Shown in pieces: positions 1 through 64,000 of a DNA stretch of 64,000 nucleotides. The first letter of the stretch is position 1. Each line of letters opens with the position of its first letter. The position numbers and the translations under genes are program-made. The stretch lies in IMG/VR virus record IMGVR_UViG_3300024261_000005; one strand, 5' to 3'. The notes beneath the pieces were generated by a model, which saw only the letters and a list, made by a program, of their open reading frames with translations, made no database searches and had not been told where the DNA came from. Source of the DNA: a virus.

Positions 1-2611
1 CGCCATCTCTTATCCAAGAGCTAACCAACGTTTCATCAATAATAGAACTATTCACAATTTCGTAATCCGTTCGATCATAGGAGTCGCTTTCGCCGCTTAT
101 ATTGAGAAGCATCGGCGCAGTTTCTGTTTCATCTAACGTTCTACCATTCAAGGTTACTACATTCACTTCAGTTATACTATTAAGGAGTAATGCTGTAAGT
201 GGTTTAGCTATACATGTGTTGTTGGAGTAGTAAGTGTTGTCATCAATCCGACCAGAATATTCAAACCTTATAATGAATCTTGGGAAGTATCCTTTATTCA
301 AGCTGGGGTCATCGAAAACAGTAGGTAGATTTACTTTAAAATAAAAAGTGTTCTCTAACTCTTCATTGGAGTCTTGGTGTAGTCTTTCGTAACTTAGAGC
401 TCTATTGAGCTCTATTAAGGTATAGTGTGGCTCGTATTCATTTATAAAGCCAGCACCTGTAAGCTGGTTCGGCTCCCCCGTGGGAGGCAAGTGCAAGACA
501 TGAACAGATTCATCTATCTCATAACTTCCTGATCCATCATCCTTTAAACTGTTCAATACTGTACTTAACCCTATCTCATAGGAGTTATTCATGCTTCTTG
601 GGTCTGATAAGATTAAAAAGCTGTCAATGTTGTCAGGTACGACGGTCTGGCTAGAGTATAAGTTGTACTGGGCGGTTCTATAACCTTGAGTCATAAAAGG
701 GTTGCCACCAAGATTTAAACTGTACTGAACGCTAGCATTATCTGATGTATAGACGGCCTCCCACCCCCATCGATGTTGAGACAGATTTGCCTCAGTTTCA
801 TCAAGTAAATAAACTTTTTCCACCCAATTGGTCACGCTGTCTTGCATTAAGGTAAACGGAGAGTTTGCTTCTAGGTTGCCAAGCTCATCCAGTTTCAATG
901 CATCTCGATAATTAGAGTTAATCGTAAATACCGCATGAACACTGCTCATTTTCTTTGCTGCTATACCCTCCTTGTGAAAATGCTTCTTGTTTAACAGATC
1001 TGATGGATGATAATTTCCATCTAGCTCTGTAGGCTCAAACTCTTCAAAAACAAAACCTTCATTAACGGTTACGTCTTTAGTGGCTGTGTCTACTTTTAAA
1101 AACTCTTTACGTGTAAGATCTTCTATGGTTGTAAGATCCCCACGAAGGCTTAATTGGTCTCTTCCAATTATATTTATGATCGGAGCAGCATCAGCTATCT
1201 CAGTCCCAGCATTTCTAATAAACTTGCGCCTTGAGATCATTTCGATATCCCCTTCACCGGAGATATTGCTTTCTATCACTAGGTTTCCAAGCCAGTTTTG
1301 TATTCGACACTGGTTATTACCAAAAAGAATATTATGACTACTTGAGTTTGAGTCTCCATTTGCGATCAAATCGGTCCCTAACGGATCAAAACTTATCAAA
1401 CCCATCATCAAGTCGCCACGCATAGCATTGTCACCATTATTGCCATTCGAGTCAGTTACATATCCGTCACGATGCAAGTACATCGGCAACTGATTCCATG
1501 GCAATCCGGATGGACCATAGATGCCGCTTGGAGGCTTAAACTCATACTTGTCTGCAAGATGCTTAATGCTTACTAACGGCTCTCCAAACATTCCGCTATG
1601 ATCATGCTTAAAGAGCTTGAGGCGAATGTCGTCAATGTAATTTGTTATATTAGCACCCACTGTTATTATGCAGTAATCATCTCCAGGTATCGATCCGTTC
1701 TCTTCGCAAATATCAACATTTGATACAAGCAACTTAGAAGCGCTCTCCCAAGTGTATTCCGCATCTTTGAATATTTCTCTCGTTATTCTGTTTTTTAAGT
1801 AAATGTAGTTGTGCGGTATCTTTTTGTTTTCCGCATTAGCCATAATGTCATTTAGCCACTTTGGAAATGCATACTGTTTTGCATTGTTGAATTCATCTGC
1901 AGTACCAAGTGTTGAGTCGTTTAGATCGACCAATCCAGACTGTTGAGCCTGGATTGTAGGAAATTCTATAAGATACTCTCTAGAGTTCTGCGTTTCCGCG
2001 ATTGTGAGTCCAGTGCTCTGATTTGGGTCAGGTATCACGTTGAAGCCTGCAAACTGATAGTCTACCCCTCCATGATAGTTGGAAGGTCTGGTATCGTAAG
2101 TGGCAATCATGCCTCCAGTTGTAGCAGAACTGAATCGAATCTTTTTATTTCCGCTCATAGTGAACTGAGCTGTATCAGTGAACTCAGAACCGACAGCAGT
2201 CAATCCCGTAAAAGAGGGAAATCCACGCATAGGATAACTTGTTTCGAATTCGAAGACTCCATCAGGAATTTGTTCTTGAATCACTTTCATCTCGAGCTCT
2301 ACATTTGTAAACATTCGAGCATTAAGATTACTTGCGGGCCCAATGAGCCTCGCCAAGTTAACAATGTCCAGATCTCTGGCCTTGTTCCCTGCGCCTGTAA
2401 GATTCCAAGGCGCCCCTATCCCTTTGCCTACTCCATCCAATGTGTGGTAAGGCCACCCTTTATCATGAATGTCTCCAATCGCACCAGCTAATTCAATCAT
2501 TCCACGAGAGAAGTACTTGTTAACAGCATTAAATTTATCAGCAGACGGCCTCTCACCCATGTAGAATGTTACTAGGTTCGAAAGGTTACTATAGAAAATG
2601 TCACTACTCAT
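1..2611 (-). CDS. Tail/baseplate structural protein, partial (>870 aa, runs off the window start)
   Basis: Not in the ORF track, probably because it has no stop in the window. ATG at 2611 gives MSSDIFYSNLSNLVTFYMGERPSADKFNAVNKYF...LDIVNLARLIGPASNLN...HDHSGMFGEP. The frame was open in the stretches I translated (start, about 1560-1620, and the window start). It follows the baseplate genes. Confidence 0.7.
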   Translation of the reverse strand, partial: MSSDIFYSNLSNLVTFYMGERPSADKFNAVNKYFSRGMIELAGAIGDIHDKGWPYHTLDGVGKGIGAPWNLTGAGNKARDLDIVNLARLIGPASNLNARMFTNVELEMKVIQEQIPDGVFEFETSYPMRGFPSFTGLTAVGSEFTDTAQFTMSGNKKIRFSSATTGGMIATYDTRPSNYHGGVDYQFAGFNVIPDPNQSTGLTIAETQNSREYLIEFPTIQAQQSGLVDLNDSTLGTADEFNNAKQYAFPKWLNDIMANAENKKIPHNYIYLKNRITREIFKDAEYTWESASKLLVSNVDICEENGSIPGDDYCIITVGANITNYIDDIRLKLFKHDHSGMFGEPLVSIKHLADKYEFKPPSGIYGPSGLPWNQLPMYLHRDGYVTDSNGNNGDNAMRGDLMMGLISFDPLGTDLIANGDSNSSSHNILFGNNQCRIQNWLGNLVIESNISGEGDIEMISRRKFIRNAGTEIADAAPIINIIGRDQLSLRGDLTTIEDLTRKEFLKVDTATKDVTVNEGFVFEEFEPTELDGNYHPSDLLNKKHFHKEGIAAKKMSSVHAVFTINSNYRDALKLDELGNLEANSPFTLMQDSVTNWVEKVYLLDETEANLSQHRWGWEAVYTSDNASVQYSLNLGGNPFMTQGYRTAQYNLYSSQTVVPDNIDSFLILSDPRSMNNSYEIGLSTVLNSLKDDGSGSYEIDESVHVLHLPPTGEPNQLTGAGFINEYEPHYTLIELNRALSYERLHQDSNEELENTFYFKVNLPTVFDDPSLNKGYFPRFIIRFEYSGRIDDNTYYSNNTCIAKPLTALLLNSITEVNVVTLNGRTLDETETAPMLLNISGESDSYDRTDYEIVNSSIIDETLVSSWIRDG

Positions 2612-2621
2612 ATTTCTCTCA

Positions 2622-5135
2622 CTAATCTAAAAAGTGTAAATTTATTTGGCTTGTATGATCTGTAGGATTTATAGCAATAAAGTTTGCACCTCCCAAACCA
2701 CCACTGTCTTCTGAATCTAATGTTTTAAATCTGAATCCATTTTCAGATTTAAGGTAATTCGGGAAATCAATTTTTAACTTGATTTGATTTGATCTTATTT
2801 CAAAGCCTGTCGCCGGATCAATACATCGCGCATGAAGCGTTACGTTTTTGCTTGCCATGATTTTGTACATGGCGATAATATTATTTCTATCTGACATACT
2901 GTTCGCTGGTAAGTGAATCCCATCAAAATATATTCTGTTGTTCACGATTCGACTTGGAGTCACCTTTTCATACAGACCAGTCGCACCATCAATTTTATAT
3001 AGAACTTTATTTAAACTTCTATTTAGTCTTTCTTCAGGCGAAATTTCAGCAGGCTGCCCCAGCCCACTCCAGTCTAGCTCTGCGCGCTTATACATGTGAA
3101 CTTTTTTAATTGGCAAATGGCGAATCTTTCTAAATTGAGATTGGCTACTGGCTCTTATTTGAATGCTGGTTTCATCAATTACTTTTTCAATTAATACTGG
3201 ACCAACAGTGCCCATATTGTAATCCAGCTCAATCAAGCACATGCCTGTGTTCCACTCTTTCCCATCACAAAGATTCAGTTGCCTTGGGACATAGTCTTCA
3301 ATATCCTTGCTGCGATCTAGCTGGTTTAATTCATACTCCTTATAATCGAGTCCAATCTTGTCTTCTAGGTTTAGAAGCACCTTATCGTCTAAGTCGATTA
3401 TCTTTTTGCCGACTACGTTTAATTCTCGACCCAAAGAGCCACTAAATGCATCGGTTTTGAATACCTGAAATACTGTTATGTCCCCTATCTGAGTGCCTAT
3501 ACCTAGATTATTATAGATTAGATAACTATCGTTGCCATCCAGATAAACCTCAGAGTAACCACTTAACGCATTGTTTGAATATGGATAAAAATATGCAGCT
3601 TTAGCCATTCCCTCTTTGTTGCTTACTTTGGTAATTCCATCAAATGCAGGAACGTCTCCTTCGAAAGAACCTTCTTTACCAAAAAAAGTAATGTCAATTT
3701 CACTTACTGGCTTTTTATTATTATTTAAAGCCGTTGCTTTTAATATTGTTGTATCCCCTTGAAGGAACATCGGGCCGTAAATATCACGGCCAATTTTACT
3801 TTTATCACAAGTTAAAGTTAATTCGCTGACATGCTTCTCTTGAGGGCTTAATTCAATTATCCCATTAGAATTTATTTTAGTATAGGGCTTAATATTTAAG
3901 TCGCTGGAGAAGAGCCCTCCATTAATACATTCAAAGTCAATCCTTGGCTTGGCAGTATAAGATACATAAATTTGCTCCAAGTTCTTTAAGCGCCTGCCGC
4001 CATACTTCAGAGTCCCCAGATCTCCTTCATTTAAAGATGGCATCCCTCGTTCAGAGAAGTCCAAATTGCAAACATACAATCCATACTTCTTCTTTCCATA
4101 GAAATAAAGCAATTCACTTTGTGCACCTATAGTTATGTACCCCCGCTCCGGGAAACTCTCTGTGCTTCCGTGCAGCTCAAGAACCCCTCCAGAATCATCC
4201 TTTATACTAAAGTTAACTACAGGATAGTTATTGCTAAATAAAATTCTTCCAGTCTCTTTATCTAGAATATAATGTCTATCAGTATCTGAAGAATCAATGA
4301 AATTTGAAACTGGGATCCAGTCATAAATCACATCATTTTGAATTGTTTTTAATTCTAAGTTTTCTGCAGGGAAGTATTCTGTGTAGCAAATTCCGCGATG
4401 CTTGTTACCCAAACCCAAATGCTCATACTTGCATTGAACTTCGTCAACAGTTGGCCCAGCACTAGAGCCTATTTGAACCTGTTTTAAAGATTTAAATTCG
4501 ATCTTATTTGTATCGGATTCAAACCTAAACGATAACTCATCGTTTAGAGCGGTATCATAGCTGTATGTATATGCAGGTATGTTGTTAAAATTTGAATCCC
4601 TTTTAAACAGAGTTATACTTACGCTTGAATCAATAAACTTATTTTTAATTTCATAAGTATGATTGCCTTCAAGATTCGTTCCTTCCGCATTAAGGACTTC
4701 ACAGGAACTCTTATTCGAGTACAATTTTTTACTCAGGTGAAATATAGAATAGACCCCAGGGGTATACTTAGGTATCCATCTTTTTCTTTTTGTTTTATAT
4801 TGGGATTCATCAATTGAATCCAGCACAATCCCAGAGAGAACCGAACCGAACCAGTGATCTCTGACTGAACCTTCTTCAAGGTTCGAAGAATGCCCACCTA
4901 GAAAGCTTTCTATTGTCTTCTTCTTGTCGCTTAAATCCTGTGGCTTGGTTTTGTTCCAGGTCCAACCCTTAACACCTTTGAAGGTTCCAGTTAAAGGGTA
5001 GCTCTGCTTATTTACAATTACTTCATTGCTAATCCCAAAAGAAATAACTTCGCATTGCTCTATCAGATCTACATCTGATGTTCCCAAGCCTCTTGAAATA
5101 AAATTTATTCCAAGTCGATTCAAAATTAAAGACAT
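2622..5135 (-). CDS. Baseplate/tail structural protein with a probable Ig-like (invasin/Big_1-type) domain
   Basis: 837-aa ORF. YILDKETGRILF resembles baseplate-wedge motifs. TTILKATALNNNKKPVSEIDITF...SNKEGMAKAAY is Big_1-like. Located in the baseplate cluster. Confidence 0.55.
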   Translation of the reverse strand: MSLILNRLGINFISRGLGTSDVDLIEQCEVISFGISNEVIVNKQSYPLTGTFKGVKGWTWNKTKPQDLSDKKKTIESFLGGHSSNLEEGSVRDHWFGSVLSGIVLDSIDESQYKTKRKRWIPKYTPGVYSIFHLSKKLYSNKSSCEVLNAEGTNLEGNHTYEIKNKFIDSSVSITLFKRDSNFNNIPAYTYSYDTALNDELSFRFESDTNKIEFKSLKQVQIGSSAGPTVDEVQCKYEHLGLGNKHRGICYTEYFPAENLELKTIQNDVIYDWIPVSNFIDSSDTDRHYILDKETGRILFSNNYPVVNFSIKDDSGGVLELHGSTESFPERGYITIGAQSELLYFYGKKKYGLYVCNLDFSERGMPSLNEGDLGTLKYGGRRLKNLEQIYVSYTAKPRIDFECINGGLFSSDLNIKPYTKINSNGIIELSPQEKHVSELTLTCDKSKIGRDIYGPMFLQGDTTILKATALNNNKKPVSEIDITFFGKEGSFEGDVPAFDGITKVSNKEGMAKAAYFYPYSNNALSGYSEVYLDGNDSYLIYNNLGIGTQIGDITVFQVFKTDAFSGSLGRELNVVGKKIIDLDDKVLLNLEDKIGLDYKEYELNQLDRSKDIEDYVPRQLNLCDGKEWNTGMCLIELDYNMGTVGPVLIEKVIDETSIQIRASSQSQFRKIRHLPIKKVHMYKRAELDWSGLGQPAEISPEERLNRSLNKVLYKIDGATGLYEKVTPSRIVNNRIYFDGIHLPANSMSDRNNIIAMYKIMASKNVTLHARCIDPATGFEIRSNQIKLKIDFPNYLKSENGFRFKTLDSEDSGGLGGANFIAINPTDHTSQINLHFLD

Positions 5136-5147
5136 AGTTCAGGCCCT

Positions 5148-5651
5148 CTAATATGGTTGTACATTCACTGCAACCCTATAGAAAGGATTCCTAGAAGTAC
5201 CGGTTATTCCGCCAGAATCAAGTAGATCCCAGCGGCCTATTTCTACACCTGTTTCAGCGTGCTTTATAACCAGCTGGTTGCTAGCGGAATCAATCTCCCA
5301 AGTCCCCTGCTCTATATCAACAATCCTTTGAACTGCAGACGACATATAGTCAGTCTTTTCAATCCTCATTGTGATGTATTTTTCTACTAGGTCGTCCAAA
5401 CCTGTATCTATTTTCAATAAATATGCTATTGGGTCTTCATCTTTTGTCCACTCGTATGCGAACTTATAGAACCCTCCGCCGACTTCCTCTATTACGGGCA
5501 ACACAACGTCTGTTGTAACCAGGTCGGTGTTGTCGCTAATGTCAAAGAAGTTAACGAACGCAGGGGTCTTGCCCGTGGCGGCTATGTTCATCGATTCTAA
5601 GTAGAACGAATACGTTACAGATTCTTTTATTGTTTTATCAATATGGCTCAT
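5148..5651 (-). CDS. Hypothetical virion protein
   Basis: 167-aa ORF coupled to its neighbours; beta-rich N-terminus (IEEVGGGFYKFAYEW). Confidence 0.6.
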   Translation of the reverse strand: MSHIDKTIKESVTYSFYLESMNIAATGKTPAFVNFFDISDNTDLVTTDVVLPVIEEVGGGFYKFAYEWTKDEDPIAYLLKIDTGLDDLVEKYITMRIEKTDYMSSAVQRIVDIEQGTWEIDSASNQLVIKHAETGVEIGRWDLLDSGGITGTSRNPFYRVAVNVQPY

Positions 5652-5655
5652 AATC

Positions 5656-8502
5656 TTAAGCCCCCCAATATGTATTTTGTTTTTTTAGAATTTTGTTTAT
5701 GATAACAGATCCGTTTTGAGATAGTAACTTTTCTGTGGGTGTATTTTCCACAACATTAGTTTGATCTCCGTAGGTCTCGTTATCGCTATAAGCGACTTTA
5801 ATAAGGTCGTCGAAATCTTCATCGTTAACGGCGCAACCCTTAATGGGCAGCCATTTTAACTTCAGTGGGAAATCTTGGTACTCGAAGGTTACAGATTCTT
5901 GAGCTAACTTAAACTTATGTAAGATGTTGTCCTCTAGGCTGTAATTATAAGGAGACACAATTTGACTCTCATCTACGTTATTTATGAAGTCGCCCGAACC
6001 ATCATGTATCTCTCCTAAGCCGCCTTTCGGTAAATCCTTTACTTGTGTTTCAACATTTAAGTTTAGGTATTGCCGCCTAGAAGACAAAGGCATTAGGTTT
6101 TCACATCGTTTATAGTGCCAGGAATCATTATTAACTAGGACTTCAACGGATATGAAATCTAATAAATCTAACTCCGCTTTCAAATCTATTAAGAACTTTA
6201 GCTTATCAAATCTATGTTCATAATTTAGCACCTCATCAACAAAAATCTTAATCCTGTTTGATGTAATATCTATTTTGATATTATCAGCGCTATTAACTTT
6301 AGAGATTTCAAAGATATCTTCGTCAGTAAGCTTTGTTATATAGCCTAGCGATTTATAAAAAGAGCCCTTTTCTTGAGTTAAAGTTCCATGCATAGCTTTT
6401 GAAACTCTATGTCTGTATGAATTTAACGATTCATGTAGCTCTCTACTTAAGCCCAACTTAAATCCAGCCTCATCGATCCACGTACTATTTCTTACTTTCT
6501 TCAGGGCGCTCATATGTGAAGTGTAGGTTTCGTTAATGATTATACTTAAGTTATCATATGGCTCCAAGACAACACCCTCCCCACTGTTGTAATCGTAGAA
6601 GATGTAGTCATAATATCTTTTAATAGAAAAGATATAGTTCTTATTTAAAATATTCACTGATAGTTTTAAATCATTCTCACAGTTTTCAAACCACAAAGAA
6701 ACGTTACGATCTATTGAAACTTCAGTTTCAATCAGCAAGTGTTCTGTTAGCTCCTCTATACTTTCGGCACTAATTTCCTCTCCATAGTTACCCAACGCAG
6801 TTTCAACTAGAACTTTATCTAAATCAACTTCAAATTCAGGTAGCATCTCTTCACACAATATTGAGTATGAATTGATTGCAATCTTTTGTTGATAAGGGTC
6901 GTTACTGAATTCGACTAGCTTTGCTTTAAAATCACTTTCAGGGATATTTCCGGCTCGTACTTCATCTAAGTAGTCTTCAGTAAAAGAAAGCTCCCTCAAT
7001 GTTATAACATAAAAGTCGTACTGACCTGCTTCATCATAAGTGTTTTCAAAATGCATTGAGCTGAAGTTTTCATATTTGTCAGCACGGTTTCTTCCGCCAA
7101 AATAATTTAAGCTATCTCCCCAAGTTAAATCTGCTTGAAGAAATTCAAAATTAAAGTCCGAATCATCAGCATAAGAAAGTCTTCTCTCAGGCGTATGTCG
7201 TCCTATTATTACATTTAGTATAGTCCTCTTTGCGCGCTCTAAAAGTAAGTTTATCTTGCCTACCTCACCTAAATAAACTCTTTGGTTTTCTGCTTCAAAA
7301 CCCAGATCAATAAGTCGAGTTCGTTTTATGAGCTTCTTTTCAAAAGAATCTCTATGTAGCTTATAACTTCTTAAAGTAAAGTTATTGTCTACTGTTAAAA
7401 ATCTATCTCGCACCCTATCTATAGCAAAGCTTTTTACAACTATGGGCTCCAAAGTGTTATTGAAGAGACATCTTTTACTTAGCGTTTCTTTGAAGAATGT
7501 CGGGTCTAATTCCGCGCCTTCTATCTTATAACTAGATCCGTCTTCATAAGAACGGAATATGTATTCCATAAACGACCTTGTAATGCCGTCTGAGTCAGTT
7601 TCTGTAGTTAGCTTATACTCCACATCATTTTCTATAAGAGTGTCATAACCAAGCTCATTTGAAACTTTGATTATCGTTGAGTTTTTATCAATCGTATTGT
7701 TTATCTTAACGGGCAAATTGCGGACTTTTAAAGATCCATCAAAGCCATACTTTTCAATTGAGCCGCCACCAACGATGCTGTTTTCCTTCTTTAAAGGACA
7801 TAGCTTTTTAAACCAATTCTGGCTTTCGTAGATACCATCGTCTTTTATTCTTATCGTTTCTTCGATCTTCCTGTCTGCTTCATCATAGCCTCTTAGAACA
7901 ACCGAGTAATGATCATTAAAATTCTCATTGATGATTTTGCTATCAAACACTTTTGTGTCCGATACCTCTATGTATATTTTCTTGTATTCATTCTTAAAAT
8001 CGAAGATCTCTTCGCAAGTGTAAGAGTTCTCGACAATATCTACTTGCTTAGTAAAATTAAAATGATCAGCGTCCACTTCAAGCTCTGATTCATTTTCAAC
8101 GATTGACAACAAGCTGCAATTAGCTTGTTTTTCAAATTCGACTTCATATCTTGTTGGAATGCTAGTGCTTATTTCGTCGTAAGTGTGTTTTGGTGTGAGA
8201 CTTATAGTCTCGTTACCTAAAACTCCTGAAGCCTCTAAGGAATCAAACAAAGCGGTTTCTCTTACGTAGTTAAGGTACTCGTGTATGTTTGGATGTATGA
8301 AGCTGTAAAAATGACCAAACTCCTTGGCAGGATTCCCCTTTAACGCTTTCGTTGCAGCGATTGAGCTCAAGAATGAAGACCTCTCTTCGTTCAAGCTCTC
8401 ACCTATGGCGTTCAGTAGCATGCTGCCATTTGATGATTCATTCCTCCTTATCTCTGACCACAAGGGGAACCTGTTTCTCAGTGAACGCCCTAAGTAGCTC
8501 AT
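5656..8502 (-). CDS. Baseplate wedge-associated protein
   Basis: 948-aa ORF with ATGA overlap to the baseplate J-like gene. WIDEAGFKLGLSRELHESLNSYRHRV matches the LDxxGxxxGxxRxxxExxxxYRxR pattern of wedge proteins. Confidence 0.55.
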   Translation of the reverse strand: MSYLGRSLRNRFPLWSEIRRNESSNGSMLLNAIGESLNEERSSFLSSIAATKALKGNPAKEFGHFYSFIHPNIHEYLNYVRETALFDSLEASGVLGNETISLTPKHTYDEISTSIPTRYEVEFEKQANCSLLSIVENESELEVDADHFNFTKQVDIVENSYTCEEIFDFKNEYKKIYIEVSDTKVFDSKIINENFNDHYSVVLRGYDEADRKIEETIRIKDDGIYESQNWFKKLCPLKKENSIVGGGSIEKYGFDGSLKVRNLPVKINNTIDKNSTIIKVSNELGYDTLIENDVEYKLTTETDSDGITRSFMEYIFRSYEDGSSYKIEGAELDPTFFKETLSKRCLFNNTLEPIVVKSFAIDRVRDRFLTVDNNFTLRSYKLHRDSFEKKLIKRTRLIDLGFEAENQRVYLGEVGKINLLLERAKRTILNVIIGRHTPERRLSYADDSDFNFEFLQADLTWGDSLNYFGGRNRADKYENFSSMHFENTYDEAGQYDFYVITLRELSFTEDYLDEVRAGNIPESDFKAKLVEFSNDPYQQKIAINSYSILCEEMLPEFEVDLDKVLVETALGNYGEEISAESIEELTEHLLIETEVSIDRNVSLWFENCENDLKLSVNILNKNYIFSIKRYYDYIFYDYNSGEGVVLEPYDNLSIIINETYTSHMSALKKVRNSTWIDEAGFKLGLSRELHESLNSYRHRVSKAMHGTLTQEKGSFYKSLGYITKLTDEDIFEISKVNSADNIKIDITSNRIKIFVDEVLNYEHRFDKLKFLIDLKAELDLLDFISVEVLVNNDSWHYKRCENLMPLSSRRQYLNLNVETQVKDLPKGGLGEIHDGSGDFINNVDESQIVSPYNYSLEDNILHKFKLAQESVTFEYQDFPLKLKWLPIKGCAVNDEDFDDLIKVAYSDNETYGDQTNVVENTPTEKLLSQNGSVIINKILKKQNTYWGA

Positions 8503-9743
8503 AGATCCCCCTCTTCTAGCACTATATTCACAACACCGAAGCCAAACTTTTCATCCTCTTCGATGTTTAAGGTATTGCTTACAATCTCTTCACGGTACTC
8601 TGGAAGGGAATTGTACCTGTCAGATTTTCTTTCATAAACTTTTTCAAAGATAGATCCGTTAGAAGATGTCCCGAAACCTAAAATAATATCACTGCTTATA
8701 ATACTTTTTATGTAGTTGCTTATGTTCCTGAAGTCTATTGACCCAACTCTTTCGCCACGCTCTATCTCCCCATATACGAACTGCTTTACACTTGATGTTA
8801 TCCCCGCCTTCTCTTCTACGTTCAGCCCTTGTTTGATATAAACTCTAATATCAAAATCCAAGTAAACAGTAACTCCCTGAACCACTTCGATGGATAGTCC
8901 TGGGCTTGCAACTTCCATGACACGACTTTTAACCATGTTTATTATGGATTCTGTATTTTGCTTTCCAGCACCATAAACTACCAGCCCTAGTGTTCCAATA
9001 CCAAAATAGTTTGGTATCATCTTTATGTCAACGATTCCAGGAACCATGATTGATCTTAATACAATCCAATCTTCATTCAGATTGCTTCTGGCCGTCAGGT
9101 AGTTGCTTACCCTGGACCGAAACATTTGATCGGACTCTATATCGCTTCCGTTGATTATGGGAAATCTATTCGTAACTTTCAGCAGGTTCTTACCGCTGGA
9201 TTCATAGTTAGTAAAATTATGAAAATTTAAACTAGCTTTTTCTACATTCTGATCATATCCAGTGTCAGTACTAACTGCACTACAGTACGCACGATTTAAG
9301 TCACTATCAAGTAAGTAATCTTCTGTTAATTCGTAAGTTATGTTCTCACCATACGAGCTTGATTTTACAAAAACTTGAGTTCCCGCAGGGATAGTAATAT
9401 CTGCACCTGCGTTTATATCTCCAAAAGTACCTTCTTCAATATAGAAATAAAGATTTGACTCGCCGCTCTTTGTAGAGCTTTTCGATGCGGGCCTCCTTGA
9501 GAGGCCATAAGTGTTCATGGCGATATCATCTAAAATCTCTGCGGAAGCGTTACTCATTTGCAGTTGCTGAAACTTTAAATTAGTTTCTCTTCGAACCGCA
9601 GTCAACTCATCTGCTATGCTTTCGGAAAAGGCCATAACAGTAGAATCTCTATTCTCACTTACGTTCCCAAAACGATTTTTGATATTATCGATTAAACGAT
9701 TTTTGATATTAGATTCATCTATTGTAAAAGTAGGCCTAGCCAT
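8499..9743 (-). CDS. Baseplate J-like wedge protein (P2 gpJ / Mu gp47 family)
   Basis: 414 aa. Motifs ASAEILDDIAMNTYGLSRRPA, ITIPAGTQV, VTNRFPIINGSDIESDQMFRSR and GIGTLGLVV are typical of Baseplate_J. Confidence 0.9.
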   Translation of the reverse strand: MARPTFTIDESNIKNRLIDNIKNRFGNVSENRDSTVMAFSESIADELTAVRRETNLKFQQLQMSNASAEILDDIAMNTYGLSRRPASKSSTKSGESNLYFYIEEGTFGDINAGADITIPAGTQVFVKSSSYGENITYELTEDYLLDSDLNRAYCSAVSTDTGYDQNVEKASLNFHNFTNYESSGKNLLKVTNRFPIINGSDIESDQMFRSRVSNYLTARSNLNEDWIVLRSIMVPGIVDIKMIPNYFGIGTLGLVVYGAGKQNTESIINMVKSRVMEVASPGLSIEVVQGVTVYLDFDIRVYIKQGLNVEEKAGITSSVKQFVYGEIERGERVGSIDFRNISNYIKSIISSDIILGFGTSSNGSIFEKVYERKSDRYNSLPEYREEIVSNTLNIEEDEKFGFGVVNIVLEEGDL

Positions 9744-10200
9744 TGTTCACTCCCATTCCGTCAATAAACCTAGGGATACATCTATTATCTCTAAGGTCGT
9801 ATGAAAATCCAAGATTGTATACATTCAAAACGTTGTTTCCAAGTCCTGGACGATTGAATACGCTTACCGAAACCATAAGTATGTTACTGTCAAATCCTTC
9901 AACTTGAACTCTAATCAAATCAGGATCAACAAGTCCATCGCTAGTTAACGCGTTGAAGACCATATCTTCAGCTTCTGTTTGGACTTCGGGCGTTCTTGGA
10001 CTACCCATCAGATAGTTTAAGTTTGTAGAGATTGCGCTTCCGATTTGCCAATCCTCATCAGAGGATTGAAGCCTTTTCAGGATAGTTTGATTTAGTACTT
10101 CTAGTTCAGTTTCGTATGCACGTTCAATATCCATTCGATTTTCATCGAACAATATCTCTCCGTCCTCCGTAAAGAACATATCAAAAGATTCTTTTAACAT
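9736..10200 (-). CDS. Baseplate wedge / sheath initiator, gp25-like
   Basis: 154 aa directly upstream of baseplate J. LNQTILKRLQS...TNLNYLMGSP...MVFNALTSDGLV fits the gp25/GPW pattern. Confidence 0.7.
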   Translation of the reverse strand: MLKESFDMFFTEDGEILFDENRMDIERAYETELEVLNQTILKRLQSSDEDWQIGSAISTNLNYLMGSPRTPEVQTEAEDMVFNALTSDGLVDPDLIRVQVEGFDSNILMVSVSVFNRPGLGNNVLNVYNLGFSYDLRDNRCIPRFIDGMGVNNG

Positions 10201-10210
10201 GATTAGACTC

Positions 10211-10558
10211 CTAACGTAACGCTAATACACTGCTGAATGCTGCTGCACAAATGCCAACCCTTACGGCACTTGTTATCACAGGTAGGTCGAATCGCTTCCT
10301 AGAAGTTTGATTTAAAAATGGTACGTTTGGTAACCAATCCATAGGAATACTACTTTGTTTATGCAGCGGACCTTTTATGTCTGTTGTATTTAGGTATAGC
10401 ACGCCACCAGGACCAGGCTGGACGTTGATGCCCTCCCTACCGACCTCCACACAAACTAATTTATTCCGATTTGCAAAAATCGCTGTACTCTCTAATGAGA
10501 GGTGTAAACCGGATATACAAGAGTCGTTGAATTGGGCTTTAATTATTTTACAACTCAT
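10211..10558 (-). CDS. Hypothetical baseplate protein
   Basis: The ORF track gives 10211..10570. I prefer the ATG at 10558 (MSCKIIK) because it forms an ATGA overlap with the upstream stop. Confidence 0.55.
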   Translation of the reverse strand: MSCKIIKAQFNDSCISGLHLSLESTAIFANRNKLVCVEVGREGINVQPGPGGVLYLNTTDIKGPLHKQSSIPMDWLPNVPFLNQTSRKRFDLPVITSAVRVGICAAAFSSVLALR

Positions 10559-11079
10559 ACTCGGTTCCACCTTCTTCCTTTTCCAACTGATGGTTTTGAA
10601 AAGGATTTCATTTGAGATTCATAATCGTTTACCGTTATACTAGCGCTTCCCGCAAGAGAAATATATCCCTCACAAGATTCATTTTGAAAAAGCGTATAAT
10701 CTTCTCGCTCCCACTTAATGATACCTGCCTGGATGGCAGCTTCACTAACTGAAGTACAGTGTAAGTTTACACCTCTACCAACAATGTTTTCATCAGTGCC
10801 GTAAATAGTTCTCAACTCGTCATAAGAGCCTTTCCAGGGAACGCTTCTGACTTCTTTATTAGTCAGATCAAATAAGATGAAATATATTCCGCTTGTGTAG
10901 AATCCCTGGCTTGGAGTTAACTCGTCATCCAGCTTTATTGATATATGCGGCGTCGTTGGTTTGTGCGCTCCACATATATCAATAATCACACAATTCAAAA
11001 CCAAACCACCGCTTGAGTTTTGTACCGATTCGAATACGGTATTAATTCTTTCTGAAGATATTACTGAACGTCTAGACAT
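10555..11079 (-). CDS. Hypothetical baseplate protein (spike position)
   Basis: 174-aa ORF between the hub and the gp25-like gene; function inferred from position only. Confidence 0.5.
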   Translation of the reverse strand: MSRRSVISSERINTVFESVQNSSGGLVLNCVIIDICGAHKPTTPHISIKLDDELTPSQGFYTSGIYFILFDLTNKEVRSVPWKGSYDELRTIYGTDENIVGRGVNLHCTSVSEAAIQAGIIKWEREDYTLFQNESCEGYISLAGSASITVNDYESQMKSFSKPSVGKGRRWNRV

Positions 11080-11081
11080 AA

Positions 11082-14000
11082 TTAATCATCCAAATACATG
11101 TAGCCAAGAAGTGAATCTGCATTCTTTATTCCTATGGCGTCAGCTACCTTCGCAGCGTTTACCACTATGCTTGATTTCATTGAGTTTAGCTCATTCTTAT
11201 CATAAGCTGTTATCACGTCCTTACCGTAAGCTTTTAACTCTTGCTGCCTATCTAGATAGCCTTTGACTGCTGTTGAAGTGGCGTTGAAAATGTAGCCTAG
11301 CATATTGTTCCACTTTTCGCTTTCATCTACCTCTTCAAAACCCCCAGTTACGAGCGGCATTCCATCCCTAACTAAGGGGTACAATTGGATAAGATTTCCG
11401 TTTTCCATTCTGGACATTATATGTTGCCGAAATAGATTTTTCCCAAGTCGACCGCTACTGTAAGAAGTACTTATTGTGCTGTTCAAAAGGTTGCTGCTTT
11501 TAGCAAGCGCTACACTTCCAGCGAAGAATAGTCCCATTTTCCATAAGCCTCCACCAAATATACTTACACCCATATTGGTTGCAAATCGGTTCCTTAATGC
11601 TTCTCCACCCAGATAAGTCAAGCTTAACCCCCCTGCTAGAGTGCCAACGTCCGCTACCATATCTGTAAGCTCTTTTGGAACTGCTGCATCTCCAGGAACA
11701 AAATCTCTCAAAAAGCTTGGGCCATCCTCTTCATAACTGTCCATTGTCTTTTCAACTATTTGGTCGACTAACTTTTTTCTTTTTTCATCAGACAGCCCAC
11801 CAAAATCTATGGTAAGCCCAGCGCCACCATGTTTTCTAAAGAAACCAGCATTAGTTGTCATCTCTTCCTCTATGAACTCTTCGACTTCATCTTCTACGAT
11901 TTTCTTAACGCTAGCTTTTCTTTCCTCGGCTGTGCCACCCAACTCATAAAGGCTATTGTATTCATCAAATACTTTAGCTCTTGTTTCATATACGAGGCTT
12001 TGAGTTATCACTGGGTGTGATAACTCTTCATTTGCTGTTACCAGTGCGTTGGTTTCAATATCTGTGATAAAGCCTGTCTCAAATGAGAACATGTGCGTAA
12101 CAGAACAAACTTCTACTGGACCGTACATATTGGTTATATCATCATGCAAGATTACCACATCCCAAGGGTTTATCTTGGTGTCGCCTAGGATAGTTAAAGA
12201 CCCTTCGTACATCTTTCTAGTTCCATACAATAACTCGCCCAAACCGTATCTGATAGCATTGCTAGCACCAACTATGTTTCGATAAGTTACAGTCTTTTCT
12301 TTTAGCTGGCTCATCCCTACATTATTGTTGGCTCTAAACTTTAATGTTTCCATTGTTTGGTTGTATTTAGAAAGCGATGGATCTACATCACTATTAACAT
12401 CAGCCGAACCTTTCTCTTCACCTTTCAATCTTTCAGTGAAAGTATTTATAAAGTTTACGCTAACTGCATTGATCATATTATGAGAGGAAACAATTATATT
12501 GTTGCCAATCAAATTCCTCTTAGACGAGACTAAATGAAATTGCCTGAATGGTACAAATCTATCTTTAGTTTTGCTTATGTAGTAGTCGTATGCCTTTTGT
12601 GTAAAGAATCTTTGTAATACTTGCTCGTTCTCATTATTGGTCACAGACTCCTTATACTGAGCGTATGCACTTGGGAAAATAATCTTTATGTCATTTTCCT
12701 TCAGCAAGCCTGCCTCCCCCATAGTGTCTAAAGCCATAAAGATTTTATTGAGCTTTCTTATCTCAGTATTAGTTATTCGCTTACACCAATACCTTTGGTT
12801 AGGCACTCCAAAGAAAACTCTATACTCCAAACTATTTCCATAAGGCCTCACGCCATAAATATATCCGGGATGCCTTAATGTACATTCATGTAATATTTGC
12901 CATATTGTTTGACCAGTTAGTACGAATGGATTCTCATGCTTCTTTACATCCATTCTTTTGTCTATAAGCTTGAATGGATTTAACTTGAGGGTTTCTAACT
13001 TTTTGCTGCTAGAAATATTTATCAATCCAAAGGTGCTGGTATTGATTATATCTTTTCCCGACAGCCAAGCTTCCTTGCTAAAGAGTTCAATTCCACTCCA
13101 CAAACTTTCCAAATAACTGTAGCTGGTTCCTAAGTTGCTCATGTATTGCGCTGGATGTGGTGCAAAGATATTATCATCTTGAGGAGATAGTAATTTCTTC
13201 TTCTTAAGCTTATTCTTGTCTGCAGCGAAGCTACCCATCATAGCGTTCCATGCATACTTCGCACTATCTATTATAATGTCAAGCCCAGACAGTAGCGCTG
13301 CCGTAGCAAAACCACTAACGCCAATAGCCAATGGTAATGTTATTGATGTACCCGCTCCTATTATAATGTTGCCACCCATCTTCGTTCCTAACCAGGTTTT
13401 ACCTAATCTTGATGGCGCCACACCACTCAAACCAAGAGCACCAAATCCCTTATTCTTCAGTACTATGCTTTTTAAGAACTCCTCACCCAGCTCAGGCGCA
13501 ATATTTACTTTGCCACCACTCAGAACGTTGGCAATATACTTAAAGACAGTTACTACTGTACCGTTAATCCTGCCGTGTGCTGCTTGGTTGGCTGCGAACT
13601 TACCTGTATTTAAAAGACTACTCATTCCGCCCAGCACTCTGAGTTGAGTCCTGGCCACACGGGGCAACATACTGGTCCCTAGGTTGCCCTGAGCTCGAAT
13701 CAAAAATTCAAGTGCGTCATCAAAATTAGCAATAAAGATTTTTGCCGCCCCCGCTTGTGGGGTCATACTTGTTGCAAGAAATTGCGCACGTTTAATAATA
13801 AGTTGCTGAGCAATCTTATTTACTCCAAATGGATTTGCCCATGATAGCTTTGTTGGAACCCATGCAAATATTTTTGCAGTAACAGCACCAAAAGTTGCTA
13901 ACTTTCCTCCAGCGGTGGGTTTAAAATAACTTCCAACGGTTGTTACTAACTTTGTGCTTCCTGCCATCTTTAATGCAGGGAGGCCCAGTGTCAGTACGCC

Positions 14001-17000
14001 GACACCAATGCCGATGCCAAAGGTATTGTCTCTCACCCAATCAAAAAAGCCTCGACTTAATGAAAAGTTAAATGACGATTCTTTTTTATAAAGATCTAAA
14101 TCTAAAGAGAAATCTTTAAATTCGCCTATTTGAAAAACAGCACCTACCTTAGATCTACCAAAATGCTTTAATTCGTCACTCATCATCATGCTTCCTAGAA
14201 GCTGGTGAGTACTATAGAATACGCCAGGCTCATCAGAGTTGGTTCCTGCCTCACCACCTTTTCTTAAAGCTTCAAGCTCCACACCAAAACTTTGTACCGT
14301 TAAATTACATATAGTATTGTTTTGAGCATAATTAATATCAGCAATCTTACCAGAAATCAGTATATCTAGTTCGTTGCTGTTGCTTTCATAACCCGCTCTA
14401 AGCTGGACTGTAACTCCAGGTCGCAATACGATACTATCAATGAAGTTGCCCTCATCTTCCAGTGCTCTTTCTTCTACATCCTCGCCAAGATCCACATCTC
14501 TAAGCACGTTCTTTTTTGTACCGTCTAAAAGCCCAGAAATATTCTGAACTTGGATCGTAGCTACACTTGAGGCGAGCTCTCTTGAGTTATGAACATTAAA
14601 ACTTATTACTGAATTATAATAAAAGAAATCATCAAAAGCAGTAAGTCGATCAGTATAGATAGCGTCTTCTTCTACTATGTATAATCTGAATGTAGGGAAC
14701 GCTTCTTTTATAGTTCTTAACTTATTTATATTCCCACTACTATCCTCACAGATGTCTAGTATGTCCTGCTTGTTATATTTTTGTTGTGTACCGAGCCCAA
14801 GTGTTCTTCCTATCTTTGGGTTTACTTTATCAACTTGCGCTTTAAGATCCATCTTACCAGAAGTCTTGAATCCCAACTGGCTTCCGAACATACTGTTAAC
14901 TTCGCCGAATTGCTTTTTCTTTTCGTCAAATTTGCCGCCAGTAATTCCTTTATTCGTGGCATCTATTTGAGCCACTGCTTTATTTACAGAATATTTTTGA
15001 GCACCTACAGTCGTGACTGATTGCGCACTTGTCGTCACTGCAATTGGTGTGCTTCCACCTAGCACTTTATCATTATTATTCAATGCAATTGCTATTGGAG
15101 CTATATAAGCGGGTGTCTGCACATTTTCTTCATCGCCGATTAAGAAGTCCGATACGGTTCTTAGTATTTCAGTGCTATCAACAAGCTCATTAACTATCTC
15201 TTTTTTCTCTTTATCTCCTCGCAACTTCTCTTCAGATCCTGTAAAGATGCCTGCTCTTAAACCTTTTTGAAACTGTATCGAACTGTCAATTATCTTATTG
15301 GCAGCAGCCATTTCTTTCTTTTGCCTATCCTTAAGCAATATCTCTTTAGTATCATTTTGATCATGATAATAAAAGCATGGAGAAAGATTTGAATTATTAT
15401 AAGGCGTCCTCGGATCTTGTGGAAGATCTATGTCTGGATAAGAATTTGTCTCTAGCAACTCAAAGACCGTTGCCCCATCAAGCACTCTCAAGAGAGTAGC
15501 ATCACCAGTTTTCTCTACAATATCTGCATTTAAATGTAAGTTCTCATCTAGTATTGCTTTTAATAGACTTCTTAAATAGGCAAGCTTGGTTCTTTGTTGG
15601 CTTTTTAATGCTGCCTTCTTACTATCAAAGAAGTGCTTAACGCCATTTGACCGTGGGCCGGGGGTACCATCCGACTTTGTGAGTTGATGAGTCAATAAGA
15701 ACGGATACTTCTTAATATTATCTCGATCCGTCCACTTACCATTCTTGACTCTTATCGGGGCACTTGCAAGACCATCTACACCTATGAACTGCATGACATC
15801 CCCACCGTAAAGATACGCATTGGGGTCGAATTTATCATTGTCTAAGCTGGGGTTATACCTGTAATGGGTGAAAGGAGAGAGCTCCTCTATTATATGACGC
15901 GCATTCTGTTCATTAGTAGCCAAGTCTCCATCATCTCTATGCTCAGGAAACATATATAAGAATTGTAAGTACTCTTTCATATTCGCAATAGTTATTCTAT
16001 CTGCTAATGCAAAATTAGAAAGCTTTTTATCTACAATCCCATCATCATCAATGAGGTTTGAATTCCCTTTTAATGACGCTTGAATTAGGTTCATTGCTCT
16101 TGAAGTAGGGTCTAAATTACCTGCTACTTTATTGAAGGTGTTGAATATGCTTAAGTCAGCGTAAATTGGTTTTATATGTTGCGATATTGAATAAGCAACC
16201 TGATCAGCATCACTAACGCCTTCTAAAAACTCCCCAGCATTCTTCACTCCATCATCCTCAAGCTTAAAGCTGTCTCCTAGAATTGAACTTTTATTATCTA
16301 CAAAGTATTTTAGATACTCTTGAAAAGACGCCCTGCCTTGTAGAGCTTCAGTATGGTCAATTATTCCACCACGAACTCGATTCAATTGTAACTGTGCATC
16401 GTCAGACAGTCCCGTGGAGAAAGCGTAACCTATAACAACAAGTTCTATAACAGCTTGACCAGCTAGACTCCATCCCCCAGAGAGGATAGCAGTCTCAGCG
16501 GCAATAGCTCTTGTTGCCGTTAGAACAAGTCCTGCGCCCCCAAGCGCAACACTTGACTTGTCTACCCTTGTGCTTAAGGCTGCTTGACCGGTTTCAATAG
16601 TACACTTACCAGTAAATAATTTTTCTATTACATTATAATATGCAGGCAGTACAGAGAATCCATACAGTTGACTCTGTATGAATTGCATCTCTTTTATAAA
16701 TTCTTCTTTTGTATCGGTATAAAGATATGGCTCTGTTAATATCACCGATGCTAATTCTGTAAAACTCTTTAGCATTGTATTACTAGCTAAGAGTTGTACT
16801 TTCATAGCATCTCTTTGAGCTGTTTTAGAAGTTAACTCAGATTTATCTACCTTGAAAGTTGAGGATTGATGTAATTTTTTAACAGTTTTAACAAGGCTTT
16901 CCCCTGCTTTGTGGGAGTTCGGGTTGATAATCCACGCGTTTGCTTTTGTGTTGGTTTTTGTCGAAGCACTCCTAACCAACATTTCCTGCCCATAGTATCT

Positions 17001-20000
17001 TTTCAACCCTGCAAGTATTTTTCTTTCAGAGGCAGTTTGACTAGTCTCACCAGCTCTAGGTAGGAACTTTATTTCATAGTTATTATTCTCATCTGTGATT
17101 TCAAAGTTGTATGATCTGTCTGTACGATAGATATCAGTTTTTAGATGATATTTTGTGTCGTTGGAGTAAACTTTCGTATCTCTATACAAAGTAGCTATAT
17201 CAGCATCATTTATGCCTAGCTTCTTTTGATTCTCTCTTAAGAACTTAATAAAGTCATCAGGCTTGGTACTAGTAATTTTATAGTTCTCTTCGCGCTCTTT
17301 CTCTCTAGTCTCAGAAACTACACCACTAGTTGTATTAGCAACCTCTCCCTCCTCTGTCTCATCTTGTTCTTCAACTTCAGGTTCGTTATCACCCTCTGCA
17401 GACTCCTCAATATTTCCAGCAGCTTTCTTTGTATAGGAACCTATAGCCTTCTCAACATCATTATTAATATGATCTTTTATTTGCTTTACATAAGTATCGC
17501 CCTGACCGGTACTACCCCAAAAGGCTTTCTTATTTCTCTTGTTGTTCTCCTTGTCGAAGATCTGTTGAACAGTTTTCGTATAGGGGTTTCCTTCGCTAAA
17601 CATAAATTGAATTGTTTTTACAAAATTGATTCCGTTCCCATCATCATGCAAGTATTCTGGATGATCATTTTGCCAGTCTAAAAAAATATCATTAATGAAA
17701 TCATATACCCGAAATGCATCGGCACCACCTTCACCAACCCAACGCCGTCTACCGCGTTTCAAGCCATGCTGTCCGCTTTTAATGCTTGCTGTAGTGACAT
17801 TAAAGTTGGCATCTAAGTGAATGAAGCCGTTAGCTCTGTATGGCTTCCTGCCCATAAATTTCGTGTCGTTAGCAATCGTAACGATATTTACACTAGTCAC
17901 CTCCCCGTTGGTATTAAGGGTCAATAAATCGTCTCCCGACTTGCTACCATAGATCCCTACGCCCAGACAATAACGTCTTTTTGGTCCGAATACGTCATTG
18001 AAGAATCTACGCTCTTCCAACAATTCTATTAAAGCACTCGCCTCCATGGCGTTCATATTGCTTATTCTAATATCTGCAGCAACACCAGTAAAATGATTCG
18101 ATTTGGTCTTTCTACTTTTCCCCGGATTCCATGCATCTAAAGTTGAAAACACATTAATTTTATATGATTTCTCTTTTAGTTTTCCATATTCATTTAATAA
18201 ATCCTGCAATGGATCCATAAAGTTTAAATAGAACTTATAGGCGTTCTCATCTATTGTTGGGCCTGATTTCCCCAAAGCGTTTTTAGCTCCTTCTTTAACT
18301 AACCTCCCTCTTAGATGCCGCTTTGCTTTTCCATAAAACTTGCTGGCACTAAAATATCTTGTATTCCAGTGGAAGGGCACATACTTCGCTTTTGAGTAGC
18401 TGTGCTTTATGGGTTCACCTTTGAGGGCACTACTACCACGAGACCCTGCTGATGACGGCGCATTTACATTGATATCAGACTCTCTTATTATAGATGCATA
18501 GCGGTCTAAATATTTTTCATCTACATCAGAAGTAACAGCTTCTCTAAGCTCTTCCTCATCATAAGGCTTACTCTCACTGAATCTAAAGTTTAAACCAACG
18601 GCTCCTGGAGAGCCTTCTATAGTAAACGTGTCAGTAGAAGAAATTATAAATCTTGGCTTAGAGTCTCTTATGTAGAGCGGCTGAGTTCCCTTATCGTAAT
18701 CAATGATTTTCTCATCCATGTCGGCATATTTAAATGAGCCAACAAGTTTAGTTATTAATGACTCTACTATTATATTTCCTGCATCAGGTATTTGAGGAAA
18801 GTTCTTTGCCATATAGGCTACATGTGCGCGAATACTTTCAAGCTCTTTTATCTTTGGTGGCAGCCCATCGGTGTGGCTTTTACCAATAAAGTTAAATTGA
18901 AATACTGGCTCTATGCTACCTAAGAATTGGTGCGTAGGATACTCATGTCCAAGTATGGGTATCGAACTTATTATGTTTCTTAATGAACAAGAAACATTTG
19001 TGATGTCTTGCTCAAACTTAGGGACTGAATCATAGTTATCATTATTTGTTTTTATGCCTGTAATGTTCTCAACATCTTTTTCAAAGAAATTGGAATCATA
19101 GCTTAGTAATCGAGCTCTTTGAAAAACGTTTTCCAACCCAGCACGATACATATACTGATGATAGTTTTCTTCATCTATCGCCTTCTTTATTCTATCCATA
19201 TAGATTGCATCATTAGAGTTTAAATAATTATCCCCCTGATCAAATTTATGATTTATGGATTTAATCTTTTTATTATATTCTTTAGAAGATTTAACTAGCT
19301 CTTCATTCAAGCCCTTACCTGTCAAACTCAACAGCATGTCATTAATTATTTGAGAGTCTGCAGTAACCGTAACCTCCTGGCTCGTTGGAAAATAACCAAG
19401 TATTGTGCCCGCAGGATTTATATCGTCGTTGTACGTATCGAAGAACTCAGTGAAATCAGCTATAAGTTCAATCCCCTCATATACGATTTTTTTCTCATCG
19501 TCTTTTCCTGTGTTCTGCACGACCGTTATAGTAGTTCCGTTATGAGTTATTTCCCCCGATATCACACTTAATACTGGTGACGCTGGACCTCCCGAGTGAC
19601 TTCGACTTATGTCTGTGATGGTGAATTTTTTATCAGCTTTTTCAGTTATAACAACATTATTTCCAGGTGGGTAATATTTTTCTATACTCCTATCTTCCAA
19701 AGGTCTTAAGTAAGTATAGTCTCTGCCCCACGCACTTGGAACCTCCACAGATATACCTCCAGAATGAACAGGGGTCATATCTGTCAAAGCTTTTGCTTTT
19801 TCTGACTTTAAACTATTAAAGAGATTATGTATCTCGGCTCTGTTTCCTTTTATCTTCTCTTGCTTTTTGGCTTCGTTTAAATTCTTTTTAACCGTGCCTT
19901 TATTCAGGGTTTTTCTATATCTAAATAGAAAGTTTCCTCCCAGTTCCAACGAAATGTATTCTTTGACAACTATCTTTGTATTGAGCCCACTCATAAGTAT

Positions 20001-20945
20001 CGCATGAGTTAGATTTCGCCTGAGTTCAATTAAGCCGTCATCTAATGTTTTTATATGATTATTTCCAGCCTGCACGCTTTTTAGTTCATGCAAACCGACC
20101 ATAGGTTCGTCGCCTACACCTTGCAGTAAGTTGAAGATCCTTTCATTAACTACAATTCTATTAACTGAGCCTTCTGCTGAAGCCGTCATCCCAATGGTTA
20201 TTCCAAAGTTTTCTTTTAAATATTTTAACTGTAAGAAATTGCAATACCTCTTGTATGCATTCGAATCCTTCGGGCTGGATGTTATTCCTACTCCAGCCTG
20301 AGGTACTATTTTAAGTTTCTCCCAATGGGGGGCCGCAAGATTGTTTGTCCTGTTCGAACCATTAATACTAAATTCTTGTTCACTCTTCTTAACAGGGGAT
20401 ACTTTTTGAGAACCTTCAGGAGGAAATACTGAATGCACGTATTCAGAGACTTTTTTTTCTGTAATCGTTTTATGAACGAAATCTTTTTTATAATTCAAGA
20501 CATTCCCGTAAGGCTTGTAGTTGAAGTATCTCAAATCCAACTCAACCAAGAACGCTCCTGGGGAGCTAGGATGGTTGCTGATGTTAAAGCCAAACAGCGT
20601 AAAGTAGTTCTTTTGTTTTGCAGACTTGTGCGTGTCCGATATGCTTTGTGAGAGAAAGTTATTTTCTACCATCACGAATGGATTATTTCTCACCTGAGAA
20701 ATAAGTCTATGTAAAAGCACAATTGAATCAGCTGGAAACGTAATACTTATCTGTGCGTGAAACACTCCGTTGCCAGAAAGCACCTTTGTTGACACTTTGG
20801 ATCTCAGAGTCTTCCACGAATATTCTAATCCTTCTTTATGCACCGATATCGCTGTTGGTGGTACATGCAACTCAATATCATTTATAATAAATCTTGATGT
20901 GAAATCATCTTTCAAAAGATCAGGAATATTATTTAATTGCCGCAT
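11082..20945 (-). CDS. Giant baseplate hub-like protein with Zn-peptidase M15 domain
   Basis: 3287 aa. Hub-like segments IVLRPGVTVQLRAGY...LISGKIADI and YEGSLTILGDTKINPWDVVILHD...VTHMFSFETGFITDI. M15 motifs SNHFTGVAAD (18070-18101) and GFIHLD (about 17810-17828). Several long hydrophobic segments. Confidence 0.75.
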   Translation of the reverse strand: MRQLNNIPDLLKDDFTSRFIINDIELHVPPTAISVHKEGLEYSWKTLRSKVSTKVLSGNGVFHAQISITFPADSIVLLHRLISQVRNNPFVMVENNFLSQSISDTHKSAKQKNYFTLFGFNISNHPSSPGAFLVELDLRYFNYKPYGNVLNYKKDFVHKTITEKKVSEYVHSVFPPEGSQKVSPVKKSEQEFSINGSNRTNNLAAPHWEKLKIVPQAGVGITSSPKDSNAYKRYCNFLQLKYLKENFGITIGMTASAEGSVNRIVVNERIFNLLQGVGDEPMVGLHELKSVQAGNNHIKTLDDGLIELRRNLTHAILMSGLNTKIVVKEYISLELGGNFLFRYRKTLNKGTVKKNLNEAKKQEKIKGNRAEIHNLFNSLKSEKAKALTDMTPVHSGGISVEVPSAWGRDYTYLRPLEDRSIEKYYPPGNNVVITEKADKKFTITDISRSHSGGPASPVLSVISGEITHNGTTITVVQNTGKDDEKKIVYEGIELIADFTEFFDTYNDDINPAGTILGYFPTSQEVTVTADSQIINDMLLSLTGKGLNEELVKSSKEYNKKIKSINHKFDQGDNYLNSNDAIYMDRIKKAIDEENYHQYMYRAGLENVFQRARLLSYDSNFFEKDVENITGIKTNNDNYDSVPKFEQDITNVSCSLRNIISSIPILGHEYPTHQFLGSIEPVFQFNFIGKSHTDGLPPKIKELESIRAHVAYMAKNFPQIPDAGNIIVESLITKLVGSFKYADMDEKIIDYDKGTQPLYIRDSKPRFIISSTDTFTIEGSPGAVGLNFRFSESKPYDEEELREAVTSDVDEKYLDRYASIIRESDINVNAPSSAGSRGSSALKGEPIKHSYSKAKYVPFHWNTRYFSASKFYGKAKRHLRGRLVKEGAKNALGKSGPTIDENAYKFYLNFMDPLQDLLNEYGKLKEKSYKINVFSTLDAWNPGKSRKTKSNHFTGVAADIRISNMNAMEASALIELLEERRFFNDVFGPKRRYCLGVGIYGSKSGDDLLTLNTNGEVTSVNIVTIANDTKFMGRKPYRANGFIHLDANFNVTTASIKSGQHGLKRGRRRWVGEGGADAFRVYDFINDIFLDWQNDHPEYLHDDGNGINFVKTIQFMFSEGNPYTKTVQQIFDKENNKRNKKAFWGSTGQGDTYVKQIKDHINNDVEKAIGSYTKKAAGNIEESAEGDNEPEVEEQDETEEGEVANTTSGVVSETREKEREENYKITSTKPDDFIKFLRENQKKLGINDADIATLYRDTKVYSNDTKYHLKTDIYRTDRSYNFEITDENNNYEIKFLPRAGETSQTASERKILAGLKRYYGQEMLVRSASTKTNTKANAWIINPNSHKAGESLVKTVKKLHQSSTFKVDKSELTSKTAQRDAMKVQLLASNTMLKSFTELASVILTEPYLYTDTKEEFIKEMQFIQSQLYGFSVLPAYYNVIEKLFTGKCTIETGQAALSTRVDKSSVALGGAGLVLTATRAIAAETAILSGGWSLAGQAVIELVVIGYAFSTGLSDDAQLQLNRVRGGIIDHTEALQGRASFQEYLKYFVDNKSSILGDSFKLEDDGVKNAGEFLEGVSDADQVAYSISQHIKPIYADLSIFNTFNKVAGNLDPTSRAMNLIQASLKGNSNLIDDDGIVDKKLSNFALADRITIANMKEYLQFLYMFPEHRDDGDLATNEQNARHIIEELSPFTHYRYNPSLDNDKFDPNAYLYGGDVMQFIGVDGLASAPIRVKNGKWTDRDNIKKYPFLLTHQLTKSDGTPGPRSNGVKHFFDSKKAALKSQQRTKLAYLRSLLKAILDENLHLNADIVEKTGDATLLRVLDGATVFELLETNSYPDIDLPQDPRTPYNNSNLSPCFYYHDQNDTKEILLKDRQKKEMAAANKIIDSSIQFQKGLRAGIFTGSEEKLRGDKEKKEIVNELVDSTEILRTVSDFLIGDEENVQTPAYIAPIAIALNNNDKVLGGSTPIAVTTSAQSVTTVGAQKYSVNKAVAQIDATNKGITGGKFDEKKKQFGEVNSMFGSQLGFKTSGKMDLKAQVDKVNPKIGRTLGLGTQQKYNKQDILDICEDSSGNINKLRTIKEAFPTFRLYIVEEDAIYTDRLTAFDDFFYYNSVISFNVHNSRELASSVATIQVQNISGLLDGTKKNVLRDVDLGEDVEERALEDEGNFIDSIVLRPGVTVQLRAGYESNSNELDILISGKIADINYAQNNTICNLTVQSFGVELEALRKGGEAGTNSDEPGVFYSTHQLLGSMMMSDELKHFGRSKVGAVFQIGEFKDFSLDLDLYKKESSFNFSLSRGFFDWVRDNTFGIGIGVGVLTLGLPALKMAGSTKLVTTVGSYFKPTAGGKLATFGAVTAKIFAWVPTKLSWANPFGVNKIAQQLIIKRAQFLATSMTPQAGAAKIFIANFDDALEFLIRAQGNLGTSMLPRVARTQLRVLGGMSSLLNTGKFAANQAAHGRINGTVVTVFKYIANVLSGGKVNIAPELGEEFLKSIVLKNKGFGALGLSGVAPSRLGKTWLGTKMGGNIIIGAGTSITLPLAIGVSGFATAALLSGLDIIIDSAKYAWNAMMGSFAADKNKLKKKKLLSPQDDNIFAPHPAQYMSNLGTSYSYLESLWSGIELFSKEAWLSGKDIINTSTFGLINISSSKKLETLKLNPFKLIDKRMDVKKHENPFVLTGQTIWQILHECTLRHPGYIYGVRPYGNSLEYRVFFGVPNQRYWCKRITNTEIRKLNKIFMALDTMGEAGLLKENDIKIIFPSAYAQYKESVTNNENEQVLQRFFTQKAYDYYISKTKDRFVPFRQFHLVSSKRNLIGNNIIVSSHNMINAVSVNFINTFTERLKGEEKGSADVNSDVDPSLSKYNQTMETLKFRANNNVGMSQLKEKTVTYRNIVGASNAIRYGLGELLYGTRKMYEGSLTILGDTKINPWDVVILHDDITNMYGPVEVCSVTHMFSFETGFITDIETNALVTANEELSHPVITQSLVYETRAKVFDEYNSLYELGGTAEERKASVKKIVEDEVEEFIEEEMTTNAGFFRKHGGAGLTIDFGGLSDEKRKKLVDQIVEKTMDSYEEDGPSFLRDFVPGDAAVPKELTDMVADVGTLAGGLSLTYLGGEALRNRFATNMGVSIFGGGLWKMGLFFAGSVALAKSSNLLNSTISTSYSSGRLGKNLFRQHIMSRMENGNLIQLYPLVRDGMPLVTGGFEEVDESEKWNNMLGYIFNATSTAVKGYLDRQQELKAYGKDVITAYDKNELNSMKSSIVVNAAKVADAIGIKNADSLLGYMYLDD

Positions 20946-20946
20946 A

Positions 20947-23900
20947 TTAATCTCTCATCATTTTATTCATATAAGCGTTTCCTATTGGTCTTCTATTATC
21001 ATTAATGGTTAATGACGCTTGACCTCCAGAAGATACAAAATGCTTGCCCATGCTTTGGGCTGCTGATAGGTTGGGGGCTTCACCGAACATTCTAATTGAA
21101 CGATTCAATGATACAGTAGAGACTCCGCTATTAATAGGCCTTTCATAGAAATTGTCTGCGCCTGCAATCCTAGAGGGGCTTGGCTGCTTATGCTCTCTAG
21201 AGAAATTCTGCTGAACTGCTCTTTGGCTCAAGCTCTCTCCAGCTTTCAAAGCTTCTCTTGAAGTTCTGTCTGAAAACTTTGCACCTGGCTCTAAACTTCC
21301 TATCTCTTGATTGGCTCCAATAGCATAGGAGGCTAATAAGCCTCCAGCAATAACTCCAGCAAGACCCTTCCCTCTACTAATTGAAGCAGCAAGTGTTTGC
21401 TTTGCACTTTCAGCCCTGGTGAATATATCTTGCAATGCTTCTATATCACCAGTTATGAGACCACCTTCCATAGAATGCCCTCGATTCAATAACTGAAACA
21501 ATTGCTCATGACTGAACCGACTTGATGATTCCAGCATATTGCCAATTCCGCTGGATGAAGTAAACTTGTTCAAATTGTGTTTTTTAACATTTGCAGACAT
21601 CGCATCCCAAGAATCAAACATTTCTTGTACACTCAAGTTCACATTTTCAAGCCCTCTCTTGAAACTTGCAGTCGCATCCCCCTCAGCGATGTTATTAAAT
21701 TTAACACTACTCATCTTAATGCTTAGGTCTGCGTCTGGGCCTTCCAAAATAGTTCCTTTAAAGATCTTCTCTTGGAAGAAGCTTTTAATCGCACTGCCTT
21801 CTCCCGATTCAAAAGAAGTCTTTAATGCTGTCATATATTCTCTAGAAATATCAGCAGCAATTGGAAGCTTTTTACCTTTTATTCCAAGCACCTCTTGGGC
21901 AACTGATATCAATGCAGCTCCAGCTTTTATTCTTTTGAATTGATCTCCAAAATCTCCACCAGTATCGTCTGCAGCCGCCTGAGCTAACCCCAGCATACCG
22001 GCCTTAACCTGAACGTCGAGTCCACCGATACCCTTAACTATTTGCTCTTTTTGAAATTCATCAACTAGACTTTGTGCAAGTGTAAGTTTCGAAGCGCCCA
22101 TGCGCTCACCTAACTTCTCTACACCTTCGCCAAGTACGTGCATGCTGCTTAGAAACTCAGCGCCATAGGTTATCATCTTCTCGGGATTTACATGGCCTGC
22201 TGAAATCTTATTCCTAAGCGTCTTATCAGTGTCAAAGAAGACTTGATAAGGATCTGCGTCATAGTCACCAATACCGAATCTAGTAAAATCCATTCTTCCT
22301 GAATACTTCGATACAACTCCTGTAGCCTTGTTTTCAATATCCATGTCAAGTTCAATTTGTGGAAAGCGGATTGTACCACCACCATGCTCCCCGAACTCCT
22401 GATGTGCACCATACATCTTATGGAAGATCCTTCCAAAGGCGTCTTCAACGTCGGCGTTAGCCTCACCCCGGTTTATTTTTTGCTCAATCTCGGCTAAGTG
22501 AGAGCCCTTAGTCACGCTCCCTCCGTGGAATTCATCCAGAATTCTCAAATCCTTGTCAACGTATTCAGCACCTTGAAGTTTTTCTCCAGTGAATTCAGCA
22601 GCATCTTTAACGCTTGGGTGCTTTTCCATTTGAAGTCGTTCAACCTCACTAAGCTTCATATCTAAAGAATCTTCTCCCTTCAAATCTTTGATAGGAGCTA
22701 GAGTCTCCTTTATTTCAGCTTGCTCTGCTTGAAGTGCTTTTATTTTTTCGTCTCTTTTATGCAACTGACCATATGTTTTATCCTGGGGGTCGTGCATCCG
22801 ATTTAATTCAGCCTCAATCTCTCTATGCCTAATCCTATTTAAAAAGAAATCATCCTCAGGACTGACCTGTTCTCTTCCGAATCGAGGATTAACTACGCCT
22901 GTTAATTGCTCAAAAGCATTTATACGAGATACCTTCGGAGCAAATGCAATCCTGTCCTGGTTTGCCTCAATTGCTTTCGGACCTATTCCTTTCACTCTGG
23001 ATTGCAAATCATCAAATGATTTAAACTTCTCCTTTTTTCTTGCCGCTATTATATTATCTGCAACCTCAGAGCTTATAGCTTTTCCACGAGATGGTTTAAG
23101 AGTTTCTAAAAGCTGCTTTTTGCTAGCTTTGTTAATGTCGATTCTAGCATGTCTTGTAGAGGCAGCGCCTTTCACATCCTCAACATAGGTTCCATATTGA
23201 ATTCGTTCAATTTTTCTATTGAACTTTTCTTTCCCCTCCCCCCCCATTCTAGTGTTTAATCTCTCCACTTCGTTAGCTCGGTAAGTCTTGCCATTTGCGG
23301 AGCCTTCTTTTTCAAATGTCTCACCAAGCGCATCATTTATTTTATCAAACTGCGTAACTTGGTAAGTACTCCTCTGAGAGGTAAATCCCTCAGCATTCAA
23401 TCCGAAGAAGCTACCCATGCGATTTAAGAAGTGACTAGCTTCGTCCCTGTTCTCGAAGTATCTATAACGATAGTCTTTTTCATACTGAATAACGCCATCT
23501 ACCTTTAGGGGCACCTTTATCTTTCTACCCGTTGGGCCTGGCGCCATGGTCGTCTTCTCTTTTCTTTCACCAGCGAAATCCTTACCTAAATCATGCAAAG
23601 TCTCTTCATAGATCTCCTCTACTGATTTCTGTACATTTCCTAAAGATACGTCATCTCCACCGAGAATCTTCCTTCCATAATAGTCAACATTAAATTCATC
23701 TTTAGCCAATTGGCCCCTAACATCGTTTAATTGCTTCTCTTGCTTTTTCATCAGCTTGTTAAGCACCTCTAATTCTTCCTCTACTGCTTCCAATTTTCCT
23801 GGAGACTGTTTTAAGAGTGGGTCTCCACTTGTCATTGCGTTGTAAAGTCTACGCTGTTCTGACAATTCCCGCATCTCATCGCTGGCAAGTTTAGTCTCAA

Positions 23901-26900
23901 CTCCTCGTTTAGTGAGCCTCGTCTCGTCGATCTCGTCTATGAGCTTCCCTTCTCTGTGCAATCTTCGATTATGGGCATTGTCTAGTTCTCTGTCTAAGAC
24001 TCCCATCTTCCTTTGATCTCGCTCAATTGAATAGGAATCTCCCGCTTCCCCTTTATAGAGTGCTCTTTTTCTCTCCATGTATTGCTCATAACCACCCTGC
24101 TTGATTTCTCCTTTCTCTTGGTTCAAGAGTCGTCTATGCTCTCGATAGTTATCAAGCTCGTCACCCTGAAGCTTTTCGTACTCAGTTGAAATCTGATCTC
24201 TTCTATCATATATGTTGCTTCGTTTTTCTACAGTGTTGATTTTCTCATGATTTTCTAAGAGAGCATCTACTCTTGGCTGTTTAGCTAATTTTCGAACCTC
24301 TTTCAAATGAGCTTTATAGTCATCAGTACGCTCTTGCCCTGGCTTATTCCTTAAGAGTTCAAGTGGTTTTAATTTATCAGTAAAATCATACTGATACAAA
24401 CCCATACTAGCCCAAACGTGAGCGAAACCCATTAGCGGGTTTCTTATTGTAGTTCCAGAGGTGCCCGTCTTCTTCGCTCGATGCATCCCTAGGAAGAAGT
24501 CTTTTAAAGTTTGATTCATCAATTTTCTTGACTCTTCCTTGACGGAGGTGCTTCCTTGCTGAGTTAGGTGTTTACTCAGAGCGGACTCATATTTTGTCAT
24601 TCCGTCAAGGAACGCCTGCTGATCTAGAAAGGCGACGTAGCCTTTCTCTTGATTTACTACCTCAGTTAAACTTCGGTTTATCTTGGCATTAATAAAAAGA
24701 TTGTCGCTGAAAACAGTACCTTCCATATGCTTACCAGGGGTTTTCCCTAAGGTGAACCCACCACCCATGTAAGACCCAGAGCCAGTCACTCGACCTGACA
24801 AGCTGTGTTTCACTGCAGCGCCTGCAACTTTACTTAAAGACTTCCGAACAGTGGCAAAGCCTTTCATTGCGCTGTCAATTTGATCCGCATCTTCTCCTGC
24901 GTCTTTGAGACCAGATAAAGACGACAATAAGTCGGTTACATTACGACCGTACTCCGCCTCTATCTTTATAGTCTCTTGTGATGATTTTATTTCATGTCCA
25001 ATAAACCCTTTAAAAGTGTCTTCTCCAGGTAGGAAAATCTCCTTCTTGCCTCCAGTTTGTTCATATAACTTACTCAAGGCATCTTTGGAAAGTCCCATAT
25101 CCTCTAGATTTATTATGTTGCCGCTTTTAACTTCAGAGAGTTTGCTTACTACCTGCCTTTCTTCTCCTTGTCCTAGTTCAAGTAAGTTAGTCACTTCTTC
25201 ACGAGACATCGTTCTTACGTCTTTCAATCCTGATATCTGCTCTTGAATGTTTTCAGCACTCGCTTGGCCTAAAGATTCTTGAGCCACTTTCATACCAATA
25301 AGACCAGAAGCCCTATCTTCGAATCCCTCCATCCTCATCATATATGAGGAAAGGTAACCTGTTGCTTCTTTGCTATCCATCCCCCAAAAACCCCTAAGTG
25401 AGGTGTAAAGATAGTTTGCGAATCTGGGCTCAGCTTTAGCTGTATTCCTTGCAAGATTCGTATGGGGTGTGCCAGCGGTAGCGGAGGCTGCGCCAATCAC
25501 AACTCCTTGTTTAGCCATCTCGCCAGTCTTTTTTAAGTAATTGTCGGCCTCTGCTCCAGTAATTCCAGCAGTTTCCAAACCTGCTTTAATTTTATTCTGA
25601 AAATATTCCAAATCCATTCCATGTTTGCTGTTAACTGCTCTATCGTGAGCGAGAGATAATACTAAGCCAAAGTTATCTGCAGATATCCCCTCCTTACCTG
25701 CTCTCTCTGCAATAGTTTCAAAGAACTTACCTAACGTGCCTGCTTCTCTCTGCTTAACTGTTGCTTGATCTAAGCTTGTAATTGTAGCACCCTTCAGACG
25801 ACTGTTTACTTCAGCTAGTAGCTTGTCACCATCATTAGTAGCCTCTAGTTGTTTCATTAAGATGTCTTCATCCATACCTAGCATTCTCATACCACCGTGA
25901 ATTTGCGTCCTAAGATAAGTTCCAGATTTTTCAACTTGGGCTGTCGTTGTTAATAGCGTATTCGCTATTTTACCACCGAATCTACTTGGATCAAAAAATG
26001 CCTCCCCTACGTCTTCTAAGCCTAGGCTACTTAATTTATTAATCATACTTCTTTGGCTTATCGTCAACGTAGTGTCTTTTGCTAAAGCTGAAAACAATTT
26101 ACTATGAGACACGTCTTGTTCAATCTTACCAATAATGTGATAGCGATCTCTGTTTGTCTCCATGCTCTTTTCACTTAAGCCCAAGGTGAAGCGACGTAGG
26201 CCTTGGTGCTTTTTAATATGTACCACCCTGTCATCTTGTCTACCCAGAACAGCACGTCCCTCTGAATCTCCAAATTGCTTAAAGAAATCGTCAATGTCAA
26301 AGTCATCTCCATCAATCGTACTACCAATAGTTAAAAACTTCTGCGTATCGTCTCTTCTTGCTTCTAAAAGCTTAGTCATTAATTTGCTTTGACCAAGACC
26401 CTCTCTATTCACAGTCTTGCTTATATCCTGCTTCACTTGAATAGTACCGCCCATGTAGCTCATACCTTCGGCAAGGCCAAGCTTTGCTGTATTCTCGCGA
26501 CCTTTGAAAAGCATTATTGCCCCCATATTAACTCCACGGGCATGCTTTCCAAGCTTAGCGTCGCTGGTTACCCCAATTAATTCTGATCCCGTGCCACTAA
26601 CTTTAATGCCACCCCCAGCAGGAATACCCGCTTTATAAGCGGCTATCTCTTTTTGTTTCTTCTTTAATTTACTTCTTTCCCAGAACGGATTGGGCGCGGA
26701 CGCCACTCTACTTTCCAACAGTTCCTCTTCCTTAACAAGCTTTGCTAAGTGCGCTTTTTCCTGCATCACTTTAACACGACTTCTTTGTCCAAAAGTAGAG
26801 TCAGGGGTGCTACCATCAAAGCCAGTTGCCACTTCGGGACGTCCATGAAGCTGAGACCCACGCGCAGTTTGTGGAAGCAAACTCCTATCAAGATGCCCAT

Positions 26901-28389
26901 AGCGTTGCATCAAATTGAATGCTGTGGGAGTCAAATCGCCACTCTTTGTTCGCAATGATTCAACATGACCAACGACACGGGTTCTATTAAGATCAAATGG
27001 ATCTACAAATCTAGAGGTTAAAGTTTGCGCACCTGAAGTACCCCCGTAACCTTCCTGTGTGTACTGCAGTATAGCTTTAGTTACTTGTTCTCTATCTTTG
27101 GCTGCAAAATGTTCTAGTCCTGCAATCTTATGTATATTGGACTGCAAGGTTCTGGAAGATGCAATTGCAGATTGCAAATCTTGATCGATTAGCGAGACTA
27201 CCTTACCGTTCACAGTTCTAGTTTCATTCAAACCTTCCATCATTGCTCTGGGTGCTTCAATGGACATTGATCTAATATAATCGTTGTATTGATTTATATT
27301 TCTAGTACTAAAATTCTGTAGTGATGTTCTGTTTTCTCTTAGTAATTGGAACAAGTGGTCTTCTAATGAAACGGTGGCTTTCTTAATTGCGTCGTCTGCA
27401 CTTATTCCTCCTGGTCTAGATAATCTCTTCAAATCCAGTTCAGGGAATAACTTGGTGGCGTCAATAACACCACCAGCTGTTTGGTATCTTGTTGATAAAT
27501 TTTCAGTTCCCCTGATAATTTTAGCACCAGTTTCTCCGTGTTCTTGCAAGTCCAATGCTACATTCTGATATCTGCCTCCAGCATGCTGTATTCGAGCATA
27601 TACTGAAAGCTGCCCGCTCGTTTTTGCTTTGCCACCAAACTCATCAATTGAAACAAGGCTAATATTCTTAGCACCAGGAACCATATTTTTAAGTTCAGCA
27701 AACTTCTTCTTCCCAACAACAGACAGGCTGTCTTCCCTAGCAGACTTCCAGCTTACTGTACTTGTTCCTTCAGCTGTAAAGTCTTTCATGACGGAGTCGA
27801 ATTGACCTCTAGTCTTTAATGCGGAACTATGCTGCCTTTTAAAGGCTTCAAGCCTTGGGCCACTTGTCTCTATGTTTTGCTTATAGAACTGTATCGCCGT
27901 ATTCTTATCGTTCTCCTCAATAGTGCCCCCTTTGCCTACACCCTCATAAAGGTTTTCAATTGATGCTTTTAAGCTACTAGAGTCATCTACTAGCTCATCA
28001 CTAGCACTATCAAATAGCGCTGATAAGAACGCTCGCGCACCTTCTGCATCACCCCCCTGCTTAAATAACTCCTCTAACTTATCGTCACTTAGTATAGTAG
28101 TTTTAAACTTCTCTAGACTGGTTCTCTTGCTGGCGTCGAGTATAGCTTTTAATTCATCTGCGTCGCTTCTGAGGGCACGTCCAGCAGCACCAAGCTCATT
28201 GCCTGATGCGGAGGAGTTTTTTAAAACTCCATATGTTTTTTTAACTCCACCAGTTAAGTTTATGTTCTTGTTCAGGTAATACGCCGTTCCAGCAACAGCA
28301 ACACCGCTAAGTAGCGTTCGCCCACTATTCCTTATTTCCTGTTTTTCATTCTCTCTAGTTTGCTCATTTAACAGATTTATTAGTGACAT
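20947..28389 (-). CDS. Giant tape-measure-locus protein with putative two-barrel RNA polymerase motifs and ComEA-type HhH domain
   Basis: 2480 aa. SGRVTGSG (R1200), IRNP (R1316), HhH domain IDINKASKKQL...FKSFDDLQSRVKGIGPK (about aa 1749-1815), and TIRFP...GDYDADPYQVFF (D2042/D2044/D2046). Hydrophobic segments near both ends. Confidence 0.65.
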   Translation of the reverse strand: MSLINLLNEQTRENEKQEIRNSGRTLLSGVAVAGTAYYLNKNINLTGGVKKTYGVLKNSSASGNELGAAGRALRSDADELKAILDASKRTSLEKFKTTILSDDKLEELFKQGGDAEGARAFLSALFDSASDELVDDSSSLKASIENLYEGVGKGGTIEENDKNTAIQFYKQNIETSGPRLEAFKRQHSSALKTRGQFDSVMKDFTAEGTSTVSWKSAREDSLSVVGKKKFAELKNMVPGAKNISLVSIDEFGGKAKTSGQLSVYARIQHAGGRYQNVALDLQEHGETGAKIIRGTENLSTRYQTAGGVIDATKLFPELDLKRLSRPGGISADDAIKKATVSLEDHLFQLLRENRTSLQNFSTRNINQYNDYIRSMSIEAPRAMMEGLNETRTVNGKVVSLIDQDLQSAIASSRTLQSNIHKIAGLEHFAAKDREQVTKAILQYTQEGYGGTSGAQTLTSRFVDPFDLNRTRVVGHVESLRTKSGDLTPTAFNLMQRYGHLDRSLLPQTARGSQLHGRPEVATGFDGSTPDSTFGQRSRVKVMQEKAHLAKLVKEEELLESRVASAPNPFWERSKLKKKQKEIAAYKAGIPAGGGIKVSGTGSELIGVTSDAKLGKHARGVNMGAIMLFKGRENTAKLGLAEGMSYMGGTIQVKQDISKTVNREGLGQSKLMTKLLEARRDDTQKFLTIGSTIDGDDFDIDDFFKQFGDSEGRAVLGRQDDRVVHIKKHQGLRRFTLGLSEKSMETNRDRYHIIGKIEQDVSHSKLFSALAKDTTLTISQRSMINKLSSLGLEDVGEAFFDPSRFGGKIANTLLTTTAQVEKSGTYLRTQIHGGMRMLGMDEDILMKQLEATNDGDKLLAEVNSRLKGATITSLDQATVKQREAGTLGKFFETIAERAGKEGISADNFGLVLSLAHDRAVNSKHGMDLEYFQNKIKAGLETAGITGAEADNYLKKTGEMAKQGVVIGAASATAGTPHTNLARNTAKAEPRFANYLYTSLRGFWGMDSKEATGYLSSYMMRMEGFEDRASGLIGMKVAQESLGQASAENIQEQISGLKDVRTMSREEVTNLLELGQGEERQVVSKLSEVKSGNIINLEDMGLSKDALSKLYEQTGGKKEIFLPGEDTFKGFIGHEIKSSQETIKIEAEYGRNVTDLLSSLSGLKDAGEDADQIDSAMKGFATVRKSLSKVAGAAVKHSLSGRVTGSGSYMGGGFTLGKTPGKHMEGTVFSDNLFINAKINRSLTEVVNQEKGYVAFLDQQAFLDGMTKYESALSKHLTQQGSTSVKEESRKLMNQTLKDFFLGMHRAKKTGTSGTTIRNPLMGFAHVWASMGLYQYDFTDKLKPLELLRNKPGQERTDDYKAHLKEVRKLAKQPRVDALLENHEKINTVEKRSNIYDRRDQISTEYEKLQGDELDNYREHRRLLNQEKGEIKQGGYEQYMERKRALYKGEAGDSYSIERDQRKMGVLDRELDNAHNRRLHREGKLIDEIDETRLTKRGVETKLASDEMRELSEQRRLYNAMTSGDPLLKQSPGKLEAVEEELEVLNKLMKKQEKQLNDVRGQLAKDEFNVDYYGRKILGGDDVSLGNVQKSVEEIYEETLHDLGKDFAGERKEKTTMAPGPTGRKIKVPLKVDGVIQYEKDYRYRYFENRDEASHFLNRMGSFFGLNAEGFTSQRSTYQVTQFDKINDALGETFEKEGSANGKTYRANEVERLNTRMGGEGKEKFNRKIERIQYGTYVEDVKGAASTRHARIDINKASKKQLLETLKPSRGKAISSEVADNIIAARKKEKFKSFDDLQSRVKGIGPKAIEANQDRIAFAPKVSRINAFEQLTGVVNPRFGREQVSPEDDFFLNRIRHREIEAELNRMHDPQDKTYGQLHKRDEKIKALQAEQAEIKETLAPIKDLKGEDSLDMKLSEVERLQMEKHPSVKDAAEFTGEKLQGAEYVDKDLRILDEFHGGSVTKGSHLAEIEQKINRGEANADVEDAFGRIFHKMYGAHQEFGEHGGGTIRFPQIELDMDIENKATGVVSKYSGRMDFTRFGIGDYDADPYQVFFDTDKTLRNKISAGHVNPEKMITYGAEFLSSMHVLGEGVEKLGERMGASKLTLAQSLVDEFQKEQIVKGIGGLDVQVKAGMLGLAQAAADDTGGDFGDQFKRIKAGAALISVAQEVLGIKGKKLPIAADISREYMTALKTSFESGEGSAIKSFFQEKIFKGTILEGPDADLSIKMSSVKFNNIAEGDATASFKRGLENVNLSVQEMFDSWDAMSANVKKHNLNKFTSSSGIGNMLESSSRFSHEQLFQLLNRGHSMEGGLITGDIEALQDIFTRAESAKQTLAASISRGKGLAGVIAGGLLASYAIGANQEIGSLEPGAKFSDRTSREALKAGESLSQRAVQQNFSREHKQPSPSRIAGADNFYERPINSGVSTVSLNRSIRMFGEAPNLSAAQSMGKHFVSSGGQASLTINDNRRPIGNAYMNKMMRD

Positions 28390-28394
28390 ATTAT

Positions 28395-31300
28395 CTAACC
28401 TCTTATAGCTAAGCTTAACATTGAAAGAATTTCAGAACTTCTATCATCATTATAATATATTTCTGCTCTACTATTCTCATATGGAGCATGAGAAGTATTA
28501 ACAAGCATTCTACTAAAATCCAGTCCAGTGGAATTTTTCATTCCTCGCACCAGTCTATTTCTAGCGGAGTTTCTGGACGGACCTGGGTTTTCGTACATAA
28601 ACATGTCAGAACCTTCTAAGAATGGACGCCTGGACGCTCTACGCACCTGTGAGTTCCATACGTCATAGTCATGCGTTTCGGCACCACTGTTATCTATGTA
28701 CTTGACTTTCACATCTTCCATGTCAACGTCTTTGTGCCATCCGATCCAGTCAGGTGGCGGCAAGGGCTGGTTTATAAAATGGTCTTCGACCTCAGAAAGT
28801 TTATCGAACATGTAGTTCTGATCTATTGAGCCTTTTGGATCTGCACCTATTAGAGACATCTTCTCGCCAGAATCCATCCGATTCCACACAGAGGTATATA
28901 AATGCTTCTGATCTTCAGGCACTAACTCTAATATTCTTTCTCGATCTTTTCCAGATGCATTCGCAAACGAATCAAAGAAGCGCTTCTCCGCATTAGGTAG
29001 CGACAAATAAAGCCCTAGAGCGTCTCCATTTGGGTTGACGCCAGTCCTGGTTTGACCAGCCATACGCATATAACGTGTTTTGTCATTTGCGTTTTCTGCA
29101 TTCTGAGCTAGCTTCATGTATTTTAAAAATTGTAATTTATCGAAATGCTCGTCCAGTTCTTCTCTTTTTTGAACGTGCATTGGTTTTCCATCCCAGCCCA
29201 TTAAATTCGCAGCGCTATAAAATGCTGGTCGGAACCAATCCCTTACATGCTTGTCCCAAAATGCATTAGTAGTCCCATATATTCTCTCTTGTTCATAAGT
29301 CTCAATTGCAGAGCGAGTTCTACCCAGTAGCTTCTGAGTAGGCCTGAAGCCGCCTGGCATTAAGTATTCAACTGGAGCAGTAACTTTTCGAATTATAGAT
29401 TCTGCACCTTGATACATTGATTTCGTTATGTCAGAAACCACGGGTATCTTGATCGCATTCTTGGCGTAATCAAAATCTCTCGTTGAAGCTAGTCGTTTTT
29501 GATGTGCCTCTGATGCATTGTCCAGTATCCTGTTTTCAAGCTCCGTCGTTAAGCCTGCAGCTCTTCGCTCCATAAGTTGATTTCGAAGCCGCATAGTCTC
29601 TCTGGACTTAGATGATAAATCAGATAGTATTTTATACTTGTGTACGTCTGGGTAGTCTTCAGGATCCATTCCCTTTAACTCAGGATTTAAAGCCTCGTAT
29701 GCCTTTCCTGGCATTCTTGCGAACCCGTTTGGTATCGACCTGTAAGGGTCGCCCCTCTTGTAGCGTGCTGGCATCCAAGATGGCATTGTATTAGCGATTG
29801 GATTGTACTTTTCGATATCTGATCTTGGTCTAGGAAGCATTCGCCTTATAGGCTCTGAGGTGAATGCCATGCCACCAAGATCCATATCCCAATAATCTAA
29901 AATTGCAGAGTCCATATCGGACGAACTAGCCATCATGAATTCTCTAGTACCAACAGTCTCTCTTCCTGTTACTAATTTTTGTAAATAGTTTTTAGTGTAC
30001 CCAGTGAGGCCTTCAATCTCTCTAAATTGATATTGCATACCCCCAATCATTGAAGTCATTGAATATGGACTTTTAGGGGTGCCTGGACCTATTTGACCAA
30101 GATCTGAACTTGAACCAAACTCTTGTAAAAATGCTGTCTCTCTCACTCCTCCTGAATTTATTTGCGACAGTTCTTCTTCATGCATTAACTTCGGTGGCTT
30201 TATTATCCTGCCAATAGTATTTGAAAGTATCCCTCCTAGGACGGGGACGTCTTCAAATGCAGCACCTGAAATTGGATAAGGCCTATCGTAATAGTTCTTC
30301 TCTTCAAGATGGTAAGTGAAGTTCTTCAAGAAAAATCTAGTTAATGGTGAATGCTCATCGGTTTCATCCCCCCAGACAGCTCTTTCTTTTGCTTGGGTCA
30401 TTAAGGATACGTATGCGTGCGGTCTAAAATAACTTGTTTCGTTTCCCTCTAACGGGGTTCCACCACCTTCCCACCAGCGACCCTTTTTAATTTCAACTAA
30501 TTTCTTTCCTGAATAAATCTCTTTTAATTCATCAGGATTCTCCATCGTACCTAACAACCCTCCTGTTAGGAGTTGGTGTGCTCCAGCGACGCCTAAGAAT
30601 AACGCGCCAAATCTCCTAAAGATTGGCGAGGCATTTAACCCCTTGGCAAACTCATCATAAGTCTTAGTAACCTCGTCTCCACCTATGTTTCTAGTTACTT
30701 CCCCTTTCATGGATGCGCCGAAAAACGAATGATATATCTCTGCGCCAAAGATCTCAGTTCGCCTTAACATATTATCAAGTAGAGATCCGCCTTGATATTT
30801 ATTATTTATAATTTCAATTCTATCAAGTAGAGATCTATTTAGATCATTCTTATTATGGTATTCATCGAAAAAGGCTGATCCGACTTTAGCATCCATGGAG
30901 TAATTGAAGTCTAGTATCCTTTTTTCAATTTCAGAAGTATCGGTTATACCTGCACCTTTAAAAAGATCTTTATTTTTGTTAAAGAAATTCATTAAATCTT
31001 TTGTTTGCGTTTTACTGAGATCGGCCTTCCCTTTTCCATCCAAGATGTCATTCACTCGACGAGTGTAGTCCATATACTGTGGGGAAGTTTCGGAAATACC
31101 ACCTAGTTCTTTGGCCAGTGGATTGTATTTTTGAAATGTTTCGTTAAACTCCCCGCCAATCTTAACTGGCGTTAAGGCATCGTATACCTCGCTAGCATTT
31201 ATTTGAGCTTTTGTTAATGGAATCTTTATATCCCCTGAAGCACCACTAACAAAGCCAACCCGATCTTTAACTAGCTGTGGAAGCAATTTACTTGCGAACT

Positions 31301-32789
31301 CATCAACTTGAGTCAAGTTGCTTGCAGCACTTCTCTTCAGGAAGTTCTGTCCATACCCCTTGTACGAAAGCGCAGCAACACCTAATCCTAAAAACAGACT
31401 AGTAGAGGTATCTGTGAATCCCGGAAGCACACCCTCTATACCTCGCTTGAGATAGGACATCCCTGTGATTTGCCCAAGGTAAGATCTGCCAACATCTACA
31501 TTTACTGCTGTAGTGGCAAGCCCTTCGATAACACCTTTGTCAAATCCTGGCATTAGCATTTGTGCTAAGAATGCAGCACCACCAACTTTCATTGGAGCGA
31601 TCTTTGGACTGCCTTTCGCCATCTTACTGTACAGATAGCCAACTCCAGCAGCAACTCCAGCAGAAGCAACTGCATTCCCACCAAGACCATAATTCCTTCT
31701 ATAGTGGTCTATAGTTTGCAACCCTATAGCTGCTGCACCAATTTTACTTGCCTTGTAGCCTATTTCAAAGAACTGCTTATAAAACGGTCCAGGCTTCGTG
31801 GAGAGACCCAGACCTGTAGCTTCCCCAAAGTCTCCTAGTACTTTTCCAAAAACTGGTATCTGTTCTTTCGTTGCTGATATCAGCCTATTAAATCTGTTGA
31901 GTCCTGTTGAAAGGTAAGCTGTTGCAAGCGAGGTGCGTCTTCTCAAATCGCCAAGCGTTGAGAAGGCTCCTCTTGTTGAAGCTACCAGACCTAAGCGCTC
32001 AACGCTTCCATCGCTACCCTTGAATACATCGTCAAAGATAACCTCTGGTATATCAAGGTTTTGAAGAGACCCCTGATATGCAGGATTGATTTTTCCACTA
32101 ATATCAAGGTCTTCTATCTTATCGTATAAATCCGCACCATATCTTAAGTTTTGAACTGCTACATCTTCCGAAAGCAGTTTAGCACTTCCTGATTTAACTC
32201 GTTTGGAAATTTTAGTTCCAGTTATTTTTCCTGCGGCATCGACTTCATCTTCTGTAAAATCTTCGAGCTGCTCAAAGATTAATCGGCCACGCCCTCTTTG
32301 ATCCGCTTTCTGCTCATAAGTTAACTTAAAAGTCTCATCATCTTGTGTGCTTAGGTGCGTTGTTATCTGACTGTAAGCGTCTTCCCCAACAAGCTCTCTT
32401 ACAACTTTTTGTGTACTTTGCGTATGTAAGGAATCGGCCGAATAGGTATATTTAAAAGTTTCGCTTCCATCAAATCCTGAGATGCCCTTCTCCATGCCCA
32501 GTGCATCTGGAGAGGCATACGGACTCATGAACTCAGGTATTCTGAAAGTATTAGCAAACCCAAATGGGGTTTTGTTTGCTAGGTTCCTGATCTGCGCTTG
32601 AAAGATATCATACTTAGTATATCTAGCATCGGCACTCCCCCCATAAGGGGAGTGCATCATGTATTTTGCTGCACCTATACCGACAGCATACGGGGTTAAA
32701 GATAGCGCCCCCTCAATTAGTGGGTGCATCTCTGGCTCAGCAGCTACCGCTGAATAGAAAATACTTCCTGGTCCTTGCTGAGTAAACAT
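28395..32789 (-). CDS. Tape-measure-like / ejected virion protein
   Basis: 1464 aa directly after the tail chaperones, with several Gly/Ala-rich hydrophobic helices and no recognisable catalytic motif. Confidence 0.55.
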   Translation of the reverse strand: MFTQQGPGSIFYSAVAAEPEMHPLIEGALSLTPYAVGIGAAKYMMHSPYGGSADARYTKYDIFQAQIRNLANKTPFGFANTFRIPEFMSPYASPDALGMEKGISGFDGSETFKYTYSADSLHTQSTQKVVRELVGEDAYSQITTHLSTQDDETFKLTYEQKADQRGRGRLIFEQLEDFTEDEVDAAGKITGTKISKRVKSGSAKLLSEDVAVQNLRYGADLYDKIEDLDISGKINPAYQGSLQNLDIPEVIFDDVFKGSDGSVERLGLVASTRGAFSTLGDLRRRTSLATAYLSTGLNRFNRLISATKEQIPVFGKVLGDFGEATGLGLSTKPGPFYKQFFEIGYKASKIGAAAIGLQTIDHYRRNYGLGGNAVASAGVAAGVGYLYSKMAKGSPKIAPMKVGGAAFLAQMLMPGFDKGVIEGLATTAVNVDVGRSYLGQITGMSYLKRGIEGVLPGFTDTSTSLFLGLGVAALSYKGYGQNFLKRSAASNLTQVDEFASKLLPQLVKDRVGFVSGASGDIKIPLTKAQINASEVYDALTPVKIGGEFNETFQKYNPLAKELGGISETSPQYMDYTRRVNDILDGKGKADLSKTQTKDLMNFFNKNKDLFKGAGITDTSEIEKRILDFNYSMDAKVGSAFFDEYHNKNDLNRSLLDRIEIINNKYQGGSLLDNMLRRTEIFGAEIYHSFFGASMKGEVTRNIGGDEVTKTYDEFAKGLNASPIFRRFGALFLGVAGAHQLLTGGLLGTMENPDELKEIYSGKKLVEIKKGRWWEGGGTPLEGNETSYFRPHAYVSLMTQAKERAVWGDETDEHSPLTRFFLKNFTYHLEEKNYYDRPYPISGAAFEDVPVLGGILSNTIGRIIKPPKLMHEEELSQINSGGVRETAFLQEFGSSSDLGQIGPGTPKSPYSMTSMIGGMQYQFREIEGLTGYTKNYLQKLVTGRETVGTREFMMASSSDMDSAILDYWDMDLGGMAFTSEPIRRMLPRPRSDIEKYNPIANTMPSWMPARYKRGDPYRSIPNGFARMPGKAYEALNPELKGMDPEDYPDVHKYKILSDLSSKSRETMRLRNQLMERRAAGLTTELENRILDNASEAHQKRLASTRDFDYAKNAIKIPVVSDITKSMYQGAESIIRKVTAPVEYLMPGGFRPTQKLLGRTRSAIETYEQERIYGTTNAFWDKHVRDWFRPAFYSAANLMGWDGKPMHVQKREELDEHFDKLQFLKYMKLAQNAENANDKTRYMRMAGQTRTGVNPNGDALGLYLSLPNAEKRFFDSFANASGKDRERILELVPEDQKHLYTSVWNRMDSGEKMSLIGADPKGSIDQNYMFDKLSEVEDHFINQPLPPPDWIGWHKDVDMEDVKVKYIDNSGAETHDYDVWNSQVRRASRRPFLEGSDMFMYENPGPSRNSARNRLVRGMKNSTGLDFSRMLVNTSHAPYENSRAEIYYNDDRSSEILSMLSLAIRG

Positions 32790-32790
32790 A

Positions 32791-33504
32791 CTATCTCCTG
32801 TCTAAGGATTGTAAATCTGATTTACTCAGCTTCTCCTTATTGATTCTAGTCATTTCTTCTTTTAAGAATTCGTTTTCAGCAGCTCTCATCTCCCAATAAC
32901 CTAATTCTTTTTCTAGCATACTAGCATCATTAACATATATACTTTCAGAATTAGCTGGATCTTCTTCTTGTTCTTTAGTTTCTTCATCTTGAATATTATA
33001 CAATTCTTTATATATTTTTTCTAGATCAAGTCTTTGAAACCCAGGTTTAGTTTTAGACAATAAGTTTTCTGCAGCAACAAAGTTTTTAATAAACTGCTTC
33101 TCTGTCATATTGTCTATACACTTTGGTGTCATCGAACTAAAGCCACTAAATACTGTACATCGCATATGCTCATATATGCTGTCCAGAGGGTTTAAAGTTC
33201 TTTCCTTGGCGATGGCCAGTAAGAATTCCTCTCCCTCGTTTTCTCCAGAAAGCTTGTAGATCATTCTTCCAGTTGAGATGGTATACCCAGCCGGAAGATT
33301 AGATGGCAAGTAATCATGCCTACCCAGGTAGCATAGGTTGAACACTTCGTCATGTACAATCAACTCTGGCAGTCCGCTATTTATTAACTTACTGAAGAAA
33401 TTAAATTCTTTTATCTTCAGTAGCCTGAACTCAAATACGCAGAACTCATCTAATGCAATTGAATATAGGTCGCAATCTGATTCTAAGATTTTTTTAAAAT
33501 CCAT
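32791..33504 (-). CDS. Tail assembly chaperone-like protein 2
   Basis: 237 aa. FEFRLLKIKEF...LCYL...LPAG...IYKLSG parallels the upstream chaperone. Lies between the tube genes and the tape-measure locus. Confidence 0.6.
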   Translation of the reverse strand: MDFKKILESDCDLYSIALDEFCVFEFRLLKIKEFNFFSKLINSGLPELIVHDEVFNLCYLGRHDYLPSNLPAGYTISTGRMIYKLSGENEGEEFLLAIAKERTLNPLDSIYEHMRCTVFSGFSSMTPKCIDNMTEKQFIKNFVAAENLLSKTKPGFQRLDLEKIYKELYNIQDEETKEQEEDPANSESIYVNDASMLEKELGYWEMRAAENEFLKEEMTRINKEKLSKSDLQSLDRR

Positions 33505-33518
33505 TGCACGCTACCTTA

Positions 33519-34439
33519 TTATAACTGTGTCGTTAAAAGCATTGCTTGTTGTGGAGTTAAGAAACCTGAGTTCAAAAGAATCATTTGATAAAGCGAATCC
33601 AATATTCCCGCCTTACAATATTCAAGCCATCTCTCATTTACACTCGGCCAGAGAATACAGTATAGTACAACTTTTTCCTTTAGCTTCTCTTCCACTTCTT
33701 CTGGATTCTCACTCTCCCTCATCTTATTCATTATCTCTTTTATCTTCTTCCACTCGCCACGAGTTAAATGATGATAAACATAGACATCGCCTTCTCCAAA
33801 AGCCATTACATGAATTCCATTTTTCCCATACGCTTCTTTCCAAGCCGATATCAATTCTAAGCTTGGAGGGTTGTCTTCGCCCTCAAGCAGTTCTAAAATT
33901 TGATCTTTTAAATCTGTTTGAACAGTAGGTTCTTCTACTGGTTGTGGCTCCACCACAGGCTCTGCAACTTTTGGCTTAATGTTTTCTTCAAGAGCTTTTA
34001 ATTCATCATCAAGATTCATAGAAATCTTCTCCTCAATATTTATATTTTCTTCAATTAAAGTTTTAATAATAGTTTGACTGGGTATTTCCTCCTCCACTTT
34101 TGGTGGTGGCGGAGGAGGCGGTTCTACTGGTTTCTTCCGACTTAAGCGCGCTTTACGCTTTTTTATTGCGGCATCCTTTTTCTTTTTCAATCGATCTTTC
34201 CTAGCAGTTTCAGCTGAAAGCACCTCGTCTTTAGCAGAGGCTGCTTTTTCAATTTCCAATCGCTGATCTTTTTCTTTCTGCGTCTCCTCAGGTATTGGAA
34301 TAAATGCCGTAGGAGGCAGACTTTTTATAATCTGCTCGGCAGTAGGAGAACTTCTTTGTAAGGCGTTAAGAGCTTTTTCATTTAAAGGCTCTCCAAACAT
34401 TACTAAATCTGAATCTAACTTCTTGCCTTTAAGCGCCAT
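33519..34439 (-). CDS. Tail assembly chaperone with low-complexity N-terminal extension
   Basis: 306 aa. C-terminal WKEAYG...YVYHHLTRGEW...CILWP...KAGILDSLYQMILLNSGF is chaperone-like. The N-terminus is Lys- and Pro-rich. Confidence 0.7.
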   Translation of the reverse strand: MALKGKKLDSDLVMFGEPLNEKALNALQRSSPTAEQIIKSLPPTAFIPIPEETQKEKDQRLEIEKAASAKDEVLSAETARKDRLKKKKDAAIKKRKARLSRKKPVEPPPPPPPKVEEEIPSQTIIKTLIEENINIEEKISMNLDDELKALEENIKPKVAEPVVEPQPVEEPTVQTDLKDQILELLEGEDNPPSLELISAWKEAYGKNGIHVMAFGEGDVYVYHHLTRGEWKKIKEIMNKMRESENPEEVEEKLKEKVVLYCILWPSVNERWLEYCKAGILDSLYQMILLNSGFLTPQQAMLLTTQL

Positions 34440-34445
34440 GTAACC

Positions 34446-34916
34446 TCATTTGTTTTTGTATTCTAATGATCTACCTAAAAAACCATATTCTTCTAATATA
34501 ACTTGTTCGGATATTTGTACAGTTTGCCCGCGTGAAATCAAATAACAAGTTTTAATTATTATGTCGCTTTGATCTCCAAAGCTAACCTTAATATCAAATG
34601 CACTTGTTAAGAAACCATTATAAGACATCACGGGGCTTCCCATCGTATTAGCTGGTTCTTTTAGTATGTCTGTTAAGATATAATCTGGTTTGACATAATT
34701 TACAACAAAATTTCCTTGAACAATTTCCCTTCCAGGGAGCATGGCATCGAATTGCGTAGATGCATACCCGTATATTGGTTGCTGAGAGTTCTGAATACTA
34801 TAGCTTATTCCTGCACACTCTAGAACGTCCTGATATTTATGATCACCTGAATCTGCATTACTAAAAGCTATGTTTACATTAGCACCTGAAAAATATTCGT
34901 AATTATAAAAACTCAT
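34446..34916 (-). CDS. Tail tube-family protein (paralog 4)
   Basis: 156 aa. EYFSGANV...GISYSIQNSQQPIYGY...GREIVQGNF...ILEEYGFLGR aligns with the main tube motifs. Confidence 0.7.
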   Translation of the reverse strand: MSFYNYEYFSGANVNIAFSNADSGDHKYQDVLECAGISYSIQNSQQPIYGYASTQFDAMLPGREIVQGNFVVNYVKPDYILTDILKEPANTMGSPVMSYNGFLTSAFDIKVSFGDQSDIIIKTCYLISRGQTVQISEQVILEEYGFLGRSLEYKNK

Positions 34917-34918
34917 GG

Positions 34919-35860
34919 TTAAGCTCCGTATTCATCAAGCAACACCTCTACACTTCCAAATTGATTCGGAGTCCTAGCAGGCTGATTGTTTTTATGCCTA
35001 TTAATTAAGCTTCTATAGTACGGCTCATAAAGTTGGCTGCCCTTGTTATTTTCATACGCTTTAATTATCTCATTACTACTGCTTTTATTTAAATCTGTAA
35101 AAGGGCGTATATCCTGAGCTACAAATTGGCAGACTACTTCAGTTACCATATCATTAACAGAAGTCACAATACCTTCGTTTACGAATTCAACACCCTCTAG
35201 CATCATTGATGCTCCTGGGTCTGCTTGACCATTCCTAGCTACTTCAGTTTGATACCTTAGCATTATATTCATTGGAGATATTAATGTTGATATTTTATTA
35301 TCAAATTTAATCTTGTTCTTACCATGTCCAGAACCAACACCTTTTGTTGTTAAGTCTCTGGACCAACCAACAAGATTACTATAAATGTTAGCAGGATCTT
35401 TTGCGGCCAACATCCTTAATGGATGATCTTCTATTACTAAAAACACTATAGTTCCAGCAATAGTTCTAATACCACGAGTGTATCCAGAGACACCTCTTTC
35501 GCCAATTCTCCTTACGGGAGACTTGGCTTCATGTATCGAAATGGATATCGTAGCCATTTGAGTCATTTTGACGGGAGAGAAAAAGTTTGCATTAGTTTCA
35601 AATGAAGTTTTTAAGCTATCTCGAGTTTTTATTTGTTGCGTTGAGTTTATAGGAAGTGGGAAAAGCGGCGGACCAACTTCAGGTATACTTATTGGTGATC
35701 TTGGCTGAGCCAAATTCCCCTCAAATGAAATCTGAGATTTTCTCTGTGCCTCTAATGTATCTGTTATATGATCCCGTAACCCTTCACTTCCAGGAAAGAA
35801 AGCATAAGCATCACAGTCTGATCCAGAATAGCTATATGTGTAGTCAGCGTTTGAACTCAT
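34919..35860 (-). CDS. Tail tube-family protein (paralog 3)
   Basis: 313 aa. YSYSGSD...ISISIHEAKSPVRRIG...YTRGIRTIAGTIVF...GVEFVNEG...SVNDMVTEVVCQFVA aligns with the main tube. Confidence 0.7.
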   Translation of the reverse strand: MSSNADYTYSYSGSDCDAYAFFPGSEGLRDHITDTLEAQRKSQISFEGNLAQPRSPISIPEVGPPLFPLPINSTQQIKTRDSLKTSFETNANFFSPVKMTQMATISISIHEAKSPVRRIGERGVSGYTRGIRTIAGTIVFLVIEDHPLRMLAAKDPANIYSNLVGWSRDLTTKGVGSGHGKNKIKFDNKISTLISPMNIMLRYQTEVARNGQADPGASMMLEGVEFVNEGIVTSVNDMVTEVVCQFVAQDIRPFTDLNKSSSNEIIKAYENNKGSQLYEPYYRSLINRHKNNQPARTPNQFGSVEVLLDEYGA

Positions 35861-35869
35861 TTGATACTC

Positions 35870-37624
35870 CTACTCTTCATCTGGTACCGCTTCATCACCA
35901 TCATGGCCTCCCGTCAAGTCATCGCTTGTTGGGTCGTTTTGAACTAAAGGGTCTGGATCTATATCGTCGGGGATGCCATCATTATCATCGTCGGAGTCTA
36001 CATTGTCTGGGAAATTGTCGCCATCAGAATCAACAGGTTCTTCGATGCCATCATGGCCACCCGTCAAGTCATCGTCATCAACCTCTCTTGGAACATCAGG
36101 CTGAGGGTCCATTTCATCAATAATGCTATCATTGTCTCGATCAAATGGAAAGTCATCATCTTCATCTGGGATTCCATCACCATCAGTATCGACAGGTTCT
36201 TCAATGCCATCATGGCCACCCGTATCGTCTCTTGCTGGATCATCCTGAATGTTCGGGTTCGGGTCATCTCCATCTAAAAGACCATCGTTATCGTCATCAG
36301 GATCTTGGTTGTCTCCAACCCCGTCGCCATCAGTATCTTGAGATTCATTAGGATTCCCTGGAAGAGCGTCATCTTGATTTAAAATTCCATCTCCGTCATC
36401 GTCCTCATCGTCTTCGAAGACATGGTCATCATCAAAAAGTTCATTTACTTGATCCTCACTTAGTTCGTCCCCAATGTTTAGGTAACCTGGCTCTGAAGTT
36501 AAAATACTGCCAGGGTAACGAGACTCAGGAACTTGCTTGATACTTGAACCACCAGGGCCAGACCCTTCAGATCCATGCAGATCGAAGCTCCTCCAAGGTA
36601 AAATCGTCTTTGCTACGAAATTCAATGAATAAGGCAGAGTCATCGCATCTATACTTAACTCTGTATTAACTGATAATATCTCACATCCATAGATACGCAT
36701 CTGAGCCGACTGGCCGTACTCATTAACAGCCACGATAACAATATCAAAAGGCAATATTTGGTCTAGGTACTCTGGCTTAGCCACAACATAATTATTACCT
36801 AAGTTAGATAAGTCATACTTTTCATCTTGCAGGAATGCATAATTAGTCAAAGACTTACTGTTTACCGTTTTGCTTATCGTTCTTACAGTGGGTTTAAGTG
36901 TTGCGTTATACGCGTCTACTTTTTTATTCCACTCAACTATGTATTTCAGATGATCCTCATAGGCGTCCTCATAATGAAGAAAACTGTTTACAAAGTCTTC
37001 AGCCATCATGATGAAACCACCACTATAAATTAAACTTTCCGCTACTGCCCCTATGCAATCAGTTATCGCTATTTTAACCAAATTGACAAAAGCAGGTACA
37101 GCTGCAAGCCCTCCTGAAAGTATTGAAACTGCTACCGTTTCCATGACTCCAACAATAGCTCCTTTCACACATTCCTCTGCAGCGACACCAAAACTGCCAC
37201 CGGGAAGTACCTTAAAGGAAATGAACACGTCGTATATATATTCCCACTTGCCTCTAGTTTCTGGAGCGTGTCTTCTTCTTAATACAGGCTGGGTTGTCTG
37301 TTGATGCTGAACGGTTTTCTTTTCGTCGAGCTCTCTTAGAAAGAGCTCGTCTTTATCCAAAAGCGCTTTTTCCCCATCAAAAGATTTCATATAGAGAGGG
37401 TCTACATCTAATAATAGTCCCCTTATTATCCCATTGATGCCACGCTTACCTCTAGCAAAGGAAACGGGATCTACTGATCCCATAATATAATTCGGCGCTT
37501 TTTCACGCTGAATCATATAGCTCACATACTGCATGCTACCCACTTGAGCACCATTAATGATAACTCGAATATCAACACCAGAAAATGAACTATATGATTG
37601 CGACAAAGATGTCGACCCAGACAT
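35870..37624 (-). CDS. Tail tube paralog 2 with hydrophobic insertion and C-terminal TSP3-like Ca-binding repeats
   Basis: Start taken at ATG 37624, which has GGAGG upstream. N- and C-terminal tube halves are near-identical to the 300-aa tube. The tail has many DxDxDG / DDDNDG motifs. Confidence 0.8.
   Translation of the reverse strand: MSGSTSLSQSYSSFSGVDIRVIINGAQVGSMQYVSYMIQREKAPNYIMGSVDPVSFARGKRGINGIIRGLLLDVDPLYMKSFDGEKALLDKDELFLRELDEKKTVQHQQTTQPVLRRRHAPETRGKWEYIYDVFISFKVLPGGSFGVAAEECVKGAIVGVMETVAVSILSGGLAAVPAFVNLVKIAITDCIGAVAESLIYSGGFIMMAEDFVNSFLHYEDAYEDHLKYIVEWNKKVDAYNATLKPTVRTISKTVNSKSLTNYAFLQDEKYDLSNLGNNYVVAKPEYLDQILPFDIVIVAVNEYGQSAQMRIYGCEILSVNTELSIDAMTLPYSLNFVAKTILPWRSFDLHGSEGSGPGGSSIKQVPESRYPGSILTSEPGYLNIGDELSEDQVNELFDDDHVFEDDEDDDGDGILNQDDALPGNPNESQDTDGDGVGDNQDPDDDNDGLLDGDDPNPNIQDDPARDDTGGHDGIEEPVDTDGDGIPDEDDDFPFDRDNDSIIDEMDPQPDVPREVDDDDLTGGHDGIEEPVDSDGDNFPDNVDSDDDNDGIPDDIDPDPLVQNDPTSDDLTGGHDGDEAVPDEE
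35873..36430 (-). repeat. Asp-rich TSP3-like repeats with three TGGHDG-containing units about 150-160 bp apart
   Basis: DTDGDGVGD, DDDNDGLLD, DTDGDGIPD, DSDGDNFPD, DDDNDGIPD. The DNA catcatggcc(a/t)cccgt recurs near 35899, 36049 and 36208. Confidence 0.85.
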
Positions 37625-37699
37625 AGAACCTCCACGCAGCAAGAGAAAATATTTTATATATTATCTATAGCACTTATTGCGAGGAGTTATCTATATCAA

Positions 37700-38602
37700 T
37701 TATGAATTATGACTGTATTCGAAGTTAGAGGTTGGAGAGTCATCCCCACCTCTAACTTTTGGATTCTTCTGATTGGCATAAAGCTCATCTCTAGCTGACG
37801 TACCCTTCTCCGAGCCATTCAGTGCAAAGCTTCTCCAAGGTAAAATCGTTCGGCAAACATAAGTCATCTGGTTCTCAATAACGATATCATCAATAGAAAA
37901 ACCAGAACCCTCATTGAGTATTTCACAACCGTAAAGTCGCATCTGAGCCGATTGACCATACTCATTTGCAGCAACAATAGTTACGTCAAATGGTAGTATT
38001 TGATCTACATAAAACACTTTTGCAACGCTATAATTACTACCAAGGTTAGTTAGGTCATATTTTTCTTGCGGATCAAATCTTTGAGTTGGGCCTCCAGAGA
38101 ACGATACACCTGTTCCGGTTGCTCCTGATCGGTTCTTCAAGGCTCTTCCTGCTGCAGTTCCACCAATGGTTTTCAAGCCTACAGTGCCTGTTTCATTATG
38201 TGCCTCATTCAGTGCACTAGTATTAGAACCTGGGAAAACATTTCCACGCCCCGCTTTACGGGAAAGAGCATTTACAGTTGTATTTGCAGCATTTAGATCT
38301 CCACTACCATAACTTGGGAAGATCTCATCCGTGTCGCCAAGATAACGCTCTCCAGCAAATGATGGTGTATAAAGCATATGTACATCCATCATAAGTGAAA
38401 TCATCGTACCAGCAATACCACGCTTACCACGAGAATAAGATACGGGATCAACAGATCCCATAACATAGATAGGTGCCTTCTCACGCTGGATAGCATAAGA
38501 CAATGCTTGCATGCTCCCAGCCTGCTGGCCATTAATTATTACTCGAATATCTACACCTGAATAAGATGTATAGGTTCTACTTAAATCTAATGAAGTTGCC
38601 AT
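37700..38602 (-). CDS. Major tail tube protein
   Basis: 300 aa directly after the sheath gene, with a strong AAGGAG RBS. Motifs TYTSYSGVDI...QREKAPIYVMGS...SRGKRGIAGT...DQILPFDVTI...YGCEILNEGSGFSIDD. Confidence 0.8.
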   Translation of the reverse strand: MATSLDLSRTYTSYSGVDIRVIINGQQAGSMQALSYAIQREKAPIYVMGSVDPVSYSRGKRGIAGTMISLMMDVHMLYTPSFAGERYLGDTDEIFPSYGSGDLNAANTTVNALSRKAGRGNVFPGSNTSALNEAHNETGTVGLKTIGGTAAGRALKNRSGATGTGVSFSGGPTQRFDPQEKYDLTNLGSNYSVAKVFYVDQILPFDVTIVAANEYGQSAQMRLYGCEILNEGSGFSIDDIVIENQMTYVCRTILPWRSFALNGSEKGTSARDELYANQKNPKVRGGDDSPTSNFEYSHNS

Positions 38603-38627
38603 AATATATCTCCTTTATTGTTTTGAA

Positions 38628-41555
38628 TTAAATGCCACTTGCAGGTGGCTCAAGAGTAAGGTCGATTTCAACAGCTTCAATAGACAATGGTGGAATAAAT
38701 CTTACAGACATTCTAATGATACCATTAATGCGATCCAAACGAGACCCTCTAAGCTGAACAGCAAGCTGCTGAGCGTAGCCACGTTGAACCAGACCCTTAG
38801 AGACGCCATCAAGTCTTTGCGCAAGGCTTCCAATCTCAGCATCAGTGTAGGCACTGCCAATAACGCTTAAGCATTCTTGTCGAAGTCGACTAAGTATACC
38901 ATTAGCAGCGAGTATCGATGATATTTTAGTATAATCAGAAGTTCTAAGTGCTGCTGTGTATATAGAAGAGATGACGCCAGTTTGGTCAATCATACAAATG
39001 CGCAAAGCTGCAAGGTTGTTCAGTATCGCTCTTGGAGTTCGCTGCTGTGCATTGAAGCCCTGCAGTCTTCCACGAATTGGTCCAATTGGCTCAGTTCCAG
39101 GCTCTTGAATTGCAAGTATACCAGCAATCATTGGAGCAGCGCTGCCAAGATATGCATTTTGATTTTGCATTCGAATCTTCTTGTTATTCGCAGGGAACGA
39201 AAACTTCGGATCGTTAAGCAATCCATAAGCCCCAACAACAACCGCATGCTTGCCTAAGTCAATGGGGTTACCCATCGCATCAAGCGCCTCGTCTGTGTCG
39301 TCGATACCGTAAGGCGTTTCATTTGGCAGTAAAGCTCCATTAGTTAAGATAACTCCACCAAACGCAGCCCCACCACGATAAGTGGTTGAGCCAGCAAGCA
39401 ACTTAGTACCTAGGACACCTGTGCCGTTTGCAGTTACAATTACATCTCCATTAGTTTGGATCTGATACTCTGCAGGGTTTCCCGCCCAAGCAGAGACTCC
39501 ATTTCGACTCCTCGAAGGAGCAGTCGTCGGTACAATCGCAACAGTCTGAGAGTAGTTGGTTGAAGCGAGATACGCTGCACTAGCAGCTTGATGCAAGAAG
39601 GAGATCTCTCTCACCTCTACATTAGCAGCAATCAGAGAGATGCCACTAACCGTTTCTACAGTTCCATCAGCAGCATAGACTGGATCTGTAAAAGTAAACA
39701 GTCTACTCATCGCTGCTTCAGGAATTAGATTTCCTGTAAGCTCAAAATGATTCATAAAGAAGGGGTCTAGAGGAAATTCTCTAGAACTACTCAGTTCTGA
39801 ATTTAACAAGAAAGTGCTAAGTTGGGCACTTCCATTAGTCAACGATGGACGCAATCGCAATACATACTCATCATCACCAGAATCAAACTTTTGTGTACCA
39901 AATGTTAATTTAGCAAATGGTGTCTGTACTTCAATTACTGCTTGGTGACTAGCAGCTTTATAAGCATCATACTCTGCAGAGCTTTGACCTTCAGCATTTA
40001 CTTCAATCCATGCAGCACCAATATAAGCAATATGGTCTTGTTCATTTAAAAAAGTGCGGTCATCAAAACCGTCACCTGCACCTGCGTTTTCATTATTGTC
40101 ACTAAATACGCCAAAAGCGTCAGCTTTTAAAGTATCGTATTGAGCTTGGGTAAATCCAATAGCATCTACGCCACTTCCTGCAAAAGCGCCTAGTGCTTCG
40201 AATTCAGCTTCATTGCGGCCTTTTGCATCAACTTCAGCAGGCATGTCAGCATCAAAATCAACATGACACTCGACCAGGCCTTTGCTAGTGAAGAATGACT
40301 CCACTTCAGTAGGGGTACCTGGAGCTCCAGGATGTAAATGGAATTCAACCAAATTTAATGCGTCACCAAGAAGCTCTTGAGTTGCGTCTAGCTCATATTG
40401 AATACCATCATAGGTGTAATCGTTGCGCACATTGCTGTTATCAAAGGGGTTTTTACGAGCGGACATGAAGATGTTTGGACGACCATTAAAGACGTATTTC
40501 CACATATATCCAAGATTATGTTTCTGCCAAGATAGCTGCTTTTTAAAATCCATCCCGGCGTCGATTTCTACTGGTTGAGCATCCGCATAGCACCTGTCAC
40601 AGTGCAAGAATGAGATATTTTCAAATTCTAACTCTTCGTACGCCACTTCATTGGCTGCATATCTCTCACAACTAGAAATGAAATCGCCAGCGCTACCTGT
40701 AGTAGAATGGAAAGAGATCTCGCTTCCAACGTTTGCCACATTATATTCTGATAATGTTTGATCAGTTAAATCAAATTCATCGACAATTTTGATTTCTGTT
40801 TTCCAGCCGTCAGCAATAATAGCTCCACCTGTTGCACTGTCGCCACTTAACCGGAGGGAAGTGGCTGTTCTATACGCGCTTCTAATGTCTGCAAGATCGT
40901 AGATGTTTTCTAAAGTTACAGTGCTCAAAGCTGACGAATCAAAGCTGTTAGGAGTCCACAAGAACATTCCTGCAGGAATGTTAATATCGACATCAAAAAG
41001 TGACTCTGCAATCTGATCAGCAATGATCCCTTCACTGTCATATACGGGACGAGCAGTTTCGTTATTGTAAATTACAACTCTTTGTCGAATCAAAGATCCC
41101 TCACGGAATGGTTGAAGCAGAACTGAAAGTTGATTAACTGTACTCTGAAGCTCAGCGGCACTGTCCTCCTCCCTCGTTGCATAAGGAGTTATGGTGAGCC
41201 AAGCCTCCTTTTCATGCAGTCCGTTGGTTGCCTTCTCTATAGCGAAATGAAAAGGCTTTGCACCAATACGCATAATACTTACAGGGACTGTTTCGTTTGC
41301 AACTTGTTGCGCTGCTGCGATCATTCTGGTTACGTCTGAATCAGAACCAAACTCTTGAGCAAACCTTTGGACTGAAGCAAGGCTAGCGCTTGTTCGAAAT
41401 GGCTGGTTCTCTAGGCCTTGTTTGCCAGTGGCCGTCATTAACAGCCCAGGACCAGCAGGAGCAGCAACACTTTCGTTACGTCTCATGTTGTTATCATTGT
41501 AGGTGGCTGTAATCTCACCTGCAATGTTTGTATACTTTAAATTCTGGTACGACAT
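38628..41555 (-). CDS. Contractile tail sheath protein
   Basis: 975 aa. Sheath-like C-terminus (SDYTKISSILAANGIL...SVIG...GIIRMSVRFIPPLSIEAVEIDLTL) and N-terminus (LLMTATGKQGLENQPF...FG). Located upstream of the tube. Confidence 0.85.
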   Translation of the reverse strand: MSYQNLKYTNIAGEITATYNDNNMRRNESVAAPAGPGLLMTATGKQGLENQPFRTSASLASVQRFAQEFGSDSDVTRMIAAAQQVANETVPVSIMRIGAKPFHFAIEKATNGLHEKEAWLTITPYATREEDSAAELQSTVNQLSVLLQPFREGSLIRQRVVIYNNETARPVYDSEGIIADQIAESLFDVDINIPAGMFLWTPNSFDSSALSTVTLENIYDLADIRSAYRTATSLRLSGDSATGGAIIADGWKTEIKIVDEFDLTDQTLSEYNVANVGSEISFHSTTGSAGDFISSCERYAANEVAYEELEFENISFLHCDRCYADAQPVEIDAGMDFKKQLSWQKHNLGYMWKYVFNGRPNIFMSARKNPFDNSNVRNDYTYDGIQYELDATQELLGDALNLVEFHLHPGAPGTPTEVESFFTSKGLVECHVDFDADMPAEVDAKGRNEAEFEALGAFAGSGVDAIGFTQAQYDTLKADAFGVFSDNNENAGAGDGFDDRTFLNEQDHIAYIGAAWIEVNAEGQSSAEYDAYKAASHQAVIEVQTPFAKLTFGTQKFDSGDDEYVLRLRPSLTNGSAQLSTFLLNSELSSSREFPLDPFFMNHFELTGNLIPEAAMSRLFTFTDPVYAADGTVETVSGISLIAANVEVREISFLHQAASAAYLASTNYSQTVAIVPTTAPSRSRNGVSAWAGNPAEYQIQTNGDVIVTANGTGVLGTKLLAGSTTYRGGAAFGGVILTNGALLPNETPYGIDDTDEALDAMGNPIDLGKHAVVVGAYGLLNDPKFSFPANNKKIRMQNQNAYLGSAAPMIAGILAIQEPGTEPIGPIRGRLQGFNAQQRTPRAILNNLAALRICMIDQTGVISSIYTAALRTSDYTKISSILAANGILSRLRQECLSVIGSAYTDAEIGSLAQRLDGVSKGLVQRGYAQQLAVQLRGSRLDRINGIIRMSVRFIPPLSIEAVEIDLTLEPPASGI

Positions 41556-41563
41556 AATAACTC

Positions 41564-42295
41564 CTATGGGTTATGTGTGTTTTTAGGTAGGATTTTTAAA
41601 TCAATAAGTACTTGTCTGATGATTGAATAAGCTTTTGCATCAAATTCTCTGAACCTTAAGAAGAACCTAATTGGCCTAGAGAAAACTCTCTGCCCATTAA
41701 TGCTCATATAGTTGTCGGATAGTCTTTCTTTCCAGAAAAATCGTTCTGCACCTTTTAATTCAAAAACAAATGCTGAATTTATAAAAAGCTTTTCGAGCCA
41801 AATGGCTCTTTTGTTTGCTATCTTATTAGATGTTGCCCAGCAGTTAAATTCAATTACATGATCTACAGGTCTAGATTCTACTGTAATTATCTTGTTTGGC
41901 ATGTTCGGGCGAGCCTCTTGATGAGAGTATGTTGCTTTTCTGTGCGGCCTGTCAGTGCCTTTGGTATTCATCAGCCCAGGCTTCCTTTCAACTAGCTTGA
42001 AAGTTATTACTTCGTCACCGTAATTATCCATCGACTCTGGGGGGTACTCTTCCACTAGTTTTACCAACCTGCTAGCTTTAACACCTTCTCTTTCTTGAGA
42101 GTCTGCTAATAGCTTTTGAGCGATATCAAAAAATATATCTAATGTTAATGGCGCTGTATTCACCATAAACACTCTATCCAAATTTATATTATAGGGATTT
42201 GTAATGACAAACTCTTCAGGCGCAAGCATCTCAGTAGAAATGCGGCCAGCACTATCCACGACATTGATGAGTATTTGGTCATTATTTCGAGCCAT
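41564..42295 (-). CDS. Tail completion/terminator-like protein
   Basis: 243 aa before the sheath; DHVIEFNCWATSNKIANKRAIWLEKL fits a tail-terminator-type pattern. Confidence 0.55.
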   Translation of the reverse strand: MARNNDQILINVVDSAGRISTEMLAPEEFVITNPYNINLDRVFMVNTAPLTLDIFFDIAQKLLADSQEREGVKASRLVKLVEEYPPESMDNYGDEVITFKLVERKPGLMNTKGTDRPHRKATYSHQEARPNMPNKIITVESRPVDHVIEFNCWATSNKIANKRAIWLEKLFINSAFVFELKGAERFFWKERLSDNYMSINGQRVFSRPIRFFLRFREFDAKAYSIIRQVLIDLKILPKNTHNP

Positions 42296-42846
42296 TAGAT
42301 ATTCTCTCTTATGGAATTGTCTTCTCTGCAGTATACTGCGATGTATTCGACTCTTCCATTATCTGCACGGTATTTTTGAATAGTTTCTGGTTTGTAAATT
42401 GTTTCTCTTTTGTATGGTACTAACACGTTTCCTTCAATATCAAGAGACAACTCAATTATTTTATCTCTATAAGAGATTTTTTCGTCATATCTTAAATAAA
42501 AGATTTTGTAATCAGTTCGAATTTCTCCTGGATACACCCTTTTGATACGATTTCCCTTACCTCCATCAGCCCCAACCATCGCTGAATAACATCGACTAAA
42601 CTCTTCATCCCAAATGTACTTTTCACCTAAACAATATTTACATCGACTTTCTGAGTCGGGCTCGTCACTTAATTTTGATACGCAGGCACATTTGATCAAA
42701 GCACCATCATCAGATTTTCTTGCTTTACGCAATAGCACCAAATGGTTATGAGGCTTGCATCCTCCAATACCAAAGACAATATCATCAAATTCTTTTCGTA
42801 AGTCTATCTCGCAGGAGCTAGTTTTATTAAAACTTCTAATAGACAT
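42295..42846 (-). CDS. Neck / head-closure protein with Cys cluster
   Basis: 183 aa; CAC...CKYCLGEKYIW and YRADNGRVEY; lies in the neck module. Confidence 0.6.
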   Translation of the reverse strand: MSIRSFNKTSSCEIDLRKEFDDIVFGIGGCKPHNHLVLLRKARKSDDGALIKCACVSKLSDEPDSESRCKYCLGEKYIWDEEFSRCYSAMVGADGGKGNRIKRVYPGEIRTDYKIFYLRYDEKISYRDKIIELSLDIEGNVLVPYKRETIYKPETIQKYRADNGRVEYIAVYCREDNSIRENI

Positions 42847-42849
42847 AAT

Positions 42850-43905
42850 TTACCCTTTCTTATGTCTGTAATCCAACCCCCTAAAGGGGGTGAATCCATG
42901 CTTGTACTTAGTACCTCCAGGAACTCTATACTTTGAATTCTGTGTAGGCTGAACATAACCTTCGACCCAGGGGTCATGCCACTCCCTGGAGTTCTTATAT
43001 CCTTTTCTTGACCTACCTTTTTCAGCGTGCTGTGGCCCGAGTCCTTGCCCGTTGACAATGCAGCCACCAGCATTTACTACACGCCACCATTCGTCCCGCT
43101 CTGCTTTCAACTCTTTAATAAGATCGGCTAAGTCAAAATCTAGCGAATCTTTATTTTCAATTAATAAGTCACCTAATTGCTTCTTTTTACCATCGTTCCC
43201 ATATGTACCGATTGGCATCGAAAGTAATCTTAATCCAGCATCGTACATTACGAATCTAGTTCTAGCGAAATAATATCGTTCTGAAGTTGGCCTGACCCCA
43301 GTGATATTGTCTGCTTCCAACGAGGACCAATGTATTGATAGCGCAATCGTATCGTCAGTAACATTAGCGACCCAAGCACCCAGCTCCATTTTGAGCATCT
43401 CAACAGAAGCATAAAATGGGTTGTACTCAGTAGTAAAAAATAACTCTAAGGTTTTAGCTAAGGAATTTCCTTCGGTATCTTTCAACCCCTCTAAAGTTAT
43501 GAATACCAAACTATTAAAATCCAACCCGCATTTTGGTTGGGCTATCAGGCCTCCGCTAGTTACTTCAAACCCACCCTCAAAGGTGACGTTTTCTCCAAGC
43601 AGAGAAACGGTCCAGGAATCTTTCCAAACCCCACTTACTGTGGGGGTGTAATCAAAGTACCAATAGCCAGTATCAATCTTGGTAACTTGCAATCCGGGAT
43701 CAATAATATTTCCGCTAGGGTCTGTTAGCGTAACTGTAGCTCCAACAGGATCTACAGGTGCCCCATTCAAATCAGTAAAAAGCATTTTTAATTTAACTGC
43801 TTCATTAATTTGGATCGTGCTTCTATTACACTTTATCAAGACTTTCTTAACTGGGACTTTAATTGGAGTGCCACAATCATCATTACTAGTATTTGAACAA
43901 CTCAT
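42850..43905 (-). CDS. Head-tail adaptor-like protein with N-terminal Ig-like domain
   Basis: 351 aa. FTDLNGAPVDP...VTLTDPSG...TGYWYFDYTPTVSGVWKDSW is Ig-like. KQLGDLLIE is adaptor-like. Confidence 0.6.
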   Translation of the reverse strand: MSCSNTSNDDCGTPIKVPVKKVLIKCNRSTIQINEAVKLKMLFTDLNGAPVDPVGATVTLTDPSGNIIDPGLQVTKIDTGYWYFDYTPTVSGVWKDSWTVSLLGENVTFEGGFEVTSGGLIAQPKCGLDFNSLVFITLEGLKDTEGNSLAKTLELFFTTEYNPFYASVEMLKMELGAWVANVTDDTIALSIHWSSLEADNITGVRPTSERYYFARTRFVMYDAGLRLLSMPIGTYGNDGKKKQLGDLLIENKDSLDFDLADLIKELKAERDEWWRVVNAGGCIVNGQGLGPQHAEKGRSRKGYKNSREWHDPWVEGYVQPTQNSKYRVPGGTKYKHGFTPFRGLDYRHKKG

Positions 43906-43914
43906 GGGATTCTC

Positions 43915-45108
43915 CTAAAATTCTAAAGTAATTTTATTGTCAGAAACTGATATTATTTTATATATTTTTTCTGGCCTGCCAGATCTAGTAGACTTTGGGC
44001 CGTCAAAAATTCCGCTTACGGACTGAGACTCAATCTTTATATTTTCTTGAGTAGCTGTAGCTGCATCAATATTATTGTTAAATGTTAAAACTATTTTATT
44101 TAAATTCAAATCCACATTAATGTCCCCAGTCGAAGGCTGCATTGAAGCTAACTCTAGATACGCCCCCACTGCTTCATTCTGCTGGTTGGGTATCAGTAAG
44201 CCATCTGGAGCAATAGGGCTTGTTGACGTATACTCAGGATAGACAAAAATAGATTCTGTCCCAGTACTGAACGTTACTAAATTTGAGACACTCAGCAAAT
44301 CCTCTTTATTTGCTTCCACGATGAAGGCCTCGTTTAATAAATATTCGCCCCCAGTGAATTTTATTAATATACCACGATCAGTTATCCGCCATCTTTGAAC
44401 GCACCTGCTTAAGCGTGAATTGTAATTACTGGAAGCTGGTTGTGGTTCTGCCTCGTCGTCAAACCACCATTTAAATTTGGCCGCTGAACCACTGCCTGCT
44501 TCCACGATTTTTAAATTCAATGAAGCTGTAACTTCATTGTTTTTTGGCTCAAAGCTACCAGAAGACTTTATTCTCGCATCTCCTGTTTTAACTCCACCAA
44601 CCAGCGTATAAGCGTCGTAAACTGTTCTCTCTGAGACACAATTGCTTTGACTGTATGCTTGTATCTCTGCAGGGATGTTCGCAATGTTATTTAAACTCTC
44701 TCCGCAAATAAATAAATTATATTCTGTATTAATTCTAAGAGGCTGTTTTGGCGTTATGACCAGAACGGAGTATTTTGCTCCAACACTCTTTTCGTAAATC
44801 TCTTGGTCATCCTCTACTTTTAATTCCGCAAGGTTGTTAACTAAGTATGTCGAATACTCACAACTGACATAACCTTTGAACATCGGAGAGGTCAGAAAGA
44901 ACGGGTTAGTTCCATCAGACTGATTTAACCACAAGCCGTTATCTGGCCCAGAAGTTACATCGGAATCAGGACCATATATAATCACACTCTCTTTTGCAGT
45001 TTTTAAATCTATTGCCCTGTCGAATACTAAAACTATTTCCTGTCCAATAGGAAATTCTGCTTCAGAGTTCGTCGGGTAGCTTTCATCTGCTTTCAATACT
45101 ATCGCCAT
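43915..45108 (-). CDS. Ig-like (Big_5/SbsA-type) domain virion protein
   Basis: 397 aa. YPTNSEAEFPIGQEIVLVFDRAID and QPSTGDINVDLNLNKIVLTFNNNID are Big_5-type domain starts. VITPKQPLRINTEYNLFI is also typical. Confidence 0.7.
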   Translation of the reverse strand: MAIVLKADESYPTNSEAEFPIGQEIVLVFDRAIDLKTAKESVIIYGPDSDVTSGPDNGLWLNQSDGTNPFFLTSPMFKGYVSCEYSTYLVNNLAELKVEDDQEIYEKSVGAKYSVLVITPKQPLRINTEYNLFICGESLNNIANIPAEIQAYSQSNCVSERTVYDAYTLVGGVKTGDARIKSSGSFEPKNNEVTASLNLKIVEAGSGSAAKFKWWFDDEAEPQPASSNYNSRLSRCVQRWRITDRGILIKFTGGEYLLNEAFIVEANKEDLLSVSNLVTFSTGTESIFVYPEYTSTSPIAPDGLLIPNQQNEAVGAYLELASMQPSTGDINVDLNLNKIVLTFNNNIDAATATQENIKIESQSVSGIFDGPKSTRSGRPEKIYKIISVSDNKITLEF

Positions 45109-45266
45109 TGGGGGGCTCCTTTTAAAGACTGAGTTTATTATAGGTAACTTGTCTGCATTCAGCCACCTTATCGTTCTAGCTTTAAATTATACTCTTCTTT
45201 ATGTTCTAAATTAAAGCTTTCCATAATAATGGCCTTTAATTCTAAAAATTCGTCCCCCACAACGAC

Positions 45267-45296
45267 AAAAGGGGGAAGACTTACGTCTACTCCCCC
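45267..45296 (-). terminator. Rho-independent terminator after the major capsid gene
   Basis: Minus strand reads GGGGGA-GT-AGAC-GTAA-GTCT-TCCCCC-TTTT: a GC-rich stem, GNRA loop and U-tract about 40 nt after the capsid stop. Confidence 0.85.
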
Positions 45297-45334
45297 TCTC
45301 GTTACAAGTGCTTTTTACGTTAATGAACTATCTC

Positions 45335-46666
45335 TTAGAGATTAGCCTTTACGTCTGCTTCTGTTATGTCAGTAAGATCACCAACAGCAGCATTCACTGC
45401 ACCGTCATATTCGTTTGCAACACGCTTAACGTTCTTGAAAACGCCAACGCCTTGACCCTCATGTGCGACAGCAAAGCCGTAACGCTCACGGATCTTAACC
45501 TTGACAGTCTCAGTACCTTCATCGCGCCACTCGACAGTAGTAGCCTCTTCATCAACAAGATGGAAACCAACATTACCACTTGAAAGAAGGAAGATGTCAC
45601 CAGTCTCACTCTCAGGATCATAAGGACAAAGAGGTGAAACAATGATCTGGAATCCAAATGGGAAGTACGAAGGTATTTTTGGAGCAGAGGTAGCGTTCTG
45701 GCTTCTTCCTTCAACGGAAGTAGCAGCGCCACCAGTTCCAACACCTGAAGTACCAATTCCACGAGGATTCACAGTACGAACACCACGAGAAGGTCCACGA
45801 CCACCTAGTGCGCCGTTGCTCCAAGGATCTTGACTTCCTGGATCACCAGTGTACATATTGAAGATAGAGCCTCCACCATGTGCAAGCATCATGGTCTTGA
45901 GGACAGGATCCTGCAAGAAGGTGTAGTAAAATAATGGATGCATAAGTAGAGTGTCAGGGCTGAAGCCTTCCTCTGCCATATGAGCCATACCGCGCATCAG
46001 GTTCTCCATAGTCATAGAGCCGTTTGCCTTCAATGCTGCGCCAGTTACCCCACGGCCACTACATACACCGTAAAGTGAACTAGAAGGTTGAAGGTTATCA
46101 AAGAGTGCGGTTCCAAGTTGCTTAAGGAAAGCGACAGCTTTTTGCTCCTTATGGCGAACCATTGCGTTACCCATGAGCTCAAGGTTTTTAGCCATGATAT
46201 CAAAAGTACTATAACGAAGTGCCTCATCGGTGAAAGAAGCAGCGATACCACTCTTGCCGATGTAAGCTGTTGAAACAGCGCCACCCATTTGGAAGTTAAC
46301 CTCAGGATAGGTGCCTGACTCCTGTACGTCGGAAGCATAAACTGCACCCATAGCTCCAGTAAGAATTTGAGTATTCAAACCTTTTGCTTGTACACGACTA
46401 AATAGTGGAGTGATAACCATACGAGGCTCTACGGGCTCACGAATGAGAATCTCCATAGATTGTTGAAGGAGAGGTGCGATTTCAGAAGATGAAATTGCGT
46501 CACGGTTCTTAGGAGAGATTACATTAACAAACTCGTTCCAAGTTACCGTCTCTTCCGTATCAGGAAGAGCGCCTCTGTTAGAAATCATATCTGCTACATA
46601 ACGTGCAGCAGCCTTTTTATTGTTAGGAAGCTCTAAGCGCGTTCCGTCGGTCATTTTAAATGCCAT
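45335..46666 (-). CDS. Major capsid protein (HK97-fold)
   Basis: 443 aa after the protease and decoration genes. Motifs DVQESGTYPE, KSGIAASFTDE, GFSPDTLLMHPL and KVKIRERYGFAV. Followed by a terminator. Confidence 0.9.
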   Translation of the reverse strand: MAFKMTDGTRLELPNNKKAAARYVADMISNRGALPDTEETVTWNEFVNVISPKNRDAISSSEIAPLLQQSMEILIREPVEPRMVITPLFSRVQAKGLNTQILTGAMGAVYASDVQESGTYPEVNFQMGGAVSTAYIGKSGIAASFTDEALRYSTFDIMAKNLELMGNAMVRHKEQKAVAFLKQLGTALFDNLQPSSSLYGVCSGRGVTGAALKANGSMTMENLMRGMAHMAEEGFSPDTLLMHPLFYYTFLQDPVLKTMMLAHGGGSIFNMYTGDPGSQDPWSNGALGGRGPSRGVRTVNPRGIGTSGVGTGGAATSVEGRSQNATSAPKIPSYFPFGFQIIVSPLCPYDPESETGDIFLLSSGNVGFHLVDEEATTVEWRDEGTETVKVKIRERYGFAVAHEGQGVGVFKNVKRVANEYDGAVNAAVGDLTDITEADVKANL

Positions 46667-46692
46667 GATAAGTTCCCTTTATTTTAATGTAA

Positions 46693-48048
46693 TTATTGAA
46701 TCTTGACGTTGATGATAGCAATTTCATCAGCAACGGTTTCATCAGAAAGAGTGATGAGGTCGCTGAATCCCTTAGTTGCAGAACCAGGCATTTGCGCATC
46801 AGCTTTAAACTCAGAACCGTTCCAACCAGTACGAACACGCTCAAGAAGACCACGAGGCTCTTTCTGGAATGCGAATACGCGACCGATAGTCCACTCATGC
46901 TGGTCGCGGAGACTTGCAAGCGCAGCCTCTACTTCAACAGCAGTACCGGCTCCAGCCGCAGCAAAAGTAACATTTTCAGCAGTAGTCATATCACGAACGA
47001 CGAAGTTACTATTCACATCAAAGACAACAAAATCACCTGGCTTAGCTTCGCCAACAAGATGCATCATCTTCTCATTAACAGATACGGTTGCAGTATAATC
47101 GAAAGCAGTCAAGGCTGTAAGTGCAGCTGCGTTTGCATCAACGGGAACATTAGCAGCCCCAGCAGTCAAGAAGAAGAAAATCCGACCAGCATCTGCATCG
47201 AGATACCAATCGCCTGCTCTTGCTAGCAAACTGATATCATTGCGCTCACGACCAGACCATGCAGCGTTAGCACCAGTCTCCAACAAAACAGGAGTACGAC
47301 TAGTATTTCCTGCGAGCTTTGAAGTCCAATCATAAGCCATGACGTCAGTCAGGTCTAAATGACTGTAACGAGTCAACAATTTGAGTGACGCTCCTGTAAC
47401 CTTTGTGCCATTGTTGAATACATTAGAAGCAGCTGGCTCGCACACATGAGCAACACGCATTTGAATATCAGTAAAGAACTGAATCAAGTGTTGCTTCTGG
47501 TAGTTAGTAAAGTGAAGATTAGCAGCATCATCACCAGCCCATACATATACATCATAAGCTGCAATACCTACAGGTGCTGAAATAAACTGTCGACCAACTG
47601 CTTGACACTTGGCGTCAGAATCTGGAGCGTTATTAGCAGCATCAATAACCCAGCCTTGATCGAGTACTGCTTGGCAGAAAGCCTGCGACTCTACATTGCC
47701 AATATCAGCCAACAACAAGGGGTTTCCAGTTCGGATATCAATGACTTTTGCATCAACGTCACTGGCATCATAAGTGATGATGACGGCATTTTTTGCTCCA
47801 TCTGCAAGTCTCTTTAAAAGGCCAGCGGGGACAACACGACCAGATGCATCAAAAGATACAACCTTGCCTGAAGAGATGACGAAGAAGTCTTTTGACGCTT
47901 CGTTTTGCCAAATAGTTGGCAACCATGCTGCAGGCTTCCATTCACCTGCGGGGACTGACGCATTCATTTGAACGGTATTATTCGGAGTGATGTTGTCCAT
48001 CATATCCGTTCTGGTTTTAAACGTACTTTGGAATCGACTAATAGCCAT
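46693..48048 (-). CDS. Capsid decoration/cement protein
   Basis: 451 aa, Ala-rich, between protease and capsid genes, with a strong AGGAG RBS. Motifs VISSGKVVS, PVGIAAYDVY and KPGDFVVFDVNSNF. Confidence 0.65.
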   Translation of the reverse strand: MAISRFQSTFKTRTDMMDNITPNNTVQMNASVPAGEWKPAAWLPTIWQNEASKDFFVISSGKVVSFDASGRVVPAGLLKRLADGAKNAVIITYDASDVDAKVIDIRTGNPLLLADIGNVESQAFCQAVLDQGWVIDAANNAPDSDAKCQAVGRQFISAPVGIAAYDVYVWAGDDAANLHFTNYQKQHLIQFFTDIQMRVAHVCEPAASNVFNNGTKVTGASLKLLTRYSHLDLTDVMAYDWTSKLAGNTSRTPVLLETGANAAWSGRERNDISLLARAGDWYLDADAGRIFFFLTAGAANVPVDANAAALTALTAFDYTATVSVNEKMMHLVGEAKPGDFVVFDVNSNFVVRDMTTAENVTFAAAGAGTAVEVEAALASLRDQHEWTIGRVFAFQKEPRGLLERVRTGWNGSEFKADAQMPGSATKGFSDLITLSDETVADEIAIINVKIQ

Positions 48049-48077
48049 AATTATTCTCCTATAGTTTTAATGTTTTA

Positions 48078-50048
48078 TTAAAAATTACTTGGGTTAAAGC
48101 CGCGAGGCAAATAGGTAGACTTGGAGTTAAGATAGCTATTAGCAGCATCTTTTCCATACTCTGATAAAATATTTTTGTATTCTTTAACAATCTTTTGTTC
48201 AAAAGAACCCAAGGAAGAGACCTTGTCTTCCTTATTAATGTTTGCGTCTTCGTCTGCATGCTCAGATGGACTGCTAATTTGATTCATGTTTGTTAATACC
48301 TTGTCTGATAGTGAAAATATTTTTTCATCCTTATCATCTAGATTTAATTCATCTTGAGCTGTATTTTCAACTGTATCTTCATTTTTTTCGCAATTAATAT
48401 TTAAATCTTCAGTATTATCAGCTGAAACTTTTTTATTTGCTTCGATAAACTCTACAACAACTTTAAACTTCTCTTCTAAACTTTTATACATCTCTTGTAA
48501 ATCTTTTAAGTCAGATTTTAGAATACTAACTTCTGAATCGCATTCTAGCGCTTCAGCTTTTTCATCAATCAATGTTAAGATTTTAGACTTAATAGTATCC
48601 GAAAGTTTAGTTTTGCTTATCAAGTCTTTCGCAGCTGTCACATGTGCGCAGTCTGGAATTGGGAAAGATCTTTCAGGCCCACAGAATATAGCATCTGGTA
48701 GTTCTTTCCTTTCGTCGTTACTCATGGAATTGCCCGACTTCACCATTACGGTTTGTAAAGCTAAGTCTAAGATATTCCAATCAACGTCTAGAGAGACTTC
48801 GTCTGCAGTCTCATCCTCGTCGAAATCACCTTCGTCGGGATCGTCTTGTTTCTGAAGCTGATTGTCGACTACAAGAGGCTCTGCTTCTGCTACAGCCTCT
48901 GTGGAATCAACAACCTCTTCGTCTGGTTGTTCTTTCTCCAATTTCATAATATCTTCCTTTTGTGTTGGAGGTTCATTCAAATTCTTTTCGCCACTATAGG
49001 CTATTTGGATAATTGTAGCTTTTACTTTGGAAGGCGCCTCAACATAAGCGACTCCTTTAGTATGTAATTCTCTCATAATCTTTTCATCTAGCACTACTCT
49101 ATGATCATAGTTTTGATCTTCTAACTTAGCGGAATCGATTAGCGCTTCTACCCCTTGATTCCTCTTAACCCTTTTATACGCTTTTCTCACTGCTTGTAAC
49201 TCATTTCCGGCTCCTAAATCATAGTTAGAATCACTCATAATAATTTCTTTTGGAAATATTATGAGATGCTCACTAGAGTTGTCTTCTATTGGTTTACTAC
49301 TAGATGTATCGATAAGCTCCATCTCTACTACTTGAGAGAGGTCATCTGCTGGAGTATTTACTACCGACCCTTCTAGTACAATAAAGTCTCCCGTAACAAA
49401 AACGCAAGTTTCATCATCATAAGTCTTTCCATGCCTGTGTTCGCACATGCCGTCACTGACCCAATCCTGATCACAAATACTGCAAATATGTCTGTCTGTA
49501 GTAGAGCCCGCACTGAACGTTAAGTATCTCCCATCAAGAAATCTCTTAATAGCTTCTTCGTCAGTAACGTTTGCTTTGACTCGCATTCGTCCAAGACCGG
49601 GCCAATCTTTATTGTTAAGCAAATTTAAATCTTTTAAAGTTTTATAAATTTTCTGTGGGTCGTCTTCTGTGAATGCATTATGTATGTCCAGCATAGATTT
49701 ATTTGAATTCAAGAAACTAGCAGCTTCATCATTTAGGCTTTGCCACTCACCACCAATAAACCTACCAATAGGCTCTCCATTTTGGTCGTGGTGTTTTAAT
49801 ATCGGCTTTGGGTATGGATTTGTCAACGAGTCAATACCCTTTTGCTGACCTTTTGTAGAATAAATCCTGTTATTTATTTTTCTACCCGAATGAGACAAGT
49901 CGTAAGTAATCACAAGCCCTTTTTGTTTAAACTCAACATTCGACAAAAGATTATCGATAAGCGTAATTTTGCTTTTCTTGTCTAAGGAAAGTATTCTTTT
50001 GTCAGGATTTATTTGAATGAAATCGTTGTATTTGATGAGCTTACTCAT
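48078..50048 (-). CDS. Prohead protease fused to scaffold
   Basis: 656 aa. PKPILKHHD...PIGR, AIKRFLDGRYLTFSAG, CSIC...CEH and EGSVVNTPAD are protease motifs. The C-terminus is acidic and coiled-coil-like. Confidence 0.85.
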   Translation of the reverse strand: MSKLIKYNDFIQINPDKRILSLDKKSKITLIDNLLSNVEFKQKGLVITYDLSHSGRKINNRIYSTKGQQKGIDSLTNPYPKPILKHHDQNGEPIGRFIGGEWQSLNDEAASFLNSNKSMLDIHNAFTEDDPQKIYKTLKDLNLLNNKDWPGLGRMRVKANVTDEEAIKRFLDGRYLTFSAGSTTDRHICSICDQDWVSDGMCEHRHGKTYDDETCVFVTGDFIVLEGSVVNTPADDLSQVVEMELIDTSSSKPIEDNSSEHLIIFPKEIIMSDSNYDLGAGNELQAVRKAYKRVKRNQGVEALIDSAKLEDQNYDHRVVLDEKIMRELHTKGVAYVEAPSKVKATIIQIAYSGEKNLNEPPTQKEDIMKLEKEQPDEEVVDSTEAVAEAEPLVVDNQLQKQDDPDEGDFDEDETADEVSLDVDWNILDLALQTVMVKSGNSMSNDERKELPDAIFCGPERSFPIPDCAHVTAAKDLISKTKLSDTIKSKILTLIDEKAEALECDSEVSILKSDLKDLQEMYKSLEEKFKVVVEFIEANKKVSADNTEDLNINCEKNEDTVENTAQDELNLDDKDEKIFSLSDKVLTNMNQISSPSEHADEDANINKEDKVSSLGSFEQKIVKEYKNILSEYGKDAANSYLNSKSTYLPRGFNPSNF

Positions 50049-50089
50049 TTTGCCCCCTTGCGTATTAAATATATCTTAATATATTTATA

Positions 50090-51583
50090 TTAGTAGTTTT
50101 CAAGTGTTTTCAAGACATCAGCAACATTATTGCTATTTTTTATCTTCTCAAACAAACTTATGCTGTCTTCGCCTAGCTTCGGAGAGGATCTTTCACCATG
50201 CTGATTTGCTGGTTTTGAAATATTATTAGAAGTGTTTAATTCGGTTGAACTCTTCACTATTCGCTCTTGCGCTAACGTCGAGTGTAACTTCTTTACATCC
50301 TCCTCAGTCAGGGGGCGCTCTCCCAGCTTTGTTCTTGCCTCTGTTTCGCTTATCAAATTGTTTAACCACAACTGTACGATTTGGTTCTCTACCTTTATTT
50401 TCTCTTCTTTGTCTACCGCACCGAACTTAATGTAAACCATTCTGTCGCTATCAAACATTGCTTCTTCATAGCCACCTTCACAAAGTAGTTCTGAAATAAC
50501 ATAAGTTTCAATAAAAGTTTTTATATTTCTCTGTAAGGCTTCTACATCTTGTATCGCAATTTTCGACAAGGCATTAGCAGTACTTCTATTCGCAGTATCA
50601 CCTTCACCCATGTCCATGGCTGAAACACCAAGACCTGCGTACACACGCTTCTTGAAGTAATCCAAGTACTCTTGGATTTTAAGCGCCTTACCTTCGGAGC
50701 CAATAGCGTCAATTTTGTGCCTATGATCTGAAACAAAGATTCCACCTGAAGGCATATACTCAATCGTATTTCGAACCAAATCTGATTCCTTTACTCCGTC
50801 AGGACCATATCTTTCAGGCATCAAATCATTGCCAACCGTGTAGTGATACAAGGGGTGCAAGTTAGCATCGATCATCTCCTCGATGTTTTCTTCAAGCCTT
50901 CTTAGCAGAGCAATGTCTTCTAGTACTGGAAGTAGCTCAGGTGTTCCCATAGTAAACCCAGCTTTTCTATTTGTGTAGAAATGAATGACATCATCAGGTG
51001 AGAACTCTTTGCTCTCTGCACTTGCTAATTGTTTCTGCAAGATCTTTTTAATCTCACCGTTTTTCTTCACTTTGAACCATAAAGTTTCAAATGGAAGTAT
51101 AAAATACCCAGCAACAGGCTCTACAGACTTGCCATTCTTGTCTAAGACTTTCCCTGTAGAGGCATCGCTATTTCTGTTTTTAACCCATGCACAATTTGAA
51201 TACCTAATTAAGTCATGCGCCAGGTCTGTCATTAATAAATTAAACGGCATACCAGAAACAGTCTCTATTTCTTTTATTCTTCTTCTTATATAGTTTACTG
51301 TCTCTTTATCGTTGCCAACAAACTCCCATCCAGCCAATACAAATCTTTGAACTTTCTTTTGTATCGCTTTGAACAAAAAAGCATCCGTATCTTGAGCTAT
51401 CTGTATTTCAGTTAGATCATACTCTGGCTTGAACCAAGATCCTCTATGCCTACTTGCGTAAGATAGCGCTCGCCCGTTTACTTTTTTAACTTTAACGCCA
51501 GAAATATTCACTCCAGGAATTGGAACATTTCGATCTTTATTAGAGATTGCATTTAGAATTCCTTCAAAATCATTTGCTTTCAT
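50090..51583 (-). CDS. Portal protein
   Basis: 497 aa. FSPDDVIHF...GTPELLPVLEDI, YFKKRVYAGLGVS, ANRSTA and ISETEARTKLG are portal-like. Located upstream of the protease. Confidence 0.9.
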   Translation of the reverse strand: MKANDFEGILNAISNKDRNVPIPGVNISGVKVKKVNGRALSYASRHRGSWFKPEYDLTEIQIAQDTDAFLFKAIQKKVQRFVLAGWEFVGNDKETVNYIRRRIKEIETVSGMPFNLLMTDLAHDLIRYSNCAWVKNRNSDASTGKVLDKNGKSVEPVAGYFILPFETLWFKVKKNGEIKKILQKQLASAESKEFSPDDVIHFYTNRKAGFTMGTPELLPVLEDIALLRRLEENIEEMIDANLHPLYHYTVGNDLMPERYGPDGVKESDLVRNTIEYMPSGGIFVSDHRHKIDAIGSEGKALKIQEYLDYFKKRVYAGLGVSAMDMGEGDTANRSTANALSKIAIQDVEALQRNIKTFIETYVISELLCEGGYEEAMFDSDRMVYIKFGAVDKEEKIKVENQIVQLWLNNLISETEARTKLGERPLTEEDVKKLHSTLAQERIVKSSTELNTSNNISKPANQHGERSSPKLGEDSISLFEKIKNSNNVADVLKTLENY

Positions 51584-51587
51584 AGAT

Positions 51588-53249
51588 CTACCTCAAGTTG
51601 GCTTTCACAGTCTGTGTAATTTTTAAGTTATTGTACCCTACCTTGCTTCTAGTTTCTTTACTATCGGTAAGCCTAGGTATCAAATTGAGTGTAGCTTCCA
51701 ATTTGGATACTGGCACTTCAATGTAATTCACATTATCTGCAATAGACGCAAAAGTAAGCTCCTCAACAGGCTCTGACTCAGGGCGTATGTTTATCCAATA
51801 AACACTCTTAATAGTATCAAGATTCTTGAAGTGCTTAGCTTCGCTTTTATTCAGCAAGCTTATATCGATCGAACAAATATAAATCATGCAATTTGGCTTG
51901 TGCTCTGCTGATTGCTTTTTTATCCAGCCCTTAATCTTCCCCAAGCTTTGCTGCAAGTCGCGAGTTCCATAGTAAGGCTCAGCGCCCCCAGCCCAAGTAC
52001 TAGGAAGCACTTCGTCCAACTTCAAACCACTTTCACCAAAATAAGTACTCTTTACCGTGCCTACATCAAAAGTTTCGGTAGACAAACCTACCGAATGATG
52101 CTTTAGAAACTCCTTACAAAACGCCTTGCCTTCTTCAGCATAGAACACCTCTAGGAACTCTGAAAAAGAAAACACTTCCTCACTATCGCTTTTTTCAAAT
52201 ATGGCTTTGAGGCTTTCGTCTAAATTTGTCGTTTCAATTAAACTTCGAAAAAGTTCTTGAAACGACGAGCCGATAGCTATTAATTTTTTATGTAAAAAAG
52301 CTAACGCCAGATAGCCAAACGAATACCCCTTATCGTCGATAATATGTTCTTTAGCATAATGCGAATCTACATAAGAGTCGACAATACCACTCATTTCTTC
52401 TGACGAATACTCTAGTATAAGTTCATCAAATCCATACTGGTCCTGGGTGTATTTTTTTGGCAGTAATTTTCCTAAAAGCCTAACTATACCTCCACCAGAA
52501 AATAAATTAGCAGAAGCCTCAAAGAACCAAAGATGGTCTTCGGCCGTGTCACTTGTCTCACCTTTAAGACTACCAAAAAAACTTTCATAAAAATGCACAA
52601 GAGTGTTATTTAAAACTTGATAAACATGAAATAGTTCATGCGCCAAAGTCATCCATCCACGACCACGTTTGTGCCATTTTGCATGAAATACTTTTACGTT
52701 CGTTAAGTCAATTCTGAGAAGCAAATCCCTGCCAGCATAAAGAGGAGTAAAAAGAACATCTGCGTTGGCGTTCATAGCTACTTCGGTAGATATAAGAAGA
52801 TTTCTTTCGCTGTCTGCTTGCGGAAGGTCCCACCCGTCTCTTTCATTTATTAAGAATAAGTTGGGCATCCAATCTAAAAGCATGGAAGAGTACAAAGATT
52901 GCCTGTCTGTTAGGACTTGAGTACCCTGTGGATCAGTGTACCCAGGCACAATATGATATGTTAATTTAAAATTATTAATTTTTTGATGTATAAAAAGAAT
53001 ACCTTCAGTACTGGCAGCATCTCGGCTATCAGTAAGAAAATTTGCCTCACTTATGTGCGTTGTGTTCTTTCCAGGATGGATAAACAAATGAATCAAGTTG
53101 GGTCTCCACCAATTGATTAGCGCACTTCTTATTTCTTCTCTCCAGATGCCATCCTGAGAGCTGATTTGCGAAAGGTCATCTTCAAAGAATAACGCATATT
53201 TAGCTGGTTCTTTTTTTGGCAATTGAGAACTTGTTGCTTTTAAACTCAT
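51588..53249 (-). CDS. Gluzincin-type Zn metallopeptidase (flagellinolysin-like)
   Basis: 553 aa. LAHELFH (H204-E205-H208), WFFEASAN (E244) and YSFGYLALAFLH. Confidence 0.75.
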   Translation of the reverse strand: MSLKATSSQLPKKEPAKYALFFEDDLSQISSQDGIWREEIRSALINWWRPNLIHLFIHPGKNTTHISEANFLTDSRDAASTEGILFIHQKINNFKLTYHIVPGYTDPQGTQVLTDRQSLYSSMLLDWMPNLFLINERDGWDLPQADSERNLLISTEVAMNANADVLFTPLYAGRDLLLRIDLTNVKVFHAKWHKRGRGWMTLAHELFHVYQVLNNTLVHFYESFFGSLKGETSDTAEDHLWFFEASANLFSGGGIVRLLGKLLPKKYTQDQYGFDELILEYSSEEMSGIVDSYVDSHYAKEHIIDDKGYSFGYLALAFLHKKLIAIGSSFQELFRSLIETTNLDESLKAIFEKSDSEEVFSFSEFLEVFYAEEGKAFCKEFLKHHSVGLSTETFDVGTVKSTYFGESGLKLDEVLPSTWAGGAEPYYGTRDLQQSLGKIKGWIKKQSAEHKPNCMIYICSIDISLLNKSEAKHFKNLDTIKSVYWINIRPESEPVEELTFASIADNVNYIEVPVSKLEATLNLIPRLTDSKETRSKVGYNNLKITQTVKANLR

Positions 53250-53252
53250 TTT

Positions 53253-53336
53253 CTAAAAGCCTTCCACAGTTACTTCAGAACTACAATCATCATCACAGAC
53301 TATAGCCCAATTTGGTTTAGTATTGTTAGACTTCAT
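53253..53336 (-). CDS. Putative 27-aa small protein
   Basis: MKSNNTKPNWAIVCDDDCSSEVTVEGF*. It starts in an ATGA overlap with the upstream stop and fills the intergenic gap. Confidence 0.35.
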   Translation of the reverse strand: MKSNNTKPNWAIVCDDDCSSEVTVEGF

Positions 53337-54220
53337 GTAACACCGTATTTTACCCAAAGGGTTACTTTAGAAAGAACCCCTCCTATAAGCAGGATTTTAC
53401 CTTCATCGCCCTCAGCTTCCGCATAATCTTCGTATTCAAATGTAATATCTAACAAAGAGTCTGCTTCGTCCGCTAAGAACTTGCTTAAGTCCAAGGAATA
53501 TTCAAGAGCTATATCTGCAGCTTTGAACTTTAAAGTAAAATCACTCAACAGCTGGCCGGCTTTGCTTGGTACAGGGATTAATTTTTTTATTTCCTGCACT
53601 AATTGTTGCTTGACACTGCCGTCTTCCACTAATGCTTCAATGTTCTTCTCGTTAATTCTATGCGCTCCACCAGTAGTGGTAGTAAAGTTACCACCAAACA
53701 AATATTCGTCAAATCCAATACTCTTTTTAAGCTGAGTCAGCAAGTCGTCAACTTGAAGTTCTACAGGTTCGCCATCAGCACCATCGATCGTGAAAAAGGG
53801 GTCTGGAGCGACTTTGTTTGATTCTATAGTTATTGATGGCGCAACGTGATCTTTAACGCTTAGGCTTCCCGTAAACTCAAAGCCAAAATCTATTGTAATT
53901 GGCGCAGGCTCTTTTGCCTTCGGGACAGCTAGTTTTTTTGGTGGCTTCGGTATCAGCTCTGTTGTAACTTCAACCACTTTAACAGTTGCTGCTACTTGCT
54001 CTGGCGGTCCAAGCAAAGGCTCTGGCGGTCCAAGCAAAGGCTCTGGCGGTCCAAGCAAAGGCTCTGGCGGTCCAAGCAAAGGCTCTGGCGGTCCACGCAT
54101 CCCTTGATCGCCTTGCGAGCCAGGCAGCTCATAACCAAGGTACTCAAGATACTTGGCATATGCCGCAGCAATAAAGTCCGAATAGGTTTTAGGTTGATAA
54201 GCCACTGAGAATTCCTTCAT
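53333..54220 (-). CDS. Hypothetical protein with (GPPEPLL)n repeat
   Basis: 295-aa ORF. The real start may be the GTG at 54205, which follows AAGGA. Confidence 0.65.
   Translation of the reverse strand: MKEFSVAYQPKTYSDFIAAAYAKYLEYLGYELPGSQGDQGMRGPPEPLLGPPEPLLGPPEPLLGPPEPLLGPPEQVAATVKVVEVTTELIPKPPKKLAVPKAKEPAPITIDFGFEFTGSLSVKDHVAPSITIESNKVAPDPFFTIDGADGEPVELQVDDLLTQLKKSIGFDEYLFGGNFTTTTGGAHRINEKNIEALVEDGSVKQQLVQEIKKLIPVPSKAGQLLSDFTLKFKAADIALEYSLDLSKFLADEADSLLDITFEYEDYAEAEGDEGKILLIGGVLSKVTLWVKYGVT
53998..54095. repeat. Perfect 21-bp tandem repeat, about 4.7 copies
   Basis: Unit gctctggcggtccaagcaaag, four full copies plus 14 bp; encodes GPPEPLL on the minus strand. Confidence 0.95.
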
Positions 54221-56429
54221 AAATGTCGTCTAAATTATTCTTATTTACCTTTAGCATTGAATTTAAGTCAGAGCATTCAGTTAAATCTATAATTCTAATG
54301 TTCTCGTTATCTAATGATTTTACTTTTATGTAGTCTTCTGGCTCCAGTACTTTTCCGTCATAGTTGAGGGTAGTCGTACTTGTTTCTAGCTGTACGTTTT
54401 TATCAGTCTCTTGGATTATCTTTTCTACCAAAGCCTTTTCTTTCCTTACGTTTTCGCAGCTTAAGCCTTCTTCAAAAAACTTTATTATAAGTCTTATGAA
54501 TCTGATTAGGTGTGCGATAGCTTGCAAGTCTCCAAGTATCTTAAACTCAGAAGCTATCACCTCCCCCATAAAAGCTTGTAATGCTTTTAATGTCTGTACT
54601 ACTTTCGCAACTTCCTCATTCATCCATTTCTTTGTTGTGATTACAGATTCAATTATTGTCTTTTCAATAAACTGAAAAGCATCAGACTGATTTAAAGATC
54701 TCACCCAACCTTTAGCTCTGTAATCGATCAGGTCTTTTGGTTGGCGATATTCATTTTTAATATCCACACCATACTTTGCAAAAGCATAATCCAAGGCGTT
54801 CCAATCGCTCTTCTTAACGCTAACGTCTCTTGCACTGACAGTATATTCAGTACCTAACCCATCAAGATCTAGATTCATCCTTTTATCAGCCTTCTTGGGC
54901 TTTTTAAAATATGGAGTAGTTATTGTTTTTGTCTCAGCTACAAAGTCAAAATTAAAGAAATCCTTATTCTCTTCAATTGTCTCCTTAGCCAATGCAGCTT
55001 CGATCTTCTTCTGATACTTTTCAGCAAGTTGAAAAGAACTGTCGATATACCCTGGCAGGGCGCGCAGGGTGCCTATCTCTTTGACGAATAGAGTTACGTA
55101 ATCCTTAAGAATTTCATTTCCAGGTATTTCCAAATACGTAGTAAGTTGACTTTGCATTAAGTCTGTACTAATCGGATTCCAGGGTCCAACTACAGGATCA
55201 TCATAATGGTTTACATGGAATACCCAAAATGCGAATTTATCCAATTCTTTTGGCAGTGTATTTATTTCAAACTCTTTCCTCTTCCTGGCGTCTTCTTTTA
55301 GCTGTTCTTCATACTGCTCCCGCAAGTCTTTAGACAATGCGTCATACTCCTGTTGTAAGTCTACAGAAGGTTTGTCGAACCAGCTGTCTGGCGTGACTTT
55401 TTGTATTGCGCTACCGACCTGGTTCACAAGAGAGATCGCATCATTGGTAACTTTTTCACCAGAAGCGACAACTGCTCTTATCGCACCCATTATGGCTCTG
55501 AATGCACTAACAATACAATCCAAGAAGGGATTGACTATTTTTGGAATCACTTCAACTGCTTGCACTAAAAAATCTAGAACAGCTTTAACCATACCTCCGA
55601 AGAGTCCCGTCCAATCAAATCTTATTTTTGCTAAGTCTAAACTGTACTTTATAAACAATGTAGGTAGTAGCAGGCTCAGCCCTATAAGGTTGCTAGGGCA
55701 CATGAAGTTTGCGCCGAAGTTTAATAAGAATTTACATAGCGCATCATATAGCAATGTAGGGTCCATTGCTTTTAGCATATCGTCTAGAAGCTTTTTTATT
55801 TGGCGTAGAAATTTAGTTAAATTAAAGACGAATTCTAATGATGGTAAAGTTAAGCTCACGTTATAGTCAAGCATGCAGTCCAAGCATTCTTTTAAATCTA
55901 GCTTGTATTTTTCACCACCAATATTGACGGTGCCTGCATGATCTTCAATCCATTGGTTTGTCTTCCCGACAAACTTTCTACTATACTCGTTTGTAAATCG
56001 TTTTTTATATTCATATTCCACTGGCTTTTCGCCCATGAAATCTAGATTCTTTTTAATGACGCTTGCTTGAGGGTCCCACCACTCTTCAGCAGGATTCCCA
56101 TCTTTATCAGTTAAGGAGCATTCACTGTAGAAGTGGTCCTCCTCTTCTTCAACTATTTTAATTTCCTCCTGGGGGGTCTCCTCTTCTTGCGTATCATTGC
56201 GGCCCCCTGTGACTGAATTTACAATCTCCTCCATGGAAGCGTCTGCAGCTATCAAAGACAATGTGATTGTTGACTCAAGCCCTGTTAGTGGAGACTGGTA
56301 TCCAGTAAGAAATATCTCATCAGGAGGAGCATCACTCATTCTTACGAACAAGCCCTCTTCATATGCTTTGACCAGTTCTATTACGTCAAATAGTAATAGA
56401 TCATCATCGTTTGGCATTCTATCTGTCAT
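54189..56429 (-). CDS. Hypothetical helical, Cys-containing protein
   Basis: 746 aa with CLDC, scattered Cys, amphipathic/hydrophobic helices and a coiled coil. Confidence 0.7.
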   Translation of the reverse strand: MTDRMPNDDDLLLFDVIELVKAYEEGLFVRMSDAPPDEIFLTGYQSPLTGLESTITLSLIAADASMEEIVNSVTGGRNDTQEEETPQEEIKIVEEEEDHFYSECSLTDKDGNPAEEWWDPQASVIKKNLDFMGEKPVEYEYKKRFTNEYSRKFVGKTNQWIEDHAGTVNIGGEKYKLDLKECLDCMLDYNVSLTLPSLEFVFNLTKFLRQIKKLLDDMLKAMDPTLLYDALCKFLLNFGANFMCPSNLIGLSLLLPTLFIKYSLDLAKIRFDWTGLFGGMVKAVLDFLVQAVEVIPKIVNPFLDCIVSAFRAIMGAIRAVVASGEKVTNDAISLVNQVGSAIQKVTPDSWFDKPSVDLQQEYDALSKDLREQYEEQLKEDARKRKEFEINTLPKELDKFAFWVFHVNHYDDPVVGPWNPISTDLMQSQLTTYLEIPGNEILKDYVTLFVKEIGTLRALPGYIDSSFQLAEKYQKKIEAALAKETIEENKDFFNFDFVAETKTITTPYFKKPKKADKRMNLDLDGLGTEYTVSARDVSVKKSDWNALDYAFAKYGVDIKNEYRQPKDLIDYRAKGWVRSLNQSDAFQFIEKTIIESVITTKKWMNEEVAKVVQTLKALQAFMGEVIASEFKILGDLQAIAHLIRFIRLIIKFFEEGLSCENVRKEKALVEKIIQETDKNVQLETSTTTLNYDGKVLEPEDYIKVKSLDNENIRIIDLTECSDLNSMLKVNKNNLDDIYEGILSGLST

Positions 56430-56742
56430 CAGTTACATCTCTGTATTTTCGCCTCTTATTACGAGGTTGCTCTAAATTGTTTTTGTACTCAATCGCCTTT
56501 AATATGGCGCTTTCGCTACCAACTTCAATATTTTCTTCTATCTCTTCTGCTAGCTCGGGGTTTATACGTCTAACTGCATCAATGAAAGAGTTCATTCTGT
56601 TCATAGTTTTTCTTAAGTCCTCAAGAAGTACGAAGTCTCTTGCGATCTTTTTAAACAACTGTTGATACTGCTCTTCAAGTTCTTTCTCACCACTATCGAA
56701 ATCATTATCATGGCCTTTTCGCATGTTACTAAATACGCCCAT
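56419..56742 (-). CDS. Hypothetical protein
   Basis: 107 aa, GGAAGG RBS, overlaps both neighbours. Confidence 0.65.
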   Translation of the reverse strand: MGVFSNMRKGHDNDFDSGEKELEEQYQQLFKKIARDFVLLEDLRKTMNRMNSFIDAVRRINPELAEEIEENIEVGSESAILKAIEYKNNLEQPRNKRRKYRDVTDDR

Positions 56743-57217
56743 TGTCTAGACCTTCCTGAATTAAATCTAGTGACTCTGACATTTCAATTAGTTTCTTCAA
56801 TTCTATTAATGCCATGTAGTCATCATATGTTATTTCTTTTTTAATTCCGCCAAATATATTTGTTGCTGATCTTTTCAGCCTGTGGCTTCTGGAGATGTCT
56901 AAAGTAAAACTGTTATTAGATCTTTTAATTTTCTCATCTAAGTTTTCTTTTCTATCTTTTATTACGCCTAATAATCTCCTCCCCTCTTCTTTAGCTTCCT
57001 CAAGTTTTGCTTTTATTATTTTAGCTTCTTTTGAAGTGAAGGGTCTCTCTGGATTTTGTCTAAAGTCATGCATCATATCTTCTAATGTTGCATCGACCAT
57101 ATCAATATTCTTTAATGGTGATTCTTTTTCTTTCAGTTCTTCGTTGAAAGATTTTAATAAATCTTCCTTTTCAAAAAGGAACTTATTGTCAAAAACATCA
57201 TCAAAAAAGCTTTTCAT
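56729..57217 (-). CDS. Hypothetical coiled-coil protein
   Basis: 162 aa, TAATG-coupled to the upstream gene. Confidence 0.65.
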   Translation of the reverse strand: MKSFFDDVFDNKFLFEKEDLLKSFNEELKEKESPLKNIDMVDATLEDMMHDFRQNPERPFTSKEAKIIKAKLEEAKEEGRRLLGVIKDRKENLDEKIKRSNNSFTLDISRSHRLKRSATNIFGGIKKEITYDDYMALIELKKLIEMSESLDLIQEGLDNGRI

Positions 57218-57654
57218 TAAATCACCCCGTTAACTATTTTTTTATAATATTTTAAGTTTATTTTAATGTCTTCTTTGTATTGTGGATCAGTATGCCCAGG
57301 ACAAAACACTCTAGCCCATATAGGGAATAAAGATTCCGTATTTGCTACTTCAGAAGAGCCTATACCATCTGGTAATAAAAGAGTATTATTAATTAATACA
57401 TCGCCCCATTCTTTCTCAGTGGGTTGTTCAGAACCATACTTTAATTTTACTGACCAGCCAGAACTACTAAAAAGATCACCTTGAGTTAAGTCGGGCATCT
57501 CTATTTTTAATTCTATGTTTTCATAATAGAATTCAGGAAACTGGTTTTTGAAATAAAACAAAAACTCCTGCTCGCCACCTGTGAAACCATTGTGTTCAGT
57601 AATGAAGGGGCCGTTAATTGGTTGCTTCTCAGCATCTAAAACAATTAAGCTCAT
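57217..57654 (-). CDS. Hypothetical beta-rich protein
   Basis: 145 aa, ATGA-coupled; WSVKLKYGSEQPTEKEW and PIWARVFCPG. Confidence 0.7.
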   Translation of the reverse strand: MSLIVLDAEKQPINGPFITEHNGFTGGEQEFLFYFKNQFPEFYYENIELKIEMPDLTQGDLFSSSGWSVKLKYGSEQPTEKEWGDVLINNTLLLPDGIGSSEVANTESLFPIWARVFCPGHTDPQYKEDIKINLKYYKKIVNGVI

Positions 57655-59285
57655 ATTCTATTTCCTCTATGTGCATTGAAACCACGCCTATAATTTCTTT
57701 TATCAGATTGGCCTGTAAAAGCAACACCTGCAAGCATACCACCACCCAAAGTTAACAATCTATTATTCATTGCTACATTATTCTCTTTATTGGGGTCTAG
57801 CAATTTTTGCATCTTTTTCTTACCGAAACCTTTCAATCTTTCGTCATCGCCTTTCATTGCTGCAATTGATGTAAGGTTTTCACGTCTAGCCTGTGCTCCT
57901 GTTACTTGTTCTATTGTTTCTGGTGTTGAAGAATAGCCGCCACTTGCTTTTGCCTTCAACCTAGTTTGACTGCCAGTGTGTGTTTCCACACTTGATGCAA
58001 AATCATCCAATAAAGTGTCTCCTTGAGCAGTTCCCTTTCCTATACCTAAATCATTCAAAGTTAACCCGCTACCTTTTTCAATTGAAGACAGTTCTGTTCC
58101 TGGAGAATATTGACCTGACACTTCCTTACCAAGTGTTTTCCGAGCACCAGCAGTAACAGCATCATCCCCCAAAATACTTTTCACCATAGCATTCTCTATG
58201 TCTCCCATGCTTCCTGCAACACCCTTAGCAATAGCTCTTGCACCAAAAGCAACACCACCACCGACGGCGGCACCTTCTGTAAAGTCGCCGCCCATTGCAA
58301 CATTTGCTCCACCAGCTAAACCAGCAACAGCAGCTATACCCATAGCATTACCAAATCCATGTCCAGACTCTCCACCTATAGCTCTGAGTAAAGCATTTGG
58401 ACTTGCCGATGCTCCCGCACGATTAAACCCACCATACATACTGCCAAGCTCCTCTTGGTTCTTCATCATCGCTGACATACCCTCTTCACTTAGCTGGCCA
58501 CCTTCATTATCTACTTTTTGAATCTCACTTCTAAATGCACTTAAATTAGTAACTGCATCATCGCTGGCTCCGCCTCGCTTAAGCACATCTTCAAATGCAT
58601 CATCATCAGTTGCCTTCCATGCTTGCTTAAGTATATTCGATTCAACACCAGAAGCTTTTGCACTTGCCTCTCCAGCAAATACACGCTCTGCTCCTGCCAT
58701 AAATTCAGCACCAGCATTAGCAGCAGCTTTTCCTGAAGTATCTCCTGCAAAGATTCGCCAAAAGCTAGAATCAGATGGTTCTAATTCAGCAGCTTGATGA
58801 GTGAGGGGAGGTGGGGTCGCTGGTGGCGCTGATGGAGGTGGGGTCGCTGGTGGCGCTGATGGAGGTGGGGTCGCTGGTGGCGCTGATGGAGGTGGGGTCG
58901 CTGGTGGTTGTGGTTTGAGTACAATGCTCGGAGGTTCAACCATGTTGTCGCTTTTCGCAGGGTTTTTTCCAGCTGCTTGTTTTACAATAGGTGGTGGAAT
59001 TCGGGAACCGGCTTTCGCCGTCCTTTTTCTTCCCTCTATCTGTTCGCGAGAGGCCTTCTGCGGAGGCGCTGCTGATGTCGTTTGGGGCTTCTGCGATGGT
59101 AATCTTTGAGTTACATCAGGATTAAAGTTTGCTGGTAACACTTGGGTTGAATCAAAATCTGGACCACTGATCACGCGCGGTGCAGGTGACGAGGGAGCTG
59201 GGGCGCCAACTTTCGCACCTTTTGCAGCACCCGTACCAACCGCTTCCTCAAGGGCCTCTTTCGCTACTTTTATAAGTGGATTCAT
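57651..59285 (-). CDS. Pro/Ala/Gly-rich hypothetical protein (possible internal virion protein)
   Basis: 544 aa with GGAGG RBS, a (PPATPPPSA)n repeat and Gly/Ala hydrophobic helices. Confidence 0.7.
   Translation of the reverse strand: MNPLIKVAKEALEEAVGTGAAKGAKVGAPAPSSPAPRVISGPDFDSTQVLPANFNPDVTQRLPSQKPQTTSAAPPQKASREQIEGRKRTAKAGSRIPPPIVKQAAGKNPAKSDNMVEPPSIVLKPQPPATPPPSAPPATPPPSAPPATPPPSAPPATPPPLTHQAAELEPSDSSFWRIFAGDTSGKAAANAGAEFMAGAERVFAGEASAKASGVESNILKQAWKATDDDAFEDVLKRGGASDDAVTNLSAFRSEIQKVDNEGGQLSEEGMSAMMKNQEELGSMYGGFNRAGASASPNALLRAIGGESGHGFGNAMGIAAVAGLAGGANVAMGGDFTEGAAVGGGVAFGARAIAKGVAGSMGDIENAMVKSILGDDAVTAGARKTLGKEVSGQYSPGTELSSIEKGSGLTLNDLGIGKGTAQGDTLLDDFASSVETHTGSQTRLKAKASGGYSSTPETIEQVTGAQARRENLTSIAAMKGDDERLKGFGKKKMQKLLDPNKENNVAMNNRLLTLGGGMLAGVAFTGQSDKRNYRRGFNAHRGNRI
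58807..58907. repeat. Perfect 27-bp tandem repeat, about 3.7 copies
   Basis: Unit ggaggtggggtcgctggtggcgctgat, three full copies plus 20 bp; encodes PPATPPPSA on the minus strand. Confidence 0.95.
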
Positions 59286-59288
59286 AAT

Positions 59289-61499
59289 TTACCTCCAGCT
59301 TCTTCGTTTTTTACGGCCAAAACGACCACGTTTGGGAGCATGCTGTACTTCACTTATTGGACGCATACCTTGCTCAGTACCTTGATAGGAGTTGATTCCT
59401 TCAAGTAGGGAGAACTCTTTCTCTTCTTTTATACTACGAGAACGACTTGATTTTCTATCATTAGGCAACAAACCTTCTCTAATATACTTTTCCCTTATCA
59501 TTCTGTCTTCTTCTTCGGATCCACCACCCCGCATTATTCGCAACACATTCAGTGCACCTGGATCAGATTGAAGTTTCTTTTGCTCATAAAGCTCTCGAAT
59601 TTCATCATTCGGAGATCTATAAAGATTCTTTATGGCTTCAACTTTATGGAAGGTAGGCATACTTGGAGTCATTTGGTTTCCAGAGTATACTGACTCTTCT
59701 AAAACCAACCCACCTAACGCTAGCATGAAAGCGTCGAGTCTATGATCTCCAACCTTTTCATTCTGCTTTCCGTATACTGGCTTGTTGTTCTGTTTGTTTC
59801 TTTTCTCTACGATGTAGTTGAAGAACTGATCTTTCAAGACAACGTCATCTACTGGAAATTTAAATAATCCGTCCTGAAGAATTCTAACTGCATTCTCAAC
59901 TAAAAAATGCTTACCAGATTTTTTAATGTCCTTGTTGGTAATAGGATCTTTAAGCTTTATGTTGGAACTAAAATTAAATGATACTAAACGATCCGCTATT
60001 AAAACTGTCTCTGCCTCTTTAGCCGTCTTGTCTTGTTTGGCCCTAAGAGTATAGGATTGATATTTTATATCTTCTATGATTGTATGGCCGTATCCTTCGT
60101 CCGCATAGATATGGTCTGGTTTCCATTTATAATTAAGATCGATTAACTCTTTTATCCACCGCCTAGCAGAGAATTCAGAGTGAGGTACGTTTACTGCATC
60201 CAATGCGATCCAAATTCTATCGCTTGGAAAATAACCAATAACATAGAATTCAGTACCTGCATTTTTATTCCAGTCGATACCTATCGCTATGGTTCTCTCT
60301 GTTGCGGACTTTAACCCTAGTTTTTTCTGCAAATGATGCGGAGAATAGGCTTCGTCGTATGTATAATCCAACCGAGCGCTGTAAATCCAATCTCTCTTGA
60401 ACACCCCTTGAAGGTCGTCAATAAAGATTGCCATGTACTCCGCCATGAAAGATTCTTGGGTTGAATCACGAAGTATCTCTTCTTTTATGGCTTCCCAATG
60501 CGGGATTACTGAACTAGGTAAAAAGTCTTCTCTAAAATCATCTCGCTTCAAACACCATTCGTGAAACTTACCTTTCTTACCAATTGGTGTAGATGTGGCG
60601 ATTAAAATTGTATCAGGCGTTGTGGCCAGAATAGGATTAATAACTTTATCTAATACTTCTTCTGGAATCATATCCATCTCATCCAAGTAGACGATAGATG
60701 CAGATTGACCACGCATAGTACCACCACCGCTGCCGTCAGATCTCATACCTATTCCAGAAACAAACCCTTGTATAACCGCACCGTTTTTCATTTCCATTTT
60801 AAAAGTTGGCGTCTTTATATATAAGCTATCTCCAGTACCAGAAGTAACTTCTGCTTTTAACTCTATGTTTCTCTTTAATAGTTTCTCCATCTCTTCAAAG
60901 AGATTCGTCAGTTGCGCTTGATAAGGCGTAACGATCATTATCGCCGGCCCCATATAAACTATGTTCCCTTGCGCATCTCTACCTCTATCTAATTTAAGAT
61001 TGTATGCGTAATACAATAGTTTTAATGCCATCGCAAAAGACTTACCTGAGCGACGACCTTCTCTTATTACCATCCTCTTTGAAGTGCATCTTATTTGTTC
61101 CTTCTGGTAGCTTCTTAAGAACCATTTATCATCCCTATCAGAAAACCCAAACATTAACTCCACCCAAGATGCAGGATCTATTGAAGCCTTTAGTATTCTA
61201 GTCGCTTGTTCTTCTGGTATGTTTGTGCTTTTAGAGATCTCTTTTATTTTTGATGCAGCACCATCTGGAAGCTTTCTTGGTATGTAACTGCACTTTATCC
61301 TGTTGGTGCCATACTTCTTTATCTGCCGTATCTGACAAGTAACACAAGTCTTATGAACATCTGTCTTTAGCGAATACTCCCTCTTAAAATATGTTATTAA
61401 TTCATCGGGTATTATTGCGGCAGGATCTTGATGCTCAATCCCGTACTCGTTAACAGAATAAATATTATCATCTATTAATTGTTTTAATTTAGGATGCAT
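59289..61499 (-). CDS. terL: Terminase large subunit
   Basis: 736 aa. Q-motif LRSYQ, Walker A GRRSGKS, Walker B VYLDE, coupling motif ATSTP, and nuclease motifs IGIDW and DHRLDA. Confidence 0.95.
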   Translation of the reverse strand: MHPKLKQLIDDNIYSVNEYGIEHQDPAAIIPDELITYFKREYSLKTDVHKTCVTCQIRQIKKYGTNRIKCSYIPRKLPDGAASKIKEISKSTNIPEEQATRILKASIDPASWVELMFGFSDRDDKWFLRSYQKEQIRCTSKRMVIREGRRSGKSFAMALKLLYYAYNLKLDRGRDAQGNIVYMGPAIMIVTPYQAQLTNLFEEMEKLLKRNIELKAEVTSGTGDSLYIKTPTFKMEMKNGAVIQGFVSGIGMRSDGSGGGTMRGQSASIVYLDEMDMIPEEVLDKVINPILATTPDTILIATSTPIGKKGKFHEWCLKRDDFREDFLPSSVIPHWEAIKEEILRDSTQESFMAEYMAIFIDDLQGVFKRDWIYSARLDYTYDEAYSPHHLQKKLGLKSATERTIAIGIDWNKNAGTEFYVIGYFPSDRIWIALDAVNVPHSEFSARRWIKELIDLNYKWKPDHIYADEGYGHTIIEDIKYQSYTLRAKQDKTAKEAETVLIADRLVSFNFSSNIKLKDPITNKDIKKSGKHFLVENAVRILQDGLFKFPVDDVVLKDQFFNYIVEKRNKQNNKPVYGKQNEKVGDHRLDAFMLALGGLVLEESVYSGNQMTPSMPTFHKVEAIKNLYRSPNDEIRELYEQKKLQSDPGALNVLRIMRGGGSEEEDRMIREKYIREGLLPNDRKSSRSRSIKEEKEFSLLEGINSYQGTEQGMRPISEVQHAPKRGRFGRKKRRSWR

Positions 61500-61501
61500 A
61501 G

Positions 61502-62611
61502 TTATCGCCTGTATTGAGAGAATATATCTCTGTTCATGTGAACAATAGATGCTTCTTGTCCAAATGCTGATCTAGCGTTTGTATGTGACTTATGCATTGA
61601 TTGTAATGCTCTCTGACGCATAGTAACAGCATTTTGTGTAAAGTGTGCCGAAACATCTGAAGCGAAATTCAATCCTTTATTCTTATTCTCTGCTTTGAAT
61701 CCAGCTTCCAAAGCCGAATAGGTTGACTTAAATAACATTGTACCTGCCATGATACCAATACCTGCAACTCCCGCTTTAAGCGGGGTACCAAACATATATG
61801 CACCAGCCTTAGCACCTCCAGCAGCACCAAATATGCTACCCACCATGCCAGCTACACCTTCATTTATGTTGAGCCCAAATGCACTATTCAAAAAAGACGC
61901 ACCACCTTCTGCTGCAGCTCTACCTCCGGCCATACCTGCCATAGCTCCAATATAACCACCCATGATAGGCATTATTCTACCCAGCATTGGCGACCCTAAT
62001 ATTGCTCTCTGAGTAGATATACTTCCATCCTTATAACCAGCTAAACCATCCTTTGCTACACCAAATTCTTTTGCTGCTTTACCTTCATCTAGGATATTAT
62101 AAAGTATATTACTTTCTTTCATTCCATAATAGTTAGCGAAAGTATCTTGAATTAAATAATCTCTAAGTCCTTCTGCACCTTCTGTATACGCCGCATGGAT
62201 ACCACCAAGAGCTGTCATTCCTACAGGTAATGCTATAGACAACCCAGTTAACTTTTGTAGTCCACCTTTAGTTAATTTACCTGTTGCATTTCTTGTAAAT
62301 ACTTCACCTGCATCATCTGTAAAGTTGACTATGGAATCTTTGTTGAAGAGACCACCACCACGGGTAACTCTTGCGTTAGTTTGCCCGCCTCTAACAGTGT
62401 TATCCAGCCCTGCAGCCTCCACACCTTCTTTAGAAAAGACAGGACCAAAATGTCTCTCTGCTGCATATGTTTCACCACCGGCACTATAGAACGCTCCCTG
62501 CAGCATCTTCGGACCTAGAAGATAAGCAGCCGCCAAAGCGGGGGCAACATTCCCAAGTGCAGTACCACTGCCTTGTGCCATCTCAGTTCCACTTAAAAGA
62601 TCTAAATTCAT
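61502..62611 (-). CDS. Gly/Ala-rich hydrophobic protein (possible ejected virion protein)
   Basis: 369 aa with several GxxxG-rich helices and C-terminal TMRQRALQSMHKSHTNARSAFGQEA. Confidence 0.65.
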   Translation of the reverse strand: MNLDLLSGTEMAQGSGTALGNVAPALAAAYLLGPKMLQGAFYSAGGETYAAERHFGPVFSKEGVEAAGLDNTVRGGQTNARVTRGGGLFNKDSIVNFTDDAGEVFTRNATGKLTKGGLQKLTGLSIALPVGMTALGGIHAAYTEGAEGLRDYLIQDTFANYYGMKESNILYNILDEGKAAKEFGVAKDGLAGYKDGSISTQRAILGSPMLGRIMPIMGGYIGAMAGMAGGRAAAEGGASFLNSAFGLNINEGVAGMVGSIFGAAGGAKAGAYMFGTPLKAGVAGIGIMAGTMLFKSTYSALEAGFKAENKNKGLNFASDVSAHFTQNAVTMRQRALQSMHKSHTNARSAFGQEASIVHMNRDIFSQYRR

Positions 62612-62613
62612 GA

Positions 62614-64000
62614 TTACATCCTATTGTGTCCAATTGGAGAGTTGAACATATTCTTATTAGCGGAGAGCTGAAGGCTCTCCATCATAACTTGCCTTTTGTA
62701 TTTTTGCATTTCTGCTAGCTGATTTTCTCTCTGTTTGTTAACTTTTGCAGCTTCATGTACGTTTCTTGCCGCCAAAGTATCCTTTACCATATGATAGTTG
62801 TTTTCTCTTAAAGATCTAGTATTCAATTTATACTCGTTCTTTTTGGAGCCCCTACTCTTTATCATGCTGCCTAGATCACTTTTAATTTGATCCAAACTTG
62901 AAAGAATTGAATTGGTGTTATATCCGAAAGATTGTAAATCCAATTCATGTGCAGAAGAAAACTTTTTATCTGGCCTAAAGATACTAGTGTTATTCTTCGA
63001 TTGAGAAGCCTTAAATCTTTCAGCGGTTTGAGTAATATCTCCCATGATTTGATCAGTTACGCCACCAGCCCTATCTGCTTGATTCATTAAAGAGTAGATA
63101 GACATCAAGTTTGCATTTCTTGATACCTTAGAGATGTTCGCTAAAGTGTTGAATGTAACCGTCTCTCCACTTGCTTTAGAAATCTCCTTATAGGCTTGGA
63201 AATATCCTGTGTTCCACATTCCCCTTTTGGATTCTTGTGCTGATTCTTGTGCATCTTCAAAAGCTTTTTGATTATATATCGGCGGCTTGCCTTTGGACTT
63301 GTATGGCAAGTAGGCAGCAGCACCACGTTTAACTAGCTCTAAATTTAAATTCTTTCCATCCACATAGATCATACCTACTTGTCGACCATATGTAGTGTCG
63401 CCTTGTCGACCAACAAGTCTTACATCTTTTGCTTTCGCAATTAATTCGCTAGCTATCGCCTTGGCCTTTTCTGCAAAAGGCTGAGCACGTCTATCTTGGT
63501 GAGCAATCTCCGGAGAGTCGATTCCTGCTAAACGTATAGACATTGAATCTTGACGACCAGTGCCCATAAAACTCGATAGCGGTGAATTAATATTTCCTTT
63601 TCTTTTTATTGAGACCGTATCCGCGTCCTCAACATTTATCTCGAATCTGCTTTTATCGAACTCATATTCAATAAGATTCTTGCCTCGAACTCCAGTCCCA
63701 TACCTCTCCTGGTCAATTGGTTTCGCACCACTAAAGATGATATTCCGACTCTCTTTAGATGTACCCATCTGACGTCTAAAAGCAGTGGATAGGAACCTCT
63801 TAAAGAAGAATCCAATATCACCCTGCTCTGAGAAATGTCTAACACCAAATTTTTGCTGTATGTACTTGTGTCTCTCCCTTCTTAATTTATGATCTTCTAA
63901 TACTCCTTGTGTATAAGCTGGACCTTGATAGGGCGAACCAAAATCTGTAAAAGCTTTGTTTAGCATTGAGGCTAAACCAGTTTGTGGCAAACCTTCCAGT
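62614..64000 (-). CDS. Thermonuclease (SNase)-domain protein, 5'-partial
   Basis: The frame stays open to the window end (LEGLPQ...). SNase motifs VEDADT, IRLAGIDSPE, TYGR, NLELVKRGAA and AQESKRGMW lie at about 63210-63645. Confidence 0.85.
   Translation of the reverse strand, partial: LEGLPQTGLASMLNKAFTDFGSPYQGPAYTQGVLEDHKLRRERHKYIQQKFGVRHFSEQGDIGFFFKRFLSTAFRRQMGTSKESRNIIFSGAKPIDQERYGTGVRGKNLIEYEFDKSRFEINVEDADTVSIKRKGNINSPLSSFMGTGRQDSMSIRLAGIDSPEIAHQDRRAQPFAEKAKAIASELIAKAKDVRLVGRQGDTTYGRQVGMIYVDGKNLNLELVKRGAAAYLPYKSKGKPPIYNQKAFEDAQESAQESKRGMWNTGYFQAYKEISKASGETVTFNTLANISKVSRNANLMSIYSLMNQADRAGGVTDQIMGDITQTAERFKASQSKNNTSIFRPDKKFSSAHELDLQSFGYNTNSILSSLDQIKSDLGSMIKSRGSKKNEYKLNTRSLRENNYHMVKDTLAARNVHEAAKVNKQRENQLAEMQKYKRQVMMESLQLSANKNMFNSPIGHNRM

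Follow-up and report, generated by a model that had tools for sequence, protein, structure and literature searches.

The protein encoded on the minus strand at positions 20947..28389 (P0001; 2480 aa) is best explained as a single-chain RNA polymerase (RNAP) of the two-barrel type that the phage would package in its virion, eject upon infection, and use for transcribing its first genes, a reading to which we assign a probability of about 0.7. The window is a 64,000-nt stretch from an uncultured ~160-kb marine phage, in which the gene lies among contractile-tail genes and its frame is open throughout. A single-chain RNAP had been proposed in a sequence-only reading of the window, and that part of the proposal is now supported by a predicted fold and by residue conservation.

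Every motif quoted in the sequence-only reading is present at the residues and in the order it gave: LAEG (E641), SKLFSALAKD (K764/K771; nt 26077-26100), SLSGRVTGSG (its R being R1200), YVAFLDQQAF, TIRNP (R1316-N-P1318; nt 24436-24444), GGTIRFP, and GDYDADPYQVFF (D2042/D2044/D2046; nt 22252-22266). The series L-x-G-K, R-x-P, G-x-x-x-x-P, GDFDGDQ follows the order found in beta'. Because a protein of 2480 aa is expected to contain roughly one DxDxD by chance, the evidence lies in the conservation of these motifs and not in their presence; a second such motif in P0001, DFDID at aa 696, is not conserved. We built a family profile from aa 545-1345 of P0001, leaving out the Asp loop, and it matched 99 representatives (clusters at 50% identity), 89 of them at E <= 1e-10. 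Sixteen homologues are 31-75% identical to P0001. In nearly all full-length family members, GD[FYWH]D[GA]D occurs ~100-130 aa beyond the profile region.

Conservation was counted in a 61-sequence alignment spanning 17-45% identity. D2042, D2044, and D2046, whose conservation in homologues had been set as a check, are invariant across these diverse sequences (61/61), as are K764 and P1318. R1316 is kept in 60 of the 61, G2003 and G2005 are kept in 59-60, and position 1200 holds a basic residue (K or R) in 52; K2114, E2115, E2166, K2171, and K2173 are near-invariant. Two motifs had been put forward more weakly as belonging to the beta-type barrel. The Lys pair held up, with K771 being K in 57 sequences and R in the other 4, but E641 is kept in the close clade only and occurs in 30/61 sequences family-wide. 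The DYDAD loop had been regarded as an unusual active site; the alignment instead identifies it as a clade-specific G-to-A and F-to-Y variant, derived from the canonical DFDGD loop that most distant members keep as GDFDGD(Q). One homologue, P0015, deviates with GDFVAD.

The family was previously unannotated, and searches with Pfam, PHROGs, PDB profiles, and hhalign gave no significant sequence link to any known RNAP. Pfam found no RNAP domain in P0001, an HHH_3 domain being its sole match, and PHROGs had no match for P0001 or for distant family members. A phmmer search of P0001 against PDB sequences returned noise only, and the family profile matched only AR9 beta' in the PDB, at a nonsignificant E of 3.1; that alignment, not significant by itself, sets RNP against LNRNP. 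No match was obtained by tblastn of P0001, P0109, and P0064 against 50,697 GenBank phage records, or with profiles A4 and A5 in the cultured phages whose terminases are nearest, namely Acinetobacter phage ME3, Moorella phage MTATph1, and Bacillus phage 0305phi8-36. DYDAD, DFDAD, and DWDGD entries are likewise absent from a survey table of phage RNAPs (PMC10770324).

To examine the fold, we built an AF2 model of the core (1164 residues) on P0011, an insertion-free homologue 41% identical to P0001. This model (pLDDT 88.4, pTM 0.88) contains two double-psi-barrel (DPBB) modules, the feature that the sequence-only reading had asked of a predicted structure, and two-barrel RNAPs are its top matches in the PDB. 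The C-terminal half of P0001 itself was also modelled (pLDDT 81) and has the same strand order as the P0011 model. The Asp loop lies between barrel strands in both models, and K764 and K771 fall on adjacent strands of the N-terminal barrel. In a VIA-align structure search of the P0011 model among 48,161 PDB representatives, the best 14 matches were all two-barrel RNAPs (13 polymerases and 1 beta-type chain), including QDE-1 (7y7p_A, Z 10.4 over 348 aa), ZmRDR2 (7w84_A, Z 9.6), vaccinia Rpo147 (Z 8.9), Rpb1 (Z 8.7), and P74-26 gp62 (Z 8.6), although Z scores of 8-10 are moderate for a 1164-residue model. All 50 entries listed in a second structure ranking were RNAPs, e.g., E. coli beta' (Z 8.8 over 377 aa). 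A further top match from the two rankings is 7y7t_A, also of the QDE-1/RDR2 type (Z 10.4 over 331 aa, rmsd 4.2), and the model of the C-terminal half of P0001 matched Rpb1 with Z 7.4 over 254 aa. Foldseek against the PDB gave no match at E <= 1e-3, though RNAP chains ranked at the top by probability.

The two modules match different subunits of multisubunit RNAP. Model residues 6-375 match beta-type chains (8qma_A, Z 7.9 over 176 aa, rmsd 3.4; 4c2m_B, Z 6.9; 6j9e_C, Z 6.4), with Foldseek probabilities of up to 0.96 for Rpb2 chains, whereas beta'/Rpb1 chains align over residues ~440-1130 (330-410 aa, Z 7.3-8.9). A designed DPBB (7dww_A) aligns over 84 of its 86 aa within model residues 599-870 (rmsd 2.6). 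Matches to single-chain RNAPs span both barrels. P0001 differs from the multisubunit enzymes in carrying its beta-like and beta'-like parts in one chain, and no SBHM or flap was identified in it. The predicted architecture, a beta-like barrel followed by a beta'-like barrel with a DxDxD loop and two basic residues, supports membership of P0001 in the two-barrel RNAP superfamily.

Mapped onto P0001 (all features on the minus strand), an N-terminal region (aa 1-590; 26620..28389) precedes the core in nearly all full-length members, the matches' core starting at residue ~470-600. It is followed by the beta-like module (aa ~597-978; 25456..26601), which contains the first barrel, DPBB-B (aa ~618-776), with K764 and K771. 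The second barrel, DPBB-A, is split. Its first half (aa ~1199-1333; 24391..24795) carries L-x-G-[KR]-x-x-G-S (R1200) and R1316-N-P1318 and forms strands in both models, and its second half (aa 2006-2052; 22234..22374) consists of a GGG-x-x-x-FP strand and the metal-binding loop G-D2042-Y-D2044-A-D2046. The beta'-like module closes with a helical part (aa ~2057-2313; 21451..22221), whose long helices occupy the place of the beta' bridge helix and trigger loop. The tail (aa 2313-2480; 20950..21453) has low pLDDT in both models and ends in a conserved motif, with N2413, Y2415, R2417, P2418, and I2419 invariant within the close clade; a hydropathy scan found the sole strongly hydrophobic segment of P0001 at aa 2341-2359. 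An anchoring or packaging role for this tail is possible.

Between the halves of DPBB-A lies a clade-specific insertion of ~640 aa (aa 1345-1985; 22435..24357), which has up to 45% charged residues and is modelled in P0001 as long coiled-coil helical hairpins. Its length varies within the family, from ~58 aa in P0011 up to ~1290 aa in P0016. By Pfam score and by fold, the insertion of P0001 carries a ComEA-type (HhH)2 DNA-binding domain (aa 1747-1817; 22939..23151): HHH_3 scores 37.8 bits (E 2e-9), above the gathering cutoff of 27, and the modelled domain superimposes on ComEA (8dss_B) with Z 10.1 and rmsd 1.4 A over 64 aa at 30% identity.

The surroundings are those of a contractile-tail module with a tape-measure locus, as the sequence-only reading had described. 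Genes for the terminase, portal, major capsid protein, sheath-like and tube-like proteins, three giant proteins, and the baseplate wedge lie on a single strand. From the sheath-like gene (38628-41555), the order runs through four tube-like paralogues and the giant open reading frames (ORFs) to the baseplate wedge gene (8499-9743). The giants form a trio of 1464, 2480, and 3287 aa with P0001 in the middle, separated from its neighbours by gaps of 1-5 nt, and this synteny persists in family members that are ~20% identical. Here and at distant loci, the polymerase-like ORF and its probable tape-measure neighbour are separate ORFs with stop codons, 1-5 nt apart or overlapping. The upstream giant (1464 aa; 28395..32789, minus strand) has no recognisable domain and no family match in Pfam, PHROGs, or an Atlas feature search. 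The downstream giant (3287 aa; 11082..20945, minus strand) matches phrog_20474 (“endolysin”) with E 1.2e-43, its best stretch being aa 2786-2972. Pfam finds nothing in this protein or in its C-terminal 1306 aa alone, and its counterparts at distant loci show a weak Peptidase_M23 match. It probably serves as a tape measure or in ejection and includes a part resembling a wall hydrolase. BLASTP among the three giants revealed no common N- or C-terminal signal.

The presence of two-barrel RNAPs in virions is proven for crAss-like podoviruses and phiKZ-type jumbo phages, and also for Thermus siphoviruses, where the enzyme is fused to the tape measure. The phiKZ-like enzyme comprises several subunits encoded by genes outside the tape-measure slot. 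To our knowledge, the strategy of a virion-carried, injected polymerase has so far been shown in few unrelated phages only. The closest parallel in genome organization is gp96 of Thermus phage P23-45 (also in P74-26, G20c, and TSP4), a two-barrel virion RNAP in one polypeptide with the tape measure (PMC10770324; PDB 8h2m, 8f5m) and paired with a nonvirion RNAP, gp64 (PMC10770324). P0001, as predicted, and gp96 are both single-chain two-barrel polymerases at a tape-measure locus, and both genomes have elsewhere a gene for a second, very different single-chain polymerase, which for the P0001 genome is a candidate. However, P0001 is a separate gene within the giant trio of a contractile-tailed phage, whereas gp96 is a fusion in a siphovirus; the P0001 barrel is split by the ~640-aa HhH/coiled-coil insertion, and its loop is DYDAD as opposed to DFDGD. 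PDB searches gave no sequence match between the two proteins, and the structural match of the P0001 model to gp96 (Z 6.2 over 325 aa) is weaker than that to QDE-1 or beta'; P74-26 gp62, a homologue of gp64, gives Z 8.6 over 289 aa.

Cellulophaga phage phi14:2 gp66, the virion RNAP of crAss-like phages (bioRxiv 10.1101/2020.03.07.982082; PDB 6VR4), is likewise a giant (~2200 aa) single-chain two-barrel protein with a variant DxDxD loop (DFDID), and in the phi14:2 annotation it is encoded beside the giant virion proteins g065 and g067. It comes from a Crassvirales podovirus, whereas P0001 comes from a contractile-tailed phage. An hhalign comparison of the P0001 family with gp66 as a single-sequence template aligned only the Asp loops (E 0.18, not significant), and 6VR4 is absent among the structure matches listed for the P0011 model, an absence that carries no information on the gp66 fold. 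QDE-1 and RDR2 rank first among those matches and have both barrels in one chain, but they are cellular RNA-copying enzymes, and YonO is a prophage enzyme; none belongs to a tail module, and their identity to P0001 is 8-11%. Because the margin of QDE-1 over beta'/Rpb1 (Z 8.7-8.9) is less than 2 in Z, a placement of P0001 in the YonO/QDE-1 clade is tentative. The N4 virion RNAP, a giant protein that is carried in the virion and injected to transcribe early genes (PMC7824862), offers a functional analogy only, as it is a T7-like right-hand polymerase of unrelated fold.

If borne out, the P0001 family would carry the virion-RNAP strategy over to phages with contractile tails, in the ocean and in other metagenomes, through a free-standing polymerase gene that belongs to the conserved trio of giants in the tail module. 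Some of the largest phage proteins now labelled “hypothetical” would gain a concrete function, studies of RNA polymerase evolution would gain a very divergent branch, and the catalytic barrel would be seen to accommodate inserts that are hundreds of residues long and bear a DNA-binding domain. A further prediction is that early transcription does not depend on host RNAP in abundant uncultured marine phages; the same may hold for cultured Microcystis phages, among which Ma-LMM01 and MaMV-DC (gp080-like protein) are candidate carriers.

We considered whether the protein could be something other than a virion polymerase. One alternative, an ordinary tape-measure or tail-internal protein in which RNAP-like motifs arose by chance, would suit its locus, its lack of sequence matches to any RNAP family, and the chance expectation of one DxDxD in a protein of this size. 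Yet the motifs do not vary across the 61 aligned sequences and are recovered by a profile built without the Asp loop, and the model is confident, globular, and nonfibrous, with RNAPs leading two independent structure rankings; profile conservation and structure rankings together contradict this explanation, and we regard it as highly improbable. We also think it unlikely that the fold is kept for another role, such as RNA-dependent RNA synthesis, DNA synthesis of a primase-like or PolD-like kind, or service mainly as a scaffold in a structural or ejection protein. Template and product are not fixed by fold alone, the best structural matches, QDE-1 and plant RDR2, copy RNA, and archaeal PolD is another member of the two-barrel superfamily (PMC7281927). 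Against a different chemistry, the assayed phage relatives in the QDE-1 clade (gp66, YonO, and P23-45 gp64 and gp96) are DNA-dependent RNAPs (PMC10770324), and P0001 carries an inserted ComEA-type domain of a kind that binds duplex DNA. The strict conservation of all catalytic-type residues argues against a scaffold.

Perhaps a shade less unlikely is a real two-barrel polymerase that is made with the late genes and acts inside the cell, as a late or second nonvirion RNAP, or that is packaged in the head instead of the tail. The packaging of P0001 is argued from gene position and analogy, the hydrolase-like part typical of tape measures resides in the third giant and not in P0001, and a second polymerase candidate in the genome, P0018, makes two intracellular enzymes conceivable. 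Set against this are the 1- to 5-nt spacing between P0001 and its giant neighbours, the conservation of the trio down to ~20% identity, and the precedent of P23-45 (PMC10770324) and of crAss-like phages (annotation of phi14:2 g065-g067), whose polymerases from comparable loci are carried in the virion. Since P0001 sits in the middle of the trio between the tube-like paralogues and the baseplate, by analogy it is most likely carried in the virion or tail interior and injected.

For a virion-carried polymerase, we envision the following sequence of events. The beta-like module would supply K764 and K771, and the beta'-like module (aa ~1043-2313) would supply the R-x-P strand and the Mg-binding loop D2042-x-D2044-x-D2046, the predicted barrels forming one active site at their interface, as in cellular RNAP, QDE-1, gp66, and gp96. 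The coiled-coil stalk inserted in the beta'-like barrel, with its ComEA-type HhH domain, probably holds duplex DNA. Built into the virion or tail interior, P0001 would be ejected at infection and then transcribe the first phage genes; these may include that of P0018, which would then take over. We infer the ejection and takeover steps from where the gene lies and from the parallels in P23-45 and crAss-like phages. A more speculative extension, which we hold only tentatively, is that the three giants form a tail-lumen ejectosome in which P0001 passes through the tail tube together with the DNA or in front of it, grips the entering duplex by its stalk-mounted ComEA-type domain, and transcribes pre-early genes, including that of P0018, during entry. 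Internalisation would then be coupled to transcription, and the self-contained two-polymerase cascade might operate across an uncultured myovirus lineage with genomes of ~110-230 kb and distant relatives in cultured cyanophages, e.g., Ma-LMM01.

P0018, another giant encoded in the genome, is a candidate second, YonO-like polymerase on the basis of its motifs. It contains the YonO-like DNDGD loop, which is not found in P0001, and its RTPNQ and CGDNDGD motifs are invariant. BLASTP detected no significant similarity between P0001 and P0018, and hhalign of the two families aligned only their Asp loops (E 0.15, not significant). A P0018-type candidate co-occurs with the P0001 family in both complete relatives. 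Upstream of the P0018 gene, we also noted a putative promoter for either enzyme, a conserved element consisting of TTTAATTTA...CTTTAATGGA and a hairpin.

The ORF at nt 20947-28389 (minus strand) has 2480 open codons and encodes P0001, the candidate single-chain two-barrel RNA polymerase. All motif strings that the sequence-only reading had quoted were recovered in it at their assigned residue numbers, and its Asp loop, D2042-Y-D2044-A-D2046, lies at nt 22252-22266. A single DxDxD string is close to the chance expectation in a protein of this size; therefore, conservation and fold are the test. A second such string, DFDID, occurs at aa 696-700 (nt 26290-26304) in the beta-like module. Its letters are those of the crAss gp66 catalytic loop, its conservation is confined to the close clade, and it is a decoy when P0001 is read by motifs.

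A word-seeded search recovered 16 homologues of P0001 (31-75% identity). E641, K764, K771, G1203-S-G1205, R1316-N-P1318, GGG2003-2005, P2010, D2042, A2045, and D2046 are invariant in the resulting 17-sequence alignment, and D2044 is kept in 16/17. The exception, P0015 (2778 aa), has Val in its place and reads GDFVAD; either sequencing introduced an error or this copy is inactivated. Profile A3, which covers aa 545-1345 only and stops ~700 residues short of the P0001 Asp loop, gave 99 matches among 1.84 billion cluster representatives (89 at E <= 1e-10), many of them 1650-1830 aa long. Though the loop is absent from this profile, nearly all full-length matches carry G-D-[FYWH]-D-[GA]-D ~100-130 residues past the matched part; among distant members GDFDGD predominates, in many cases with Q, W, or Y next, like beta' NADFDGDQ. 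We then counted residues in A4, a core alignment of 61 sequences with 17-45% identity to the first row. D2042, D2044, D2046, K764, and P1318 are present in 61/61, R1316 and R989 in 60, E987 in 57, and K2114, E2115, E2166, and K2173 in 58-60; K771 is Lys in 57 and Arg in 4, and position 1200 is Lys or Arg in 52. Residues diagnostic of the active site in two-barrel polymerases are thus strictly conserved in the family, among them the Asp triad and the K764/K771 pair suggested earlier as a two-Lys motif. E641, proposed as the acidic motif, fared less well: though invariant in the 17-sequence alignment, it is kept in 30/61 and is not family-wide. DYDAD had also been considered an unusual active site. 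Because position 2045 is Gly in 40 and Ala in 19 of the 61 sequences, it is a form of the canonical loop specific to one clade and not a separate active-site type.

The homologue P0011 (1814 aa, from a 21,664-bp Logan contig) has ~58 residues in place of P0001 aa 1345-1985, and without this long insertion its entire core fits a single prediction. AlphaFold2 modeling of P0011:523-1686, with A4 supplied as the alignment, gave a mean pLDDT of 88.4 and a pTM of 0.88. In the model, the N-terminal module is beta-rich with the two conserved lysines on adjacent strands, and the later barrel contains, in order, strand elements with G-K/R-x-x-G-S, R-x-P, GGG-x-x-x-FP, and DxDxD, followed by long helices. 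Foldseek against the PDB returned no match at E <= 1e-3; the AR9 non-virion RNAP beta' was listed first, and the highest probabilities belonged to Rpb2 or poxvirus RNAP chains. In a Foldseek-independent search of 48,161 PDB representatives, RNA polymerases occupied the top places: QDE-1 (Z 10.4, 348 aa), maize RDR2 (Z 9.6), vaccinia Rpo147 (Z 8.9), Rpb1 (Z 8.7), and P74-26 gp62 (Z 8.6), with Pol I/III/IV, archaeal A', the phiKZ and AR9 non-virion RNAPs (Z ~7.5), and M. tuberculosis beta' (Z 7.3) also among the top matches. P23-45 gp96 was matched at Z 6.2 over 325 aa, beta-type chains aligned to model residues 6-375 (Z 6.4-7.9), and a designed double-psi beta-barrel aligned within 599-870 (84/86 aa, rmsd 2.6). 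When Foldseek's best 1000 chains were re-examined, RNAPs filled 50/50 rows listed, with 330-410 residues of beta'/Rpb1 chains aligned within model 439-1131. These Z values are moderate, as expected for long models; the structure lists, however, are filled almost purely by a single superfamily, in which the single-chain enzymes align across both barrels. When the modeled core is mapped onto P0001 (41% identity), the beta-like module falls at aa ~597-978 and the beta'-like module at aa ~1043-2313. The barrel strands in a model of P0001 aa 1150-2347 itself (pLDDT 81, pTM 0.55) agree with those of P0011; a search with this model listed mostly insertion matches, and Rpb1 at Z 7.4 over 254 aa. The double-psi beta-barrel implied by the sequence-only reading is present in the P0011 model, and the prediction of a two-barrel core is a confident one.

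Sequence comparison, by the A4 profile against PDB sequences and by hhalign against phi14:2 gp66, gave no significant tie to known polymerases. The former placed AR9 beta' at a nonsignificant E of 3.1, with the R-N-P and GDxDGD stretches aligned in order, and the latter aligned the Asp loops at a nonsignificant E of 0.18. Such weak ties agree with the report that RNAP families have little common sequence outside the DxDxD region (PMC10770324). P0001 had no match among PHROGs, PDB sequences, or GenBank phages, and its sole Pfam match was HHH_3 at aa 1749-1814. A 3562-aa "hypothetical protein" of Microcystis phage Ma-LMM01, gp080 (NC_008562.1 57700-68388, minus strand; L015:17701-28389), includes the string LGDFDGDTFSAIFF, and the family profile hits it around the Asp loop (E 1.8e-4). 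Structural matches in BFVD also fell on proteins of Ma-LMM01, MaMV-DC, and Acinetobacter phage ME3. Based on these matches, a cultured phage may carry a distant relative.

The insertion in P0001 (aa ~1345-1985, ~640 aa) splits the beta'-like barrel after the R-x-P hairpin and before the GGG-x-x-x-FP strand. It is strongly charged, is predicted to form long coiled-coil hairpins, and contains a ComEA-type (HhH)2 domain at aa 1747-1817 (Pfam HHH_3, 37.8 bits), the model of which matches 8dss_B (Z 10.1, rmsd 1.4 A, 30% identity). Because its size ranges from ~58 to about 1290 aa among aligned homologues, the insertion is an accessory, probably one for gripping duplex DNA; it is dispensable to the core fold, since P0011 has so little there.

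All large ORFs of the window are on the minus strand. By their PHROG matches, the terminase large subunit (59289-61499) is followed by the portal (50090-51583), the major capsid protein (45335-46666), a weakly matched sheath-like protein of 975 aa (38628-41555; E 1.2e-7), four paralogues at the tube position with 156, 313, 590, and 300 aa (34446-38602), two small genes, the giant ORFs of 1464, 2480 (P0001), and 3287 aa (gaps of 5 nt and 1 nt), small genes at the baseplate position, and a baseplate wedge protein matching phrog_6 (8499-9743; E 2.6e-29). This order puts the giant trio in the tape-measure/hub slot of a module for a contractile tail. Its third member matches phrog_20474, labeled "endolysin" (E 1.2e-43). 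The four paralogues all match phrog_9206, whose label, "major head protein", looks doubtful for genes just downstream of the sheath-like gene, where a tail tube is expected. The trio recurs in loci of family members ~20% identical (~1340-1430 aa, the polymerase-like gene, and 3030-3390 aa), in which the third giants have a weak Peptidase_M23 match. Contigs bearing P0001 reach 161,753 bp, and a related IMG/VR genome, 161,781 bp long with direct terminal repeats, carries a rating of complete. The closest cultured phages by terminase, Moorella MTATph1, Bacillus 0305phi8-36, and Acinetobacter ME3, are only 24-28% identical. Just upstream of the terminase operon, a 1394-aa protein with a Pfam SNase (staphylococcal nuclease) match is encoded at 62614-63990 (minus strand) and on past the window (L001:5814-9998).

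By walking along the contig past the window, we reached the gene for a second giant polymerase candidate, P0018 (2175 aa; L004:11308-17835), ~8 kb past the window end and divergent from the terminase operon. P0018 carries an HhH motif together with FGRTPNQ and CGDNDGD, and 16 homologues all keep RTPNQ-x-H-x-T-x-R and C-G-D-N-D-G-D unchanged. DNDGD is the loop given for YonO-type enzymes in the survey table of the P23-45 paper (PMC10770324), and, judged by its motifs, P0018 is probably a YonO-like non-virion RNAP. Homologues (E = 0 and 3.3e-7) occur in 2/2 complete IMG/VR relatives with the tail-module polymerase. Between the P0001 and P0018 families, we detected no kinship beyond the Asp loop.

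Computationally, then, P0001 belongs to a conserved family with a conserved tail-module position, contains an inserted DNA-binding domain, and co-occurs with the P0018 candidate. Chance origin of its RNAP-like motifs is essentially excluded. We infer that P0001 would be an active, DNA-dependent enzyme, packaged in the virion and then ejected; by analogy with P23-45, in which gp96 transcribes the gp64 gene (PMC10770324), it may transcribe pre-early genes, that of P0018 among them. The competing explanations are that the enzyme is intracellular instead of virion borne, or that the protein performs a different chemistry or serves as a scaffold. The principle of a virion-delivered polymerase is already known from crAss-like gp66, P23-45 gp96, and phiKZ-type vRNAPs; N4 follows the same principle but with another fold. 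What is new is a family without annotation and isolated in sequence, of which we found no description in the searchable literature, the encoding of its members by a stand-alone gene within a trio of giant genes in phages with contractile tails, and the HhH insertion splitting the barrel.

Upstream of both a 373-aa gene and the P0018 gene, we observed a terminator hairpin, then TTTAATTTAYNCY..CTTTAATGGA, then a second hairpin (L004:9886-9909 and L004:11203-11225). This element, a candidate early promoter, is not enriched within the late-gene window; a related genome also has it, again upstream of its P0018 homologue (L022:~8085-8120, minus strand).

What the first reader, a model, noticed from the sequence alone, without database searches (positions are those of the whole stretch)
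22385..24400. ~690-aa insertion with a ComEA-type helix-hairpin-helix domain inside the putative catalytic barrel
Seen: RNP and DYDAD are about 725 aa apart, against about 35 aa in cellular beta'. The gap holds a long charged coiled-coil-like region and a clear ComEA/HhH domain (IDINKASKKQL...ADNIIAARKKEKFKSFDDLQSRVKGIGPK, nt 22945-23145). No intein termini are visible. Established: ComEA HhH domains bind dsDNA non-specifically. Inference: a tethered DNA-binding arm that could clamp the template or help pull the genome into the cell during ejection.
Basis: partly seen in the sequence, partly recalled or inferred. Interest (0 to 1): 0.75.

Follow-up and report, generated by a model that had tools for sequence, protein, structure and literature searches.

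The report
DNA-binding arm inside phage RNA polymerase barrel
A giant protein in the tail-gene block of an uncultured ~160-kb marine phage has the fold of a one-chain cellular-type RNA polymerase, and one hairpin loop of its catalytic barrel has grown into a ~610-670-residue charged arm carrying a ComEA-like DNA-binding domain; the loop is real and fast-evolving, but what the arm does is untested.

Summary
In the 2480-aa ORF (window 20947-28389, minus strand), RNP (aa 1316-1318) and DYDAD (aa 2042-2046) lie 726 aa apart. Pfam HHH_3 matches aa 1749-1814 (E 2e-9, above the curated cut-off).

The two motifs belong to one catalytic barrel. R-x-P, D-x-D-x-D and two upstream lysines are 95-100% conserved across 86 family representatives. 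An AlphaFold model of a short-loop homolog (pLDDT 86, pTM 0.83) matches QDE-1, RDR2 and the largest subunits of cellular RNA polymerases. A designed double-psi barrel aligns 86/86 residues across the span that holds both motifs.

The insertion sits in the hairpin after the R-x-P strand, nested in a small helical subdomain. Across the family this loop runs from 55 to about 1430 aa and falls into at least 10 sequence-unrelated classes. It is short in basal branches and was lost again in one close relative.

The HhH domain occurs only in the window's small clade. It is eroding there: the first hairpin is degenerate in the window copy.

The DNA-tether function is plausible but inferred. A coiled coil was not shown.

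The scan had already found this polymerase family, with split barrels, on two other genomes.

The parts
20947..28389 (-). Whole gene: 2480-aa single-chain two-barrel RNA polymerase-like protein. It lies in the tail module between the tube paralogs and the baseplate.
   Evidence: ORF. Context. Family of 17 close homologs and 122 representatives. Fold evidence on a homolog.
26068..26256 (-). First barrel (DPBB-B, beta-like), aa ~712-774. It carries the two conserved lysines K764 and K771.
   Evidence: The lysines are 99% and 95% conserved over 86 representatives. They lie in the beta-rich segment 31-93 of the model, mapped to the window protein. The QDE-1, RDR2 and P74 gp62 matches start at model residue 76.
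24391..24801 (-). N-terminal part of the catalytic barrel (DPBB-A), aa ~1197-1333. It includes the R-x-P 'Pro-gate' loop (RNP, aa 1316-1318, nt 24436-24444) and the strand that follows it.
   Evidence: R is 99% and P 100% conserved. Strands 632-639 and 647-655 of the model are mapped. The beta'/Rpb1 barrel matches start at model residue ~516. The role of the R-x-P loop is described in PMC9508822.
22384..24390 (-). Everything between barrel strands beta4 and beta5 (aa ~1334-2002).
   Evidence: The flanks are conserved and constant in length, while this stretch varies from 55 to ~1430 aa. P0001 and P0002 are 86-98% identical in the core but only 33-54% identical here.
24343..24366 (-). First helix of the basal helical subdomain (PLELLRNK, aa 1342-1349). 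This subdomain is shared by the whole family.
   Evidence: Model helix 664-671 is mapped. The short subdomain is homologous across 40 distant representatives.
22510..24342 (-). Clade-specific expansion (aa ~1350-1960). It consists of charged, low-Pro/Gly stretches with conserved islands at about aa 1575-1610, 1650-1670 and 1820-1840.
   Evidence: It is alignable end to end only with P0002-P0008, at 24-34% identity. The conserved islands are visible in the 8-sequence alignment. Charge profile.
22948..23145 (-). ComEA-family-like HhH domain (aa 1749-1814). The second hairpin is canonical (VKGIGPK). The first hairpin is degenerate, with a 6-residue insertion.
   Evidence: Pfam HHH_3 E 2e-9, 37.8 bits against a cut-off of 27. 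NCBIfam ComEA models are the best hits but fall below their cut-offs. Alignment to homologs. Net charge is +5/+6 in the two 50-aa windows aa 1701-1750 and 1751-1800.
22393..22506 (-). Returning helices of the basal helical subdomain (aa ~1962-1999).
   Evidence: Model helices 699-710 and 716-739 are mapped. H1996 and G2000 are invariant among the 17 close homologs.
22234..22383 (-). C-terminal part of the catalytic barrel (aa 2003-2052). It comprises GGG, the strand TIRFP, two further strands, the metal-binding loop DYDAD (aa 2042-2046, nt 22252-22266) and the strand PYQVFF.
   Evidence: The three Asp are 100%, 99% and 100% conserved, and distant members read GDFDGD. Model strands 746-792 are, mapped. 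The designed barrel 7dww_A aligns 86/86 residues over model 522-793.

Best explanation
The 2480-aa protein is a single-chain two-barrel (cellular-type) RNA polymerase encoded in the tail module of an uncultured ~160-kb contractile-tailed marine phage.

Anatomy (shown by homology and modelling). In the catalytic barrel (DPBB-A), the strand carrying the R-x-P Pro-gate loop is followed by strand beta4 and a small helical subdomain. The chain then returns through strand beta5 to the D-x-D-x-D metal-binding loop. In the window's clade that helical subdomain has been expanded from within by about 610 residues. The added material is charged stretches, a few conserved islands and one ComEA-like HhH module.

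Position (inferred from topology, not measured). Both catalytic loops sit at the active-site end of the barrel, so the hairpin that carries the arm should point away from the active site. That would explain why catalysis tolerates inserts of 55 to ~1430 residues.

Function (inferred). The arm is an accessory, fast-evolving appendage. Its basic HhH module makes sequence-independent contacts with duplex phage DNA. It would raise DNA affinity or hold the enzyme on the entering genome, in the way the tethered alpha-CTD helps bacterial RNA polymerase and HhH domains help PolC/DnaE and LigA. It is not part of the core catalytic machinery.

My odds:
- Insertion lies inside the catalytic barrel of a two-barrel polymerase fold: 0.85.
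- HhH domain is real: 0.9.
- HhH domain binds DNA in this protein: 0.5.
- The arm specifically clamps the template or drives genome entry: 0.25.
For: Motifs:
- K..K, R-x-P and D-x-D-x-D are 95-100% conserved over 86 full-length representatives. Distant members carry the canonical GDFDGD.

Fold:
- The model of homolog P0011 aa 600-1620 with a 41-sequence alignment has pLDDT 86.2 and pTM 0.83.
- A search of 48,161 PDB representatives that does not use Foldseek puts QDE-1 first (Z 9.7, rmsd 4.1, 266 aligned).
- Next come Pol I, maize RDR2 (Z 8.6), vaccinia, Pol II, archaeal, P74 gp62 (7.9), Pol IV, Pol III, Mtb beta', ASFV, PhiKZ, AR9 and P23-45 gp96 (6.5).
- A designed double-psi barrel aligns 86/86 residues over model 522-793, the span that contains both motifs.
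- All 50 listed rows of the re-aligned Foldseek set are chains from RNA polymerase entries. They carry the usual beta'/Rpb1/A190 chain labels and lengths, and their ranges place NADFDGD opposite the model's D-x-D-x-D.

Insertion:
- The flanks are constant in length and the loop runs continuously from 55 to ~1430 aa.
- The core tree puts short loops in the basal branches.

HhH domain:
- Pfam, NCBIfam.
- Homolog P0007 carries two HhH modules in the same arm and passes the ComEA-repeat cut-off.
- The segment is basic.

Precedents:
- Virion or tail-fused two-barrel polymerases, and the proposed coupling of transcription to genome entry: PMC10770324 and the phi14:2 gp66 preprint.
Against: - The barrel was modelled on the short-loop homolog P0011, not on the window protein. 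Closure around the 670-aa insert is inferred from 38-71% identical flanks.
- Z scores of 8-10 are only moderately above the tool's stated background of 7-8. Foldseek gave no hit at E<=0.001, only AR9 RNAP at probability 0.93. No sequence method links the family to known polymerases.
- In the window copy, the first HhH hairpin is degenerate.
- The HhH domain is decayed in P0002 (75% identical overall) and deleted in P0003.
- P0011 lacks the expansion altogether.
- The other insert classes hold no recognisable DNA-binding domain.
- The direction in which the arm points relative to the DNA path could not be measured, because no model coordinates were available.
- Virion packaging is inferred from gene position only.
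Confidence: 0.55

Rival explanations
1. The loop is simply a permissive surface site. It tolerates expansion and accumulates drifting sequence, including a captured HhH module, and the arm has no specific function in transcription.
For: - At least 10 BLAST-unrelated insert classes occupy the same loop.
- Insert identity is 33-54% where the core is 86-98%.
- The insert was secondarily lost in P0011, next to P0010 which has 650 aa.
- The HhH domain is eroding in a different way in each lineage.
Against: - Within the clade the insert length is held at 542-670 aa.
- Several islands are well conserved across 8 members.
- Phage genomes rarely keep about 2 kb of useless coding sequence.
- P0007 gained a second HhH module in the same arm.
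- Codon composition is fully ameliorated.
Confidence: 0.25
2. The arm serves the virion rather than transcription. It would be an extended helical element that lets the giant protein be stowed in, or threaded through, the tail or capsid. It might anchor the protein to the ejection channel or membrane, or contribute to length measurement at the tape-measure locus. On this reading the HhH domain holds the end of the packaged genome.
For: - The gene sits where a tape-measure gene is expected, between tube paralogs and baseplate, flanked by giant proteins of 1464 and 3287 aa.
- No canonical tape-measure gene was recognised.
- The protein has hydrophobic segments near both ends.
- P23-45 gp96 is a polymerase fused to a tape measure (PMC10770324).
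- Insert length varies 25-fold, as ruler proteins do.
Against: - No coiled-coil signal above shuffles.
- The close pair P0010/P0011 differs by about 570 aa of insert, which would imply very different tails in near-identical phages.
- Nothing measured here relates insert length to tail length.
Confidence: 0.15
3. The hypervariable arm is an interface with the host. It would bind a host factor, or act as a target or decoy in a defence arms race, which drives its rapid turnover. On this reading the HhH fold is incidental.
For: The arm diverges much faster than the rest of the same protein. Whole inserts are replaced between clades.
Against: There is no direct evidence, and no known defence or anti-defence domain was tested or found in the arm. 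Divergence is too deep for a dN/dS test with the sequences at hand.
Confidence: 0.05

Closest known systems
Thermus phage P23-45 gp96 (PDB 8H2M) and the paired non-virion enzyme (P74 gp62, 8F5M); Chaban et al. 2024, PMC10770324
   Same: Single-chain two-barrel RNA polymerase encoded in the tail module at the tape-measure position. It has a DFDGD-type loop and almost no sequence similarity to cellular enzymes. Structural matches to the model here: Z 6.5 for gp96 and 7.9 for gp62. That paper notes lineage-specific insertions in DPBB-A.
   Different: P23-45 is a siphovirus, and its polymerase is the N-terminal part of a 5002-aa tape measure. No several-hundred-residue insertion between R-x-P and D-x-D-x-D and no HhH domain is described for it in the text read here. 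There is no detectable sequence relation to the window protein.
Neurospora QDE-1 and plant RDR2 (PDB 7Y7P, 7W84)
   Same: These are the best structural matches (Z 9.7 and 8.6). They are one-chain enzymes with both barrels, an R-x-P Pro-gate loop and a DYDGD-like metal loop. I recall the plant RDR loop as reading roughly GSDLDGDIYFV, close to this family's IGD(F/Y)D(G/A)DIYQV; that is from memory and was not tested here.
   Different: They are eukaryotic RNAi enzymes. In QDE-1 the R-x-P loop is at residues 962-964 (PMC9508822); the position of the metal loop, about 45 residues later, is from my own recollection. The window protein has 726 residues in between. They have no HhH arm.
crAss-like phage phi14:2 gp66 (PDB 6VR4)
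   Same: Giant (2180 aa) virion-packaged one-chain two-barrel polymerase with a non-glycine fourth position in the metal loop (DFDID; here DYDAD).
   Different: It comes from a podovirus-type phage. It was not among the 50 listed structural matches. No HhH arm is described for it.
Lineage-specific sequence insertions of bacterial RNA polymerase (for example SI3 in the beta' trigger loop); from general knowledge
   Same: Large, clade-restricted domains inserted into catalytic elements without destroying catalysis.
   Different: They have different sites and folds. None is known to me in the beta4-beta5 hairpin of DPBB-A, and none spans 55 to ~1430 aa within one family.
ComEA C-terminal HhH domain (Pfam PF12836, TIGR00426) and tethered HhH modules of other nucleic-acid enzymes (RNA polymerase alpha-CTD, PolC/DnaE, LigA); the functions are from general knowledge
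   Same: The same domain family by profile match. P0007 also gives weak partial matches to PolC-type polymerase III models at its HhH modules. The proposed role is a non-specific duplex-DNA contact tethered to a polymerase.
   Different: The domain is embedded in a loop of a catalytic barrel rather than at a terminus. The window copy has only one canonical Gly-hairpin and falls below NCBIfam's ComEA cut-offs.

Membership tests
Two-barrel (DPBB) RNA polymerase superfamily | D-x-D-x-D metal-binding loop in barrel A | tested here: met
   DYDAD at aa 2042-2046. The three Asp are 100%, 99% and 100% conserved over 86 representatives, and distant members read GDFDGD. The fourth position is Ala, not Gly, in this clade.
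Two-barrel (DPBB) RNA polymerase superfamily | R-x-P 'Pro-gate' loop upstream of the metal loop in the same barrel | tested here: met
   RNP at aa 1316-1318. R is 99% and P 100% conserved. It lies at the end of a model strand. The motif is defined in PMC9508822.
Two-barrel (DPBB) RNA polymerase superfamily | Second barrel (B) with two conserved lysines | tested here: met
   K764 and K771 are 99% and 95% conserved and 7 residues apart, in a beta-rich domain. Pol II Rpb2 K979 and K987 are 8 apart. Residue-level superposition was not available.
Two-barrel (DPBB) RNA polymerase superfamily | Overall fold matches solved polymerases, and the barrel is formed by the segments carrying both motifs | tested here: met
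   15 of the top 23 PDB representatives are RNA polymerases, with Z up to 9.7. The designed barrel 7dww_A aligns 86/86 residues over model 522-793. All 50 listed re-aligned Foldseek rows are chains from RNA polymerase entries. This was tested on homolog P0011, not on the window protein, and the Z values are moderate.
Two-barrel (DPBB) RNA polymerase superfamily | Bridge helix and trigger loop after barrel A | tested here: inconclusive
   Long helices follow the barrel (model 809-913), with conserved K/E/K/G/D positions. Matches to beta'/Rpb1 extend through them. No residue-level assignment was possible.
Two-barrel (DPBB) RNA polymerase superfamily | Template-dependent RNA synthesis | not testable with these tools
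   This needs purified protein.
ComEA-type HhH domain (PF12836 HHH_3 / TIGR00426) | Profile match above the curated threshold | tested here: met
   Pfam HHH_3: 37.8 bits against 27. NCBIfam TIGR00426: 22.6 bits against 53.1, so not met for the window copy. Homolog P0007 scores 53.2 against 53.1.
ComEA-type HhH domain (PF12836 HHH_3 / TIGR00426) | Two helix-Gly-hairpin-helix motifs | tested here: not met
   Only the second hairpin is canonical (VKGIGPK). The first is replaced by LKPSRGKAIS, with a 6-residue insertion relative to homologs. P0005 and P0007 keep both.
ComEA-type HhH domain (PF12836 HHH_3 / TIGR00426) | Sequence-independent binding of double-stranded DNA | not testable with these tools
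   This needs a binding assay on aa ~1700-1830.
Intein | Hint domain and splice-junction residues at the insert borders | tested here: not met
   No Hint or intein Pfam family at E<=1. The borders are conserved helices of a family-wide subdomain.
Coiled coil | Heptad periodicity above chance | tested here: inconclusive
   A home-made heptad scan gave a maximum of 0.72 against 0.725 for the 95th percentile of shuffles. No dedicated predictor or model of the arm was available.

The most novel reading that the evidence does not exclude
The beta4-beta5 hairpin of the catalytic barrel is an evolvable docking site. Injected phage polymerases would use it to mount interchangeable accessory arms. In this clade the arm would be a ComEA-like DNA grip that lets a promoter-naive, sigma-less enzyme seize the incoming genome end and couple transcription to DNA entry. 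That would be a new way of giving a two-barrel polymerase its DNA-loading function.
Probability: 0.2. Interest if true: 0.8.

Novelty: new variant of a known kind. Interest (0 to 1): 0.6.

Why it matters
Two-barrel RNA polymerases are among the most conserved enzymes known. The stretch between the Pro-gate loop and the metal-binding loop is about 35 residues in the bacterial and Pol II enzymes compared here. A family in which that stretch ranges from 110 to nearly 1500 residues (a loop of 55 to ~1430) shows how far the catalytic barrel can be decorated. It also gives natural with-and-without pairs, such as P0010 and P0011, for asking what such arms do.

If the HhH arm does bind DNA, it would be a natural counterpart of engineered HhH-polymerase fusions. 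It would also hint at how injected, factor-less phage polymerases find and hold their template.

The family has no sequence-detectable relative among 50,697 GenBank phage records, so it also marks an unstudied infection strategy in abundant marine phages.

Tried and rejected
Sequence links to known polymerases all failed:
- phmmer of the whole protein against PDB.
- A profile of the C-terminal block against PDB.
- Pfam at E<=10 on short-loop members.
- PHROGs.

Searches of GenBank phages:
- tblastn with the whole protein found nothing.
- tblastn with the barrel region at E<=10 gave only chance hits.

Structure work that did not help:
- A first AlphaFold model from 17 sequences was too poor (pLDDT 59, motifs below 50), and its Foldseek search was meaningless.
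- Foldseek on the good model gave no hit at E<=0.001; only AR9 RNAP stood out, at probability 0.93.
- phi14:2 gp66 (6VR4) was not among the 50 listed structural matches.

Work on the arm itself:
- The ESM Atlas search with the insertion gave no usable hit.
- A single-sequence PDB search with the HhH segment gave only weak hits to DUF655-type proteins (E 0.04-0.06).
- The intein reading was rejected (no Hint domain).
- Recent foreign acquisition was rejected (GC3 equal to the rest of the gene).
- The coiled-coil claim could not be supported.

Other checks:
- A paralogous second polymerase was not found in the complete relative G001, either by protein search or by a motif pattern. These are weak tests.
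- No whole genome is held for the window.
- Model coordinates are not exposed, so the direction of the arm relative to the DNA channels could not be measured.

Full report
**1. The observation**

The finding lies inside a single 2480-aa ORF on the minus strand, window 20947-28389. RNP is at aa 1316-1318 and DYDAD at aa 2042-2046, 726 residues apart. Pfam HHH_3 matches aa 1749-1814 with E 2e-9 and 37.8 bits against a gathering score of 27.

The best NCBIfam families for that segment are the two ComEA models. TIGR01259 gives E 8.8e-6 and TIGR00426 gives E 8.4e-5, but both score below their curated cut-offs. The identical protein is on record on 18 contigs, 15 of them in the 50-200 kb class. The gene is therefore intact and not an assembly artefact.

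The gap is strongly charged, at 36-48% D/E/K/R per 50 aa, and the HhH region is basic. My crude heptad scan did not exceed shuffled sequence. 'Charged' is confirmed and 'coiled-coil-like' is not. No intein family was found, and GC and GC3 of the insert equal the rest of the gene.

**2. Genomic context**

All large ORFs of the window are on one strand and form a structural module. In order, they are:
- terminase (59289-61499)
- portal (50090-51583)
- capsid (45335-46666)
- a sheath-like protein (38628-41555)
- three tube-like paralogs (34919-38602)
- three giant ORFs of 1464, 2480 and 3287 aa, the last with lysin-like matches
- a baseplate wedge protein (8499-9743)

No canonical tape-measure protein was recognised. 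A relative of the phage is a complete 161,781-bp genome with direct terminal repeats.

**3. The two motifs are conserved catalytic-type motifs**

Seventeen homologs of 1814-3046 aa were found. In their alignment, RNP, H1324, Y1334, D1335, H1996, G2000, GGG2003-2005, P2010, R2032, D2034, G2041, D2042, A2045, D2046, Q2049 and D2053 are invariant.

A profile of the C-terminal block found 122 representatives among 1.84 billion proteins. I aligned 86 full-length representatives. The conservation is:

| Element | Conservation over 86 representatives |
|---|---|
| R of R-x-P | 99% |
| P of R-x-P | 100% |
| Three Asp of D-x-D-x-D | 100%, 99%, 100% |
| Two upstream lysines (K764, K771 here), 7 residues apart | 99%, 95% |

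Most distant members read GDFDGD, the canonical polymerase signature. The window's DYDAD is therefore a derived variant with Ala at the fourth position. phi14:2 gp66 is the published precedent for a non-Gly fourth position, DFDID.

The R-x-P loop is the 'Pro-gate' loop of two-barrel polymerases. It is at 962-964 in QDE-1, and its Arg corresponds to R446 in Pol II and R425 in E. coli. The two barrel-B lysines correspond to Rpb2 K979 and K987 (PMC9508822).

**4. Fold**

Sequence methods see no link to known polymerases. A first model built from 17 sequences was poor.

A second model covered the short-loop homolog P0011, aa 600-1620 (L001:5607-8669), with a 41-sequence alignment. It reached mean pLDDT 86.2 and pTM 0.83.

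VIA-align against 48,161 PDB representatives, without Foldseek, ranked the following:

| Match | Z | Notes |
|---|---|---|
| QDE-1 | 9.7 | rmsd 4.1, 266 aligned |
| Human Pol I largest subunit | 8.7 | |
| Maize RDR2 | 8.6 | |
| Vaccinia RNAP | 8.4 | |
| Pol II | 8.2 | |
| Archaeal RNAP | 8.1 | |
| P74 gp62 | 7.9 | |
| P23-45 gp96 | 6.5 | |
| Designed double-psi barrel 7dww_A | 6.4 | aligned 86/86 residues, rmsd 2.9, over model 522-793 |

Pol IV, Pol III, Mtb beta', ASFV, PhiKZ, AR9 and plastid enzymes also appear in the list. The span 522-793 contains both R-x-P (638-640) and D-x-D-x-D (782-786).

Re-aligning Foldseek's top 1000 gave 50 listed rows that are all chains from RNA polymerase entries, with the usual beta'/Rpb1/A190 chain labels and lengths. 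Examples are model 517-906 against E. coli beta' 344-928, and model 517-814 against Mtb beta' 419-567. These ranges put NADFDGD opposite the model's Asp loop.

The Z values are moderate, and the tool warns that 7-8 is a common best score. The near-exclusive enrichment for polymerases, the full coverage of the designed barrel and the three conserved motif sets together make the two-barrel assignment strong. For the window protein it is inferred through flanks that are 38-71% identical.

**5. Where the insertion sits**

In the model the order of elements is:
- strand 632-639, ending in R-x-P
- strand 647-655
- a five-helix subdomain, 664-739
- GGG, 743-745
- strands 746-750, 753-759 and 765-772
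- the Asp loop, 782-786
- strand 787-792

Mapped to the window protein:
- Barrel A is aa ~1197-1333 plus aa 2003-2052.
- The basal helical subdomain contributes aa 1342-1349 on the way out and aa ~1962-1999 on the way back.
- The clade-specific expansion is aa ~1350-1960.

Both R-x-P and the Asp loop are at the active site, so the hairpin between them should leave from the far end of the barrel.

**6. Evolution of the loop**

The flanks are constant in length. The distance from the barrel-B lysine to R-x-P is about 480-600 aa in most members (up to about 780), and the stretch after the Asp loop is about 430 aa in nearly all. The R-x-P to Asp-loop distance runs continuously from 110 to 1493 aa, and 46 of 86 representatives lie at 110-147.

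BLAST clustering of the loop segments gives the following classes:
- one basal class of 55-159 aa, shared by 40 distant representatives
- a class of 9 members (795-1325 aa)
- the window's class of 8 members (542-670 aa)
- a class of 4 members (345-391 aa)
- several pairs and many singletons, including two of about 1400 aa

The window's insert aligns end to end only with P0002-P0008, at 24-34% identity. The cores of the same proteins are 55-93% identical. For P0002 specifically, the core is 86-98% identical and the insert 33-54%.

A midpoint-rooted tree of 1296 core columns puts short loops in all basal branches and the expansions in one derived clade. There is a separate jump to about 1400 aa in P0047/P0050. 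There is also a secondary loss in P0011 (84 aa), which sits next to P0010 (650 aa; the two proteins are 71% identical). The insertion is therefore lineage-specific, repeatedly remodelled and dispensable for whatever the core does.

**7. The HhH domain**

A local HMM built from the clade's HhH segments finds the domain only in P0001, P0004-P0008 and the fragment P0018. It finds a weak remnant in P0002 and a second copy at a different place in the arm of P0007. Pfam scans of 24 large-insert members found no other domain in the loop.

In the window copy, the first Gly-hairpin is replaced by LKPSRGKAIS with a 6-residue insertion, while the second (VKGIGPK) is canonical. In P0004, P0006 and P0008 it is the other way round. 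P0005 and P0007 keep both hairpins. The domain is real, ComEA-like by profile and basic, but its canonical two-hairpin form is not under uniform constraint.

**8. Mechanism**

Shown:
- The anatomy above.
- The conservation pattern.
- The domain identity.

Inferred:
- The protein is a virion-delivered polymerase. This rests on its position in the tail module, the hydrophobic segments near both ends, the giant neighbours, and the precedents of P23-45 gp96, phi14:2 gp66 and N4.
- The arm is an accessory appendage whose HhH module contacts duplex DNA without sequence preference. It would help an enzyme that enters the cell without host factors to hold the incoming genome.

The authors of the P23-45 paper propose coupling of early transcription to genome translocation for such fused enzymes. 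Tethered HhH modules on RNA polymerase alpha-CTD, PolC/DnaE and LigA are functional analogies from general knowledge.

The rival readings are a permissive loop without specific function, a virion-assembly or ruler role, and a host-interaction surface. They are listed with their tests in the Rival explanations section.

**9. Novelty**

The family is unknown to Pfam, PHROGs and PDB sequence searches and has no tblastn relative in 50,697 GenBank phage records. I found no paper describing it.

The scan itself has already met the same family on two other genomes: the 2395-aa and 3046-aa homologs. Follow-up agents there also concluded that it is a tail-module two-barrel polymerase with a split barrel. 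I read those notes after reaching my own conclusions, and they agree.

The insertion is best filed as a new variant of a known kind: a lineage-specific insertion in a two-barrel virion polymerase. It is unusual for its site (between the Pro-gate loop and the metal loop), its size range, and its ComEA-like module.

Noticed in passing
window 40245-40259 (-), inside ORF 38628-41555: A second exact match to the degenerate D-[FY]-D-[GA]-D pattern (DFDAD, about aa 433) lies in the N-terminal half of the 975-aa sheath-like protein. 0.01 matches are expected by chance in the window. It is probably coincidence, but it was not examined.
   Followed up: no
model of L001:5607-8669 (homolog P0011): A Foldseek search of predicted viral structures gave probability-1.0 matches to uncharacterised proteins of cultured phages: Acinetobacter phage vB_AbaM_ME3 and Microcystis phage MaMV-DC. 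It also matched an uncultured Caudovirales protein at 21% identity. These may be remote relatives in cultivable systems. tblastn sees none of them.
   Followed up: partly
L001:3810-9254 (P0011), compared with P0010: P0011 is 71% identical to P0010 but has 84 aa in the loop where P0010 has 650 aa. This is a natural arm-deletion variant, seen on a single Logan contig.
   Followed up: partly
homolog P0015: The metal loop reads DFVAD, with the second Asp replaced by Val, in one representative. It may be an inactive copy or a sequencing error.
   Followed up: no
homolog P0007, aa 1452-1495 and 1700-1758: The same arm carries two HhH modules. The extra one is inserted in the charged region where the other members have none.
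   Followed up: partly
window 26290-26304 (-), aa 696-700 of the same protein: A second D-x-D-x-D string (DFDID) lies just upstream of barrel B. It is not conserved as a triad in the family, whose consensus there is GDDYxIDDFF, so it is not a second active site.
   Followed up: partly
window 28395-32789 (-) and 11082-20945 (-): The flanking giant ORFs (1464 and 3287 aa) have no Pfam match. The 3287-aa ORF matches PHROG 'endolysin' and another giant-protein family. The 1464-aa ORF has Gly-rich hydrophobic segments. Together with the polymerase they look like an ejected-protein trio.
   Followed up: no
window 34919-38602 (-): [quoted passage not shown] By position they are tube-like paralogs.
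   Followed up: no
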